NCBI GenBank assembly: GCA_035221665.1
Contig: CM069150.1
Coordinates: 36,580,001 to 36,644,000, forward strand
Origin: Okamejei kenojei
Taxonomy: Eukaryota
DNA length: 64,000 nt
Direction of reading: 5' to 3'
Part shown: one piece after another, positions 1 to 64,000 of the stretch
How the letters are laid out: every line of letters starts with the position of its first letter
Position numbering within the stretch: the first letter of the stretch is position 1
The notes under the pieces: model-generated
What the model saw: only the letters and a program-made list of their open reading frames with translations
Database searches by the model: none
Told to the model about the DNA's origin: nothing
Program-made: the position numbers and the translations under genes

Positions 1-336
1 AGGTTAAAAATGGCCCATTCCCTAGTACTTGACATCTTGCTTGTTATTTCCTAATTACATCTGAAATATGAATTGTAAGAAAATCTATTCTGCTTTTGCT
101 GAGCGTTTTTGTTCTGCATACTTATATGTGTATCTTCCTATCATCTTTAAACGTTTACTTACATAATGTTTGCACACTTTTTGAAATAGTTACCAGCAAA
201 GACATGATTTTCCTCCGGTTTTATTTTGGGTGCGGGAGGGGAATTTCATCAAACCAGTCAAGTATAGCTTCTCTACCAGATTGTGGCATGTTAAGAATAT
301 TGGTGGAAAGTACTGTGTATTGGATGAATTGTTAAC

Positions 337-486
337 CTTAGTTTAGTTTATTGTCACGTGTACCGAGGTACAGTGAAAAGCATTTGTTGAGTGCTAACCA
401 GTCAATGGAAAAACTATACATGATTACAATCGTTCACAGTGTACAGATACGTGATGAAGAGCATAGCGTTTAGTGCAAGATAAAGT
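337..486 (-). mobile_element. LINE 3'-end-like dispersed repeat with (TAAAC)n tail, family uncertain (possibly Rex1/Babar or L2)
   Basis: tttagtttattgtcacgtgtaccgaggtacagtgaaaagc...cacagtgtacagatac recurs at ~15690-15815 (opposite strand), ~15980-16120 and ~40698-40830. Confidence 0.55.
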
Positions 487-1294
487 TGAGGAACTATTTG
501 GAAGTTTGCTTTAATCACTATGGAACATGGGCTCTATGTACAGTGTAGGATTACTAATCTAATTTCCATGCTCCAAAAATATTTTTGCCCTGGCTTCTGC
601 ACTTGCTAGAAGAAAAATCTAAGAAAACACTATGGTGAAAATTACCTGATTGTCCCACTACCCCAAACTTGCGGTGACACTTTAAAGTTCGTACAGTTTC
701 CATTCAGGCTTCATCTACCCACATTCCCTTTGCCTAATTGCAATTCCAGGGCCAAAAACTAAAGAATGTCATTCACTTGACCTGATCTTAAATTCTAAAT
801 AAAGATTAATACCAAAATAGCACAAGGGCAGCTTATAATGGCACAACCTGGAAACACAAAAACATTTTCCACTATCTTTTTTATATGGAGTTATCCGAGT
901 GCGGCTTCAAATGGCTTTGAGTTGCTGTTGTAGTAAAATTGCATAACAGACCACGACTTTTCCACATTAAGGGTAATAAAGATTGGGGATGTTTGGCTTA
1001 TATTGTGAAACAGCAACTTGCAACCTGTTGCTTCCTGCCTACATGCTTTCAGTTGTCGATGCTGAACTTGGAGTAGCTGCACTGAACTGTTCAGTGTTAC
1101 ACAGAAGACACATTTTGGAGTAGTCTGATGAATACTAATTCTTCCCTGCACTACCCGATTATGTCCCTTGGCAGGTTCACTCCTGAGTAACATGGAGAAA
1201 GATTCATAGATTGGATCTTTCTAGAGAAACTGGACAAGACAGAGGAAGTTTAGCTGCCTTCTTGTAAGCTCCATTGGTAAAAGTCACCAGTGCT

Positions 1295-1574
1295 TTACTT
1301 TAGACATACAGCATGGAAACAGGCCCTTCGACCCACTGAGTCCATGCCGACCAATGATCACCCCACACACTAGCACTATCCTACAAAGTAGGGACAATCA
1401 ACATTTTACAGAAGCCAATTAACCTATAAACCTGTACGTCTTTGGAATGTGGGAGGTAACCGGAGAATCCAGAGAAAACCCATGCGGCCACAGGGAGAAC
1501 ATGCAAACTCCGTACAGATAGCACAAGAGGTCAGGATCGAACCCGAGTCTACTGCTGCGTTACTGTGCCGCCCC
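1295..1574 (-). mobile_element. tRNA-derived V-SINE (HE1-like)
   Basis: Reverse complement of the family consensus best seen at 63348-63660 (tRNA-like head with GGTTCGATCC B box, central domain, CR1-like tail). Confidence 0.85.
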
Positions 1575-3478
1575 GATCTAACCTTTTCATGCACATGCTC
1601 TATGTCCATAGGCTTACTGATATCATTTCAATTTCTCATTCCAGGTAGGCAATGTGTTCCCTACTTGTCAAGTTAAAGTTCTGCTTTTGTCAATTTCTTG
1701 TTTAGTTTTGGAGATCCTTAAGTACACAGTTGGGTTTCTGCACGTTTACTGTTCTTAACTACGAGAAAGACCCTTTAAGTCTCTTGCACATAGAAACAAA
1801 ACTCTTTATTGGTTATGTGGCCAAAACATAATTTTTTATGACAGACACAGTTCTTTAAAATAAATTAGATGCCGTTTGTTATCCATGTCTATCCTTCCCA
1901 GCAGGTTATGCCTGTTCACATGATAGCGTTTGACTCAAAATAGGTCTCCCATTGAATCTATGACATTACCCGGCCTTAAGTAACTAAATAAGTTTGTCAG
2001 TTCACATGGGGTATGTGAATTGTATATGACTGGATATATCAAAATTCAATTGAAATAAATTAAAGTCACACAGAGGATACAAAAGCTCTTTAAACTGAGC
2101 AAAGAGAGATGTCATGATGTTAAAAAAAAAATGATTTGGCAGAGGTTCATTTTAATCTGATTTGCTCTGTATTCTTGTGTCTAAAAATCCCTAGCTGGTA
2201 AATCTGGTTGTATTTTACACAAGATCTTTATAAGAATGTTTTCAATCAGTATAACAAGCAACAGGTGGGAAAGGCAATATCACTTTTGTTGGTTATATTT
2301 TATAACTATACAAAAAATCTCACTGCTCAAATTTAAAAAATGGTAATACATTTTGACTGGGAGTCTTGTCAGACTGACTGAAATTGATTAGATAGAATGA
2401 GAATCTGTTGGCAGAGTTATTAGGTATTTAGTCTTAATGCTTTCCAGTTACCCTTAAGCAGGACGTCCTGGCTCATGAGACTACATATGGGAGGAAGGGA
2501 TGTCTGCAGTGGCCAAGTTGTGAATTTGATTTTGGATCATATCTAAAACCAGTAACAGCCCACTCCAGATAGCCAGCATCACCTTCACAATATAAAACTG
2601 CAAATATAAACTGTCACCATTTAAAAAAATATATATACTCATTTCAATCACTCCGCTCTTTACCTCAGCACATACTGCCAGATCTCTTTGATCATGCGCA
2701 GTATTTCGACCTGAGCCATTTTGTCCATATTGTCACTCCTTTCTTTATGTGCTGAAATGTATCACAACACAATTCCCTGTATAAAATTCTTGACATTTAT
2801 CTGCTCATTCTGCCAGCCCATCATTGTCATCTTGCATTTTTTAAAATGTTTCCCACACTTTTAAATTGCGTGTCATTAGCAGATTTGGCAATTCCTGGGA
2901 ACACTACTATTTATTATGTTCAATTCTGAAAAATAGCTACCCACTTTTTTCTGTTTCTGAACCAATTTCCTAATCACATTGTTACTGGCTCTTTAATTTC
3001 ACAGCCCTCTATTTTGCTAAGCATTTTGAGGGGACCTTATCTCCTGAAACCCTACATATACACAATCTCCAGCACATATTACTTCAACTATCTTCGTGAC
3101 GTTAGTAAAAAATCCAATGGGGTTAGTCAAATATGATTTTGTTTATGCTTTATGCAACTCAAACTTATGCAAATGTCTATTAATTTTATTTCCCTTATTA
3201 TTTTCAACAATTTACATGAAACCATTTTAATGTTGAAATATCCTCAAACTTCCTAATTACTGAATTTGATGAGTTGTTGGTTTCGTGTTAGTATGAAGGA
3301 AGAAATTTCAATATTAAATATCAAATATTTCATTAAAAGTGCTTTCATCTTGTAACCACAGTGATCAGAATAAAACAGCATAAGATTGTTATTTTAACAT
3401 ATTTCCACCTATTATGTTGAACACTCAATTCATAATGGAGTCCAGGGATTCACTATTTGTCCTGTGGCTAGTTGTCGT

Positions 3479-3561
3479 GTCTCGACCCGAAACGTCACCC
3501 ATTGCTTCTCTCCAGAGATGTTGCCTGTCCCGCTGAGTTATTCCATCTTTTTGTGTCTATC
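3479..3561 (+). mobile_element. Single arm of the hammerhead-bearing fold-back element
   Basis: gtctcgacccgaaacgtcaccc...tccagagatg...gctgagtta matches the family arm. Confidence 0.75.
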
Positions 3562-4104
3562 GGCAGTTATTGATATCCACCATTAGAAATATAAATGGCA
3601 GTTGTTGAAAATTTCTTTTTTTTTAAATGCCTCGAGTTAATAGTTGCACAAATGGATTTGGTTGAAATAAATTTAAATTCTCATGATTTCATGCATAACT
3701 TTCATTTATTTTATTCACATTTATTTTTGCATTGATGAAAAGGGAAAGTTAGATGTAGCTAAGTGAGAAACTGTGGCTCCTGCTTTCGCCCTTTGTTCAG
3801 GTAAATTTTTCACCAATGGCCAAAGGAAAAAGGTAGTTTCTCTTTCATTTCCCTTCCTCCTCCTCCTGCTTCTCATTCTTATTATCGTCTTTACGTTGCA
3901 CCTTATTCAGTTTCCTTTGCAAATGGTAGCAAGGCTTTCTTCTTGTGTTGTTCAGGTTGTACAGCGGGCTACCAGAAATCTTGACCACCTCCCTGTTGGA
4001 TGTGCAGAGCACACCCAGAGGCCCTGGGTATGGAGACATTATACTGGCACAATTATCAATGTTTTCCACCAAATCACCTTGCAGCAACACACTAGCTTCT
4101 CTGT

Positions 4105-4413
4105 TTAATTTAGTTTAGTTTAGAGATACAGCACGGTAGCAGGTCCTTCAGTCCACCAGGTCCACGCTGACCAGTGATCCCCACACACTAACACTATCCC
4201 ACACACACGAGGGGACAATTTACACTTTTACCAACCAATTAGCCAACAAACTTGTATGTATTTAAGTGTGAGGGGAATCCGGAGCACCCGGAGAAAACCC
4301 ATGCAGGTCACAGGGAGAACGTACAAACTCCGTACAGACAGCACCGGGAGTCAGGATCGAACCAGGATCTCTGGAGCTGGCAGCAATTTTACCACTGCGC
4401 CGCCGTGCTGCCC
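4105..4413 (-). mobile_element. V-SINE (HE1-like), near full length
   Basis: Runs from the (tttag)n tail through caggatcgaacc (B box on the minus strand) to cgccgtgctgccc. Confidence 0.88.
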
Positions 4414-5255
4414 TGTACCGTCCTTTTGACTCAAATGCCATGTGCTTGGCAGATTGCTGCCAAATGAGGCGCTCATGACTCATTCAATGATAATAATTAA
4501 TGATCTTCATACTCTCTTTACCTGCTGGTTTTTGGCAAGAGAGGATGAAGCTCTCTTTGAATAGCTCTCTCGGTGTCTTCCCAGAAGCAGCAGGTTGTGA
4601 AACATTGCAGATATCTCCACCTCCAGTGTAGTAATTCATTACCATGGTAACCCTGGCAACCACTAATAATGAGGTCCATACCCTGCTTTGAGATTGATGT
4701 CGTAGCAGAAGTATTCAGAAGATTCCAGTGAGGATGTCCTTACATTACACAATCATTTTTGCATGTTGTTCCCTATTGAGATTTGGGTTGAAGGATACCT
4801 TAGTTCGGAGGATGTCGCATCTTTTTCTCTCCTCTTTAATCCAGCATTTGTCCTCCTCATGTGTGTGCTCTGCTCACCCCATTTGCCATGCAATGTTCTA
4901 ATGGGAATCGATTTTAATGCTTCCAAGTCCGAGTGCAACTGGATAGTACAGAAGCCACACAAAGGTCTTTCTATATTTTCTACTGCACCCTCTGAAACCA
5001 TTAATAACATGAAGCAACTTTTGAAAATATCGAATACTTGTAAGTTTGACTAATAGCCAAAAGAAATAAATCAGCAAATAATCTCTATTTAGTCGATGGT
5101 GTCCTTAAATAAACCTTACATGAGTGCTACAGTTTTGCTACAGAAATTGTGTCCAAACACACAAAGACAGCATATTGGCTGTGCATTGAGGTCCACAGTA
5201 AGTACCAAATCAGCAGTCTGCACACTAATGCCATTACTAAATCTACTATTGTAGA

Positions 5256-5540
5256 TTTAGTTTAGAGTCACAGCGTGGAAGCTGTGTCGACCAAGTCCAC
5301 ACCAACCAGCAATCACCCGTACAGTTGTTATACTCTACACTCTAGGGACAATTTACAGAAGCCAATTCACCTACTAACCTGCACTTCTTTGATTTGTGGG
5401 AAGTAACCGGAGCACCCGGTGAAAACCCATGCGGTCACAGGGAGAATGTACAAACTCCATACATTCAGCACCCATTGTCAGGATTGAACCCGGGTCTCTG
5501 GTGCTGTTAGCAACATACTCTACCTCTGCGCCACCGGTGT
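5256..5540 (-). mobile_element. V-SINE (HE1-like)
   Basis: Same diagnostic blocks as 4105-4413. Confidence 0.82.
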
Positions 5541-5716
5541 GATTTGCTCTTCATACATTGGTACACAATGTAGATACCATTTTGGACCTCAAAGTTGCTG
5601 GTAGTGCTCAAAAACATGCATGTTTCTGCTTTCTTATTTGTACATCTTGTCACGTTTTGATATAGTTGCTGTTGTACAACAACTCCCCCTCCTGTCGTGC
5701 GGTAGACTGACTCCCC

Positions 5717-5717
<1 letters not shown>

Positions 5718-5773
<56 letters not shown>
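5718..5773. repeat. Poly-C tract, 56 nt
   Basis: Seen directly; it is the source of the poly-Gly and poly-Pro ORFs. Confidence 0.95.
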
Positions 5774-5776
<3 letters not shown>

Positions 5777-6029
5777 CCGCACTCCCTCCCAATCTTTGCA
5801 CATCCCCAATCCTTTCCACTCGTCACTTTAATTTCATGTTTCATATATCTTGTGTTTTATGACTGTCGGCAGATGAATTTTCCTCCTGGGATAAATAAAG
5901 TTCTATTGTATCATATCATACAGTTATTTTGATAGGTCTTTCACTTTTTTTAACGGTGCAATGGTTCTTCAACTTCCATTTGAACAATATATAAGCCAAT
6001 GTATTTTCTCCAATATGTAGAATTTCTTT

Positions 6030-6130
6030 ACAGTCCTGATGAAGGGTCTTTGACCTGAAACATTAACTGTTTCTCGTTCTGCTGATGTTACCTCACTTGC
6101 TGATTGTTTCCAGGATTTTCTCTTGTTATT
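6030..6130 (+). mobile_element. Older hammerhead-bearing element variant
   Basis: acagtc-CTGATGA-agggtctttgacct-GAAA-catt-aactgt, followed by degenerate family arm sequence. Confidence 0.6.
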
Positions 6131-6842
6131 TTGGAATGTCTTTGTAAAAATGTGCTAAAAAAGTACACATTTGTGACTCAAAAACTCATTCCCAGAAAAC
6201 GGATTTATTAAATCTGGTGCCAACAAAAATGGCATTGATAATATGCCACCATCATTGTGTGCATCATTATTGTTGGTTTACATTGATTAAGAAAATAATT
6301 TATAACAAAAGGTTTTTCAACAGGAACAATATATTTTAGCAGTATTGGGTTCCTGTCTGTAAAAGAGGAAGAATTCAGGATTTCTGTGCAGTATGTATGA
6401 TGCATAAGGGGCTGGATTTGTAAAGTGACGACCTTAGCCATTAGTCCACACAGGTGAACCTTAGCCATTAGTCCACACAGTTCATTGACTCATGCTTGAC
6501 TCATGCCATTGTGAATTAGTACATTCTACTCACTTGAAGCTCTACTACATTAAGTAATTGGTATGTTACCTTCAGAACGTATATCTGTTAGAACAGGTAA
6601 CTGGATTCCTAAGTGACCACATTTACATTCATGAAGGTTACTATTGTTAGAGTCACTGCACGTTATCCCACACTCCCTCTCCCTCTCCCCCCTACCAGTT
6701 CTGACAAATTGTTACAAGCAAATAGGGACACTAGTGAAAGGGTGTTTGCAGACTGATGCAATTCCAACAAGGAATGATTCTTGATACCTGTAATTTCTTA
6801 TTTGTTGAAATCTCCTGACTATTCCAAATCTCTAGATACTTA

Positions 6843-7079
6843 AGGGCCTGTCCAACTTTCACAACCTAATTCATGACCTCTGCTGAGTTTGCCCTTGACT
6901 CATGCTCACAGCATGGTCGTCACGAGGTCGTAGGAGGTCGTAGGTAGGTCGTAGCAGGCCGTGATGCTAGTCGTAGGTACTCGTGGCATCAAGTAGGTCG
7001 GGGCATTTTTCTGGCCTGATGAAAAATGTCCACGAGTAAAAAAGGTCGTGAATTAGGTCGTGAAAGTGGGACAGGCCCT
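6843..7079. mobile_element. PIF/Harbinger-like MITE, 237 bp
   Basis: ~37-bp imperfect TIRs AGGGCCTGTCC(A/C)ACTTTCAC...GTGAAAGTGGGACAGGCCCT, flanked by TTA/TTA. Confidence 0.85.
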
Positions 7080-7521
7080 TTAATTAGATTACCTAAATGA
7101 CAAGTGAAGTCTGAGGCAAGACGGTGTCTAGTTCTTCTGGTGCAACAATGGAACTGTACTTAGTTGATATTTATACACACACACACACAAATAACTGGTC
7201 AGTGCTCAGAATTAGGAACTTCGCTGAGTTTTTTTGAAACTCCGGGAAGGTTGGGGTGAATGGGAGGGGTAAGGGGAGGATGATCTTTTTTGGCAGGATA
7301 GGGCTATTTTGAACCTGAAAGTCAGATTTGGCACTGGAAGTCAGGACATCTCATTCACTGTGAATAAAATTTCTATTCCTATGGCGGTTCAGAGCTTAAT
7401 TGTCACATTTCACTGATTCTAACTTCATTTCTAATTTTCGAACTGAATTGAAACGCTCTCATGTTAAGTAGCCCCGAATCGTGTTGTGTTTTGTAATGAG
7501 GTCCTTTTTTTTAAAAAATAG

Positions 7522-7694
7522 GATTGATTGTGCTGGAATATTGAAGCTGAGAAATGCTGACATCGAACTGAGGAAAGGGGAGACGGACATTGGCCGGAAG
7601 AACACGAGGGTCAGGCTGGTTTTTCGAGTTCACATTCCCCAGCCAGGCGGCAGGACTCTCTCACTGCAGGCTGCTTCCAACCCCATTGAATGCT
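7522..7694 (+). CDS. NFATC2: NFATC2 (NFAT1) internal coding exon, Rel-homology domain, 173 bp
   Basis: aatag| acceptor and |gtaagt donor. Translates [57 protein letters not shown], a hallmark NFAT RHD sequence. Ends in phase 1 (T). Confidence 0.97.
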
Positions 7695-8249
7695 GTAAGT
7701 TTTCTATTACATTTAAATCTAAATTGTCAGCTTCACCGTTGAAATGCTAAACAGCATAAATTGCAACTATTCAGTTCTCCGTTTGAAATAAATTGTCAAT
7801 TCTCCTTTTTAATAATGAGCTATTTTTAACACTGATAATATTCCCCAAAATGTACTCTTTTCGTGCTATTGAATTTCATCCCACACAAACACGAGTAGAG
7901 CTGTTCTCAAGTACCGACATGCTTTCAATGGTGATAGTGCAGAATACAATGGAGTAGTAATCAGTTCCTCGTCTCGTGTGGCCACAGCACGATAGCGTAT
8001 ACACATCTTACTCCACTGCTCAAATTTCCTTCTATTGACTCCAATATAACAGTCCTTTTTTTAACCTTTATTTGTAATATATTAAACATTCTTAAGTTTC
8101 ATAGTGTAAAAAAATCCTTTTCCTTAATTTCCTCATTGGATTTAATAATGAGTATACTTAATGGTCTGTTGAACTGGTCTCGCCTACTTGGAAATATTTT
8201 GTTTGTATGCAACCCTCTCAAACCCTTTTATAATCTTTATATTCGAGTG

Positions 8250-8720
8250 TCCTCGAATAGTATCTTAAACATTACAATAGTATCGGCCTCAACTATCTCC
8301 ACCGACTTCTCGTTCCATACACCCACCACGCATTGCGTGACAAAGTTATCCCTCAGGTTCCTAATAAACCTTTCCCTACCCCCCCCCCCCCCCCCCCCCC
8401 CACCTTAAACCTATGTCCTCTGGTTCTCGATTCCCTAAAGGGCCTGTCCCACTTTCACGACCTAATTCACGACCTAATTCACGACCTCTGCCGAGTTTGC
8501 CCTTGACTCATACTCGCAGCATGGTCGTCACGAGGTCGTAGGTAGGTCGTAGGTAGGTTGTGATGCTAGTCGTAGGTACTCGTGGCATCAAATAGCTCCG
8601 GGCGTTTTTCTAACATGATGAAAAATGTCCACGAGTAAAAAAGGTCATGAATTAGGGCGTGAAAGTGGGACAGGCCCTTTACTCTGGGGAGGAGGCTCTG
8701 TGCGTCTATTCCTCTCAAGA
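8250..8720 (-). mobile_element. CR1-type LINE 3' fragment interrupted by a MITE
   Basis: Collinear with CR1 3' copies at 25550-26620 and 37895-38338; split at 8439-8678. Confidence 0.75.
8439..8678. mobile_element. PIF/Harbinger-like MITE, same subfamily as 6843-7079
   Basis: Same TIRs and internal GGTCGTAG repeats, with an extra tandem cacgacctaatt. Flanks are TAA/TTA. Confidence 0.85.
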
Positions 8721-9101
8721 TTTGGTAGATGGGTTATAAAAATAATTATTGTCAATTATTGTCCATAACTTGAGAATGGAAAAAAATACTCTGCCTAACT
8801 GTTCAAGCTCACCCAACTACATCATAATTAAGGTTGCCAATTAGACAGTTAGAAGGAATGTCCAGTGCTATTATTCAAAGGACAGTTGTTAAACATGAAA
8901 CCACTTTCAAATACAATAGACTAAAATTCACAATCTGTAAGGAGTTGTCTAGAATTGCTGCTGATTTCCGAAGGTTTGTATTTTCCAGCACCAAAACAAG
9001 CCCCAACCACAGCCTAACAGCTGCCAAAGTCAAACACCAGAAATAGCTAGAAATTTCAATACTGAGAAATGTATCTCAGAAATTTGAAAGTACTTATTCC
9101 C

Positions 9102-9230
9102 TCAGATGTAAAAAAGGACTCCCAACCCGAAAGGTCACCTATCCATGTTCTCCAGGGATGCTGCCTGACCCGCTGAGTTACTCCAGCATTCTGTGTCTTT
9201 CCTTGGTAAACCAACATCTGCAGTTCCTTT
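9102..9230 (+). mobile_element. Fold-back element arm
   Basis: cccgaaaggtcacctatcc...gctgcctgacccgctgagttactccagc...catctgcagttcc. Confidence 0.75.
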
Positions 9231-9532
9231 TTTCTTCTTTTTAACACTATTACACTATAAACTTTTAAAAGCCAAATTAAGAAAACTGCAAACCAAAATC
9301 TTTAAGCAATGAAACAAAATCAAAACTATATGGCACTTGCCAATGTACCTCGCAGCCATTCACCTTATTGAAATAAGCCTTGTTTAGCCCAGATGCATCC
9401 TGATGCAGGATGTTCATGCAAATTGCACACCATAAGCTGGCAGTTCACCAGCACAGCTCTCTACCTCCTTGCAGGGCTTGAAGAATTCAAAAAAAATGCA
9501 GCAACTCGCTGATTGCAATGTTGGAACTCTCC

Positions 9533-9840
9533 TTTAGTTTAGTTTAGTTTAGAGATACAGCGCGGAAACAGGCCCTTCGGCCCACCGGGTCCGCGCCGAC
9601 CAGCGATCCCCGCATATTAACACTACCCTACAATTAGACAATCTATCCACTTACCAAGCCAATTAACCTACAAACCTGTATGGAGTGTGGGAGGAAACTG
9701 AAGATCTCGAAGAAAACGCACGCAGATCATGGGGAGAACATACAAACTCCGTACAGACAGCACTCGTAGTCAGGATCACCTATTGGTGCAGACTCAGTGG
9801 GTTGAAGGGCCTGTTTCCGCTCTGTATCTCTAAACTAAAT
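9533..9840. mobile_element. V-SINE (minus strand, ~9533-9780) fused to an inverted SINE tail (plus strand, ~9781-9840)
   Basis: tttagagatacagcgcggaaacaggcccttc at the left end is complementary to gaagggcctgtttccgctctgtatctctaaa at the right end. Confidence 0.8.
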
Positions 9841-10114
9841 TAAATAAGCTGCAGGAGTATCTATGTGTGTCATGTTCTGGTTCTCTGGTCTCTATCCCCT
9901 GCAAATAGGCTCTGTGTTAAAAGACACCCCCCCTCTACCACATTGACCACACTTCTTCAATGCCACCTGATAATGATCATATTGTTTCCCCTTTGAACAC
10001 TAATTTCATAAGAGAACATTACACCTGTTGGCACAATTTGACCCGACAGAAATATAGTTATATCCATTATTCACAAACCTCTTGCAGTTTTCAATAGAGA
10101 TTAACAAAGTTGAT

Positions 10115-10400
10115 TTAAGAATAAGGGGTAAGCCATTTTGAATGGAGATGAGGAAACACTTCTTCACACAGAGAGTTGTGAGTCTGTGGAATTCTCTGCC
10201 TCAGAGGGCAGTGGAGGCCGGTTCTCTGAATACTTTCAAGAGCGAGCTAGATAGGGCTCTTAAAGATAGCGGAGTCAGGGGATATGGGGAGAAGGCAGGA
10301 ACAGGGTATTGATTGGGGATGAACAGCCATGATCACATTGAATGGTGGTGCTGGCTTGAAGGGCCGAATGGCCTACTCCTGCACCTATTGTCTATTGTCT
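10115..10400 (+). mobile_element. CR1-type (HER1-like) LINE 3' end
   Basis: ORF2 C-terminal remnant (FFTQRVVSLWNSLPQRAVEA), then 3' UTR gaagggccgaatggcctactcctg and a (ctattgt)n tail. Confidence 0.85.
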
Positions 10401-11104
10401 AATAGATGTCTCTCAGTTCTCCTGTAAATTATATATCTTCCTAAATTTATAAGCTTAACTGAGTCTGATTACATTATGTAAAGAACTTTCATAACAATGG
10501 CGCCACAGAAATTCATACACTTAGTTCCTGATCTAAAACAGAAGCCTGTATGATTGAGCCTAATTCTGTAAAAATATTATTGAAAACACCAACAATTGTA
10601 GAGCATTGAGCTGGCGCTGCCCAACCCCAGGTGTAAAATGAGAGACAAACTGTTATTTTTTTATATTCATTCCTGCATCTGTTTTTGATTTTAAATGTGC
10701 TGAAAACGTTGTCAGCCCTGTTCAATTTTAATTCTGCTACAATTGCATCCTTCACTCATCTGATTTAGTTATATTTGGTTTGTTAAACAGATATGTTTGT
10801 TGTGATGTTCTATTTTAAGTTTTGAAATGGAATTCATTATGCACATTGGCATTGCAGTGAGATGTCATGACAGGAATAGCTGATCAAGATCAGCACTTGT
10901 TAATAGAAACCTTCATCGAGTGAAGTCATGCATGGGCTTCACAAAACCCAGAAGTTGAGAGAGAGAGAATGAAGAGCAGTGAGGAGGCACACAATGCTTG
11001 CAGGAGCAATTCTGCTTCTTGTGTCATTAAAAAAAAAAAAAAAAAATCCTTAGTTTACCAGAGATAGGAGGACAAGTACAGTCACAATGCAAGCTGTTAT
11101 ATGT

Positions 11105-11450
11105 GCAGTTCAAGTTAAGGGGGTCAAGAGTGTTTTATTGCCATATGTCTCAGATAGAACAATGACATTTTTACTTGCAACAGCACAGCAGAATATGTAA
11201 ACATAGTACACTGTAAACAATATAATAAACGAGAAGAAAAAAATTAAGTGTATATATATATACATATACACACATATACCTACATACATATGCACACATA
11301 CACACAATAACAGTGCAAAAAGATAAAACCAATGCTCCCAAGTCTATGTAGTTCAGAGCTTATGTGGAGGTTGTAGTGTTTGATAGCCTGATGGCTGTAG
11401 GGAAGAATCTATTCCTGAACCTGGACGTTACAGTTTTTCGGCTCCTGTAC
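11105..11450 (-). mobile_element. LINE 3'-end fragment (Rex1/Babar-like, family inferred) with TA/CA microsatellite
   Basis: gtcaagagtgttttattgccatatg...tagcctgatggctgtagggaagaa resembles fish LINE 3' ends; only one copy seen here. Confidence 0.4.
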
Positions 11451-12126
11451 ACAAACCACAAATGATGGTTTTTTGCATCATTCAGTTACATTTCAAGTAC
11501 CGGCGAACCTTTTCTGGTTATCATCAATACTTTGACAAAATTATGTTCAATGCTTTTCACATTTTCCCAAATTATTATTGTTTAAAATGGTTTCGAATAA
11601 ACAGCCGCTATTTGTAAACAGCATTCTTTTCTTAAAATAGACCAACTAATGGGTGTGGGATGACTTGGAATCTAAATCATCTGGAACATCTTGTGAAAAA
11701 AAAACAAATAAAATCTGCTGATTTTATTTATATACAATTGCCCAAACACTTAATTTTCCGACATTGCAACCCGGACTGCAGCTCCAAAATGCTTCATTCG
11801 TTGAAAAGCTCTTTGGGTTGTGCTGAGGATATAAAATTGCTATGAAATGTTGTTTGTATCTAAGGTGGAGATAGAAAAATAAACTGTCTTTTGAGATTTT
11901 GTGGAGCATCTTAAATTCTTTGAGGTTCCCAAAGTTATTAATACCACATTTACATGAAGACATTGATCTTGGCTCTGTAGACAACTTCATTATGAAAATG
12001 GCTGATGGGAATATTTGCTGCAGCTGATTAGGTAGATTTAATGGTGTAAATGAGGGGATATTTATCGATACAGCAACATCTTGTACTGATGCAGTACCGT
12101 CTCCAGTGCATTGTGCCCAGGGCATC

Positions 12127-12470
12127 CAGATGATGCAGGAAAAATGTTCCCGATGTTAGGGGAGTCCAGATCCAGGGGTCACAGTTTAAGAATAAGGGAT
12201 AGGCCAATTAGAGCTGAGATGAGGAAAAACGTTTTCACCCAGAGAGTTGCTAAACTGTGGAATTCTCTGCAGCAGAAGGCAGTGGAGGCCAATTCACTGG
12301 ATGTTTTCAAGAGAGAGATAGATATAGCTCCAAGGGCTAATGGAATCAAGGGATATGGGGAGAAAGCAGGAACGGGGTACTGATTTTGGATGATCAGCCA
12401 TGATCATAATGAATGGCGATGCTGTCTCAAAGGGCCAAATGGCCTACTCCTGCACCTGTTTTTTATGTTT
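12127..12470 (+). mobile_element. CR1-type LINE 3' end
   Basis: ORF 12111-12383 reads GESRSRGHSLRIR...FTQRVAKLWNSL, the CR1 ORF2 C-terminus. Confidence 0.85.
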
Positions 12471-12565
12471 CTCTGAATCCCAAAAAAGTAGCTGTAACAA
12501 TGAAATGTACTTTCTCAAACTACTGATCATTTGCAATAAGTGTACTTTCTTTTATTTTTTTCCAG

Positions 12566-12706
12566 CTCAGAGATCTGCCCATGAGCTACCGATGGTGGAA
12601 AAGCAGAGCACAGACAATTGTTTAGTCACCGGTGGACAGCAAATGATCCTTAATGGTCAAAACTTCACAACTGAATCAAAGGTGGTTTTCACAGAGAAGA
12701 CTCCTG
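12566..12706 (+). CDS. NFATC2: NFATC2 internal coding exon, start of IPT/TIG domain, 141 bp
   Basis: Long polypyrimidine tract with ccag| acceptor and |gtgagt donor. T+CT=Ser joins the previous exon. Translates (S)QRSAHELPMVEKQSTDNCLVTGGQQMILNGQNFTTESKVVFTEKTP; SAHELPMVE and GGQQMIL match the NFATC2 paralogue. Confidence 0.97.
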
Positions 12707-12849
12707 GTGAGTCATGTTTCTCTTTTCGTTTTTTTTTTGTCTTCTCCATGTTTTTCTTTTTTGAATCCTTTGAATCCAAATTGAACTGAATCACTGATCA
12801 AATCTAAAACAAATGAATTGCATCCTTCAGCCTTTCTACTGCTTGTATA

Positions 12850-13103
12850 AATGTGTGGAGTTTGCCCGTACTCCCTGTGACTGTGTAGGTTACCTCCGGG
12901 CCCTCTGGATTCCTCCCACAGCCCAAAGTCGTGCGGGTTTGTTGGTTAATTGTAAAATTGTCCCTCGTGTGAAGGGAGTGGGTTAGAAAGCATGATAACA
13001 TAGAACTAGTGTGATGATAGCATAGAACATCGATGGTAATATTTGGTCGGCGCGGCCTTGGTGGGCCGAAGGCCCTGTTTCCTTTCTGTATCTCTAAACT
13101 AAA
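12850..13103 (+). mobile_element. V-SINE, 5' truncated
   Basis: Central domain plus gggccgaaggccctgttt...tctctaaactaaac tail. Confidence 0.78.
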
Positions 13104-13269
13104 CATTAATAAAATGCTTCCAATTTTGTTACACTGTTTTGTTGCACTGATAAACTCTTGTTCCCTGCATGACTGGACTAGTAAAGTTCCACACTGGTAG
13201 ACTAATTAATATTCTTGTGCAGAAAAAAAGGAACTTTGGTTTACGCATTCAGGTTTGGGTTTATTATTA

Positions 13270-13420
13270 CGTGTGGGAGAAGATGGAGTACCTGGAAAAT
13301 AAACCCACACGGTCATGGGGAGAATGTACAGAAACTCCACACAGACAGCACCAGGTCAGGGTCAAACCTAGGTCTCTGGTGCTGTAAGGCAGCAACTCTA
13401 CCGCCGCACCACTGTGCCAC
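13270..13420 (-). mobile_element. V-SINE 5' half
   Basis: tgtgggag...cagacagcacc...gctgtaaggcagcaactctaccgccgcaccactgtgcc. Confidence 0.75.
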
Positions 13421-14160
13421 ACCATATGATGTAGGATGTGACGTAGGTAAGTCTGAGCTTGGAGTATTATTGTGTCGAGTCATTGTCCTCTGCCAGCTGA
13501 CTGCTGAAACATGCATCTAGCAGGAGGCTTTGATGTTTCAAAGGAGCCCATGTGTACAAAAATATTGTATGAATATCTGTTTATATATCACTTAAATATG
13601 GGGAATGTTTTTATTTATTGTCACAAAATTATATACGTTTACAGCACAAACAATTCATATTCATGATGCCCCACAAAACCTTATTCAATTCCATCAGTTT
13701 GATTTTCAGTTCTTTCTCCCTCATTTGTTGATCATAAATTATAGAGTATTGTGTTCTTAGAGTCATACAGCCTGGAAACAGGCCCTTCGCTCCAACGTGC
13801 CCAACATGTCCCATCTACATTAGACTTTTTTTTTACTTAACGTTATGTAGGCCAATTGCAGGCAGGAGGGGCTGGTTCTTAATGTGTGAATCATAACAAA
13901 TTGGCAGTTAAAACTAAGAACAGTTTCAAAACCGACATCATTGAGAATGATCTTTTCACGCCCTCCTATAAACAGTATTTACAAGACCTTTGACAAGAAC
14001 AGCAACACTGACAAGAACATTCTTTAGTTCCCCTGAAGCAGATGATTATCACTAATGGACATCTGGATTTTTCTATGCTACTTTCCTTGTTGAGAGATGA
14101 CAATATTTTGTTTATAGCTTGGGTGACAAACATTGTCAAATGGCCCATGGGTATGAAGGC

Positions 14161-14455
14161 ACAAGGAACTGCAGATGCACGTTTACTAAAAATGACACAA
14201 GGTGCTGGAGTACCTTGCGAGTCAGGCAGCATCTCCGGAAAACAAGAATAGATGATATATTGAATCGGATTCTTCTTCAGACTGATTGTAGTCGGGGGGG
14301 GGGGGGGGGAGAAAAATATAATACCTTGCCCTGTCGTGCCCCAACATCCCTTCCATCTTTCTCCCCCTTACTGTATTCAGCCTGAGGAAGGGTCCCGGCC
14401 CAAAACGTCTTGCAGTCATGTTCTCCAGAAATGCTGCCTAACCCGCTGAGTTACA
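14161..14455. mobile_element. Fold-back element with spacer containing G16
   Basis: Left arm ~14161-14285 and right arm ~14376-14455 are inverted copies. Confidence 0.7.
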
Positions 14456-14619
14456 CCATGTCCTTGAGTATGAATGTGGAACTAGCAGCATTAACACCAT
14501 TACTAATACATTATGATTGCAAAAAAACTTCTCAGAGAAATTCTATCTTTTTGGGATTGGGCCATTTTAGCCTCTCTTCATAAGCATTGCTGTTCAAGCT
14601 ATTATTTAAAACGGAAACA

Positions 14620-15070
14620 TAATTCATTGTACATGATGTAGGCAAGACGGAGCTTGGAGTATTGTATGCAGTTTTGTCCTCCTATCTAAAAAAATAAAGA
14701 TACAATTGTTATGGAGGGAGTGCAGCAAAGACTGTAGTTTGGTTACAAGAATGGAGCATTTGACACAAGCTCTGTACAGTACAGAAGAAAGAGAGACATC
14801 CCCCATAGAATATAAAACCGTGCAGCGCTGGAATGGGTCCTTCAGGCCTACAATCATTGTGCCAAACATGGTCTAGTTAAGCTGATCTCGTCTGCCTGCA
14901 CATGATCCGTATCACTCTATTCCTTGCACTTCCATGTGCCTATCTAAAAGCCTCTTAAATGCCACCATCATATTTGCATCCACCACCACCCCTAGAATTG
15001 TGTTTCAAGACCCCACCACACACTCTGTAGAAAAAGTTGCTCCGCACATCTCCATTAAACTTTCCTCATT
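14620..15070. mobile_element. Degraded CR1-like fragments
   Basis: ttggagtattgtatgcagttttg... on the plus strand, and a minus-strand 3' end from ~14805. Confidence 0.5.
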
Positions 15071-16213
15071 AAAACACGCGTAATCCTTACAAAATCTCAA
15101 CAGGCTGGGTGCAGGAAGGATTGTCCGTATAGAATCAGGGGTCATAGGCCTGGAAAAAAGGTTAGGCTGTTTAGCAATGGGACGAGAGGACATTTCTGCA
15201 CACTGGGACGGGTTAATGTGGCAGCTCAATCACTTAATTTGATCAGAACAGAGATCAATAATATTTTTTGGATATTAGTGAATCAAGCGAAATGGATGTA
15301 TGAAAGAAAACACATGTTGAGGTAGAGAATGGTGGATCAGGCTCAGAGGGCCAGCTTTTGTATCATATGTTCTTGCGTTATGTGAATTACTTGCGTTGTT
15401 AGACTCCATAATGCATTTTGCTGTTGTTGCACAAACAATGGTTGGGTTATTGAGTTTGCTCTGTTTCATGTGGTCAGAATGGGGTGGCAGGAAACCAAAA
15501 GTTAATTATTGTTAAATGCAATGTGTGTTTCATAATTGCTGCTGAATCTGTGCATTTTGCCAACTCGTGCTTAAAAACTGAAATATAGAACAGAACCTGC
15601 AGCAAATGCAGTAGATCAGTTCCACTTCCCATTTGCCTCTCACTCTCCGAACTTTTAATGGAAACAATTATATTAACTATGATACAAGTTTATCATGATC
15701 CTGTACGCTGTGGGTGGCTTGATTGGCTTTCCGCTGACTGGCTCGCACGCAACTAAAGCTATTCACTGTACCTCAGTACACTTGACAATAAACTAAACTG
15801 ATAAACTAAACTAAATTAATGGACCGCACCATCACATATTTATACACCGCAGTATTATTTATTGCTTATCAGGTCAAATCTGAAAACATTTGTCATCCAA
15901 AATATTTGGGAAAAGTGGTGTTTAAAATAATCTAATAGGTCTGGGGATGATTGTCGATATATTTTTTCTAGTTTGAGTTAAGTTTAGTTGTCAAGTGTAC
16001 CGAGATAGTGAAAAACGTTTGTCACCTGCTGACCAGTCAGTGGAAAGACAATACATGATTACAAACGAGCTATCCACAGTGTACAGATAACATGATGAAG
16101 GGAATAACTTGAATAATGTTGATCGAAACATAGAAATATAGAAAATAGGTATATAAATGTTATTTATGATAGTTTTTCCCTCATGGTTCAGAAATAAAGA
16201 ATGAATTAAGTTA

Positions 16214-16562
16214 GTAGGAAGGAACTGCAGATGCTGATTTAAATCGAAGATAGACACAAAATGCTGGAGTAACTCAGCGGTACAGGCAGCATCTCTGGAG
16301 ATAAGGAATGGGTGACGTTTCAGGTCGAGACCCTTCTTCGGACTGAGCGTTATCCTTCTCTCCAGAGATGCCGCCTGTACTGCTGAGTTACTCCAACATT
16401 TTGTGTCCATCATCAACATGAATTATGTTAGTACACAAAAAGCTGGAGAAACTCAGCGGGTGCAGCAGCATCTAAGGAGCGAAGGAGATAGGCGACGTTT
16501 CGGGTCGAGACCCTTTTTCAGACTGGATAGGCGACGTTTCGGGTCAAGACCCTTCTTCAGAC
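16214..16562. mobile_element. Two adjacent hammerhead-bearing elements (~16214-16410 and ~16434-16562)
   Basis: Family arms; the second has a tandem 38-bp unit gataggcgacgtttcgggtc(g/a)agaccct(t)(t/c)ttcagac. Confidence 0.8.
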
Positions 16563-16686
16563 GAATTACGTTAGCATGGGAGGAGATGGAGAGATCAAAC
16601 ACAGGGAAAGAAATAATTGAATTTATTCACAATCTCAGACTGTTCCAAACTACCGTAAAGCCAACAATGTGTAACTCCTGTGGATA

Positions 16687-16820
16687 TAAGGAACTGCAAA
16701 CACTGCTTTACAAAAAAAGACACAAAATGCTGGAGGAACTCAGCAGGTCAGGCACATCCCCGGAGAGCATGGATTGTTGATGCATCGGGTCGGGACTGAA
16801 TAATGGTCCCAACCTGAAAC
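16687..16820. mobile_element. Fold-back element fragment
   Basis: aaggaactgca...cacaaaatgctggaggaactcagcaggtcaggca. Confidence 0.65.
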
Positions 16821-17390
16821 TGAGCTTGCTGGATGTGATCTTAAGTTTGTCCCTGTATATCCTTATCTTCCTAAGCACCCCAGTCCCAAGTAAAGTCTTC
16901 TTAAGTCCCAAGGGGATATTTGACATTTTGGAACTTTAGATCAGTATTCTGCTGAAGCAAATTCCACAGGTTTATTCTGGACTGTAATGCAGTATGTTAG
17001 CTGCCCCTGAATTTCATTTGAATCGTTCATTTATATTCATTCAAATTAATATCTATTCTTAGAGGGAGCTGATGTAAATGAGCTCATTTCAGATTTTAGT
17101 TAAAGTTATATCGAATGAAAAGTACCATTCAGACAATATGGTATAAAGAAATACATTTAAGTTGATTTGAACAAGACAAAATAACATTGAGCAGGATCTA
17201 GTTTATGCATGTTTCCCTCATGGAATTTTCAACAATGCGATATGTACCGATTAAGTGGAAGAAAGAACAAGAGGATAATATGCATAACCAAAATATATCT
17301 ACTGGTTTAACAAAAGTGATTTGGTTATTAGATGGCCCAAAAACAGAAATGTGTATTACTAAAACTGGATTGAATCTCAAATGTTCCTCA

Positions 17391-17495
17391 GGCAGTGCAG
17401 TGGTAGAGCTGCTGCCTTGCAGCGCCAGAGACCCGGGTTCGATCCTGACCACTGGTGCTGACTGTATGGAGTTTGTTTGTTCTCCCTGTGACCAC
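17391..17495 (+). mobile_element. V-SINE tRNA-derived head
   Basis: ggcagtgcagtggtagagctgctgcc...gacccgggttcgatcctgac, with A and B box-like motifs. Confidence 0.78.
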
Positions 17496-17509
17496 ATGAA
17501 CTATCAGCG

Positions 17510-17780
17510 GAAAGGAAAAACAAAGTGTTGGTGGTACACAGTGGGTCAGACAACATTTGGGGAAAGATTGAATGGAAAAAGGGGGATGGAATGGAAAAAA
17601 AGCCTGTCCATTGCCTGCCCGGATGTTGCCCGACCCACTGAGTTCCTCCAGCATTTGTGTTCCGCTCATGAGTCCAGCATCTGCAGTCTCTTGTATCTCC
17701 AATCTGCTGAAAGCACTTTGACCAGCATCAGTGGGTGAAAAGGTACAGTTGATGTTTCAGATTGAAACCTTGTCTCAGGT
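17510..17780. mobile_element. Degenerate fold-back element fragments
   Basis: cacaaagtgttgg..., ctgagttcctccagcatttgtg...ccagcatctgcagt. Confidence 0.55.
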
Positions 17781-17790
17781 AACAGTATTA

Positions 17791-17955
17791 AGGGCCTGTC
17801 CCACTTGGCTGTCAGATGGCACGCAAAGATTTTGTACATCACAAAATCCTGCGACGCCGCAAGCGGCCACGTGTCACTGCCTATGCCATCACGCACCATG
17901 CGTAAATGATGTCGCCTAAATTACTCGCAAATGACGGCCAAGTGGGACAGGCCCT
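17791..17955. mobile_element. PIF/Harbinger-like MITE, 165 bp, different internal sequence
   Basis: TIRs AGGGCCTGTCCCACTTGGC(T/C)GTCA...TGACGGCCAAGTGGGACAGGCCCT, flanked by TTA/TAA. Confidence 0.85.
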
Positions 17956-18438
17956 TAAAGGTACTGCCCTTATGAAGACTAATTCCCTTTTCCACATTGG
18001 GAATACCTTTTGTGTGGCACCAGAATCACGCTGAATGGAATAAACTAAGAAGAGATTTGGGCAGCTCAAAACTGCTCAGCCATGAGGCAACATGGATCAT
18101 GGCCAAGAGCTGCAGATGTGAACACCACCACATTTGTCACCCATTGATCTGACCACAGCCCACACTCCACTCTTACTTTCTGGCTGGGGTATTAACCATG
18201 GTTAAATGATGGGTGCAGAAGGCCATATCAGGAGAGTACTGGGCATATGAGGCACCAATCTCATGAAACTTCGAAACAGGGATACTTGTGAGAGTGAGTT
18301 AGTAAAAGCAGCAGGCAAAAGGCAGGACAATGTGACTCATACTCGACTAATCAGAACAAAACTCAACAGTTCTGCCGCATCATGAAATGTGGTGACTATT
18401 GAACACTAACAGATGGAAGAAAGAACACCAAGAACATA

Positions 18439-18920
18439 TTTTAGTTTAGTTTGGTTTGGTTTAGAGATACAGCATGGACTTTAGCCCACTTAGTCCGAAC
18501 GTGCCACCGATCCCCTGCACACCAACACTATCCTACACACAAGGGACAATTTACAACTAAACCAAGACAATTAACCTACCAACGTGTGTTGGAAAGAACT
18601 GCACATGCTGGTTTAAATCAAAGGTAGAATCAAAATGCTGGAGTAACTCAGCAGGACAGGCAGCATCTACGTACTGCTGCCTGCCCTGCTGAGTTACCCT
18701 TCTTCAGACTGAAGAAGGGTCTCGACCCGAAACGTCACCTATTCCTTCTCTCCAGAGAGGCTGCCAGTTCCGTTGTGTCAACCTACAAACCTGGAGTGTG
18801 GGAGGGAACCGGAGCAAACGGAGAATACCCGTGCAGGTCACAGGGAGAAAGTACAAACTCCATATAGACAGCACCCGCAGTAAGGCATTAGTTCTACTGC
18901 TGTGCCACTGTGCTGCCCTC
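18439..18920 (-). mobile_element. V-SINE split by a nested hammerhead element at ~18587-18779
   Basis: SINE halves at ~18439-18586 and ~18780-18920, with aacctac(c/a)aac(g/c)tg duplicated at the junctions. Confidence 0.8.
18709..18736 (+). ncRNA. Minimal hammerhead ribozyme core motif (best-preserved copy, activity untested)
   Basis: CTGAAGA-A-GGGT-CTCG-ACCC-GAAA-C-GTC: CUGANGA box, one-base insertion, 4-bp helix II, GAAA box and GUC triplet, with almost no helix III. Confidence 0.6.
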
Positions 18921-19239
18921 TCAATGATGGTGGGGCCCAGCATGTATACACTAAAAACAAGGCAGAAACATATGCATGCATTTACAAAGTGGTTGATCCA
19001 TCTTGACTTCCTCCAGAGATCCACCACTATTTCAGAATTCTGTTTTCAACCAAATCAATTTGCTCCATGTGATATAAAGAAATTTCTGGGAATATTGGGT
19101 GAAGGATAGATTATGGGATCAGACAACATCCCAGCTGTAGCAGTGAAGATAGCACTCCAATGACCGGAGTTCCCATTCACATAAAGAAAACCGGTTTTGA
19201 TCATTGGAAGTCAATAATCCCAGTCTTGTGACATTTTCA

Positions 19240-19920
19240 CAATAGCCCCTCAGGCCTCTGCGCTGGACCCTACCATCTTCAGTTACTTCATCAATGCCTT
19301 TCCTTCCAACAAAAGGCCAAAAGTGTAGATGTTTGCTGATGATTGTACAAAGTTGCTTCACATCTACTCATGATGCAGCTTTATAGAACTTTGGTTAGGC
19401 CACCATTTGGAGTATTGTCTGCAGGTCTGGTCGCTCCATTGCTGGAAGGATGTGGATGCTTTGAAAATGGTGCTGATTAGAGGGGTATTAGCTACAGGGA
19501 GGTTGGACAGATTTGATTTGTTTTCACTGGAATGCCAAAGGTTGCAGGGAGACCAAATAGAAGTATGTAAAATTATGAGAAGCATAGGTAAGATAGACAG
19601 TCAGAACCCTTTTCCCAGCATGGAAAAATCAAATACTACAGCGCACAGCTTTAAGGTAATAGGGACAAAGTTTAAAGGAGATATGTGGAGCAACCTTTTT
19701 ACACCGAGGGTGTTGAGTGCCTGGAATGTGCGGCTGCGGGATGGTGGTTGAGGCAGATATGATAGTGGTATTTAAGTGACTTTTGGATAGGCATATGGCC
19801 ATGCAGGGAATGAAGGAATATGAATGATGCGCATGAAGATAAACATTGGTCTTGGCATTATGTTTGCCACAGATATCATGCGCTGTGGGGCCTCTACTTG
19901 TGCTACATTTTACTATGTTC
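19240..19920 (+). mobile_element. Older CR1-type LINE fragment
   Basis: ORF 19407-19751 reads EYCLQVWSLH...RLDRFDLFSLE...RVLSAWN, a decayed ORF2. Confidence 0.8.
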
Positions 19921-20452
19921 TATGTACTCAATAAATGAAGCTGTCCACAACAGCTTGTGCCGATAACTTGAAACAAAAGTTTGTGCCACAAAATGGCAGA
20001 CATTGACAGTCTAAGCAAAAGAGCGTCTAGCTTTGATGATATTGTCACGACTGCATTCCTCATCATAAGCATCTTTGGATCACCCTTGACCAGAAATTCA
20101 ACCATATCAGGAAAGAGCAGAAAAACATAGAGGCAAGTGATTTAACTCCTTGGCAACCCAAAGCCCCATCCCATCCGCTCAAACTTCCAAACAATTTAAT
20201 TGTTATTATTCCACTTAATTGTTTAGACCTGTGCCACGCTATTCTGCTGTCATATGTTGTCTTTACTCCTTACTATTAAAAATATAGATCAACCAGTCTC
20301 AACATCTCTCAACGTTTTTTTTTAAACCTCAAATTAAATGTCACCATTATTTAAATCTTTCTTTCAGAAAGAAAAGCAATTATAATTTGCATGTTCCATG
20401 CTACAGTAGTGTAATAGATGACCATTATCCCATTAGTGAGCCAATAGGTCAT

Positions 20453-20549
20453 CAGGATGAAGAAGGGTTCCGACCCGAAACATTACCCATCCTTTTTCTC
20501 CAGAGATACTGCCTGACCCGCTGAGTTACTCCAGCACTTTGTCTACCAT
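20453..20549 (+). mobile_element. Hammerhead-bearing element arm with TSD
   Basis: atgaagaagggttccgacccgaaacatt...; caatagg(t/c)cat duplicated at 20442-20452 and 20550-20560. Confidence 0.78.
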
Positions 20550-21197
20550 CAATAGGCCATTCTCTTTTAATGCTAATAATTATATTTTGATATAAACAAG
20601 ACAGGGTGGAACTTTGCATACACGAAACACCACAAAATATTTGAATTGATAAAAACTATTGAAATGTTGGGATTAGTTAGTTACACCTGAAATGTAAAAA
20701 CATAGCAGCTGAGCCAAGCTAATCCTGACTCATGAGGATATGATTGCATTTCAGCATAGAGAAACATTGTTTTGACTCGTTAATATATCTTGTTTTCTGA
20801 GATGTTGGACTATATTATATTTCACCCTATTTGAATCCACAAATCTGCCATGTAGAATTTAGCCGAAAGTGAAAATGTTAGATTAGGAGTCGAATGAATG
20901 TTCCACAGCATCAACAGCCTGTCACTGATTTATTTTCCTATAAATGTATTGGAGCAATTTGATTAGAAATTATTCATATTGAGGTGAATCCTATCAGATT
21001 TATCAGCATGTGATGGCATATTCTTTTTTTTTGCAGAATAGTTATTTTCTGCCTTTCCTGGTGTTAATTCCTTAGCAATATAACTCACATTGAGATTTAT
21101 TTTTTTGATGTCTGTAATGGAGTATTTTTCATTACATTGTTCATATAAATGAACAAGCTATGTATATTTTCTATAAAATAGGTGTAGTGCTATAGAG

Positions 21198-21430
21198 TGT
21201 AGAAAGAAAGAACTGCAGATGCTGGCTAGAATACAAAAGGACACAAAGTGCTGGAGTAATTTAGCTGGACAGGCAGCACCTCTGGAGAATGTGGATAGGT
21301 GACATTTTGGGTTGAGATAGGTGACATTAAACCTTTAGTTTAGTTTATTTTATTTTTGAGATACAGCACAGAAACAGAGACCCGGGTCTCTGGCACTGTA
21401 AGGCAGCAACTCCGCCACTACGCCACCATG
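21198..21430 (-). mobile_element. Fold-back element arm followed by an internally deleted V-SINE
   Basis: Arm at ~21198-21330; SINE tail joined directly to the head at ~21335-21430. Confidence 0.7.
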
Positions 21431-22609
21431 TGGTAGGGAGAAGAGAGCTGGAAAAGGGGAGAGGCAGAACAAAACGTGACGGATAATACCACGATAGAGC
21501 AGGGAGGGGGTTGACAGGCAGATGGTTGGACCAAATGCCAGAGATAAGAAAAGAAGGTGTGTGCCAGGTTTAAAGAGTTGCAGATTGTTAAGCCATAGGT
21601 TTGAAAGTAGTGGAGGGAGGGGGTGGTTGGGTTGTATAACTCTTTATCATGTGAAGAGTTAAATAAATAACCAAATGCACTTAATTCTTTGACAGACAGA
21701 AATGTTGGATGGTTTCCACACTAACAGAAACAATCTGGAACTTTATAGCCTTTAAGCTCTTAATTAATATTGGGAACCACTTCCAGTAAGCTTTCATTGG
21801 CTGTTGTCTTTGTACGGTGCTGAGATGGCGGTGGGACATTGGTTTATAGTTTACCTTTGAAGATTGCTTTGGTTTCTTGCATTTTACAGTTCGTTTTTAT
21901 AAATATAATAACATAATGATGTTAACATTTTATCTTCTTTATACAAGGAAAGATATATCCAGCACGGCCAGACATAAAGTAGCAGAATCCCCACATGGAA
22001 AGGAGCAATGAGATTTAGATGTAATCAGTTTGAAAATGTATGGGTTTTGAAAGATAATGTTTCTGTAGCTTCTGTAAATTAAGCTTGAAATACAAATCAT
22101 TTACACCAGGTAGAGGTGAAAGGAATTGAAATTTGTTGCACACCTTGATGTAAGAGTTTAAGAATATATATTTATCAAACATTTTATGTTGACTTGCCAA
22201 TCAGTTCACTATTAATTGCTGCATATAATTGAAGTCCTGTGCAATGTCACATGTCACCAGTTCTTTAACTATATTCAGAGGGAAGCACAATTCTCGGAAA
22301 AGAGTGAAATGTGCAATTGCCAATAAAAAAAAATTATCTAATTGAGGCCAAGAATTCTGCATTAAGTGCAAAGAGCAATCTGGCCACATAACTGCACTCA
22401 AAATGTGCCTGTATTAAAAATGTTTTAGCTTAGATATCTGCACAACTCATTTGTATATAACTGCATGGAAAATCATGATTCATCATGACCTCGCAGCATT
22501 TTGTGTATGACTTTTTAAAATAAGTGGCATAATTTCTCCATCTGGTAACCTATTACAACTTATATGTTCAGCACTGAAGATTAAGGAACCTCCATTTGTG
22601 GAGGATGTA

Positions 22610-23060
22610 TCTTGTGGTGGAAAGATTGGAACGACTGGGCTTGTATTCACTGGAATTTAGAAGGATGAGAGGGTATCTTATAGAAACATGTACAATTATT
22701 AAGGGATTGGACTCACTAGTTGCAGGAAACATGCTCCCGATGTTGGAGGAGTCCAGAACCAGGGTCCACAGTTTAAGAATAAGGGGGAGGCAATTTAGAA
22801 CTGAGATGAGGAAAAACATTTTCACCCAGAGAGTTGTGAATTTGTGGAATTCTCAGCTTCAGAAGGCAGTGGAGGCCAATTCACAGAATGCATTCAAAAG
22901 AGAGTTAGATAGAACTCTTAGGGCTAGTGGAATCAAGGGATATGGGGAGAAGGCAGGAACAGGTTACAGATTGTGGATGATCAGCCATGATCACATTGAA
23001 TGGTTGTGCTGGCTCGAAGGGCCGAATGGCCTACTCCTGCAGCTAATTTCCATTTATCTA
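22610..23060 (+). mobile_element. CR1-type LINE 3' end
   Basis: ORF 22596-23069 reads [23 protein letters not shown]...ESRTRVHSLRIRG...FTQRVVNLWNS. Confidence 0.9.
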
Positions 23061-24244
23061 TGTACGTAAATTCCTCCATTTTTTCTGCTGACATGTTTTG
23101 GCCGATTTTACACGATTTATGATGAAAGAAATCAGATTGACCTGACAGAAACTTTAGATCTATACGTCTATGAAAGAAAGAAAGATCTATATTCAAGAGC
23201 AAGCTCGACGGCTTGTGCTGTGAAGCACTACCTGGTGTTCTCGTAAACCACAATGTTACATAATCTATTCCTGGCCTGTAGAAAGTTTGTTGGCCAAGTC
23301 ATGATAGCAGCTTCACTAGGCTATGAAAATTAATGCAAGGATGCAAAGATGTTCTAGAATGATGGATCTTTAAATAAGTAGTTTCTTTACTTTGGTCTTT
23401 GGATCATATCTTAACTGTGCAGCAAATTGCAGGAAATGTGAATTGATCACGGCATAGTGAGATCAAAAGAGGCATTAGGACCCCATAAATATTGGGTCAA
23501 TAATCTGTCCTTATCCAAGTAAAGAACAGAGGCAGTGACAAAGAAGTTAGAAGTGTGAAGTAGAGTCAAGTTTGATACAGAGACAAAAGTAAAGAGAAAT
23601 TAAATGAATGGAATGTCTTATCAAAAAATAGCAAAAGTAAAAGTTGGGGAAAAAATACTCAATGTTTGAAGAAGTCCCATAAACAATTTACTAGTGGGAC
23701 TCTACAGTTCCGCTATTTCTTTCTGGCTCTTTCTAGGTGGGGATGTATCAGGGCTATTAATCATGCCATTAATAGGGTCCTTTAAGAGATAAATTACAAA
23801 GTCTAAATGGCTGCTATGAGACGAAGATAGATAAATCCAGAAATTTCAAAACACGCAGTGGAGAGGCTCAATCTGAGATAATATTTCTTCTGACGTGTTA
23901 ACAAAATTAACAGGGAACTCAGCTCAGCAATTTGTCTAATTGTCACAAATTGCTGGGTAAAGTTATGAATTTGCCACTGATTTTCTCCGAGTCTTTCGGT
24001 CTCCAGTTTTGGATCTGCTGTTAATTTTGATCTAATGACCGCTAACATAATATATTTCTCTGTGGTTAGGGCCCTGCTTAACCGTCATGTTCCTCATGGT
24101 GAAATAGTTTACTGAGAATCATTTTACTCATAAAATGAAAAAAGACCACGGTGCGATTGAACTGTACTTAACCAACTATCTCAAAGAGAGGAGAAGCAGA
24201 GGAAAGTATCGGTGGAATCAATAATCCAAGGGTTAAAATGTTCT

Positions 24245-24562
24245 AGTTTTAGTTTAGAGATACCACATGGAAACAGGCCCTTCGACCTGCCAAGTCCACG
24301 CTGGCCATCAATCACCTGTTCATCCTAGTTCCATCTTATCCCACTTTCTCATCCACTCCCTGCACATTAGGGGTAATTTACAGAAGCCAACTCAAGTAAC
24401 TTACAAATTTCCACATTTACGGGAGGGGCAAGTAAACCAGAGCACACAGAGAAGGCACATGTGGTCGCAGTCAGAACATGCAAACACCACACAGACAGCA
24501 CCCGAGGTCAGGATCGAACCCGGTCCTCTGGCATGATGAGGCAGCAGCTCTAGCAGCGGCAC
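24245..24562 (-). mobile_element. V-SINE
   Basis: Tail through to B-box head on the minus strand. Confidence 0.8.
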
Positions 24563-25549
24563 CTTATTAAACGTAAATGTAATTAAATATACTTCAATAT
24601 CAAATTACGTCGGCAGTTAGATTATAATTATTTGGTTCTCCTAATTTTTTTCGATTTTCCACACAATCATTTATAATGTAAGGAGTCATCAGCAAAATGT
24701 GTAGAGGTAGGCATGAACGGGGTCTTACTCAACCTTCCACTAACGCTGCAGTGGTTGATCAGAGACACCAACCAGGAATTTCCCAGTGAGCCAGCTTGAA
24801 CTTAACACTGCAGCACAAAACGATCTGTGCCACTTAACCTTTTGATGTTTGCAACTCGCTGAGCAGCAAGTCATATCTTGGGCAAATGTTTAGTTTCAGC
24901 TCCACAGATTGCAAAATGCAAACTTCAAATAAAACAGGGCGGTTGCTGTGCTCAAAAACTGCTCTGTACATCTTACCATCGCCACCATTTTTTCAACTGT
25001 GATGATGTCAACAGCATCCATCGCTGTAATGAGGGAGAAAAATGTCATCAAGATGATAGCCAAATTAATTCCTCAATGGATGTAGCTAGATAGTTTTAAA
25101 ATGATTCTCTTCAATTAATTTTCCTTTAAAAAAGTAACATAATTTGTTTTTAACAGGTATGATTCATTTTAGAATTTTTAATACTGCTATTTGATGATTT
25201 TAATTGCTGGGAAATGACACCCAGTTGATGACATTTATTTAAAAAAGTGCTATTGTTTTTTCCAGTGAAGGGAAATATGTGTTCGACATGTTTGGATTGC
25301 TTGAATCTTACTGTAATCCTGTCCGCCCATTCCCATGTATGTAGAGCTAGTTGCTATTCAAGGACCTAGCCAAATTCGGAAACTTTGTTTGGTTAGATGT
25401 ACCAAATCTGGCTCAGCAATTTGGGAATAGAGACCTGGAGGATTATTTTATGTCAAGAGGAATGGATTGGTTGTAAGGGCAGCAAACTAGCAGAAAATGT
25501 TGAGAAAATAGTGAGAAGCAATTAAAGGCAATTTACAAAAAAATTTGAA

Positions 25550-26620
25550 TAGTCATAGAGTCTTGCAGTGTGGGAACAGGTCCTTCGGTCCAACTTGCCC
25601 ACACCAGCCAACGTTTTCCATCTCCACTAGTCCCATCTGACTGTGTTTGGCCCATATCCCACTAAACCAGTCCTATCCATGTACCTGTCTTAAATGTTGC
25701 AATAGTACCTGCCTCAACTACCTCCGCTGGCAGCTCTTTCCATACACCCACCACCCTATGCGAGAAAAGGTTAACCCTCTTATTCTTATTAAATCTATCC
25801 CCCCTCACCTTAAACCTATGTCCTCTGGTTCTCGATTTCCCTACTCTGGGCAAGAGACTAGCCAATCTACCCAATCAATTTCCCTCATGATTTTATACAC
25901 CTCTATAAGATCAGCCCCCATCCTCCTGCATTCGACCTCTCCCCATATCTCAGGTCCTCTCGTCCTGGCAACACCCTCGTAAAGGGATTGTCCCACTTGG
26001 GCGACTTCATCCGCGAGTTCTGGCGAGTTTGCCCTCGACTCATACTCGCAGCATGGTCGACACGAGGTCGTAGGATGTCTTCGTAACTCTCCTTCATGCT
26101 CGAGAGTGGTCTCCGTGTACTCGAGGCCTCAGCTAGGTTATTTTCAACATGTTAAAAAATGCCCGCGAGTAAAAAAAGGTTGCCATGGAAAAAATCGATA
26201 CTTTTTTTACTCGTAGGTTTAGTCGTAGTAGTTCATAGTAGGTTAGCATGTTAGTCATAGGTAATCGAGAGTAGTCGAAGGTAGTCATAGATAGTCTTCA
26301 TCATAGTCGAAGGGAGGTCGAAGGAGATTGAAGGAGGTCGTCTTCACTCTCCACTATTCGGTGTCCAATTTTCCCGAAGTTAGTCGTAGCTAGTCGTAGC
26401 TAGTAGAAGCTGGTCTTCAACATAGTCGAAGGAGGTCGAAGAAGGTCGAAGGAGATCGAAGGAGGTCTTCTGCATAGTCGAAGGAGGTCTTCAACGTCAT
26501 TTTTCCAAACTCTCCTAAACTCTCCTAAACTCGCCAATTACGCGCCCAAGTGGGACAGCCCCTTAAATCTTCTCTGCACCCTTTCCAGCTTGACAACGTC
26601 TTTCCTATAACATGGTGCCC
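25550..26620 (-). mobile_element. CR1-type LINE 3' fragment interrupted by a MITE
   Basis: ORF 25662-25874 reads GKSRTRGHRFKVRG...RVVGVWKELP. Removing the MITE restores caccctcgTAAatcttctctgcacc. Confidence 0.85.
25983..26563. mobile_element. PIF/Harbinger-like non-autonomous element, 581 bp
   Basis: TIRs AGGG(AT/GC)TGTCCCACTTGGGCG with a perfect TAA TSD (25980-25982 and 26564-26566). Shares the gagtttgccct...catactcgcagcatggtcg block with the 6843 and 8439 copies. Confidence 0.88.
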
Positions 26621-27507
26621 ACAAAAGTGGACCTAATTTCCCTCAGGGTTTAATATGGGCCACTACATTTCCCTGGATATCTCAAATGTGAATATTGGAT
26701 TCAAAGGAATTATGTCAACTTTTCCTGATTTTATTAGCTTGGGGAATTAATTATTCATTCAATATATCAAAAGAAATAGTGATAAAATTGAAAGTTAACT
26801 CAAAGTGTCAGATGGAATTCAATCTCAAAGAATATGAATCAAAGCATAGTAGTGAGACAATAACAATGAAAATAGTAGCTGGAATTGAAGTAATAAACAG
26901 TGATGCAGTGGATCAGGTAATGCCCTGAGATGGAAGAATTGAGAAAAGGTTTTATTAAAATATAAAAGCCAGATCAGCCAGATCAGCTTGATCAGACCTA
27001 AAAAGATCTTAGGGATTATTGTATCATGCGTTGGGCTTCAAGCCAAATTAAGAATATTGAGATATTCAGGAGGACACAACAAATATTCTCTAAGATAAAC
27101 CCAGCTAAAGGAATGCACAACATTCTGGAAGTCCAGGACTGAGTAGATAGGTGGTTGCTCTAGCTTGAACAATCGATATCAGGCTATTTTATAGCTTTGG
27201 GACAAAGAGCTGGAGAAACTTCATTATGAGGAGGAATGTGTTTCTGGGATTAACAGTTGAGGCTGTAAGATGGGGATTTCCTAAGAGCTATATCTTGTCT
27301 ACCTTGTTGATTTCCCTCGAGCTGCATTAGTCATTCACATGCACAAACGGATGGCATGCACAATCCTGAATCTATTGCTGATTCATTCACAATACAAATT
27401 AGAATTAAGATAATTTTAAACCAAACCAAATTATTAAACATAAAATTGATTTAAAATCATATTAATTCTATTTTCCTGCCTAAACTTTTACATTTACGAT
27501 TTTTACA

Positions 27508-27722
27508 TTTAGTTTATAGTTTACAGTGGAGATACAGATACAGTGAAAACAGGCTCTTCACCCCTCCGACTCTGCTCTGACCAGCGCACACTAGTTCTAT
27601 CCTGCACACTAGGGATCATTTACAGAAGCCAATTAACCTACAAACCTGTACGCCTTTGGAATGTGGGAGGAAACCGGATCACCAGGAGAAAACCTACAAG
27701 AACGTACAAACTCCGTACGGCA
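27508..27722 (-). mobile_element. V-SINE, partial
   Basis: Tail and central domain. Confidence 0.75.
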
Positions 27723-30000
27723 TGAAGAATAATATTCATCAATATACATATTGATATTTACCTTCCTCAGAAATGGTGCCGGGATAAGCGTTATGCTTAT
27801 ACAACATACTACGGTATTTTTGTTGAAAAATGTCAAAGCAAATGTCAACGCAGCATTTTGGAGGTATTGCCCAGACCCAAGGACGAAGATTATAAAAATG
27901 TTAAACTGACAATAGTAATGGATTCCAGATGTGGTGTTCACAGCTTCCATGACCAGGAATTAGGACCAGTACATTGCTTCTCCTCAACATGCCAAAAGTT
28001 GGCTTGATGTGGATGGGAAACCAGTGGAGAAAGTGGGAGAATTTTTAACAGTCATTTAGTTAAATTGTATGCCTGATGGTTGAGGAATCTATGATGAGGG
28101 GCAGTCACTAATTACAAATTATTACTAATCAAATATAAAGAACTAGGAAAACTTATTTTTATAGTGAGTTCTTGATGTATGGAATGATTTAAAGCGGTTG
28201 AGGGAGAAAGGACGATTGTAAACAATTTTAAACCTGAGAACAGATTCACAGCAATGGAAGTAACGGGACCAAAAGTGTTTATCTGAATTGCTACAACAAG
28301 AGCAAACACACAGATGTCAACTGATTTCCTACAGTAAGCCTTTCTGAGTCACACTATGCTGAAGCTTTTTTGATGTTTAATATCAGTGGCAGTGGAGGAT
28401 AAGGATAAAAAGAAGAGGAGAGCAAAATAATAAAAATAAAACATGCTAGTTGTCAAAGCAAAGCCAAATAATGAGTGGAGCAAATTGCAATTGACCAGCT
28501 TAAATTGTGGTGTGCTTATAAGGAGTCTACTCAAGCAGACCAGTTCCCTGGGCTCCGGATGTGCATATTTTATAGGGCTGAGATGCGTACTATGAATGGA
28601 GCCTTGCTTTGGCTCAGGGACCTGGATTTAATCGTTACACAATGTTAATAAGGCTTACGCTTGTCTATGCCGCAGCCTCGCTCAGTTCCACAAAAATCGC
28701 ATGTTACAAATGTGGTGTTGAGCGAAATGGGTCCGCAACCTCCCACATGGCTGTGGGATGCCCGAGGAGACTCACAAGATCAGCCTTGTGCTTGAAGCAT
28801 TCCCAAATATGAATATAAAAATAGAAAATGTATTTGATAATTAAGTTGAGGCACTGCTTCTCTCTGAGCAGTTGCACTTTCAGTTTGGTACTGATTAAAT
28901 TGAAAATTCTTTGTAGCCAAAAAGTAAATCAAAAGTTACGTTTCCAAAAATACGTAGCTGCAACTATAATTACAGTTTCTCAAAATATACAGCATGTTGT
29001 GAGTAATTTGAAATGAGTCAACATACGGGACTTTTTGTGCCAAGAGTTGGAATCAGTTTCAATGCAATACACATTTCAAAAGATCAACACGTTGCTTCAG
29101 AAACTTGGTGTTCTATTTCAGGCAAATACTGGAATATTTTGTAAAAGAAATAGGTAGCATTTCACGGCAATTGAAAGTACAAAATTCTCAACAAATGTGA
29201 ATCAACCAAATTTCCCCACATTTTAAATATATGCTCATATATTCTCATGAAAGTGGTTTGCAAAAAGCATTTTTGAAAAGGGCTTGAGTGAGTAACTTTT
29301 CATTCCAAATCTGATATTCCAAGTCGCAATATCAGGTGTAGATTACTGAATGATCCTAATGCGTTTACATTGAAATCTTGCCCCATCCTCAGTACAGAAT
29401 CACTTTTTACAAGGTGCTTTTGCACAGATTAACTCTGGGAAATTTATTTTGGGGTTTCTCCTAATTATGTGATGAAAATAGATGTCTCAAACCTTCTATT
29501 CTGCAATGTAAGATTTGTAATTTGTTATTATACCCAGATACAGTTATGCATACATAACCTTTTCAAAATTGCTTTTTGCAAACCACTTACATTATATGAG
29601 CTAAGCCAGATGAGCAATTCTGTTAACACTCAGAGGATCTTTTCATCAGTGATTCCGAACACATTGATTTTGTGCACCTGATAGCAATCCTAGTCTTAAT
29701 ATTTCAGAATCACTTCATTTTTGAAGGCAAAAATCTGTCAATTTCCTTCACTTATCTTTTCAATACTCAGTGTCATCATAAGCTGGACAAACTGACTGCA
29801 TTGATGGAAACAAAGCTGACTACTACATTTTGACCTGTATGGATGCTTGTTATGTATTTTCCTGACTTTATGCACTTGGAATAGCATGGATTTGCATCAT
29901 TTATTTTTGCAGTGACAGTATCCACAGACAGAATGGCATATTTGTCGATCCATGCAGCAATCCATTTTTCTAAAATATGTTAAGCGTAATCAGCTCCTGA

Positions 30001-30100
30001 CTCTCAGTCGGAAGAAGGGTCTTGACCCGAAACATCACATATTCCTTTACTCCAGAGATGCTGTCCGACCTGCTAAGTTGCTCCAGCACTTTGTGTCAAT
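30001..30100 (+). mobile_element. Fold-back element arm ~150 bp upstream of the 56-bp exon
   Basis: cagtcggaagaagggtcttgacccgaaacatc; the CTGA box is mutated. Confidence 0.75.
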
Positions 30101-30253
30101 CTTAAGTTTATTCAACATGGTGAGCTGATGCACTAGCAACCAGTACAGTCGTGGAAGTTAGCGGAAAGAGAAAATGGAAAATATTATTTATATATACATT
30201 CAATTTATGTATTTATTTATTTATTCTTAATTGTGTTCAAACATTTATTTCAG

Positions 30254-30309
30254 AAGGACAACAGATATGGGAGGTGGAAGCAACAGTAGATAAAGATAAA
30301 AGCCAGCCA
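30254..30309 (+). CDS. NFATC2: NFATC2 internal coding exon, 56 bp
   Basis: tttcag| acceptor and |gtaagt donor. Translates (E)GQQIWEVEATVDKDKSQP, compared with mammalian NFATC2 DGQQIWEMEATVDKDKSQP. Phases fit both neighbours. Confidence 0.96.
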
Positions 30310-30743
30310 GTAAGTATGAATCATTTAGGTCAGACCTGATGTGCATGATAACAGAAATCTGATGATTAAATTTTTCATAAACATTTATGAATGGAGAGAT
30401 GGTTTAATCCATTGAAAGTATTTAATAAGTATTTTTACTTTCTAATATATGAAATCCATAGTAAAGCTAATGATAAGTGTATAAATCTTTGTTGAATGTG
30501 TTGTTGAACTGTCTTCACTAGAATTGAAGGTTAGAAGCTGAAAATCTGAAGATAGTGCTGGTGATCAAAGTAATCCTCCCCATACTAGACTTTCATTATT
30601 TCCAATTATCAGTAGATTGATTGCCTGACCTCAGCTTGAAATGTGCAAAATATGTGATCGTGAAGGCACGAATGACATCAATTATTCCATAACTCATGAT
30701 TTATTTTACTATTCCCTTTCATAATGATCAAAGCAGCAATATA

Positions 30744-30922
30744 CAGCGCCCTCCATAATGTTTGGGACACAGATTAAATAAATAAAAAAACATTTATTTA
30801 TTTGCCTCTGTATTCCACAATTTGAGATTTGTAATTGAAAAAAATTACAAAAGCACATTGTCAGATCTTAATAAAGGCCATTTTTATACATTTTGGTTTC
30901 ACCAAGTATAAATTACAGCAGA
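30744..30922 (+). mobile_element. Tc1-like transposon terminal fragment
   Basis: TA|CAGCGCCCTCCATAATGTTTGGGACA start resembles a Tc1 TA|CAGTG end; second copy at 31718-31820. Confidence 0.55.
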
Positions 30923-31258
30923 GTTGTAATGGCTTTGCCCAACATGGCTTCGCAATGATTTTAACAAAGGTTGGAAGATGAATTCCATGATATTTGAAAA
31001 ATGTCAAAGAGCAAACAGTAGCAAATAATGTACCAATGCTTCCTACAGTTCAATCATGGCTCTGGATCATATTCTGAATATTGTAACCACATTTTTTTTT
31101 GTTTATGGAAGGAAACTTCTATTAGTGTGCTGAGAGCTTCAATAAAACATAAATCCCGCGTGTTGCATCCTGTGTGTTACCCCGTAAAGACACAGGGATG
31201 TGTGAAAAAGGTACCACCTCAATGCAGTATTTTTAATCTTCTGTCGTTTTCTGTTTAG

Positions 31259-31388
31259 AACCTGCTGTTTGTTGAAATCCCACGTTATCGGAACCAGCAT
31301 ATCCGCACAGCGGCAAAGGTGAACTTCTGTGTTGTTAATGGTAAAAGGAAAAGAAGCCAGCCACAGAGATTTACATATCTCCCTGCAG
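31259..31388 (+). CDS. NFATC2: NFATC2 internal coding exon, end of IPT domain with KRKR NLS, 130 bp (absent from the ORF track)
   Basis: tgtttag| acceptor and cag|gtaaac donor. Translates NLLFVEIPRYRNQHIRTAAKVNFCVVNGKRKRSQPQRFTYLPA. Starts in phase 0, ends in phase 1. Confidence 0.96.
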
Positions 31389-31577
31389 GTAAACTACTTG
31401 AAGGGATGGCAGTGGACATCCAATCCATAAAACGTGGAACATAAATGATACTTAAATTCAGTCAATGTGAAATTGCTGTTTGGATGAAACATGTTTCTTG
31501 TCCAGCTTACACTGGGGTGTATAAAAAAAAACAGTGGCAGTCTGCACCATATCTCCAGCCAGCTCAATAACAACTCA

Positions 31578-31715
31578 AGAGAGAGTTAGATTTAGCTCTT
31601 ATTGCTAACGGAATCAAGGAATATTGGGATAAAGCAGGAACGGGGTACTGATTTTGGATGATCATATTGATTGGCGGTGCTAGCACGAAGGGCCGAATGG
31701 CCGACTCCTGCACCT
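31578..31715 (+). mobile_element. CR1 3' end fragment
   Basis: aagagagagttagatttagctctt...gaagggccgaatggccgactcctgcacct. Confidence 0.8.
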
Positions 31716-31717
31716 GA

Positions 31718-31820
31718 AGTGCCCCCCATAATGTTTGGGACAAAGACCCATCATTTATTTATTTGTCTCTGTACTCTACAATTTGAGATTTGTAATAGAA
31801 AAAAATCACGTGGTTAAAGT
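31718..31820 (+). mobile_element. Second Tc1-like terminal fragment, same orientation
   Basis: agtgccccccataatgtttgggaca...catttatttatttg...acaatttgagatttgtaat aligns to 30745-30850. Confidence 0.55.
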
Positions 31821-32155
31821 GGATAGATAGATTATAGATTTGCAGGATTTCTTAACAACATGAATTACATTCAAATGTAGAGGTAATGTTGCAAATAATG
31901 TGGGTGTGATAATATTATATTGTTCATAAATATCGAAGTACTATATTTCTCTAGGGAATTAGTAACTTTAATTTTTGTGCTAATGCAATAGCATAGGAAT
32001 TTTGTACAACAAATTAGCTCTGGGATGACATGTACTTTAGCTAAAGTTTTATAAAACTGCTCAAAGTTAAAGATTTGATTTACCAATTTTAAATCAAACT
32101 GGAAAGGAACACTGTATCTGATCAGAGTCCAGAAACAAGGAACTGCAGATGTTAA

Positions 32156-33385
32156 AACATAGAAACATAGAAAATAGGTGCAGGAGGAGGACATTTGGAC
32201 CTTCAGGCCAGCACCACATTCGAACCACAGTCATTGTGATCATGGCTGATCATTCACAATCGGTAACCTGTGCCCGCCTTCTCCCCATATCCCTTGATTC
32301 CTCTATCCCCTAGAGCTCTATCTAACTCTCTTTTAAATTCATCCAGTGAATTGGCCTCTGCTGCCTGCTGTGGCAGGGAATTCCACAAATTCACAACTCT
32401 GGATGAAAAAGTTCTTTCTCATCTCAGTTTTAAGTGGCCTCTCCTTTATTCTTGGACTGTGGGTCCTGGACTCCCACAACATTGGGAACATTTTTCCTGC
32501 ATCTAGCTTGTCCAGTCATTTTATGTTTCGATAAGGTCCCCTCTCATCCTTCTAAATTCCAGTGAATACAAACCCAGTCTTTCCAATCTTTCCTCGTATG
32601 ACAGTCCCGCCATCCCAGGGATTAACCTCGTGAACCTCAATAGCAAGGATGTCCTTCCTCAAATTAGGAGACCAAAACTGCACACAATACTCCAGATGTG
32701 GTCTCACCAGAGCCCTGTACAACTGCAGAAGGACCTCTTTACTCCTATACTCAAATCATTGGTATGAAGGCCAACATGCCATTAGCTTTCTTCACTGCCT
32801 GCTGTACCTGTATGTTTACTTTCAGTGACTGGTGTACAAGGACACCCACGTCTCGTTGCATTTCCCTTTTTCCTAATCTGACACCATTGAGATAATAATC
32901 TGCCTCCTTGTTCTTGCCTCCAAAGTGGATAACCTCACATTTATGTACATTATACTGCATCTGCCATGCATCTGCCCACTCACTCAACCTGTCCAAGTCA
33001 CCCTGCAACCTCCAAGCATTCTCTTTGTGGTTCACACTGCCACCCAGCTTTGTGTCATCTGCAAATTTGCTGGTGTTACTTTTAATCCCATCATCTAAAT
33101 CATTAATATCTATTGTAAATAGATGCGGCCCCAGCACCAAGCCTTTCGTCACTCCACTCGCCAGTGCCTGCCATTCTGACAGGGACCCGTTTATTCCTAC
33201 TATTTGTTTCCTGTCTGCCAACCAATTCTCTATCCATGTCAATACCCTACCCCCCAATACCATGTGCTCTAATTTTGCCCACTAATCTCCTGTGTGGGAC
33301 CTTATCAAAGGCTTTCTGAAAGTCCAGATACACCACATCCACTGGCTCTCCTTTTTACTTGTCACATCTTCAAAAAATTCCAGAA
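32156..33385 (-). mobile_element. CR1-type LINE, 5'-truncated (~1.2 kb), decayed reverse transcriptase ORF2
   Basis: ORF 32751-33263 reads WIENWLADRKQIVGING...SGVTKGLVLGPHLFTIDINDLD...KFADDTKLGG (RT motifs GVPQGS and FADD). Ends in a (catagaaa)n tail. Confidence 0.93.
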
Positions 33386-33419
33386 GAAGAATACACAACA
33401 TTTTAGTTTAAACAAATTA

Positions 33420-33690
33420 ACACAAAGTGCTCGAGTAACTCGGCAGGTCAGGCAGCATCCCTGGAGAACGTGGATGGGTGATATTTCAGGTTGAGACCCT
33501 TCTTCAGAATCTGAGTCTGAAAAAGGGTCCCGACCCGATACATCACCTATCCATGCTGAGTCTGAAGAAGGGTCCCGATGCAAAATGATACCTGTCCACG
33601 TTCTCCAGAGATGCTGCCTGACCTGTTGAGTTACTCCAGCATTTTGTGTCTTTCCTTGGAAAACCAGCATCTGCAATAACTTGTTCCTAC
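33420..33690. mobile_element. Fold-back element with tandem-duplicated hammerhead segment
   Basis: Inverted arms; ctgagtctgaa(a/g)aagggtcccga... occurs twice (~33511 and ~33556). Confidence 0.8.
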
Positions 33691-34499
33691 ATGGTATCTG
33701 CATAAAAATCTTCAAATATTGGTGTCCTGTTTGTTGCGATGGACAGCAGTTAAAGATTAGAGCTCTAATATTTGAAAAAAAAAGATATGATGTAGCTGGG
33801 AGTTGTTGCTGTAGCATTGACTGCATGGCAGATTCTATCAGTTAGCCACCCATTAATGAGTAAACAAAACAGGCTGTATAATTATAGAGTCATTTTGGCA
33901 ATCTGTGGCCATAGAGGTGGAAAGTTCGTGAAATTAAAATAGTGTTTTAATGTTGGAGTAGCGGTCATTGTAGGGAGGGGAAAGTCCTTACTTGACGTCT
34001 TGTGCTTGCTTGCCTCACTGACAAAATCTATACTGATTTGTTTAGTGTAGGCAGAATCTATGTACATCAGATAAAGGACTGATAAGCAATAAAACCCTTT
34101 CCCCGACCAACAGTACAGGAAGTCTCACATCAACTTTTCACATTTAGCATTATTGTACAATTTAAAGTAACTGGTGAAGCGTTCAAATAAATTATTTATT
34201 TGCTTAAATACCACAAGAGCCTAAAATAACTGATGTCGGTTTTAACTGCTGTCAACATTCTGAGGCAGAAGATGTGAAATTATTATCAGTTAAAAAGGCT
34301 CTGAATGTTTCTAAAGCTGTGGATGAGGAAATAAACTGGTGAGCTTCACTGTTTTTAATTCACTGCCTCAGTTATTTTACTAAATTCTCTGTTGTTTTAT
34401 ACAATTCTTGACAAACTAATTTCATGCTTGGTGCATAGTGGCAACAGTTTTGAAAATTAGTCTGTGAAAATAAAATTTGGATCAAATCATTCCTTTTAT

Positions 34500-34822
34500 A
34501 AGTTCGTCATAGGGGCAGAATTAGGCCATTTGGCTCATCGAGTCTATTCCACCATTCAATCATGGCAGAGCTGTCTTTCTCTCTCAACCCCATTCTCGTG
34601 CCTTCTCCTCATAACCCCTGACACCATATACTGATCAAGAACCTGTTAATGTCCACCTTAAAAATACCCATTGACTAGATCTCCACAGCTGTCTGTGGCA
34701 ATGAATTCTACAGATTCACCACCCTCTGATTAAACAAATTCAGCCTCATCTCCTTTCTAAAGGTACGTCCTTTTATTTTGATGCTGTGCCGTCTGATCCT
34801 AGACTCTCTCACTAGTGGAAAC
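34500..34822 (-). mobile_element. CR1 3' end
   Basis: ORF 34708-34902 reads PLVRESRIRRHSIKIKGR...NQRVVNL. Confidence 0.82.
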
Positions 34823-35102
34823 AACAGTTCTATAATTTTAAATGAGCATTGAAAATAATTCAAATGAATGGAATCATGAATTTGATGTTTGTTATGGCCC
34901 ATAAGGACAAAGACTTTGTCTCTGTGTGTAATGAACCATTAAACCAGACAAGGGAATGACTGTACACTATCACTTCTGAGATTCATATTTTTACAGTATT
35001 TTCTATTTCTATGAAATACAAGTGGTTTTTGTAATAATTGGGATGGGACCAATTTAAGTATTTACCATGCGGCAAATTGGCTGATTAATTAAAAGGTTCT
35101 AC

Positions 35103-35389
35103 ATGGACATAGGCCCTTCGATCTATCAAGTCCACACCGACCATTGTTCACACTGTTTCTATGTTATCTCACTTTCGCATCCACTCCCGACACACAAAAG
35201 GCAATTTACAGTGTCCAGTTTACCTACAAACCCGCCGTCCTGTGGAATGTGTGAGGAAACCGGAGCACCTGGAAGAAATCAATGCAGTCACAGGGAGAAC
35301 ATACAAACTCCACACACACTGCACCCGAGGTCAGGATCGAACCATGATCTCTGCCGCAGCTCTACCAGCTGCACCACTGTGCTGCCCCC
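35103..35389 (-). mobile_element. V-SINE
   Basis: Consensus blocks including caggatcgaacc. Confidence 0.78.
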
Positions 35390-36314
35390 AATAGAATAGA
35401 ATATTCCAAACACTATCATCCTCTGGGGGGAAACTAACTGCCTGACGGATGTAACCACACTGAAGAAAAAAATTCCCTTGCTCAATGTAAGTCCTTTTCC
35501 AAAAAAAGGCGTATTTTCTGGTCATTCAAGTAATTGATTTTCCTCCAGTATCTTAATGAGTTGATGAGAGAAAGACACTGAGACACATGGTGCCTGCCTG
35601 ATTTACAAAGGAGCAGGGGAGATGGGGAAATATTGCTCCAGGAGGCGTATATAATGGAACAGCAGCCGTCTGAACCATGTCTCCAGGCTAACTCAATACA
35701 AATGTTGCTCTGGTTGTTTTTAACTGTCTCGAAAGCTTGAGGGAAAAGCCAAGCCACATACAAACAAACATATATTGTGGAAATTTTTGTTATATGCATA
35801 ACTGGTTGGTTTGGCATGTGACTGGGAGTTAAGGGGGAGAAGATCCAAAGATTATTTCCAGAGACAATTGGACTGAGGGCTGCTCAGCAATTTTTGTTGC
35901 TTTGTCTTAACCTGATTTGGGTTGTTTGTAAACATTAAAGAAAATTACCCCTTGGCTCCTGGACTCCAAGGAGCAAACAGCCACTCACAAAAACTCAGGC
36001 CTTCAAGTCCCTGCAACATCTTTGCAATTCTTCTCTGCATTGTTCCAGCTAAATATTGACCCAAAATGACACAATACTCCCGGTCTTGTACTATTATTAC
36101 ATAACATCCCAATTTTTATACTAATTTCCCTGATTGATGATGGCCGGCATACCAAGTACCTTCTTCCACACCCTGCTACATGTGATGCTACTTTCAGGGA
36201 CCCATGTACTTACTGTATACTCTAAGATCCCACTTCTCTACAACACTTGTCAGGGCCCTACCATTCACTGTGAATGGCCTAAACTGGTTTTACTTCCTGA
36301 AATTAGAGGGCTTG

Positions 36315-36705
36315 GCTTCCCACATCCCAAAGATTTATGGATTTGTAGGTTAATTGGCCTCTAGTGTGTAGGGAGTGGGTGACAAAGTGAGATCAAATTG
36401 AACTAGCATGAGCAGGTGAGCAGTGGTTGGCGTGCACTCGGTGGGCCGAAGGGTCTGTTTAGATCGAAGGTTGACACAAAATGCTGGAGTAACTCTGCGG
36501 GACAGTCAGCATCTCTGGAGAGAAGGAATGGGTCGAGTCTGAAGAAGGGTCACGACCCGAAACGTCCCACATTCCTTCTCACTCCAGAGATGCTGCCTGT
36601 CCCGCTGAGTTACTCTAGTATTTTGTGTCTATCTTCGATTTAAACCAGCATCTGCAGTTCTTTCATACACTGGCCTGTTTCCATGCTGTCCCTCTCAATT
36701 AAATC
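36315..36705 (+). mobile_element. V-SINE 3' part with a nested hammerhead element (~36461-36671)
   Basis: gg(t/c)ctgttt duplicated at 36452-36460 and 36672-36680; core ctgaagaagggtcacgacccgaaacgtc at 36539-36566. Confidence 0.8.
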
Positions 36706-36812
36706 AAATAATAAGTAGTATAAGTAAATGTTTTGTGACTGCAGATTGCTCATAAACTTTGCATATCAATGAAAATCAATTCTAAGTATGTTTATTATGT
36801 AATTTATTTCAG

Positions 36813-37652
36813 TGCCTATCATTAAAACAGAACCTATTGAAGAGTGTGAAGGTGCCATATTCTGCAATGCTGCGTACAATGGAACCATGCCGCAGTTTTA
36901 TTATACGCAGCAGGTCATGATCCCTAACCCCACTTCCTGTCTTGGGGGGAGCATGACTTCCTGTCGTTCGGGATTCTCTCCACAGGATTCCAAGTATCAG
37001 CAACAGAGTCCAATAGGAGCTGCCTATCCGAGATCCAAAGGTGGCAGTCCAAATCATCTCGGCTATCAAGCATCTGCTGTGATGGTGCCAACAATCCCGA
37101 TAATTCAAGATCCCCACAGATCTGTGCTGGTTCATGCCGGGTCACCTGCCCAGTCTTCAATGCTGCGCCAGTCTCCCAACAATCAGTCTTCTGCAATAAT
37201 TCATCATTCCCCAAACAACCGCGAGGCTTCCTCCATGCTCCAAACCTCTCCCACCAACCACCAGTCACCCATGATACAACGCTCCCCAACCCGCCAGCAG
37301 TTTTCTTCCATGATCCACCATTCACCCGCCAGCCATCCGTTGAGATACAGCAGTCACCAGGATTACCAGCAGCAGGTGTATTCAGAGAACGATCCCCAGG
37401 TGTCTATTGTGCGATCCACCACGCCACAACCTGTGCATCATCACGTGCAAAAAAGCAGCCAAAATCAATACCCAGCTGCGACTCATCCACAACAGCAAAC
37501 ATCCAATGCAATCCAGAAGGTGTCCAAGGACAGCCCCTCGCCAAGCCATCTTGCAACATTGATAATGGATCAGCAGGAGAAAGAAACGACAAGTACTGCA
37601 GTCACAGTGAAACAGGAGCCACAGAACCTTGACCAGGCATATCTGGATGACG
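36813..37652 (+). CDS. NFATC2: NFATC2 large coding exon, C-terminal transactivation region, 840 bp
   Basis: tttcag| acceptor and g|gtaagg donor. Translates (V)PIIKTEP...DPHRSVLVHAGS...VTVKQEPQNLDQAYLDD; HRSVLVHAGS and the KQE...NLDQxYLDD end match NFATC2. Two psi-K-x-E SUMO consensus sites (IKTE, VKQE). Confidence 0.96.
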
Positions 37653-37894
37653 GTAAGGACCAATTCTTGTTTTGAAGACATTGGTGCAGCTAAGGTCCCA
37701 GCAGTAAACTTCTCAAAATATGTTTTTTTTTAAAAATCTGCATTATGCCCCTTGAATGATATGTATTATAAGTAATATTCTTTGATGAAGATACATTCTA
37801 TTTGAGTATTCACTAATTGGTAGGGATGAGAGTCAGGATTGGGAGACTAGGAATCCGCATCTGCTACTTTTTGAAGATTGGTAGCTTCCAGGAA

Positions 37895-38338
37895 GGTCAT
37901 AGAGTGATACAGCATGAAAACAGGCCTAATGTGCCCACACCGACCAGTAGGTCCCACCTACCCGCGTTTGGTCCATATTCCTCTCAACCTGCCCTATACA
38001 TGTACGTCTAAATGTTTCTGAAACATTGCAATAGTACCTGCCTCAACTAGCTCCTCTGGCAGCTCATTCCACACACCACCACCCTTTGTGTGAAAAAGTT
38101 ACCCCTCATGTTCCTATTAAATCATTCCACCATCACCTAAAACCTATGTCGTCTGGTTCTCGATTCCACCTACTCTGGGCAAGAGTAAATATGCATCTAC
38201 TCGATCTATTCCTCTCATGATTTGGTACACCTCTAGAAGATCACCCCTCGCCCTCCTGCGCTCCAAGGAATAGAGTCCTAGCCTGCTCAGCCTCTTCCCA
38301 TAGCTCAGGCCCTCGAGTCCTGGCAATACCCTCGTAAA
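37895..38338 (-). mobile_element. CR1 3' end
   Basis: ORF 38144-38326 reads [38 protein letters not shown]. Confidence 0.88.
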
Positions 38339-40309
38339 GTGGAAAGGTTAAGTGCAACACAAAGCACTCCTTACACAGATTGATGCCTCCACCTTGCTTG
38401 GCTATATTAAATTTTCCTGACCAATTTTCCTCACGTCTGAAACTATCCTGCAATGAATAAGCAACATTTGTTTTTTTCCTTATTATGATGGTACATTCAC
38501 TGAAATGGAATAAGACTTTCTAAAATAATTTAACTGTGAAAATAATACCCAGCAGGAAAAAAAGAAATGCTGCAGTTAGATTTGGACCTTATTTGTGGAG
38601 GTGAAAATGTGCAGAGTGAAGCATTCCCCTTTTTATCATGCTAATGCAGTTTTTGTGGTTAAATTGTGCCAGCCTTACCTTAGGCCCGTGTTTGCCTGAG
38701 AATGATTCATGTCTTATGTACATATTTACTTTATCCACAAAATAATTTGGAATTATGCACGAGTAATAGAAAGCTTGAAGGTAAGTGAGCAGTCAGTCGG
38801 TTTGTTATTTTTACTCTGAGTTTTCTGATTTGGATGGAATAACTGGAGAATTATTTTGGACCTCACCATAGTGTAAACTGCCAGCATGTGTGAAATATTC
38901 AATGGTAGGTGATTATGATCTCAGCCTTGCTCTGGCTTATAGAACCCAATGTAACTTCCTATACGTGGCACTGTGAGACACATGAAGTTGTGCTCCCTCT
39001 AGATATTCTTGTTTCAGTCCCCATAATTGGCATTTGTACAAATCGAACACACAGGAGCTTGTGTTCCGAGCCAGTGTCATGTCTAGCCCTTTAGGCATTA
39101 CATTTACAACTGACGTTTGTGTTAACTTTCTGATAATAACTTCTACGATACGTAAACGCAGGCAGTTTTATTAGGTACATGACGCTCATGTGGAGGGAAC
39201 TGAAAACGTGAAGAGTAAAAGCTGGAGGGTTTGCACACAACACAGTTCAAAGGTAGAAGTGAACAATATCCTGGTTAAAGCCCAAAACGTCTATTGGAAA
39301 GTTTTAGAAAACAAAAAAAAAAATCCATATAATATATTTGTAATCTCTCTGGAATATGTAGTTGGAATTTAAAACTCAACAACTCAGTCACATCAGCTTA
39401 CATTTGCAAAACAAATCCAAAATCAATGATCTTGGATCCATCTATTCCCTCAATGCCCCTAAATTTCTTACATATAATCGATTGTCCGTTTAAAGCCTAT
39501 TTTCCTTCCATTGCATTTACATAGCTGTCAGGCAAGGATAGGATTTGGCATAGTTATGAAACCCCAGATGATCGAACAGTTTCAGACACAGCACAGAGTA
39601 AAATCCGATTTACCTAATTCTGCCAAGCGTTAGTGTAAAACTGGCTTGGAATTCCAGGCAGATGAGTCTTTCATTGGGGCTGGTGTGGACAGCTGAAGTC
39701 AGACACCTTTATCCTCAACAAGCGTGCCTACCAGAGAGCAGTTTAATTCTCAGACTCCTGGAAGCCATAGGGCAGCCACGTTTCCTAAATGCTATGCTTT
39801 TCTGATAATTAGGATAAAACTCAAGCAGGAATAACTCGATGATCCAGGTTAGTAACTGGCAATAACATACTGGATTCAATTTGCTTCTGAATGGATTCAT
39901 CCCAAGTACTCTTGGCTGAACTCCCGGACTCTTAGGAATTGTCAACCTGTTCAGACCCTTTCCTTCATTTAGGAGATTCTTCATGTAGCTAGTAATAAGG
40001 TAATAAGCTTTGCTGGAGTGAAGCACTTGTACTTTATATTCATTCCTCTTTTATATCAGTTTTGCTCATTCCAGTGTAAATAGTTTGATATGTGCCCTAG
40101 TTCCTCTGATGCTGTTAAAGTATTGGTTGAATTTGCACAACAGGAAGTTCTATGAGCACAAAATGTGTCTACTTGTAGTCAATGCTAAGTTGCCAGGGAT
40201 TTTTTATTCTTTTACAATTTTTAAAGTGAATTATGGCACATCCCTTATCTGCTAAAGATGTTGAACCCTAATGGACACAACTTCCCCAGGCTCCAGATAC
40301 CACTGACAT

Positions 40310-40510
40310 GACGATGGAAAAATCAAACTACTGGAGAAACTCAACGGGTCAGGCAGCACCTGAGGAGGCAAAAGGATAGTCACCATTTCAGGCCAAAGAA
40401 ACTGTGACATAATATCAGCGTCCTAAAGCTGGGTCACAACCCACCCACCATCCCTTTGCATCTACAGATGCTGCCTGACTCACTGAATTGTCCCAGCATC
40501 TCCGCAGCCT
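40310..40510. mobile_element. Degenerate fold-back element
   Basis: ctggagaaactcaacgggtcaggcagca ... tgctgcctgactcactgaatt. Confidence 0.6.
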
Positions 40511-41711
40511 CTTGTGGCTCCACTGAAATGATGACCATTGTTTGATTCATTGTCTAAAATGTGATTCCTGATTCCCATTTAAAAGCTTGCACAGACAATG
40601 CGGCTTTGCGCTCTGGAAAACCATGATATGGACAATTCGAGGAACAAACCCCCCTCACTTGTTACGTCACCTGCACAGCAGACATTTAATATTGTTAGTT
40701 TAGTTCGGTTTAGTTTATTACTCTCACAAATACAGAGGTACCGTGAGAAGATTTTATTGTTGCATGCTACCCAGTCAGCGAAAAAAAAACTACACTTGAT
40801 TACAATCAACCACTTCACAGTGTACAGATACAGTTATGTGGCACAGTCACATCGCAGTGCAGCTTTCTGTTGCTACAAAGAATCCATTATTGTAAGCCAC
40901 ACTTTACTCATGGTTGTAGCTCCATTAGAGAATAGAACAAATTAAATCTCAATTTAAAAAAAAAAATTGAGGATAGAGTTTCATTTAAGAAGAGTTTTCA
41001 ATGTTGGAATTTGACAGTATCGTCAACTGGGAGGTGAACATTTATACTCATGGCTGGTAGCTTAGCTAGTGATCAAATATAATTCGGAAGCATTATTGTT
41101 ACAACTTTCTTACTTATTATAACTTTAATGTAATTTAATGGGATTTGTAAATGCGTACATATTCCTACATCAGTAGATGGGGAGCGATCGTGCCACATAG
41201 CCTTGCTTTTAATGGAACTTGCTTTAATGGCATTTAGATCTTAATAATAAAGATCCATTGTGAGTATTGTGGGATCACATTGTGATTTCTTTTTTTAATT
41301 CTTATTTGTTGCTTTTGATGGACTGGAATCTGGAGGAAAGCATCCTTGGCATTGAAAGCTCATTTACAATTATCCTCAAAGGGAATTAGATGAGGAAAAA
41401 TAAATCCACCTTCTCTTCGACTTACAAGCAGTCAGCTTACTCCCCGCTCTATTAATTCTTACCTTTTAATTGGGAAACCCAGCTGTTAAGTCAAAACCCA
41501 CAGTAGAGGATAATAAAGTGCATGCAATTATAGGGGAACAGAAGGAAAACGTTCATCAGGAAGAAGGCTGAGCAAGCAAAATTCCACTTTTATTGATGTC
41601 TACATTAATATCCAAGATATGATTGACGTATAATGTTTATATCCTATTGATATTTTCATTCAGTGGCAGTCAGCTGGTCTAGTTGCGTTGATACTACCAA
41701 GGCGTAATAGA

Positions 41712-41914
41712 AGAGAGGCACAAAATGCTGGAGTAACTCAGTGGGACAGACACTGTCTCTGGAGAGAAGGAATGGGAGACGTTTCAGGTCAAGACCCTTC
41801 ATCAGAAGCCACACATTCCTTCTCTCCATTGATGCTGCCTGTCCTGCTGAGTTACTCCAGTATTTTGTGTCTATCGACGGTATAAACAAGCATCTGCAGT
41901 TCCTTCCTACACAG
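41712..41914. mobile_element. Fold-back element with TSD
   Basis: Inverted arms; ggc(g/a)taataga at 41701-41711 and 41915-41925. Confidence 0.8.
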
Positions 41915-42724
41915 GGCATAATAGAGACTGGCTGGCAGCGATCGCTTGTCATTGATAAAATAAGTCTTATGTAACCCATATGTACTGGGCCAATGTACAA
42001 TGAAAACCAAATTTGCCAACCCAGTGTCTTCGAGCAAGCCATTCATATACTGCAACATTCCTCCTACACCACACTCTGCACAGTAGGTGTGAAGAGTTCT
42101 GGTGTTTTGTTGAATACCATCTCCAACCTCATTGGTATCTGAGGAGCAGATGCTGGAGGAGGGTGAAGGGGAAGAGGTTCAGGAGAAGGATGGAGCAAAA
42201 GAAGGTACTATAGATCTTACTTTTCTTTATGAGCTGTCCTTGAGGAACTCATGCAAGAACTTACCCAAATGCAAATCTTGCAACCACAATCTAAATTCCC
42301 TGTTCACTAGATGTTAGACAGCCACTGGCCTTCACTGCCTCCGCTTGGCCAAAGCACAAACATGAAAGCCAACAAAATAAACTTTGTAGACCAAATTTAT
42401 AATTTACGTTATGCTATGTCCCATGCAAGACAACTATTCGCATATTTTGGATTCACTTGATCCCTGTCTTCTGTGTGCTCCAGCCAATGCAATACTAACT
42501 CAGTGGCTGCTGGAGAGCCAACGATTTCCAGTGGAGTAAGTTGTAGAACCCTTAGGAGCAGTTCTGGAGCTAGAGGCCTGAGCATCCTGACATGGGTAAC
42601 AATAGCCTAGGGCTTGTGATGGGTACGATAGCAAATGCTGCCATCCCATCAGAGAGGACAAAGGGGCAGTAATCCACAAATACTTTCCTACTCCATCTGG
42701 ACAACAGCCTGAGTTTGTATGGAA

Positions 42725-42825
42725 AATAAACACAAGATTCTGGAGTAACTCAGCAAGTCAGGCAGCATCTCTGGAGAAAATGGGTAGGTTACTTTTAAAG
42801 TCGGGATCTTGAGTTCTTCAGACGT
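42725..42825 (-). mobile_element. Fold-back element arm
   Basis: ctggagtaactcagcaagtcaggcagcatctctggag...ttcttcagac. Confidence 0.7.
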
Positions 42826-43644
42826 GAGTTGATCCAGATTAAGGTCTGTAGGAAACAGGCAGAAAAGTGGAGCTGAAGCCAAGACCAGATTAGCCACATA
42901 TTCGTCGAACAGCACAGAAGCATGCGGGAGCCACATGGTGTACTCTTGTTATTGTTTCTTTATTTCGTACGTCTTTATTTTAATGGAGAAAACTGACACT
43001 CTTTTGGACTTTGTACAATTAAAACTTTCTTCCAAGAGTGAACATCAGCACAATATTTGAAAAAAAATCGGAGATTAATCTAAACTAAATCTAGCACATC
43101 TTAAAAAAATGCGTCTGGGGAATCTGAATCTAGAACCTTGTAGATTTGGCCTTTAGTATTCCAAAAAGTATTCCAAAACAGACACAAATAAGATAAGTTA
43201 TCAGGTCTATTGAACCTGGCTCCCTAATGGAATCTGACTACAAGTTTATAGTTCAGATTGGGCTATGAGTCAATAATGTTTTAAACCGTCAGCCTCAGAT
43301 TAGTTAACATTGGGCCAGCTCTTGACCACTAAATGGACTGAGGCTCAGTACTTTATTTAGAGCCTAGTTAACCCACTGGAGTCCTAACTATGCGTCAAGG
43401 TGAGGAATAAGATACTATATAAGTCATCAGGCTTTGTTCGCATTATCTGTAGCCAAGTCAGGATTGGGTGGGATTTTAATTATAAACCCACGCTGATCTC
43501 TATCCTTGAAAGCAAAAATGCACATGACTTGCCTGAATTTGGGCATGTGAGTTTGCAAAGTAAAAAGCGCTGATCCTTCTGATTGTATGCTACAATTATC
43601 ATCACAGTGAGGTGGATTGAAATTGAGATAGTGATATACTTCAC

Positions 43645-44055
43645 AAGATCACAAGTTATAGAAGTAGAATTAGGCCATTCGGCCCATCAAGTCTACTCTG
43701 CCATTCAATCATGGCTGATCTCTGCCTCCTAATCCCATTTTCCTGCCTTCTCCCCATAACCCTTGACACCCGTTTTAATCAAGAATTTGTCTGTCTCTGC
43801 CTTAAAAATATCCACTGACTACGGGTCCACAGCAATCTGTGGCAATGAGTTCCACAGATGAACTACCCTTTGACTAATGTCCTCACCTCCTTTCTAAAAG
43901 AGCGCCCTTTAATTCTGAGGCTATAACCTCTGGTCCTAGACTCTCCCACACGTGGAGATATCCTTCCCACATCCACTCTATCTATGCCTTTCATTATTCT
44001 GTAAGTTTCAATGAGGCCCCCCCTCAACCTTCTAAACTCCAGCGAGTACAGGCCC
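43645..44055 (-). mobile_element. CR1 3' end
   Basis: Aligns with 34500-34822 and 60922-61340. Confidence 0.82.
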
Positions 44056-44254
44056 TAATGTAACTTGTCCTTTAGGCAACTCCTTTACCCAGTACTGGTA
44101 TGAATAAGCCACAAACATCTTATATTGCCTGAATTATATCACATTTCAATAATCATCCAAAAATTTAGCAAACAAAAAGCGCTTTTATAACTTTCTTTTT
44201 AAGGAATTATACCTAAGGAAATGATTTATAAAATAATGAGACGCAACTGTCATA

Positions 44255-44680
44255 TGCTGAGAGAATGGAGCAGCTGGGCTTGTACACTCAGGAGTTTTGA
44301 AGGATGAGAGGATATCTCATTGAAACATATAAGATTGTTCAGGGCTTGGCCACATGTTTGGTTCCCGATGTTGGGGGAGTCCAGAACCAGGGGTCACAGT
44401 TTAAGAATAAGGAGTAAGCCATTTAGAACAGAGACAAGGAAACATTTTTTCTCACAGAGAGTGGTGAGTCTGTGGAACTCTCTGCCTCAGAGGGCGGTGG
44501 AGGCAGGTTCTCTGGATGCTTTCAAGGGAGAGCTAGATAGGGCTCTTAAAAATAGCGGAGTCAGGGGAGATGGCAGGAACGGGGTACTGATAGGGGATGA
44601 TCAGCCATGATCAAATTGAATGGTGGTGCTGGCTCGAAGGGCCAAATAGCCTACTCCTGCACCCATTGTCTATTGTCTAT
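44255..44680 (+). mobile_element. CR1 3' end
   Basis: ORF 44320-44610 reads GESRTRGHSLRIR...FSQRVVSLWNSLPQRAVEA. Confidence 0.88.
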
Positions 44681-44694
44681 TAACTAACTGGCTT

Positions 44695-44925
44695 AGGTTC
44701 AGATCATGTGATAGGTGCAGAATTGGGCCATTCAGACCATCAGGTCTACTCTGCCATTCAATCATGTCTGATCTATCTCTCTCTTCTAACCCCATCCTCC
44801 TGCCTTCTCCCCATAACCCCTGACAGCCATCCTAATCAAGAATCTATCTCTGCCTTAAAAATATCCATTGACTTGGCCTCCACAGCCTTCAGTGGCAATG
44901 AATTCCACAGATTCACCACCCTGAT
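44695..44925 (-). mobile_element. CR1 3' end, tail-to-tail with the previous copy
   Basis: ataggtgcagaattgggccattc...gaattccacagattcaccaccct. Confidence 0.8.
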
Positions 44926-46173
44926 TAAACACAACTGTACAGCTGTGATTCTCATTCTTGTGACTCATGAGGGAGCATAACTCAAAGATATATACTTTAC
45001 ATCTAATAACTAATTGAGAGTTAAAATATAGCTTATTGTATTTCTATTAAAATAATTAATCTTCCAGTTTCATGCTGCAGTTTTAACATGGTAAGTATTG
45101 GTAATTTAGTTATAAAACATGGTTAAATGATAGCATTCCTACCCTTTCTTTATATGAGTGCTAAGTTGAACTTCACCACCCATGTTTTTGTAAGGTTAGC
45201 GTTTCCAAGAGATAAACAGATGAGTTATTTTCTGTTACAAACCAACGGCATTGGATCAGGATGCTACTCCTAAACCTGTGGGATTTAAGTTTACTATCAG
45301 CAACATGAGCTCAGGCCTATGCACTGGTCCCTAGTGAGTTAAGCCGATGCCTTTTATGACTCTACGATTTTCTTTGCTGAATTCTACGTCTAAAAGTTCA
45401 GTCATTACCTTCTGGGAAAGTAAATCTTGATAAATGACATTTGTACATGGCTATAGTTAAGTGACTGCAGCAGTTTTCAATATAATTGCAGTATTTCTGA
45501 AGTTCATCCATTGAAGTGACTTGATCTTAGATACTTTTAATGGTACAGAAAATGATGTTACAGTGCTTTGCTACAACTAATGTGCCACGGACTCAGGATT
45601 CAAAAACATAATTTGAGCCAGACACAAAAAGCTGGAATAACTCAGCGGGACTGGCAGCATCTCTGGAGAGAAGGAATGGGTGATGGTTTTCTGAGAAAAA
45701 GAGTGCAGCTTTGACCCAACAGTGGTAGGCGAGCGGAGGGGATGATGGCGTTACTGACACAAATGTAAAATACAGTCTTTGGTCTAAAGTTTAGTCATAA
45801 AATACAGTCTTTGGTCTAAACTCCTGACAGCCATCCTAATCAAGAATCTATCTCTGCCTTAAAAATATCCATTGACTTGGCCTCTACAGCCTTCAGTGGC
45901 AATGAATTCCACAGATTCACCACCCTGATTAAACACAACTGTACAGCTGTGATTCTCATTCTTGTGGGAGAACTTTGAGGGAGCATAACTCAAAGATATA
46001 TACTTTACATCTAATAACTAATTGAGAGTTAAAATATAGCTTATTGTATTTCTATTAAAATAATTAATCTTCCAGTTTCATGCTGCAGTTTTAACATGGT
46101 AAGTATTGGTAATTTAGTTATAAAACATGGTTAAATGATAGCATTCCTACCCTTTCTTTATATGAGTGCTAAG
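44819..46173. repeat. Local direct duplication of ~350 bp (44819-45165 and 45823-46173)
   Basis: Near-identical copies that include non-repetitive sequence; they differ at one visible substitution and one short tract. Confidence 0.92.
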
Positions 46174-46512
46174 CATCTGGATCTTATTTAAATGTAGCGC
46201 AAAGAGGGTGTCAAGCAGCTGCCTTCTTGCATGCAAGTAGCAGGAAGAGGACTGTTGGAGGAGGGAAAGGAAAAGCTCAGGAAACATCCCGAAGTAGAGG
46301 TGAATGAGCCAAGATCATATGTGCTCAGCTGAGTCCATGTGGCATTTACGCAATCTTCAAGCTTTGCTAAACTAAAAGTATGTCACTTTCAGGCTGATAA
46401 CTTATAATGGCATGGGATTGTCCTCAAAAGGCCCCGACCAAATGTAATAAACGAAAGCAGAAATGTTATTAAGGAAATCCATCCTCTATCCTTCCTCTGC
46501 CTCTTTACACTC

Positions 46513-46692
46513 TATATACATACACACACGTATACACACATGTACACGCACACACACCTGTACACACGCACATGAACACTCACGCACACACATGTACACA
46601 GGCATATATACACACATATACACACATGTATGTATACACATGTGTACACACACATGCATGCATGCAAGCACACAGACACACACGTACACGCA
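46513..46692. repeat. Degenerate (CA/TA/CG)n purine-pyrimidine microsatellite
   Basis: Seen directly. Confidence 0.9.
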
Positions 46693-46954
46693 AACCGGTT
46701 CCACATCAGTTTGGGGTTTACAGGGGTTTACAGGACGTGGCTGACAACCTGCAAATCCTCGTCCATTCTCCCCCAATCGCTTGCTTCTCTCTGCCAATCC
46801 ATCCAACGTGTATCCTTTCTAATCCCAGCAATTGCAACCTCAAAGGATACATAGAAAAACATTGGAGGGCAAATTGTAACATTCCCGCCACTTATTAATA
46901 TACAAGCAGATGTTTACTATTGTGCTGGGTATGTAATTTAGAAAGTCATCGGAA

Positions 46955-47070
46955 ACCAGAGATCTCAGAGAAAACCCACACAGGTCATGGGGAGAACGTA
47001 CAAACTCCATAAAGACAGCACCAATAGTCAGGATCGAACCTGGGTAAGGCAGCAACTTTACCACTGTGCC
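46955..47070 (-). mobile_element. V-SINE partial
   Basis: caggtcatggggagaacgtacaaactcc...caggatcgaacc. Confidence 0.72.
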
Positions 47071-47356
47071 CTACTCTGAATAAAGATCTGCCATGCTCAG
47101 GGGATTATAGCTAGGAGTGTACATGCCAATTTCCCAGAGGAGCCGAATCAAAATGGAAATGATTGCTATTGCAATTTAACATATACAAAACAATATTTAT
47201 GCCCATAAAGATTAGTTGTGACCAATTTCTAGCAGTTTATACACTTTCCTTACTTTTAGCAATAATAGAATTTTGATCTGCCTCTGTTAATATCATACAT
47301 AAGTTTTCTGTTAACGACAAAATGTAGAATGGCAATTGCCATGTTGGTTCCCATAG

Positions 47357-47612
47357 ATAGACACAAAGTGCTGGAGTAACTCAGCGGGTCAGGCTGCATC
47401 TCATGGAGAAAGAGGATAGGTGAAGTTTCAGGGGTGGGACCTTTCTTCAGACTGAAGAATGGTTCCCATAGATGGACACAAAATGCTGGAGTAACTCAGT
47501 GGGACAGGCTGTAGGCATTCCTTCTCTCCAGAGATGCTACCTGTCTTGCTGAGTTACTCCAACATTTTGTGTCTATCTTCGAGTTAAACCAGCATCTGCA
47601 GTTCTTTCCTGC
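47357..47612. mobile_element. Compound fold-back element (two left arms, one right arm)
   Basis: tggttcccatagat precedes both left arms, and a degenerate copy follows the right arm. Confidence 0.78.
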
Positions 47613-48783
47613 ATGAATAGTTCTCATGGATTTGGTTTCATTTGTTCACAGGATGTGAACTTCCTCGCAAGGTGGTATTTATTGGCCACCCTTCAGTGGT
47701 CCTTCCAGGCCATTTTGTAGAACAACTGACGCAACCTAATTTTGCTGTGGGATAGGAATCAATAGAGGCTAGAATAGGTCAGAGCAATGAGTTTCCAGCC
47801 CTGAAGGAAATTAGTGAATCATATGGCATATGTGAATCAAATGACAAATTGATAGTTTTATGATCACCATTATTGATATCTATTTCAAAATTTCTTCGAA
47901 AGTTAAATTAAAATCCATCATTTGGGATTTGAACATTCTAGATACAAGGTTTAAAGGGCCAAATGCAGGTATGGACCAGTATATGGACCAGTTGAAGGGC
48001 CTGTTTTCATGTTGTATGGCTCCATGGCTCTATCCAGGCTTCTGTTTAATATTTTACCACCATGCCGCTCTACACTGATGCAGTTGTTTAGAGGCTTATT
48101 TCTTTTGTGGTTCATTAATGCTAGGAAATTATAATAAAAACCTGAAGATTAACTTTAAGCCTTCTGACTGATGCACCTAATGTAATTAGGTTTTTATAGG
48201 GTCAAAAAATTAACAATGCTGCTATTTTATCTCATAAACCATTTGCTACTTTTGCATTTAGCATTGAAGCAATGGAGTGTTTCAGTTTACAAAGTGATCA
48301 TAATGTATTTTCCATTTTATAGTTTTTCATTTCATTTCCATAAGTCCTATGCTTATTTGAATGGAATGCAAATAATTTGGCAACAGCTTCAAAATCGCCT
48401 TGTGTTTTTTATGTGACAGCAACAGAAATAATTTCTTTGAGGTAGTCTTCATCTCTTGCCTTTTCAAATCATTAGTGTGAGGCCAAACTAGAACATTCAT
48501 TTTCCTTTTTTTGTTTACCAATGATTTATGAGACATTTTTGTTGGAGAATTGGGAATTTGCAATGAATAGTGCCAGTGTTTGGATTAGCTTAGTTCTAAT
48601 TCATTGTAAATGGTACTGGGACTGGGGGAAGTAGAAGTAATGGGGAAAATCGTAAAGTCAAAGAATCATACAGCATGGAAACAGGCCCTTCGGCCCAATG
48701 CTTAGATACCGGCAAAGTAGCCCCATCTCAGCTAGTCCCATTTGCGATGTTACCTTCAGCGGCCAAATCAGTGCAAAATGTTT

Positions 48784-49003
48784 AGGAAGGAACTGCAGAT
48801 GCTTGTTTAAACGGAAGATGGACACAAAATGCTGGAGTAACTCAGCGAGACAGGCAGCATCTCTGGAGTGAAGGAATGGGTGACGTTCCGGGTCGAGACC
48901 CGTCTCCAGCCTGAAGAAGGGTCTCGACTCGAAACGTCACCCACTCCATCTCTCCAGAGATGGTGCCTGTCCCGCTGAGTTACTCCAGCATTTTGTGTCT
49001 AAC
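48784..49003. mobile_element. Most complete fold-back hammerhead element, with 12-bp TSD
   Basis: Arms ~48821-48908 and ~48911-49000 are reverse complements; core at 48911-48938; tgcaaaatgttt at 48772-48783 and 49004-49015. Confidence 0.88.
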
Positions 49004-50137
49004 TGCAAAATGTTTTTTTGACAAGGAATATTGAATACACTCCATATCCAGAGCCCTCTGAGTTCACACCACGAAGAGTGGATAGCTTGCTAAAATGAGC
49101 AATGTTGCCTAATCTGATCTTGTCTGGGATTTTTCAAAGGGTTGTTGAAACTTTTTAATGCATATTTTAAGCATAATTATTGCTCACAGATTGATACTAA
49201 AAGTGACATTTTTCTTCTCTTCTTGGACTGATGATCAAAGTGATATTGTATCTGGGCTCTGTTCAAAGAACTTTCTACAGCTCATTATTATTCCAGTAAA
49301 GCTTTTGTGGTAAAGCTGGCTATGTAAGTCCTGGAGTTTTACAATCTGCTAGACCTCGGTGGTAATGGTAGTATACAGAAGAAGGTAAATCTTGCTGTTT
49401 TATTATAATAGCACATGCATTTAAATCTGCAGTGTACCATTTTGTGGACTTTGTTTGGCTAGATTTCAAAATGGAAATCTAGCCTGTGTATATATATTTA
49501 AATATATATTCAATAAATATAGAAAATATGCATTCAGTATATTCAATTAAAAATCGCTGTTCTCAAATCCTCCATGACTCATTTGCAAGTGCTCTGAGTA
49601 ATGTGTCATCTGGCATAAAAGAGCAGGGTGGTTCCTATTTAATTTTCGGTTTTTGCTGAGTTCCTCGGCTTGAAAATGGTGTGTTTGGGAGAAAGAAGGA
49701 GGGAGGAAACAGGAATCACAGTGCTCATTGGATCAAAGAGAAAATAAATCATATAGGATTTGCTACTCCTATTTTCTAATCCATGGCTGTAAATGTTTCG
49801 TGTATGAAGACATCCAGATCCTCTATGCAGTGGCATTCTGTGATCTCTCTCCATTTAAACAATATTTAGCTATTCTTCCGACCAAAGGGAATGACCTTAC
49901 AATTCCCCACATTATAACTCATCCACTAAATTTGCACCCTCCCTTGAGATCTACTCAAAATCCTTTTCCAGACACTTTCTGTCCTCCTCACAATTCAGTC
50001 TCTCATCCAACTTTGGATAGTCAGCAAATCTGTCTTTGGTTCCTGTTCCTCAGCCATGAATATAAACTGTAAATAATTGAGGCTTCAGCACTGATCCCTA
50101 TGGCCCCTCACTGGTTACACAATGCCCGTTTTATCTT

Positions 50138-50437
50138 ATAGTTTAGTTTAGAAATACAGTGTGGATACAGGCCCTTCAGCCCACTGAGTCCGTGCTGACC
50201 AACGGTCACTCACACATTAATTCTATCTTACACACCGGGTCCTATTTTACAGAAGCCATTTAACCTACAAACCCGCATGTCTTTAGGATGTGGAAGCAAA
50301 CCGGAGCATCCAGAGGAAACCCACGTGGTCACAGGGAGAACGTACAAACTCCACACAGACAGCACCCGAGGTCCAGATCAAACCCGAATCTCTGGCGCTG
50401 TAAGGTAGCAATTCTACCGCTGCACCACTGGGCCGCT
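50138..50437 (-). mobile_element. V-SINE inserted in an older CR1-like remnant (~49830-50900)
   Basis: Full SINE blocks; flanks contain gcttcagcactgatccc, similar to the CR1 RT region at ~33130. Confidence 0.78.
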
Positions 50438-51013
50438 GGTTCTCTATTTCCTATTAGTTGGCCAGTCATCTATCCATGGTAATACATAATCCCTCAAAGC
50501 AACCTTGTGCAATCACCTTCAATGTGACATCTTATTGATTGCCATTTGGAAATTCAGATGCATGGCATCTACGATATCCTCATGTATTACACTCTCCAAA
50601 AACTCCAATAAGTTTGTAAACATTATTTCACTTTCATAAAACTATCTCCAATGTGATTTTCTAAATGTCCTGCTGTTACTTCCTCAAAACTGGATTTTAG
50701 CACTTTTCCCAATGAGGGATGCTAAGATGACAATCCTGTGACTTCCTGCTTCCTGTCTTCCTTCTTGAATAGGAATGTTACATTTGCAGGTTTCCAATTT
50801 ATTGGCACCTTTCCAGAGTTAAGGTAATTTTGGAAATTTATGCTGAAACCCATCCTTTACCTCTGCACCTCCTTAATTTAACGTGCTATCATTTGGACCA
50901 TCAGGTCAAGGAAATTATGCACTTTAGTCTCCCTGGACAAAAAAAATAGACTGCTGCAGGAACTCTTGATCAGGCGGCGTATGTGGTGTGGGGGGGGGGG
51001 GGGGGGGGGGGGG

Positions 51014-51685
51014 AATAGTTGCAGATATTTAAAAGTGGCAATACAGGTAGATATGATGGTCAAAAAGGCTTTCGGCACATTGGCCTTGATCAGTCAGTGT
51101 ATTGAATAAAGACATTTTTAGGTCATGTTGCAGTTATATAAGATGTTGGTGAGGCCGCATTTAAGTATTCAGTTTTGCGGACCATGTTATATGGAAGAAT
51201 GCTGGAAAAGGTGTAAAGAAGCTTTACGAGGATGTTGCCTGGGCTTGAGGGCCTGAGCTTTAGGGAAAGGTTGAACAGGCTGGGACTCTATTCGTTGGAG
51301 CGCAGGGGGATGAGTGGTGATCTTATTGACGTGTACAAAATCATCAGAGGAATAGATCGGGTAAATGCACAGAGTCTCTTGCCCAGAGTAGGAGAATCGA
51401 GAACCAGGGGACATAGCATGGGGGGGGGGGGTAAAGATTTAATAGGAATCTAAGGAGTAACTTCTTTACACAAAGGATGGTGGGTGTATGAAACGAGCTG
51501 CCGGAGCAGGTAGTTGAGGCAGGTACTTTTGCGACATTTAAGAAACATTTTGAATATTGGCAGGATAGGTTTAGAGGCAGGGATATGGGCCAAACGCAGG
51601 CAGGTGGGACGAGTGTAGATGGGGCATGTTGGTCGGCATGGGAAAGTTGGGCTGAAGGGCTAAACACCCTATAACTCTATGACTA
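51014..51685 (+). mobile_element. CR1-type LINE 3' part
   Basis: ORF 51232-51453 reads [37 protein letters not shown]; (ctatga)n-like tail. Confidence 0.88.
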
Positions 51686-52494
51686 AATGCACAGATGATG
51701 TTTCAAGTCAGAACCCATCTTCAGACATAATCTGAGCAAATCATTTCAACCCCATAACCTGAAGCTCCAGTTCCGGATGGGAACTCCATTCATTGTGTTT
51801 CACTAAGCAAAATGCGTTTCTAATAAGAATCTCCGGGAGTGTCTACAAAACCATAGCTAACATCGCAACTATATCTTGAGGTGTAATGCTTCGTTACTTT
51901 AAGCCTTGTTATTATGTCACCTGCCATTTCCCCAGTTCCTATTTTGCTATAAAAATGCTTCTATCCACACTCCCAATGTTATTTTTTTCTGAAAATCATT
52001 TAATATAATTGGATGTATGTCACCAGATTCACATCAGTTGCTTTTCCAAGTTATATCTTTGCAATGAAATGTTCGCATTCTGCTTAACTCCTATTATGAA
52101 GTCTACCTCTTTCCCGCTGATTTGTTTAAAATTATAAAAGTTTTGTAAACCAATTTTTTTCCCTCTTTTTTATTCCCTTTTATATTTGCGTTTTATTCCC
52201 TCTTGTCTCATTTCTTTTCATGAAATGGCATTCACCTCTGGGCAAAAATCTGTATCCTGTTCATCTGGACATTATTATTCTTTTTTATTTTGCGGTGTTA
52301 TGGTACTAAAGTAACTAGATGTCTTTAAATCTATTCCACGTAATTCCAAATGCCACACTTTCTGTGGGAAAGCAAGTCTGAGTGAGATCCTAAAAGGCAG
52401 CAACGTTTAAAGAGCAATTTCTGTCAGGAACTGGACCGTCAAGATTGAGATGGAAATGACTTGTTCACATTATGAGCATTAGGTCAGAGGTTAT

Positions 52495-52855
52495 ATAGAT
52501 AGAGTGGGTGTGGAGAGAATGTTTATTGTAGTGCAAGAGTCTAGGACTAGAGGTCATACCCTCGGAATTAAAGGACGTTATTTTAGGAAGGAGATGAGGA
52601 GGAATTTCTTCAGTCAGAGGGTGGTGAATCCGTCGAATTCATTTCCACTGAAGGCTGTGGAGGCCAAGTCAATGGATATTTTTAAGGCAGAGATAGATAG
52701 ATAGATTCTTGATTAGTACAGGTGTCAGGGGTTATGCAGAGAAGGAAGGAGAATGGGGTTAGGAGGAGAGATAGATCAGCTGTGATTGAATGGCAGTGTA
52801 GACTTGATGGGCTGAATGGCCTGATTGTCTCCTATCTTTTATGAACTTATGAACA
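52495..52855 (+). mobile_element. CR1 3' end
   Basis: ORF 52504-52704 reads ESRTRGHTLGIKGR...FSQRVVN. Confidence 0.85.
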
Positions 52856-53257
52856 GTCTAGGAGCAGAGTTCAACAGTTTGGGAGTTATTTTACTGATAG
52901 GATGGATACATGTGGAATACAACTGGGTTACTTAAGCATCCCTGTTTGAGAGGCCAGTTTTAACAGGCAATTTAGGGTCTAATTGCTGACTACCATTATT
53001 TGAATTTTCCTTGGATGCAAAAGTAAAAGATTTGGCATTTGACCACAGACCAGAAGCATTTCATGAGCAGTTGCTTCTGACGAAATACCAGGCAGCCTTT
53101 TTAATATGTGCTAGCAGTTAGTTTAAATGACATTTATCCTCATAAGAACCCATGAATACTTACTTCTGTCTTTTGGTTCAGTTCCCTTACAAAATTAACG
53201 CCTTGTACTAAACTCAGATCGAGGCGATGTTTCTGCTGAAGGTACCACCATCACGTC

Positions 53258-53400
53258 AAGTTCATAAATTCTATGCGCAGAATTAGGCCATTCGGCCCGT
53301 CACGTCTACTCTGCCATTTAATCACGACTGATCTATCTTTCCCTCTCAACCCCATTCCCCTGCCTTGTCCCCATAACACCTGACACCCATACTAATCAAG
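53258..53400 (-). mobile_element. CR1 3' UTR fragment
   Basis: agaattaggccattcggccc...ctaatcaagaa; inverted relative to 52495-52855. Confidence 0.75.
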
Positions 53401-53609
53401 AACTCCAGACTCTTGTTATCAAAATAAACTGTCAAAAAAAACAAATCTTTATATGGTGTCCACACATTTAGCTTTCCTTTCCAAATAATCAGATATGTTT
53501 AATTTTCCAAATCATTTTTTTTTTTGTCGTTTAATTTTATTTTGAATCTGAAAAAATAATTTAAAAAATGGAATGATTTCATAATGAAATGAGAGTGAGG
53601 CCGAGAAGT

Positions 53610-53930
53610 CGCAGCACAGTGCCACAGCGGTAGAGTTGCTGCCTTACAGCACCAGAGACCTGGGTTCGATCCTCACTACAGGTGCTGTCTGTATGGAGTT
53701 TGTACGTTCTCCCCGTGACCGCTTGGGCTTCCTGCGGGTGCTCTGGTTTCCTCCAACTTTCCAACATTCCAAAGATGTACAGGTTTGCGGGTTAATTGAC
53801 TTTGGTAAGTTGCAAAAAAAATTGTCCCTAGTGTGTAGGATAGTGTTAGCGTACGGGGTGATCGCTGGTTGCCACGGACGCGGTGGGCTGAAGGGCCTCT
53901 TTCCACGCTGTATCTCTAAAGTCCAAAGTC
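53610..53930 (+). mobile_element. V-SINE, full length
   Basis: Head with gggttcgatcc through to tgtatctctaaagtc tail. Confidence 0.88.
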
Positions 53931-56900
53931 GCATAGATCATACTCAGTGGTGCACAGTGGCCCACTCAATATTCTTTTGGAGAGCTACACAGCATTAAGT
54001 TGCAGAATAGGGCTCACATAATTTGTGATTGTAAAGGCCCTTCCACGGTATGGTCCACTGTTGCAAAGGTAAACAGTTAAGTCATGAACAGTTATGGGAG
54101 GATTAAGGTTTCGGGCAGGGAATCAGAATCTCAAGGAGTGAACAGCTACAAAACAGGCTACTGGGGCTTGGAAAATGTTGGTTTGGTAATTGTGGGTATT
54201 GACAATAATCAGACTAATGAAGGGAATCCACAATCTCGTCAATGGGATAAGGTTGGCCTTAATAGGGGGAAGTAGGAGGCAACCTTCTGATGTGGCTAGT
54301 TGCAGTGAAACACACAGCAATGGCTATATTTTGTGTTGGAGATTTTTGGGCAGTGTAGAACATCTGGCCGGAGATTGGGAATTTGTCAAGAGCTGGGACA
54401 GAAATTGGAGGTACTGTAAGGTGTTGAGAATATGATAATGCCCATGGGTCAGGCTAGATGTAATGGGCATCAGGCAGGAGAAACAAGATGTAATAAAAAT
54501 GAACTGCAGATACTGGTTTATACCAAAGATAGACACGGAATGCTGCAATAAATCAGCGGCATTTCTGGAGAAAATGGATAGGTAACATCTGGTAGTAGGG
54601 GCTCCAGTGGCAAGGATCAACCTTATGATCAGAGTGGGGTATTGTCTGATCTACTGATGGGTGGCGATATGGGTATGATTGCTGAAGAGGGTCAGTGCAG
54701 AGTAGATGGCGCGCTCAGTGCGGGGTGGCAAGGCCATTGGCTAGTGGAGAGGAGGGGACAATAATTTTGCAGGGTCCATGGGATTCCCAGAAGCAGAACT
54801 CTCAGGCAGGTAACAAAAGTCAACTTCACATGGAAATAGTTTAAAGATGCTCCTTCACAATGTTGATATTACTGTGCATGTTTGACTATGGAACTTGCTG
54901 TAAGGCCACACGTATAAGTGGTCTGCTACGTGTTAAAAATTCAAGCCCTACCAATCATGGAAATGTATTTGAGTATCTCTGAAAACTGCTGCAAGTATGT
55001 TGGCCTACAACATTGGAAGATTGGAATGCAATGGAGGGAAATTTTGCTTTGAAGGTAGATATGACTTTGAAAATTTACCAGAATTATACTAGAGGTGAAT
55101 GGTGAAGTAAACTGGAAAAATAATAAGAAAGATCCAAAAGTTATTTGTTCCAGTATAGAAATCCAAAATAAGAAGACTCAATCTAGAAATGAGGCCTGAC
55201 CCAATAGGAATGAAACCCACTAGCACTGTCTCATTTAGAGGCCAGTAGGAAGCTGATGCTCTTTCTCATGGATGCAGAATCAATTGAAATTTTTAAAATG
55301 TATTAGATTTGTAGGGGATAGGAATATTAAAGATATATGATGCAAGTTGAGACAAGTGGATTTGACCCATGGTCAAAGAATATAACAATTGTGAGACGAT
55401 GCATGGGTCTCTCCTGTTCTCATGGACAATCCTTTATGCTTAGTTTAGTTTAGAGATACAGCATAGAAACAGGCCCTTCAGCCCACCAGGTCAATGCTGC
55501 CCATCGATCACCCATTAAGTTGCTACTATTGTGAGCATAAGCTGGCTTTATCACTTGGTGTTTGCTGTTGGCTTTTGTATTCTGTCATATTTATTTTGTT
55601 GAATTTGATGTATTGCCTTTCCACACCTCAAACCATTCACATAACGATTTAACTTTGCAAACACTGCAATATTTTAAACCAGTTAAGTCGAGTCTACATA
55701 TTGTAAATCAATCAAGGCCAAATCACACCTCTAATTCATGTCTTTGTAGTGTATTTCACACAGGTTGCAGTATGTACATTACTGGCCTAATTCATATTAT
55801 CTAAAGAAGGTCTACTTTTATTGACCTAGGCGGGCTAGAGGGGGGAAATTATCCCATTTTAAGTATTCCAGCCTTGTCATAATGGATTAATTGTTGTGGG
55901 GATAATTGGTAAAGAAACTTATTACAGTTTTATAGGTCAACCACATTTTGATGTGAGGGCCAACTAAATTAAGTTGCACCAGTGAAACTGAGTTTTTTTT
56001 ACAGAAACTTCATGGGACTTCTTCAAAAGGCTGGAGCACTTTAATCAGGTATGTAGCGAAGATTTGATTGCTGACAAAGAAATGGGATAAAACTTTTATT
56101 AATGTATCGTAGATTGATTTTTTTTTTGAGCATTCACTGGAGATATGGTTACATTCAGGGGACATGATATGTGAGAGAATCTGGTCTGCACGCAGAAATA
56201 GCTTGCTTAAGTGAAAGAAAGGAAACGGCAGCTTTAAGTCAGGGAGTCCCTGTCTGTAACACCCAGACAGAGGTAAGCCGGGGCTGTGAAAAAACAAAAA
56301 TTCAATTTTCAAGTCTGCAAAATACAGTGCACTCTTTTATAACTGGACATATCAAATTTGTTATGATAGCAAAGCCAGCTCTATGGCAACTGTTGTAACG
56401 CTTTGGAGCTGACTGCCCAGGAAGGATGGGGAAAGCCGTTTTGTTTGTTGTTTCTGGCAGGGCTTGCTGGCTTAACTCACTCTTATTCTGTAGGGGGACC
56501 TTTGAGAGCATTCTTTTCCATACCAGAAGCCCTGCCAATCTGGCAGGGCTCATCGCTGCTCCCACACCTCCTCACAACACCCTCCCCGTCCTATTTTCAG
56601 CTGTTTGCCACCAAAATGTCTGATCTCCCCCAAACGCGGCTGCAGAGGTTAATGGAAAAAATTAAGTGCGCATGGCACGTCGCAGAAATTTGTTGCATTG
56701 CTTAACAAGGCTTCCCCTCTATAAACAGCTCTTGTAAACCGCTGTGCACAGCTATCTGCCGTACTTCTTATTCACTGCCGCAGTGCCAAGCGTGAAACCT
56801 TTTGATCATTTTCTCCAACTAAAGTGAAAATAATGAGGGTTTGGTTTACAGGTAGATTTTGACACTCAGCAATTTTGTGTTTAATTCCGTAATGAAAGCC

Positions 56901-57780
56901 ACATTGGGATTTCTGTTCAGTGAGTGCTGATGCCTGTAATAAACTTGCCAGATAGAAGAGGCTTCTGATGAGATGACTGGAAAATACAAAATAGCAACTG
57001 TAGGGATAGTGTTTTTATCCAGTTCACAATCTGTCAAAAGCATTGTGCTCTGTGAGTGATATGTTAATGTTTTCACTGGGTCTGCCCATATTCTACATGT
57101 CCCGCATAGTTGCTGCTATGAGTCACTGACAACTCAATGGATTTTCTGTGTCCAAAATATAATAAGCTTATCTACGTTCCTGTTTATTCAGTGATTGGTG
57201 TTCTTTGATACTGGATGTGCAATGCCAAATTCTTCCAAAGATATCAACATTTGACATTGATGGATGTTCTTAAATTATGATAGGAAGATCTGGCTGGGTA
57301 TCTGCATTATAAACCAAACCACAGATTTTATTCAGAGTCTTGCAAAAGAAGGAGACCAAGGTTCTTATCTATGGTGCAAAAAGTGTGCATCTTTTTAATC
57401 AACAAAACAACTTACATTTTCTTTTTGGGCTGTCAGAATGGAAATCGCATAATTTGAATTTTGGTGAATCTCATCTTTTAGTTCAGCTAACCAGTGTGGC
57501 AAAATTATCATCCAATTATAACCCAAATCAGAAGAAAAAAGATATAAAATCAGAATGCAGAAATATCTAAATATGCATTGTAATAATTTGAAATCTACTT
57601 TCACAGAGAATGTCAGAAGTTGTGGTTTATTAATACCAAGCTAGGTTTGGGGTGAATACTCAGCTGAGAAAATACAGTCTAAGTTGTCCCAATATGGAGG
57701 ATAATACTAATGCCTCATACCTTGCTTATAAAGTGCTCAAGGAGCCCATTAAGATCTTTGATGCTGCAGGGCTCAATGTA

Positions 57781-58005
57781 ATCTGCAGATGCTAGTTTCG
57801 ACCGAAGATAGACAAAAAAAGCTGGCGTAACTCAGCGAGACAGGCAGCATTTCTGGAGAAAAGGAATAGGTGACGTTTTGGGTTGAGATCCTTCTGCAGA
57901 CTGAGAGTCAGGGAAAAGGAAAACGAGAGATATAGTTTGTGATTATAGAGAGATATAGGACAAATGAATGAAAGATATGCATAAAGTAACGATGATCAAG
58001 GAAAG
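57781..58005 (-). mobile_element. Fold-back family arm with 5' extension
   Basis: ctgcagatgct...tgacgttttgggttgagatccttctgcagactgagagtcaggg, continuing into purine-rich sequence. Confidence 0.65.
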
Positions 58006-58607
58006 GTAGTAATCCTGTGATAATCCTGGTTTCGGACATTTCAATGCTGGGAGGCATCTTGAGATTCCATAGTGAATCCACCCCCTCTCACACCCACCAC
58101 AGATCTGATTTACTGTTAAAGTAAATAAATAGTAAATGATGGCCAATTCATATGTGAGTTCCAAAAATGCAGTTCTTTCAGACATGTTCTCATGCCAGGA
58201 TTACTTCATGTGAAGATTTATCTGAACTGTGTCGCTCAGAGTTTATTTAAATTTCTTGAAAGTGTGCACACTGCTGGCTGGGGGCTCAATACGTTTAACT
58301 GGTGGATGTGGAGGTTCTGTACGTGTGTGTGTGTGTGAGCACTCGTGTGGAACTGTCTGCTCTATCTGGCAGTCAAAACCACAGACAGACAGGCCTGAGG
58401 TCGGTCGGTACATGGGGCTGCACTTTGAAGTAACAGTGCAGTTCTGCACTCTTTCAGTTCACTTGTTAGATAAAGAGCATCAATGATTAGACATTTAGCT
58501 CTTAAAATATGTGACCAACCTTTTGCTGTTTCAAATTATTTAGAATAAACCTGAGGTGGGTGAGGGGGGAGGGGGTCAAGAAAACCAATATGATTTGCTT
58601 TTTGAAT

Positions 58608-58897
58608 TGTTTAGTTTAGTTCAGTTTAGTTTAGTTTAGAGTTACCGGGTGGAAACAGGCCCTTCGGCTCATCAAGTTCACAATGAACAGGAACACCAGG
58701 AACAATTTACAGAAGCCAATTAACCAACAAACCTGTACGTCTTTGGAATGTGGGAGGAAACCCGAAGCAACCAGGGAAAACCCACACGGTCACGGGGAGA
58801 GCGTGCAAACTCCATACGGACAGCACCTGTAGTCAGGATCAACCCAGGTCTTTGACGCTGTAAGGCAGCTACTCTACCACTGCGTCATTGTGCCGCG
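58608..58897 (-). mobile_element. V-SINE
   Basis: (tttag)n tail through to head. Confidence 0.82.
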
Positions 58898-59454
58898 CAT
58901 AATTGCTTGTAATAAAATGGTAAATTTTCCTTTGGATGCATCTCTGCAAATATAGAGCAACATGTTTTCAGGTTAACACGTGTCCCATTAAAATCCAAAG
59001 ATTTATTTTGCAAGGCAAGGCAAGATGATCAGTTGTCGTTGTATTTGCACTGTCAGCATTTCACTCTGGTATGGAAAATTCTAAACCACAGCAACTGACA
59101 CACAGTAACAAATGTTGTACCTGAAAACAAGCAGTTACCACCCACATGTTCAGCATTGCAATGAACTTCCACAGTTGAACAGCCACAAAGCAATGAAAAT
59201 GTACAGCTAGGGACTTTGAGATACTGCTGCCAGTTGAAGACATGATTGTTACTAAGGTACAGCCATTGATACAACAAACATCATCATATTTTGGAATAGA
59301 ATAGCCTTCCTGGAAGTTCAAGTTGAATGAGGTTGATCAAAAGGACATTTGTATAGTTTGATCAAGATGTCTGAATGAGAGGTGATGTGATTGGAATAAG
59401 TTGTCAACCAGATTCACTTCCAGCTTTACTAACACCGAACCAAATTAAGACAAA

Positions 59455-59750
59455 GCCAGAGGACATAGGTTTAAGGTGGTGGGGGGGGGGGGGGAGAGAT
59501 TTAATAGGAACCTGAGCATTAACATTTTTACACAAAGGGTGGTGGGTGTATGGAATGAGCTGCCAGAGGAGGTAGTTGAGGCAGGTACTATTGCAACGTT
59601 TAAGAAGCATTTAGGTAGGTGCATGGATTGGACAAATTTAGAGGGATATGGGCAAAACGCATGCAGGTGGGACTAGTGTGGATGAGGCATATTGGGCGGT
59701 GTGGGCAAGTTGGGTCGAAGGGCCTGTTTCCACTCTGTAAGATTCTATGA
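59455..59750 (+). mobile_element. CR1 3' end
   Basis: ORF 59476-59676 reads FTQRVVGVWNELPEEVVEAGTIATFKKHL. Confidence 0.85.
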
Positions 59751-59919
59751 CGAAGTTTTAACAAGCTATAATTGCAAACTTCATTTTCTCCTGTCTTGCA
59801 ATTGATCAATGACACCGTCATTGCAGTTATCCCAATGAAATTAAGCAGGTGGGCAGGGCAGAAATAACATCTCTAATTGACAATTTTAATGGCAAAGAAA
59901 ATGTTCAAAAAATGCAAAA

Positions 59920-60050
59920 AGAAAGAACTGCAGATGCTGGTTTACACAAAAGGACAAAAGTGCTGGAGTAATTCAGCAGGTCAGGCAGCGTCTCTGGAGA
60001 ACATGGTCAGTCTGAACAAGGTTCAGAGACGCTGCCTGACCCGCTGTTAC
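59920..60050. mobile_element. Internally deleted fold-back element
   Basis: ggtcaggcagcgtctctg ... cagagacgctgcctgacc inverted pair. Confidence 0.7.
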
Positions 60051-60099
60051 ATCCATTAATTAATTAGTTTTACATCCAAAAGTAATTGCTTCACATTGC

Positions 60100-60333
60100 N
60101 NNNNNNNNNNNNNNNNNNNNNNNNNNNNNNNNNNNNNNNNNNNNNNNNNNNNNNNNNNNNNNNNNNNNNNNNNNNNNNNNNNNNNNNNNNNNNNNNNNNN
60201 NNNNNNNNNNNNNNNNNNNNNNNNNNNNNNNNNNNNNNNNNNNNNNNNNNNNNNNNNNNNNNNNNNNNNNNNNNNNNNNNNNNNNNNNNNNNNNNNNNNN
60301 NNNNNNNNNNNNNNNNNNNNNNNNNNNNNNNNN
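60100..60333. other. Assembly gap, 234 N
   Basis: Run of N. Confidence 0.99.
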
Positions 60334-60643
60334 TTCACCAATATGCGTGGACAGACTTTGTTTGCAAAAGTAGATTTGAACTACTGCCGATTTCAGGTTT
60401 CACACTTATAACCTTGGTAGTTTGTTTGGGAAGCTTTTGAAAGTGACATAACGTGAGTTCAAGGTCTGCATGTTCATGTTAGTGTAAAAGGCAAGGTGGG
60501 CAGGAGTATGGAACCCCTGGATGACCAAAGACATTGAGACTGCACTGCTCCAGGGATTCACTTGATCCCAGCTGCTTGTACCTGACCCCTGTCTTCTTTT
60601 TACTGACCAGTGTCTCAGACCTTAAGAAGAAAGGTTTCGTCTT

Positions 60644-60765
60644 CATCTGAAGCAGGGTCTTGGCCCAAAACGTCACCCATTCCTTCTCACCAGAGATGCT
60701 GCCTGTTCCGCTGAGTTACTCCAGTTTTTTGTATCTATCTTCAGCATCTGCAGTTCCTTCTTACA
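60644..60765 (+). mobile_element. Fold-back element arm
   Basis: ctgaagcagggtcttggcccaaaacgtcaccc...catctgcagttccttc. Confidence 0.75.
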
Positions 60766-60921
60766 CTATATGGACCGTAGCAAGCCTCTTGATAAGGTTC
60801 CACATAGTAGACTGAAAGACTCCCTTCCCTGTAGCAGTCGGACAGCACCGTTACATATCCTGGATGCCACAAAGGAGACAATCAGATTCAGGATGGACAC
60901 AGACAGCTCCCAAATTCAGTC

Positions 60922-61340
60922 AGAAGGTCATAAGATCATAAGCGATAGGAGTAGACTTCTCCATTCGGCCCATCAAGTCCACTCCGCCATTCAATCATGG
61001 CTGATCTATCTCTCCCTCTTAACCCCAGTCTCCTGCCTTTTTCCCATAACCTCTGATACCTGTAGTAATCAAAATCTATCTATCTCTGCCTTACAAATAT
61101 CCACTGACTTGGCCACTACAGCCTTCTGTGGCAAAGAATTTCACAGATTCACGATCCTCTGACTAAATAAATTTCTCCTCACCTCCTTCCTAAAAGAACG
61201 TCCTTTAATTCTGAGGCTATGACGTCTGGGTCTTGGACTCTCCCACTAGTGGAAAGATCCTCTGCACATCCTCTACTCTACGTTTCTATGAGGCCCCCTC
61301 TCATTCTTCTAAACTCCAGCGAGTATAGGCAGTGTCGACA
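60922..61340 (-). mobile_element. CR1 3' end
   Basis: Aligns with 43645-44055. Confidence 0.82.
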
Positions 61341-61615
61341 AAGGGGAACATGCATGGTATGGAGATGCGTGACCGCACAGTGGATTTGAGCTTTGTGTTA
61401 TAATTGGCATTGAAATGGGAGGAAAAAGCCACAGTTCCACTTATAATAGATATGTACTTGACATTGGGACTGTCAGGCGTGCTAACGTGGACAACCTACA
61501 CTCTGTACAATTACATTTGGAAATGATGGCAATGATGTACTGTGGCAAAAGCAAGGTTAAAGCCAAAAGAATTGACGCAAAATTGTCCAATTTATAGGCA
61601 ATCAAGTTTTAGTTG

Positions 61616-61812
61616 TGTAGGAAGGAACTGCAGATGCTGGTTTAAACCGAAGATAGACACAAAAAGCTGGAGTATCTCCTGAAGCAGGACAGGCAGCATC
61701 TCAGGAGAGAAGGAATGTCTGAAGAAGGGTCTCCACCCGAAACGTCACCCATTCCGTCTCTCCAGAGATGCTGACTGTCCCACTGAGTTACTCCGGCTTT
61801 TTGAGTCTATCA
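61616..61812. mobile_element. Fold-back hammerhead element with 12-bp TSD
   Basis: aagttttagttg at 61604-61615 and 61813-61824; core ctgaagaagggtctccacccgaaacgtc at 61719-61746. Confidence 0.85.
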
Positions 61813-63012
61813 AAGTTTTAGTTGCTTATATCACTTTATTGGTTGAAATACTTAATTAGCCTTCTGCCCCAATTGCATTAAAACATTTCTATAATTTCTC
61901 ATTTTTATAAATTCTCATGCAACTTTAGTTTTCCCATATTTGCAATCTTACCGCACCTAGATGCCAGAATATTGCTTCCATGAATCAGACCCTGGCCTCC
62001 TGAGCCTCCCATTCTAATCTAATCCACATTCAGTGGCAGTCTTCACTCAGCGGGACTTCCACTCCCTGGAACCGTCCCCATAAATTCCTCCACTTCACTG
62101 CATCTCATGATCTTTTTTTTTTAAATTTCTGCTGCCTTAAACCCTTGGCTATTTTGGCGTTGGCATTGCGGGATAAGTTACAGTTAATTTCAGAAACATT
62201 TCCATTAGTCCCCTGAAGTGAAACAGAGTAAATGAATAAACAAGCGAGTGGTGCTTTGAAATTTGTTTCCCGTGGCAAGAGGCGAAATTGAGCAGGATGC
62301 AAGTTGATTTCAAACGACCACCGTTGCTCATTCGCAGAGTCAATACAGTTAACCGGATAAATACGTTGCACACAGAGGACGTTTTGTACACAGGGGATTT
62401 CTCCACACCTCCCAACTTGTTGTTTACAACATCGGGCAAGATGCTACCATGGTAGGAATGGGTGGCGGTCAGTGGTACCAGTGTTCCACACTGGTTATAA
62501 CGGTTTGAGGTTCTTGGACTGTGTCTGCAATATATTATTTTCCTTTGGGGTCAGGTTCATGCCAGTAGCACATTCTAGTAAGTTTCCACAGCTGAGAAAG
62601 GTTTCCTTAATAAATAGTTCATGAATAGACAAATAGCAGGAAATCACACAAGCAAATTTGCATCAATGTTATGAATTGGAAGGAAGATTAAGGGAGATCA
62701 TACATAGTAAAGCTTACCAGCTAATGACTCCAGTGGAAGACCATGACCCTGTTGAGGCTGGGAAATTGGGAGAAGCTCAGTAGCTTGCTGTAAACCTGCA
62801 GCAATTTGCAAGTGGACATGAATCGTGAGGGTGGATGTAGGGATGGAGGGACTTAACAAAGGAGGACAGCAAAGCAGAATGATTAACATTCTTGTGAGTT
62901 TCCTCCACCTACCCCCATATAAATAATATTAAACTCAGCGTTTTTGCATCTCTTCCTCTTAGTTGGCAAATTTACTGAGAACACGGTGCACCAAATCGAT
63001 CCTGAATACTCA

Positions 63013-63167
63013 CTGCATAAATTAATCAGTTCCCTGCATAAATTAATCAGATTCCTGCATAAATAAATCCGATTCTTGCGTACCGGTAATTAATCAATTT
63101 ATGCGTAGATTAATCAGTTTCCTACATAAATTAATCAGTTTCCTGTGTAAATTAATCAGTTTCCTGC
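63013..63167. repeat. 21-bp minisatellite, ~7 imperfect copies of CCTGCATAAATTAATCAGTTT
   Basis: Seen directly. Confidence 0.88.
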
Positions 63168-63347
63168 CAGATTCAGAGATGTCTAGCAGAAGGCCTCAAT
63201 CCAATTTTAGGCAGTACATGATTAACTGCGGTAAGTTGGCCATCTTTTAACAATGAAATCATCCTGCTTTTACCAAATGAGGTGAGATACATCTCCTCTA
63301 ATGTACTAATGACTGGCAGAAGTACATAATTATTTTTTTTAAGTAAC

Positions 63348-63660
63348 GGGCGGCAAGGTAGCACAGCAGTAGAGTTGCTGTCTTACAGCGCCAGAGACTG
63401 GGGTTCGATCCTGACTATGGGCGCTGTCTGTATTGAGTTTATACATTCTCCGTGTGACCACGTGGGTTTTCTCCGGGTGCTCAGGTTTCCTCCCACATTC
63501 CAAAGACTTATACGTTTGCAGGCTAATTGGCTTGGTAAAATTGTAAATTGTCCCTAGTGTGTGTCGGATAGTGTTAGTGTGCGGGGATCACTGGTCGGCA
63601 CGGGCTCGGTGGGCCGAAAGGCCTGTTTCTGCACTGTTTCTCTAAATAAACGAAACTAAA
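63348..63660 (+). mobile_element. V-SINE (HE1-like), full length
   Basis: gggcggcaaggtagcacagcagtagag...ggggttcgatcctgac...gggccgaaaggcctgtttct...tctaaataaac. Confidence 0.9.
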
Positions 63661-64000
63661 GAAAGAAGCAAAAGAAACCAAGGAAAATCATAATAATTAT
63701 GACACCAGCTCTGAAGCACTAGTGTTTATTATCCACTTAGGGGTGTAAACATTGCACTAATGTAAGCGAGCCAAAGCTGATTTAATCTTTTGTACCATCC
63801 CTCTTTCAATTTTATTAATTTCTTATAGAGCTGGGAGACTTCAAACTGAAGCAATCCTGACTTTAAGACTGGCAACATTCTTTTGCCCCACATTAACTCG
63901 GGACATGTGGATTTACTCAAAGATTTGCTTATGGTGCAGGTGGGTGTGTGCCAGCGATCCCACAGCAGATCAGCACCAGACTTAACTGCTGCCTAATTAA

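Follow-up and report, generated by a model that had tools for sequence, protein, structure and literature searches.

Hammerhead-bearing fold-back and solo repeats with Penelope-like anatomy at the skate NFATC2 locus

A dense repeat family in and around NFATC2

The window analysed here is a 64,000-nucleotide stretch of Okamejei kenojei contig CM069150.1 (assembly GCA_035221665.1, positions 36,580,001 to 36,644,000), and all coordinates below refer to it. It holds five plus-strand exons of the skate NFATC2 gene (7511-7705, 12565-12705, 30253-30309, 31259-31417 and 36809-37651), and the open frame at 36851-37657 is 98% identical to a Leucoraja erinacea NFATC2 cluster and 93% to Rhinoraja. Copies of the repeat described below that lie before 37651 are intronic in NFATC2. 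Since the last ~18 NFATC2 residues were not located, copies beyond 37651 lie either in the last intron or downstream of the gene. The orientation of the copies relative to NFATC2 showed no bias (6 versus 10, P = 0.45).

Other repeats share the window. LINE fragments, which we take from their motifs to be CR1-like, occur at 32754-33281, with a reverse transcriptase (RT) domain match, and in 13 further segments (e.g. 22619-23063 and 43640-45165). A second abundant family is SINE-like, ~300 bp long and presumably akin to V-SINEs, with about 15 copies (1291-1573, 4095-4413, 50129-50444, 53603-53927, 63348-63669 and others), two of which host insertions of the family studied here. There is also an assembly gap of 234 N at 60100-60333, a 21-bp minisatellite of seven copies at 63013-63167 and a two-copy 173-bp repeat (14891-15063 with 19667-19839).

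The focal element at 48772-49015 consists of a 220-nt body between perfect 12-bp target-site duplications (TSDs; 48772..48783 and 49004..49015, plus strand, 12 of 12 identical), as the original prediction had it for both the direct repeats and the fold-back body. Numbering each arm from the C of CUGA (+1), the body comprises a long arm on the minus strand (48784..48909, +1..+126) and a short, tail-less arm on the plus strand (48911..49003, +1..+93), placed head to head around a centre base at 48910 that lies within the self-complementary TCAG-N-CTGA. For the body, folding predicts a hairpin of ~92 bp (-154.4 kcal/mol, z -17.6) that leaves about 35 nt unpaired on one side; the unpaired tail (+94..+126) is present on that side only, at 48784..48816 of the minus strand. 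The short arm opens with a minimal type I hammerhead core on the plus strand (48911..48938; CUGAAGAA / 4-bp helix II / GAAA / CGUC) whose putative cleavage site follows 48938, while the core of the long arm (48909-48882) carries two core substitutions.

The family is built from a ~130-nt arm, in which a minimal hammerhead core is followed by ~100 nt. A profile built from 33 arms gave 43 matches in the window at E<0.01, grouped in 25 clusters and covering 3895 bp (6.1%), and zero matches in the reversed-sequence control. By our own count these represent about 27-28 insertions, or about one per 2.3 kb. The original prediction had spoken of about 25 copies or fragments of a palindromic element; only about 13 insertions are two-armed, and the others are single arms. 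The arms divide into subfamilies A and B, alongside a few older, divergent relatives at 6030-6119 (plus strand), 17518-17778, 40294-40501 and 51685-51726. Identity to the consensus ranged from 0.71 to 0.945 among 27 arms, the lowest values including misaligned junction sequence, so that no copy is recent: the copies are old and decaying. Folding of seven single-arm sequences gave z values between -0.5 and +1.7, which means that the arm by itself has no stable structure.

Further two-armed copies with TSDs were mapped at 18573..18793 (14 bp, within a SINE-like repeat), 36452..36680 (9 bp, in a SINE-like 3' end), 41701..41925 (11 bp), 61604..61824 (12 bp) and, for subfamily B, 14148..14474 (10 bp, with a ~90-nt spacer). 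Two more subfamily B copies, for which no TSD was found, are the one at 33400..33694, with a ~44-nt tandem hammerhead duplication, and the decayed one at 59915..60055. Single arms comprise a tail-less arm with an 11-bp TSD (20442..20560, plus strand), an arm without a full tail (30003..30110, plus strand) and a tail-bearing arm (57775..57912, minus strand) that has 12 nt upstream of its core in common with the 30003 arm. The remaining single arms and fragments, spread over 3476..60767, lie at 3476, 9112, 16686, 17518-17778, 21204, 40294-40501, 42721, 45616, 51685, 54496 and 60646.

Target sites and two discrete 3' ends

Direct repeats at the element boundaries scored at least 8 in 9 of 26 loci, compared with 3.3% of 642 cross-locus pairs (P = 8e-8), one of the nine scores (locus 47332A) being inflated by adjacent element sequence. 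Across 10 targets the TSDs measured 9, 10, 10, 11, 11, 12, 12, 13, 14 and 16 bp, shared no motif and had an AT content of 63% against 60% for the window. Their length is thus variable, as predicted, and all six direct repeats listed beforehand were found in place. Two of these need qualification: gg(t/c)ctgttt (36452/36672) reached a cross-locus score of only 6 but is backed by empty sites in 13 SINE-like paralogs, and the repeat at 20442/20550 is present as a TSD but bounds a single arm rather than a palindrome. In an empty-site test of eight insertions, the two that lie within other repeats (at 18573 and 36452) had paralogs, 7 and 13 respectively, that show the target once; the other six had no paralog for comparison.

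At two places among the ~28 insertions a target is present three times and joins different subfamilies. At 16201..16576 the target is 16 bp long; of the two adjacent insertions that share it, one (16217-16417) is two-armed and belongs to subfamily A, while the other (16434-16560) is a single arm from a different subfamily and carries a 39-nt tandem hammerhead. The target at 47342-47627 is shared by a single arm (47355-47455) and a two-armed copy (47470-47614). Two insertion pairs within 16 bp are expected with a probability of about 0.017. This suggests that one nick site was reused, or that a single event drew on two templates.

The 3' ends of the arms fall into two classes. In all eight TSD-bounded pairs one arm ended at +125..132 and its partner at +89..101. 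Five short-arm ends were placed by alignment (+93, +94, +94, +94 and +101, the last of them beyond the main cluster) and three, in arms with internal indels, by eye (about +89, +91 and +93), while three TSD-bounded single arms ended at +87, +94 and +95. Altogether, 18 of the 19 TSD-defined ends lay within +87..95 or +125..132 (P = 6e-11, with windows set post hoc), or 15 of 19 without the three corrections by eye. One long and one short end in eight of eight pairs would have a probability of 0.5^8 = 0.004 if the arms were independent with even odds. As the three tail-less single arms have TSDs of their own, +~93 appears to be a priming end by itself. The arms are unequal in length, as had been noted before, but not at random: one side is longer by a fixed ~35 nt. 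We rejected the idea that both ends lie at a fixed distance from CCAGCAT boxes (+75 and +105), the distances being unequal at about 18 and 24 nt.

These boundaries bear on two conventional origins. Long internal inverted repeats in dense, non-coding copies are what one would expect if a DDE transposase had mobilised a MITE or fold-back DNA transposon, yet we give this origin hardly any chance. The TSDs lack a fixed length and motif; about half of the loci are single arms, three of them with their own TSDs; and no transposase domain was found among 364 open frames. Moreover, the termini of eight two-armed copies, which are free of poly(A), match in only 2-9 of 20 nt, and since they are not inverted repeats the family is not a MITE. 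The original prediction had argued against a MITE from TSD length and the lack of symmetric ends, and this conclusion stands.

It is also highly improbable that the family is a SINE mobilised by a LINE (CR1, L1 or RTE) and inverted by twin priming. CR1-like fragments are common in the window, the RT fragment at 32754-33281 adjoins the 33400 locus, and variable TSDs occur with some LINEs. Against this, LINE twin priming inverts sequence without duplicating it, the copies end in neither poly(A) nor a simple-repeat tail, and the tail matches no other repeat in the window save for 15 nt beside a CR1-like end. A hammerhead core combined with a one-sided tail is, in addition, a feature of Penelope-like elements (PLEs).

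Hammerhead core and centre junction

A minimal-hammerhead descriptor gave 11 matches in the window, 10 of them in arms of the family, compared with 0.03 per shuffle, and the core fits the published consensus of PLE minimal hammerheads (PMC4209133). The Rfam hammerhead models gave no match in the window even at E<=10, just sub-threshold hairpin look-alikes. Cores on both strands had been predicted, but the descriptor found at most one intact core per locus, and the focal minus-strand core has two substitutions. Helix I comprised 0-2 bp in all 11 matches, was 69% paired in the alignment and cannot form in the focal copy. Helix II was 89% paired, which is not evidence for the fold, as four of the five measures were reached by 31-41 of 500 shuffles and the covariation score by 10 of them; on the plus strand of the focal hairpin its pair probability is 2e-15. 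The expected excess conservation of the core did not reach significance (195/216 versus 1552/1800, or 0.90 versus 0.86 elsewhere, P = 0.11). Such an excess would not be anticipated in copies that decay neutrally, so this comparison is weak either way.

Two observations made by eye concern former or residual ribozyme function. In the 6030 relative the helix I strands pair over 5 bp beside one mismatched closing pair, a sole case which hints that the abundant subfamilies lost a longer helix I. Furthermore, 5 of 14 5' ends away from the centre fell at +29..35 (P = 0.01, post hoc), one of them exactly at +29, the putative cleavage site, where the short arm of 36452..36680 begins; this speaks in favour of some ribozyme use. 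Weak helices are no proof of inactivity either, since the anole ribozyme cleaves only with protein (PMC11167929). On balance, the core of the skate family is probably defective, and it was probably inherited from the end of a PLE and is needless for insertion.

Short head-to-tail duplications of the hammerhead region, resembling partial tandems in miniature, are present at 16487-16562 (39 nt), 33514-33600 (~44 nt) and 21317-21329 (12 nt).

The original prediction had described the family as retrozyme-like. An active retrozyme would consist of tandem hammerhead units that self-cleave, circularise and are retroposed. The two longer tandem duplications would suit such an active retrozyme, as would the five 5' ends just 3' of the cleavage site and the palindromic ACGU step after GAAA, which dimeric minimal hammerheads need (PMC4209133). 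Like metazoan non-LTR retrozymes, the family is non-coding, hammerhead-bearing and PLE-related, with TSDs longer than 4 bp (PMC7229834; bioRxiv 10.64898/2026.07.22.740005). The units of non-LTR retrozymes, however, are 150-450 bp long, stand in tandem and carry canonical type I hammerheads that self-cleave (PMC7229834), and they give circular RNAs, whereas the skate arms are inverted or solo with a minimal core. We found neither tandem units of 150-450 bp nor a canonical type I hammerhead with a 6-bp helix I and loop contacts; the window holds no tandem array of whole units, and the second core of the 16433 tandem lacks G8. Together with the short helix I, the burial of the core in the hairpin and its unexceptional conservation, this makes an active retrozyme improbable, and this part of the prediction was not upheld.

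The centre of the palindrome had been given as cttcag-N-ctgaag with the arms running on from it. This was found in the focal element and, rearranged, at 18573, but the other junctions differ: all 13 that we compared were distinct, some having lost the head of the short arm and others that of the long arm. Judging from single arms, the self-complementary 9-mer TCAG-T-CTGA belongs to the parent sequence. About 20 of 34 mapped arms start between -12 and +4, and 250-nt upstream flanks of 15 arms had no common homology beyond 12 nt other than the inverted arms themselves. Arms at the same locus share more non-consensus variants than expected (15 versus a permuted mean of 5.1, P = 0.002, 10 loci) and differ from each other by 8-29%. 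Of 10 short arms, just two had their closest long arm at the same locus, so that the shared signal is at the level of the subfamily only. These data fit arms that were identical at insertion and then decayed independently, and they fit a palindrome that arose in the course of insertion, either because two cDNAs annealed or through fold-back at the 9-mer.

Could a fixed palindromic master instead have been transcribed whole and retroposed, with junctions and lengths varying later? The short ends cluster tightly at +89..95, as the end of a fixed master would, and hairpin tips are prone to deletion, so that the variety of junctions could stem from later deletions there. We nevertheless regard such a master as unlikely. 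Both subfamilies form pairs whose arms match in subfamily, tail-less single arms have their own TSDs in three cases, the heads lost belong to the short arm at some loci and to the long arm at others, and the arm sequence would be hidden in a 92-bp hairpin RNA. Provided that the copies are Penelope-derived, as argued below, we therefore lean towards a palindrome made anew at each insertion rather than copied from a palindromic master. Self-priming has been proposed for such PLE palindromes (PMC3846280), and we infer the double-priming version from the extension of both target strands described in PMC11167929.

Penelope-like anatomy and a possible mode of insertion

The anatomy of the family points to PLE pseudo-LTRs (pLTRs), four hallmarks of which are present: a minimal hammerhead, a one-sided tail, a head-to-head palindromic junction and TSDs of variable length. 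Pen2a_Av of Adineta has inverted pLTRs with a one-sided 31-bp tail, 8-10-bp TSDs and a palindrome at the junction (PMC3846280), and PMC8557442 gives the PLE tail as 30-40 bp on one side. On anatomical grounds, the one-sided 30-40-nt extension of the skate copies is this Penelope tail. Because the asymmetry of the arms matches the published tail, and their layout the head-to-head pLTRs, the case for a Penelope-type family is stronger than when it was first proposed.

The family resembles endonuclease-positive PLEs (PMC3846280, PMC8557442) in its head-to-head pLTRs, junction palindrome, one-sided tail and solo pLTRs; unlike them, it has no ORF between or beside the repeats, its insertions span 100-330 bp and its TSDs reach 16 bp. 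Its density of about one insertion per 2.3 kb contrasts with the very low copy number in Adineta. Opposite-strand pairs of minimal hammerheads 100-700 bp apart have been ascribed to truncated PLEs (PMC4209133), and the skate copies share with these metazoan hammerheads both the dispersal as single motifs and opposite-strand pairs and the organisation CUGANGAH / short helix II opening with G-C / GAAA-C-G-U-C without helix III. Helix I is mostly 3-6 bp in those examples, with some of 2 bp, as opposed to 0-2 bp here, and cartilaginous fish are absent from the 56 rows of the alignment in Figure S3 of that paper. Among cartilaginous fish, Penelope elements are on record from the whale shark (PMC8455134) and from the only chondrichthyan included in bioRxiv 10.64898/2026.07.22.740005; PMC8969392 and PMC6155905 provide further background.

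Pfam searches of the 364 N-free, stop-free frames of at least 55 aa in the window detected no GIY-YIG, PLE RT or transposase domain, the matches being confined to Rel-homology exons, a single LINE RT fragment and three others, weak and unrelated. The family is thus non-autonomous within the window, as predicted. A search of an arm's open frame against longer proteins returned one match from one candidate, an unnamed protein without a domain. As neither flanks, frames nor protein search linked any arm to a PLE ORF, the mobiliser is deduced from anatomy: the copies are, with good probability, ORF-less Penelope pLTRs inserted in trans by the RT and GIY-YIG endonuclease of a PLE.

The best-studied counterpart for such insertion is Poseidon PAc of Anolis (PMC11167929). 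There, cleavage and extension affect both target strands, the tail lies between two internal start sites situated about 85-92 nt 3' of the hammerhead cut, hammerhead mutants leave in-vitro insertion unaffected, and in vitro the start site does not differ between strands. The skate copies likewise have a tail between two ends, with both target strands probably extended, but PAc is autonomous, with an ORF that starts in helix II, and the two skate ends are at distances of about 65 and 100 nt from the putative cut, on its 3' side.

By analogy, the arm would be the 3' part of a PLE pLTR, with the minimal hammerhead core, ~65 nt and an optional ~35-nt tail. The endonuclease would nick both strands 9-16 nt apart, reverse transcription would start internally on the RNA, at +~93 or at +~129, and both target ends would be extended, one from each start site. 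The two cDNAs would then be joined head to head, mostly near TCAG-N-CTGA just 5' of the core; alternatively, one cDNA might fold back at this motif. A single arm would arise when just one target end is extended, and in two-armed copies the hammerhead core would be unable to fold. Three points count against this scheme, or are left unexplained by it. Most loci (all but 9 of 26) fall short of the TSD score threshold; the published start sites lie closer together than the two skate ends, unless further sites exist; and since the anole start sites show no strand difference in vitro, the one-long-one-short rule does not follow from them.

A variant of this pLTR explanation, which we rate as possible though the lesser option, is that the RNA inserted was that of an autonomous PLE and that the copies are severely 5'-truncated, the RT halting or turning back at the hammerhead region. 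5' truncation, together with an inverted partner, is the usual state of PLE insertions (PMC8557442), most animal minimal hammerheads are ascribed to truncated PLEs (PMC4209133), the 12 nt upstream of the core are common to two arms, and the 14148 arms resemble each other, by eye, for ~25 nt upstream. On the other hand, the arm starts concentrate between -12 and +4, upstream homology in the 15 flanks ends within 12 nt, inverted arms aside, and no arm reaches coding sequence.

More specifically, and only tentatively, the family may be a dedicated Penelope parasite of ~135 nt that accounts for ~6% of skate intronic DNA, no longer has a functional ribozyme, forms a fresh hairpin at each insertion, follows a strict rule of one tail site and one tail-less site, and has its targets reused by different subfamilies. 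If so, every copy would preserve the trace of a single double-priming event by a dimeric PLE enzyme; PLE integration could then be read across the whole genome, and skate introns would contain an abundant source of double-stranded RNA.

In the literature covered, which took in few subscription papers, we found no description of the arm family in skates. Related repeats presumably abound in the genomes of sharks and rays, and automatic repeat libraries likely contain them. Parts of the picture are already known, as the layout is that of Penelope elements; what seems less described so far is an ORF-less miniature at such density, with strict long/short pairing and shared triplicated targets. The insertion footprints are unusually regular, and the short, cleanly assembling, TSD-bearing copies make it possible to count how ends pair, how often junctions show microhomology, how many 5' ends fall at the cleavage site and how often a target is hit again. 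The family is therefore a good natural dataset for the mechanism of Penelope integration, in which integration itself, inverted ends, the origin of the tail and the use of the hammerhead are treated as open questions in PMC11167929, PMC8557442 and PMC3846280. Should the density extrapolated from this one window hold genome-wide, the family would be a major skate repeat, liable to be mislabelled as a MITE by automatic tools, and a source of long hairpins in pre-mRNA.

Two minor observations concern the surroundings of individual arms. About 370 bp upstream of the 57780 arm there is a 9-bp match (57766-57774 / 58283-58291, approximate), which may be the TSD of a longer insertion of ~500 bp or a chance match; the sequence upstream of this arm contains no PLE-like frame and has no second copy in the window. 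A possible tail-only fragment lies at 32135-32153, right after a CR1-like 3' end (E 0.48, with a 15-nt exact match).
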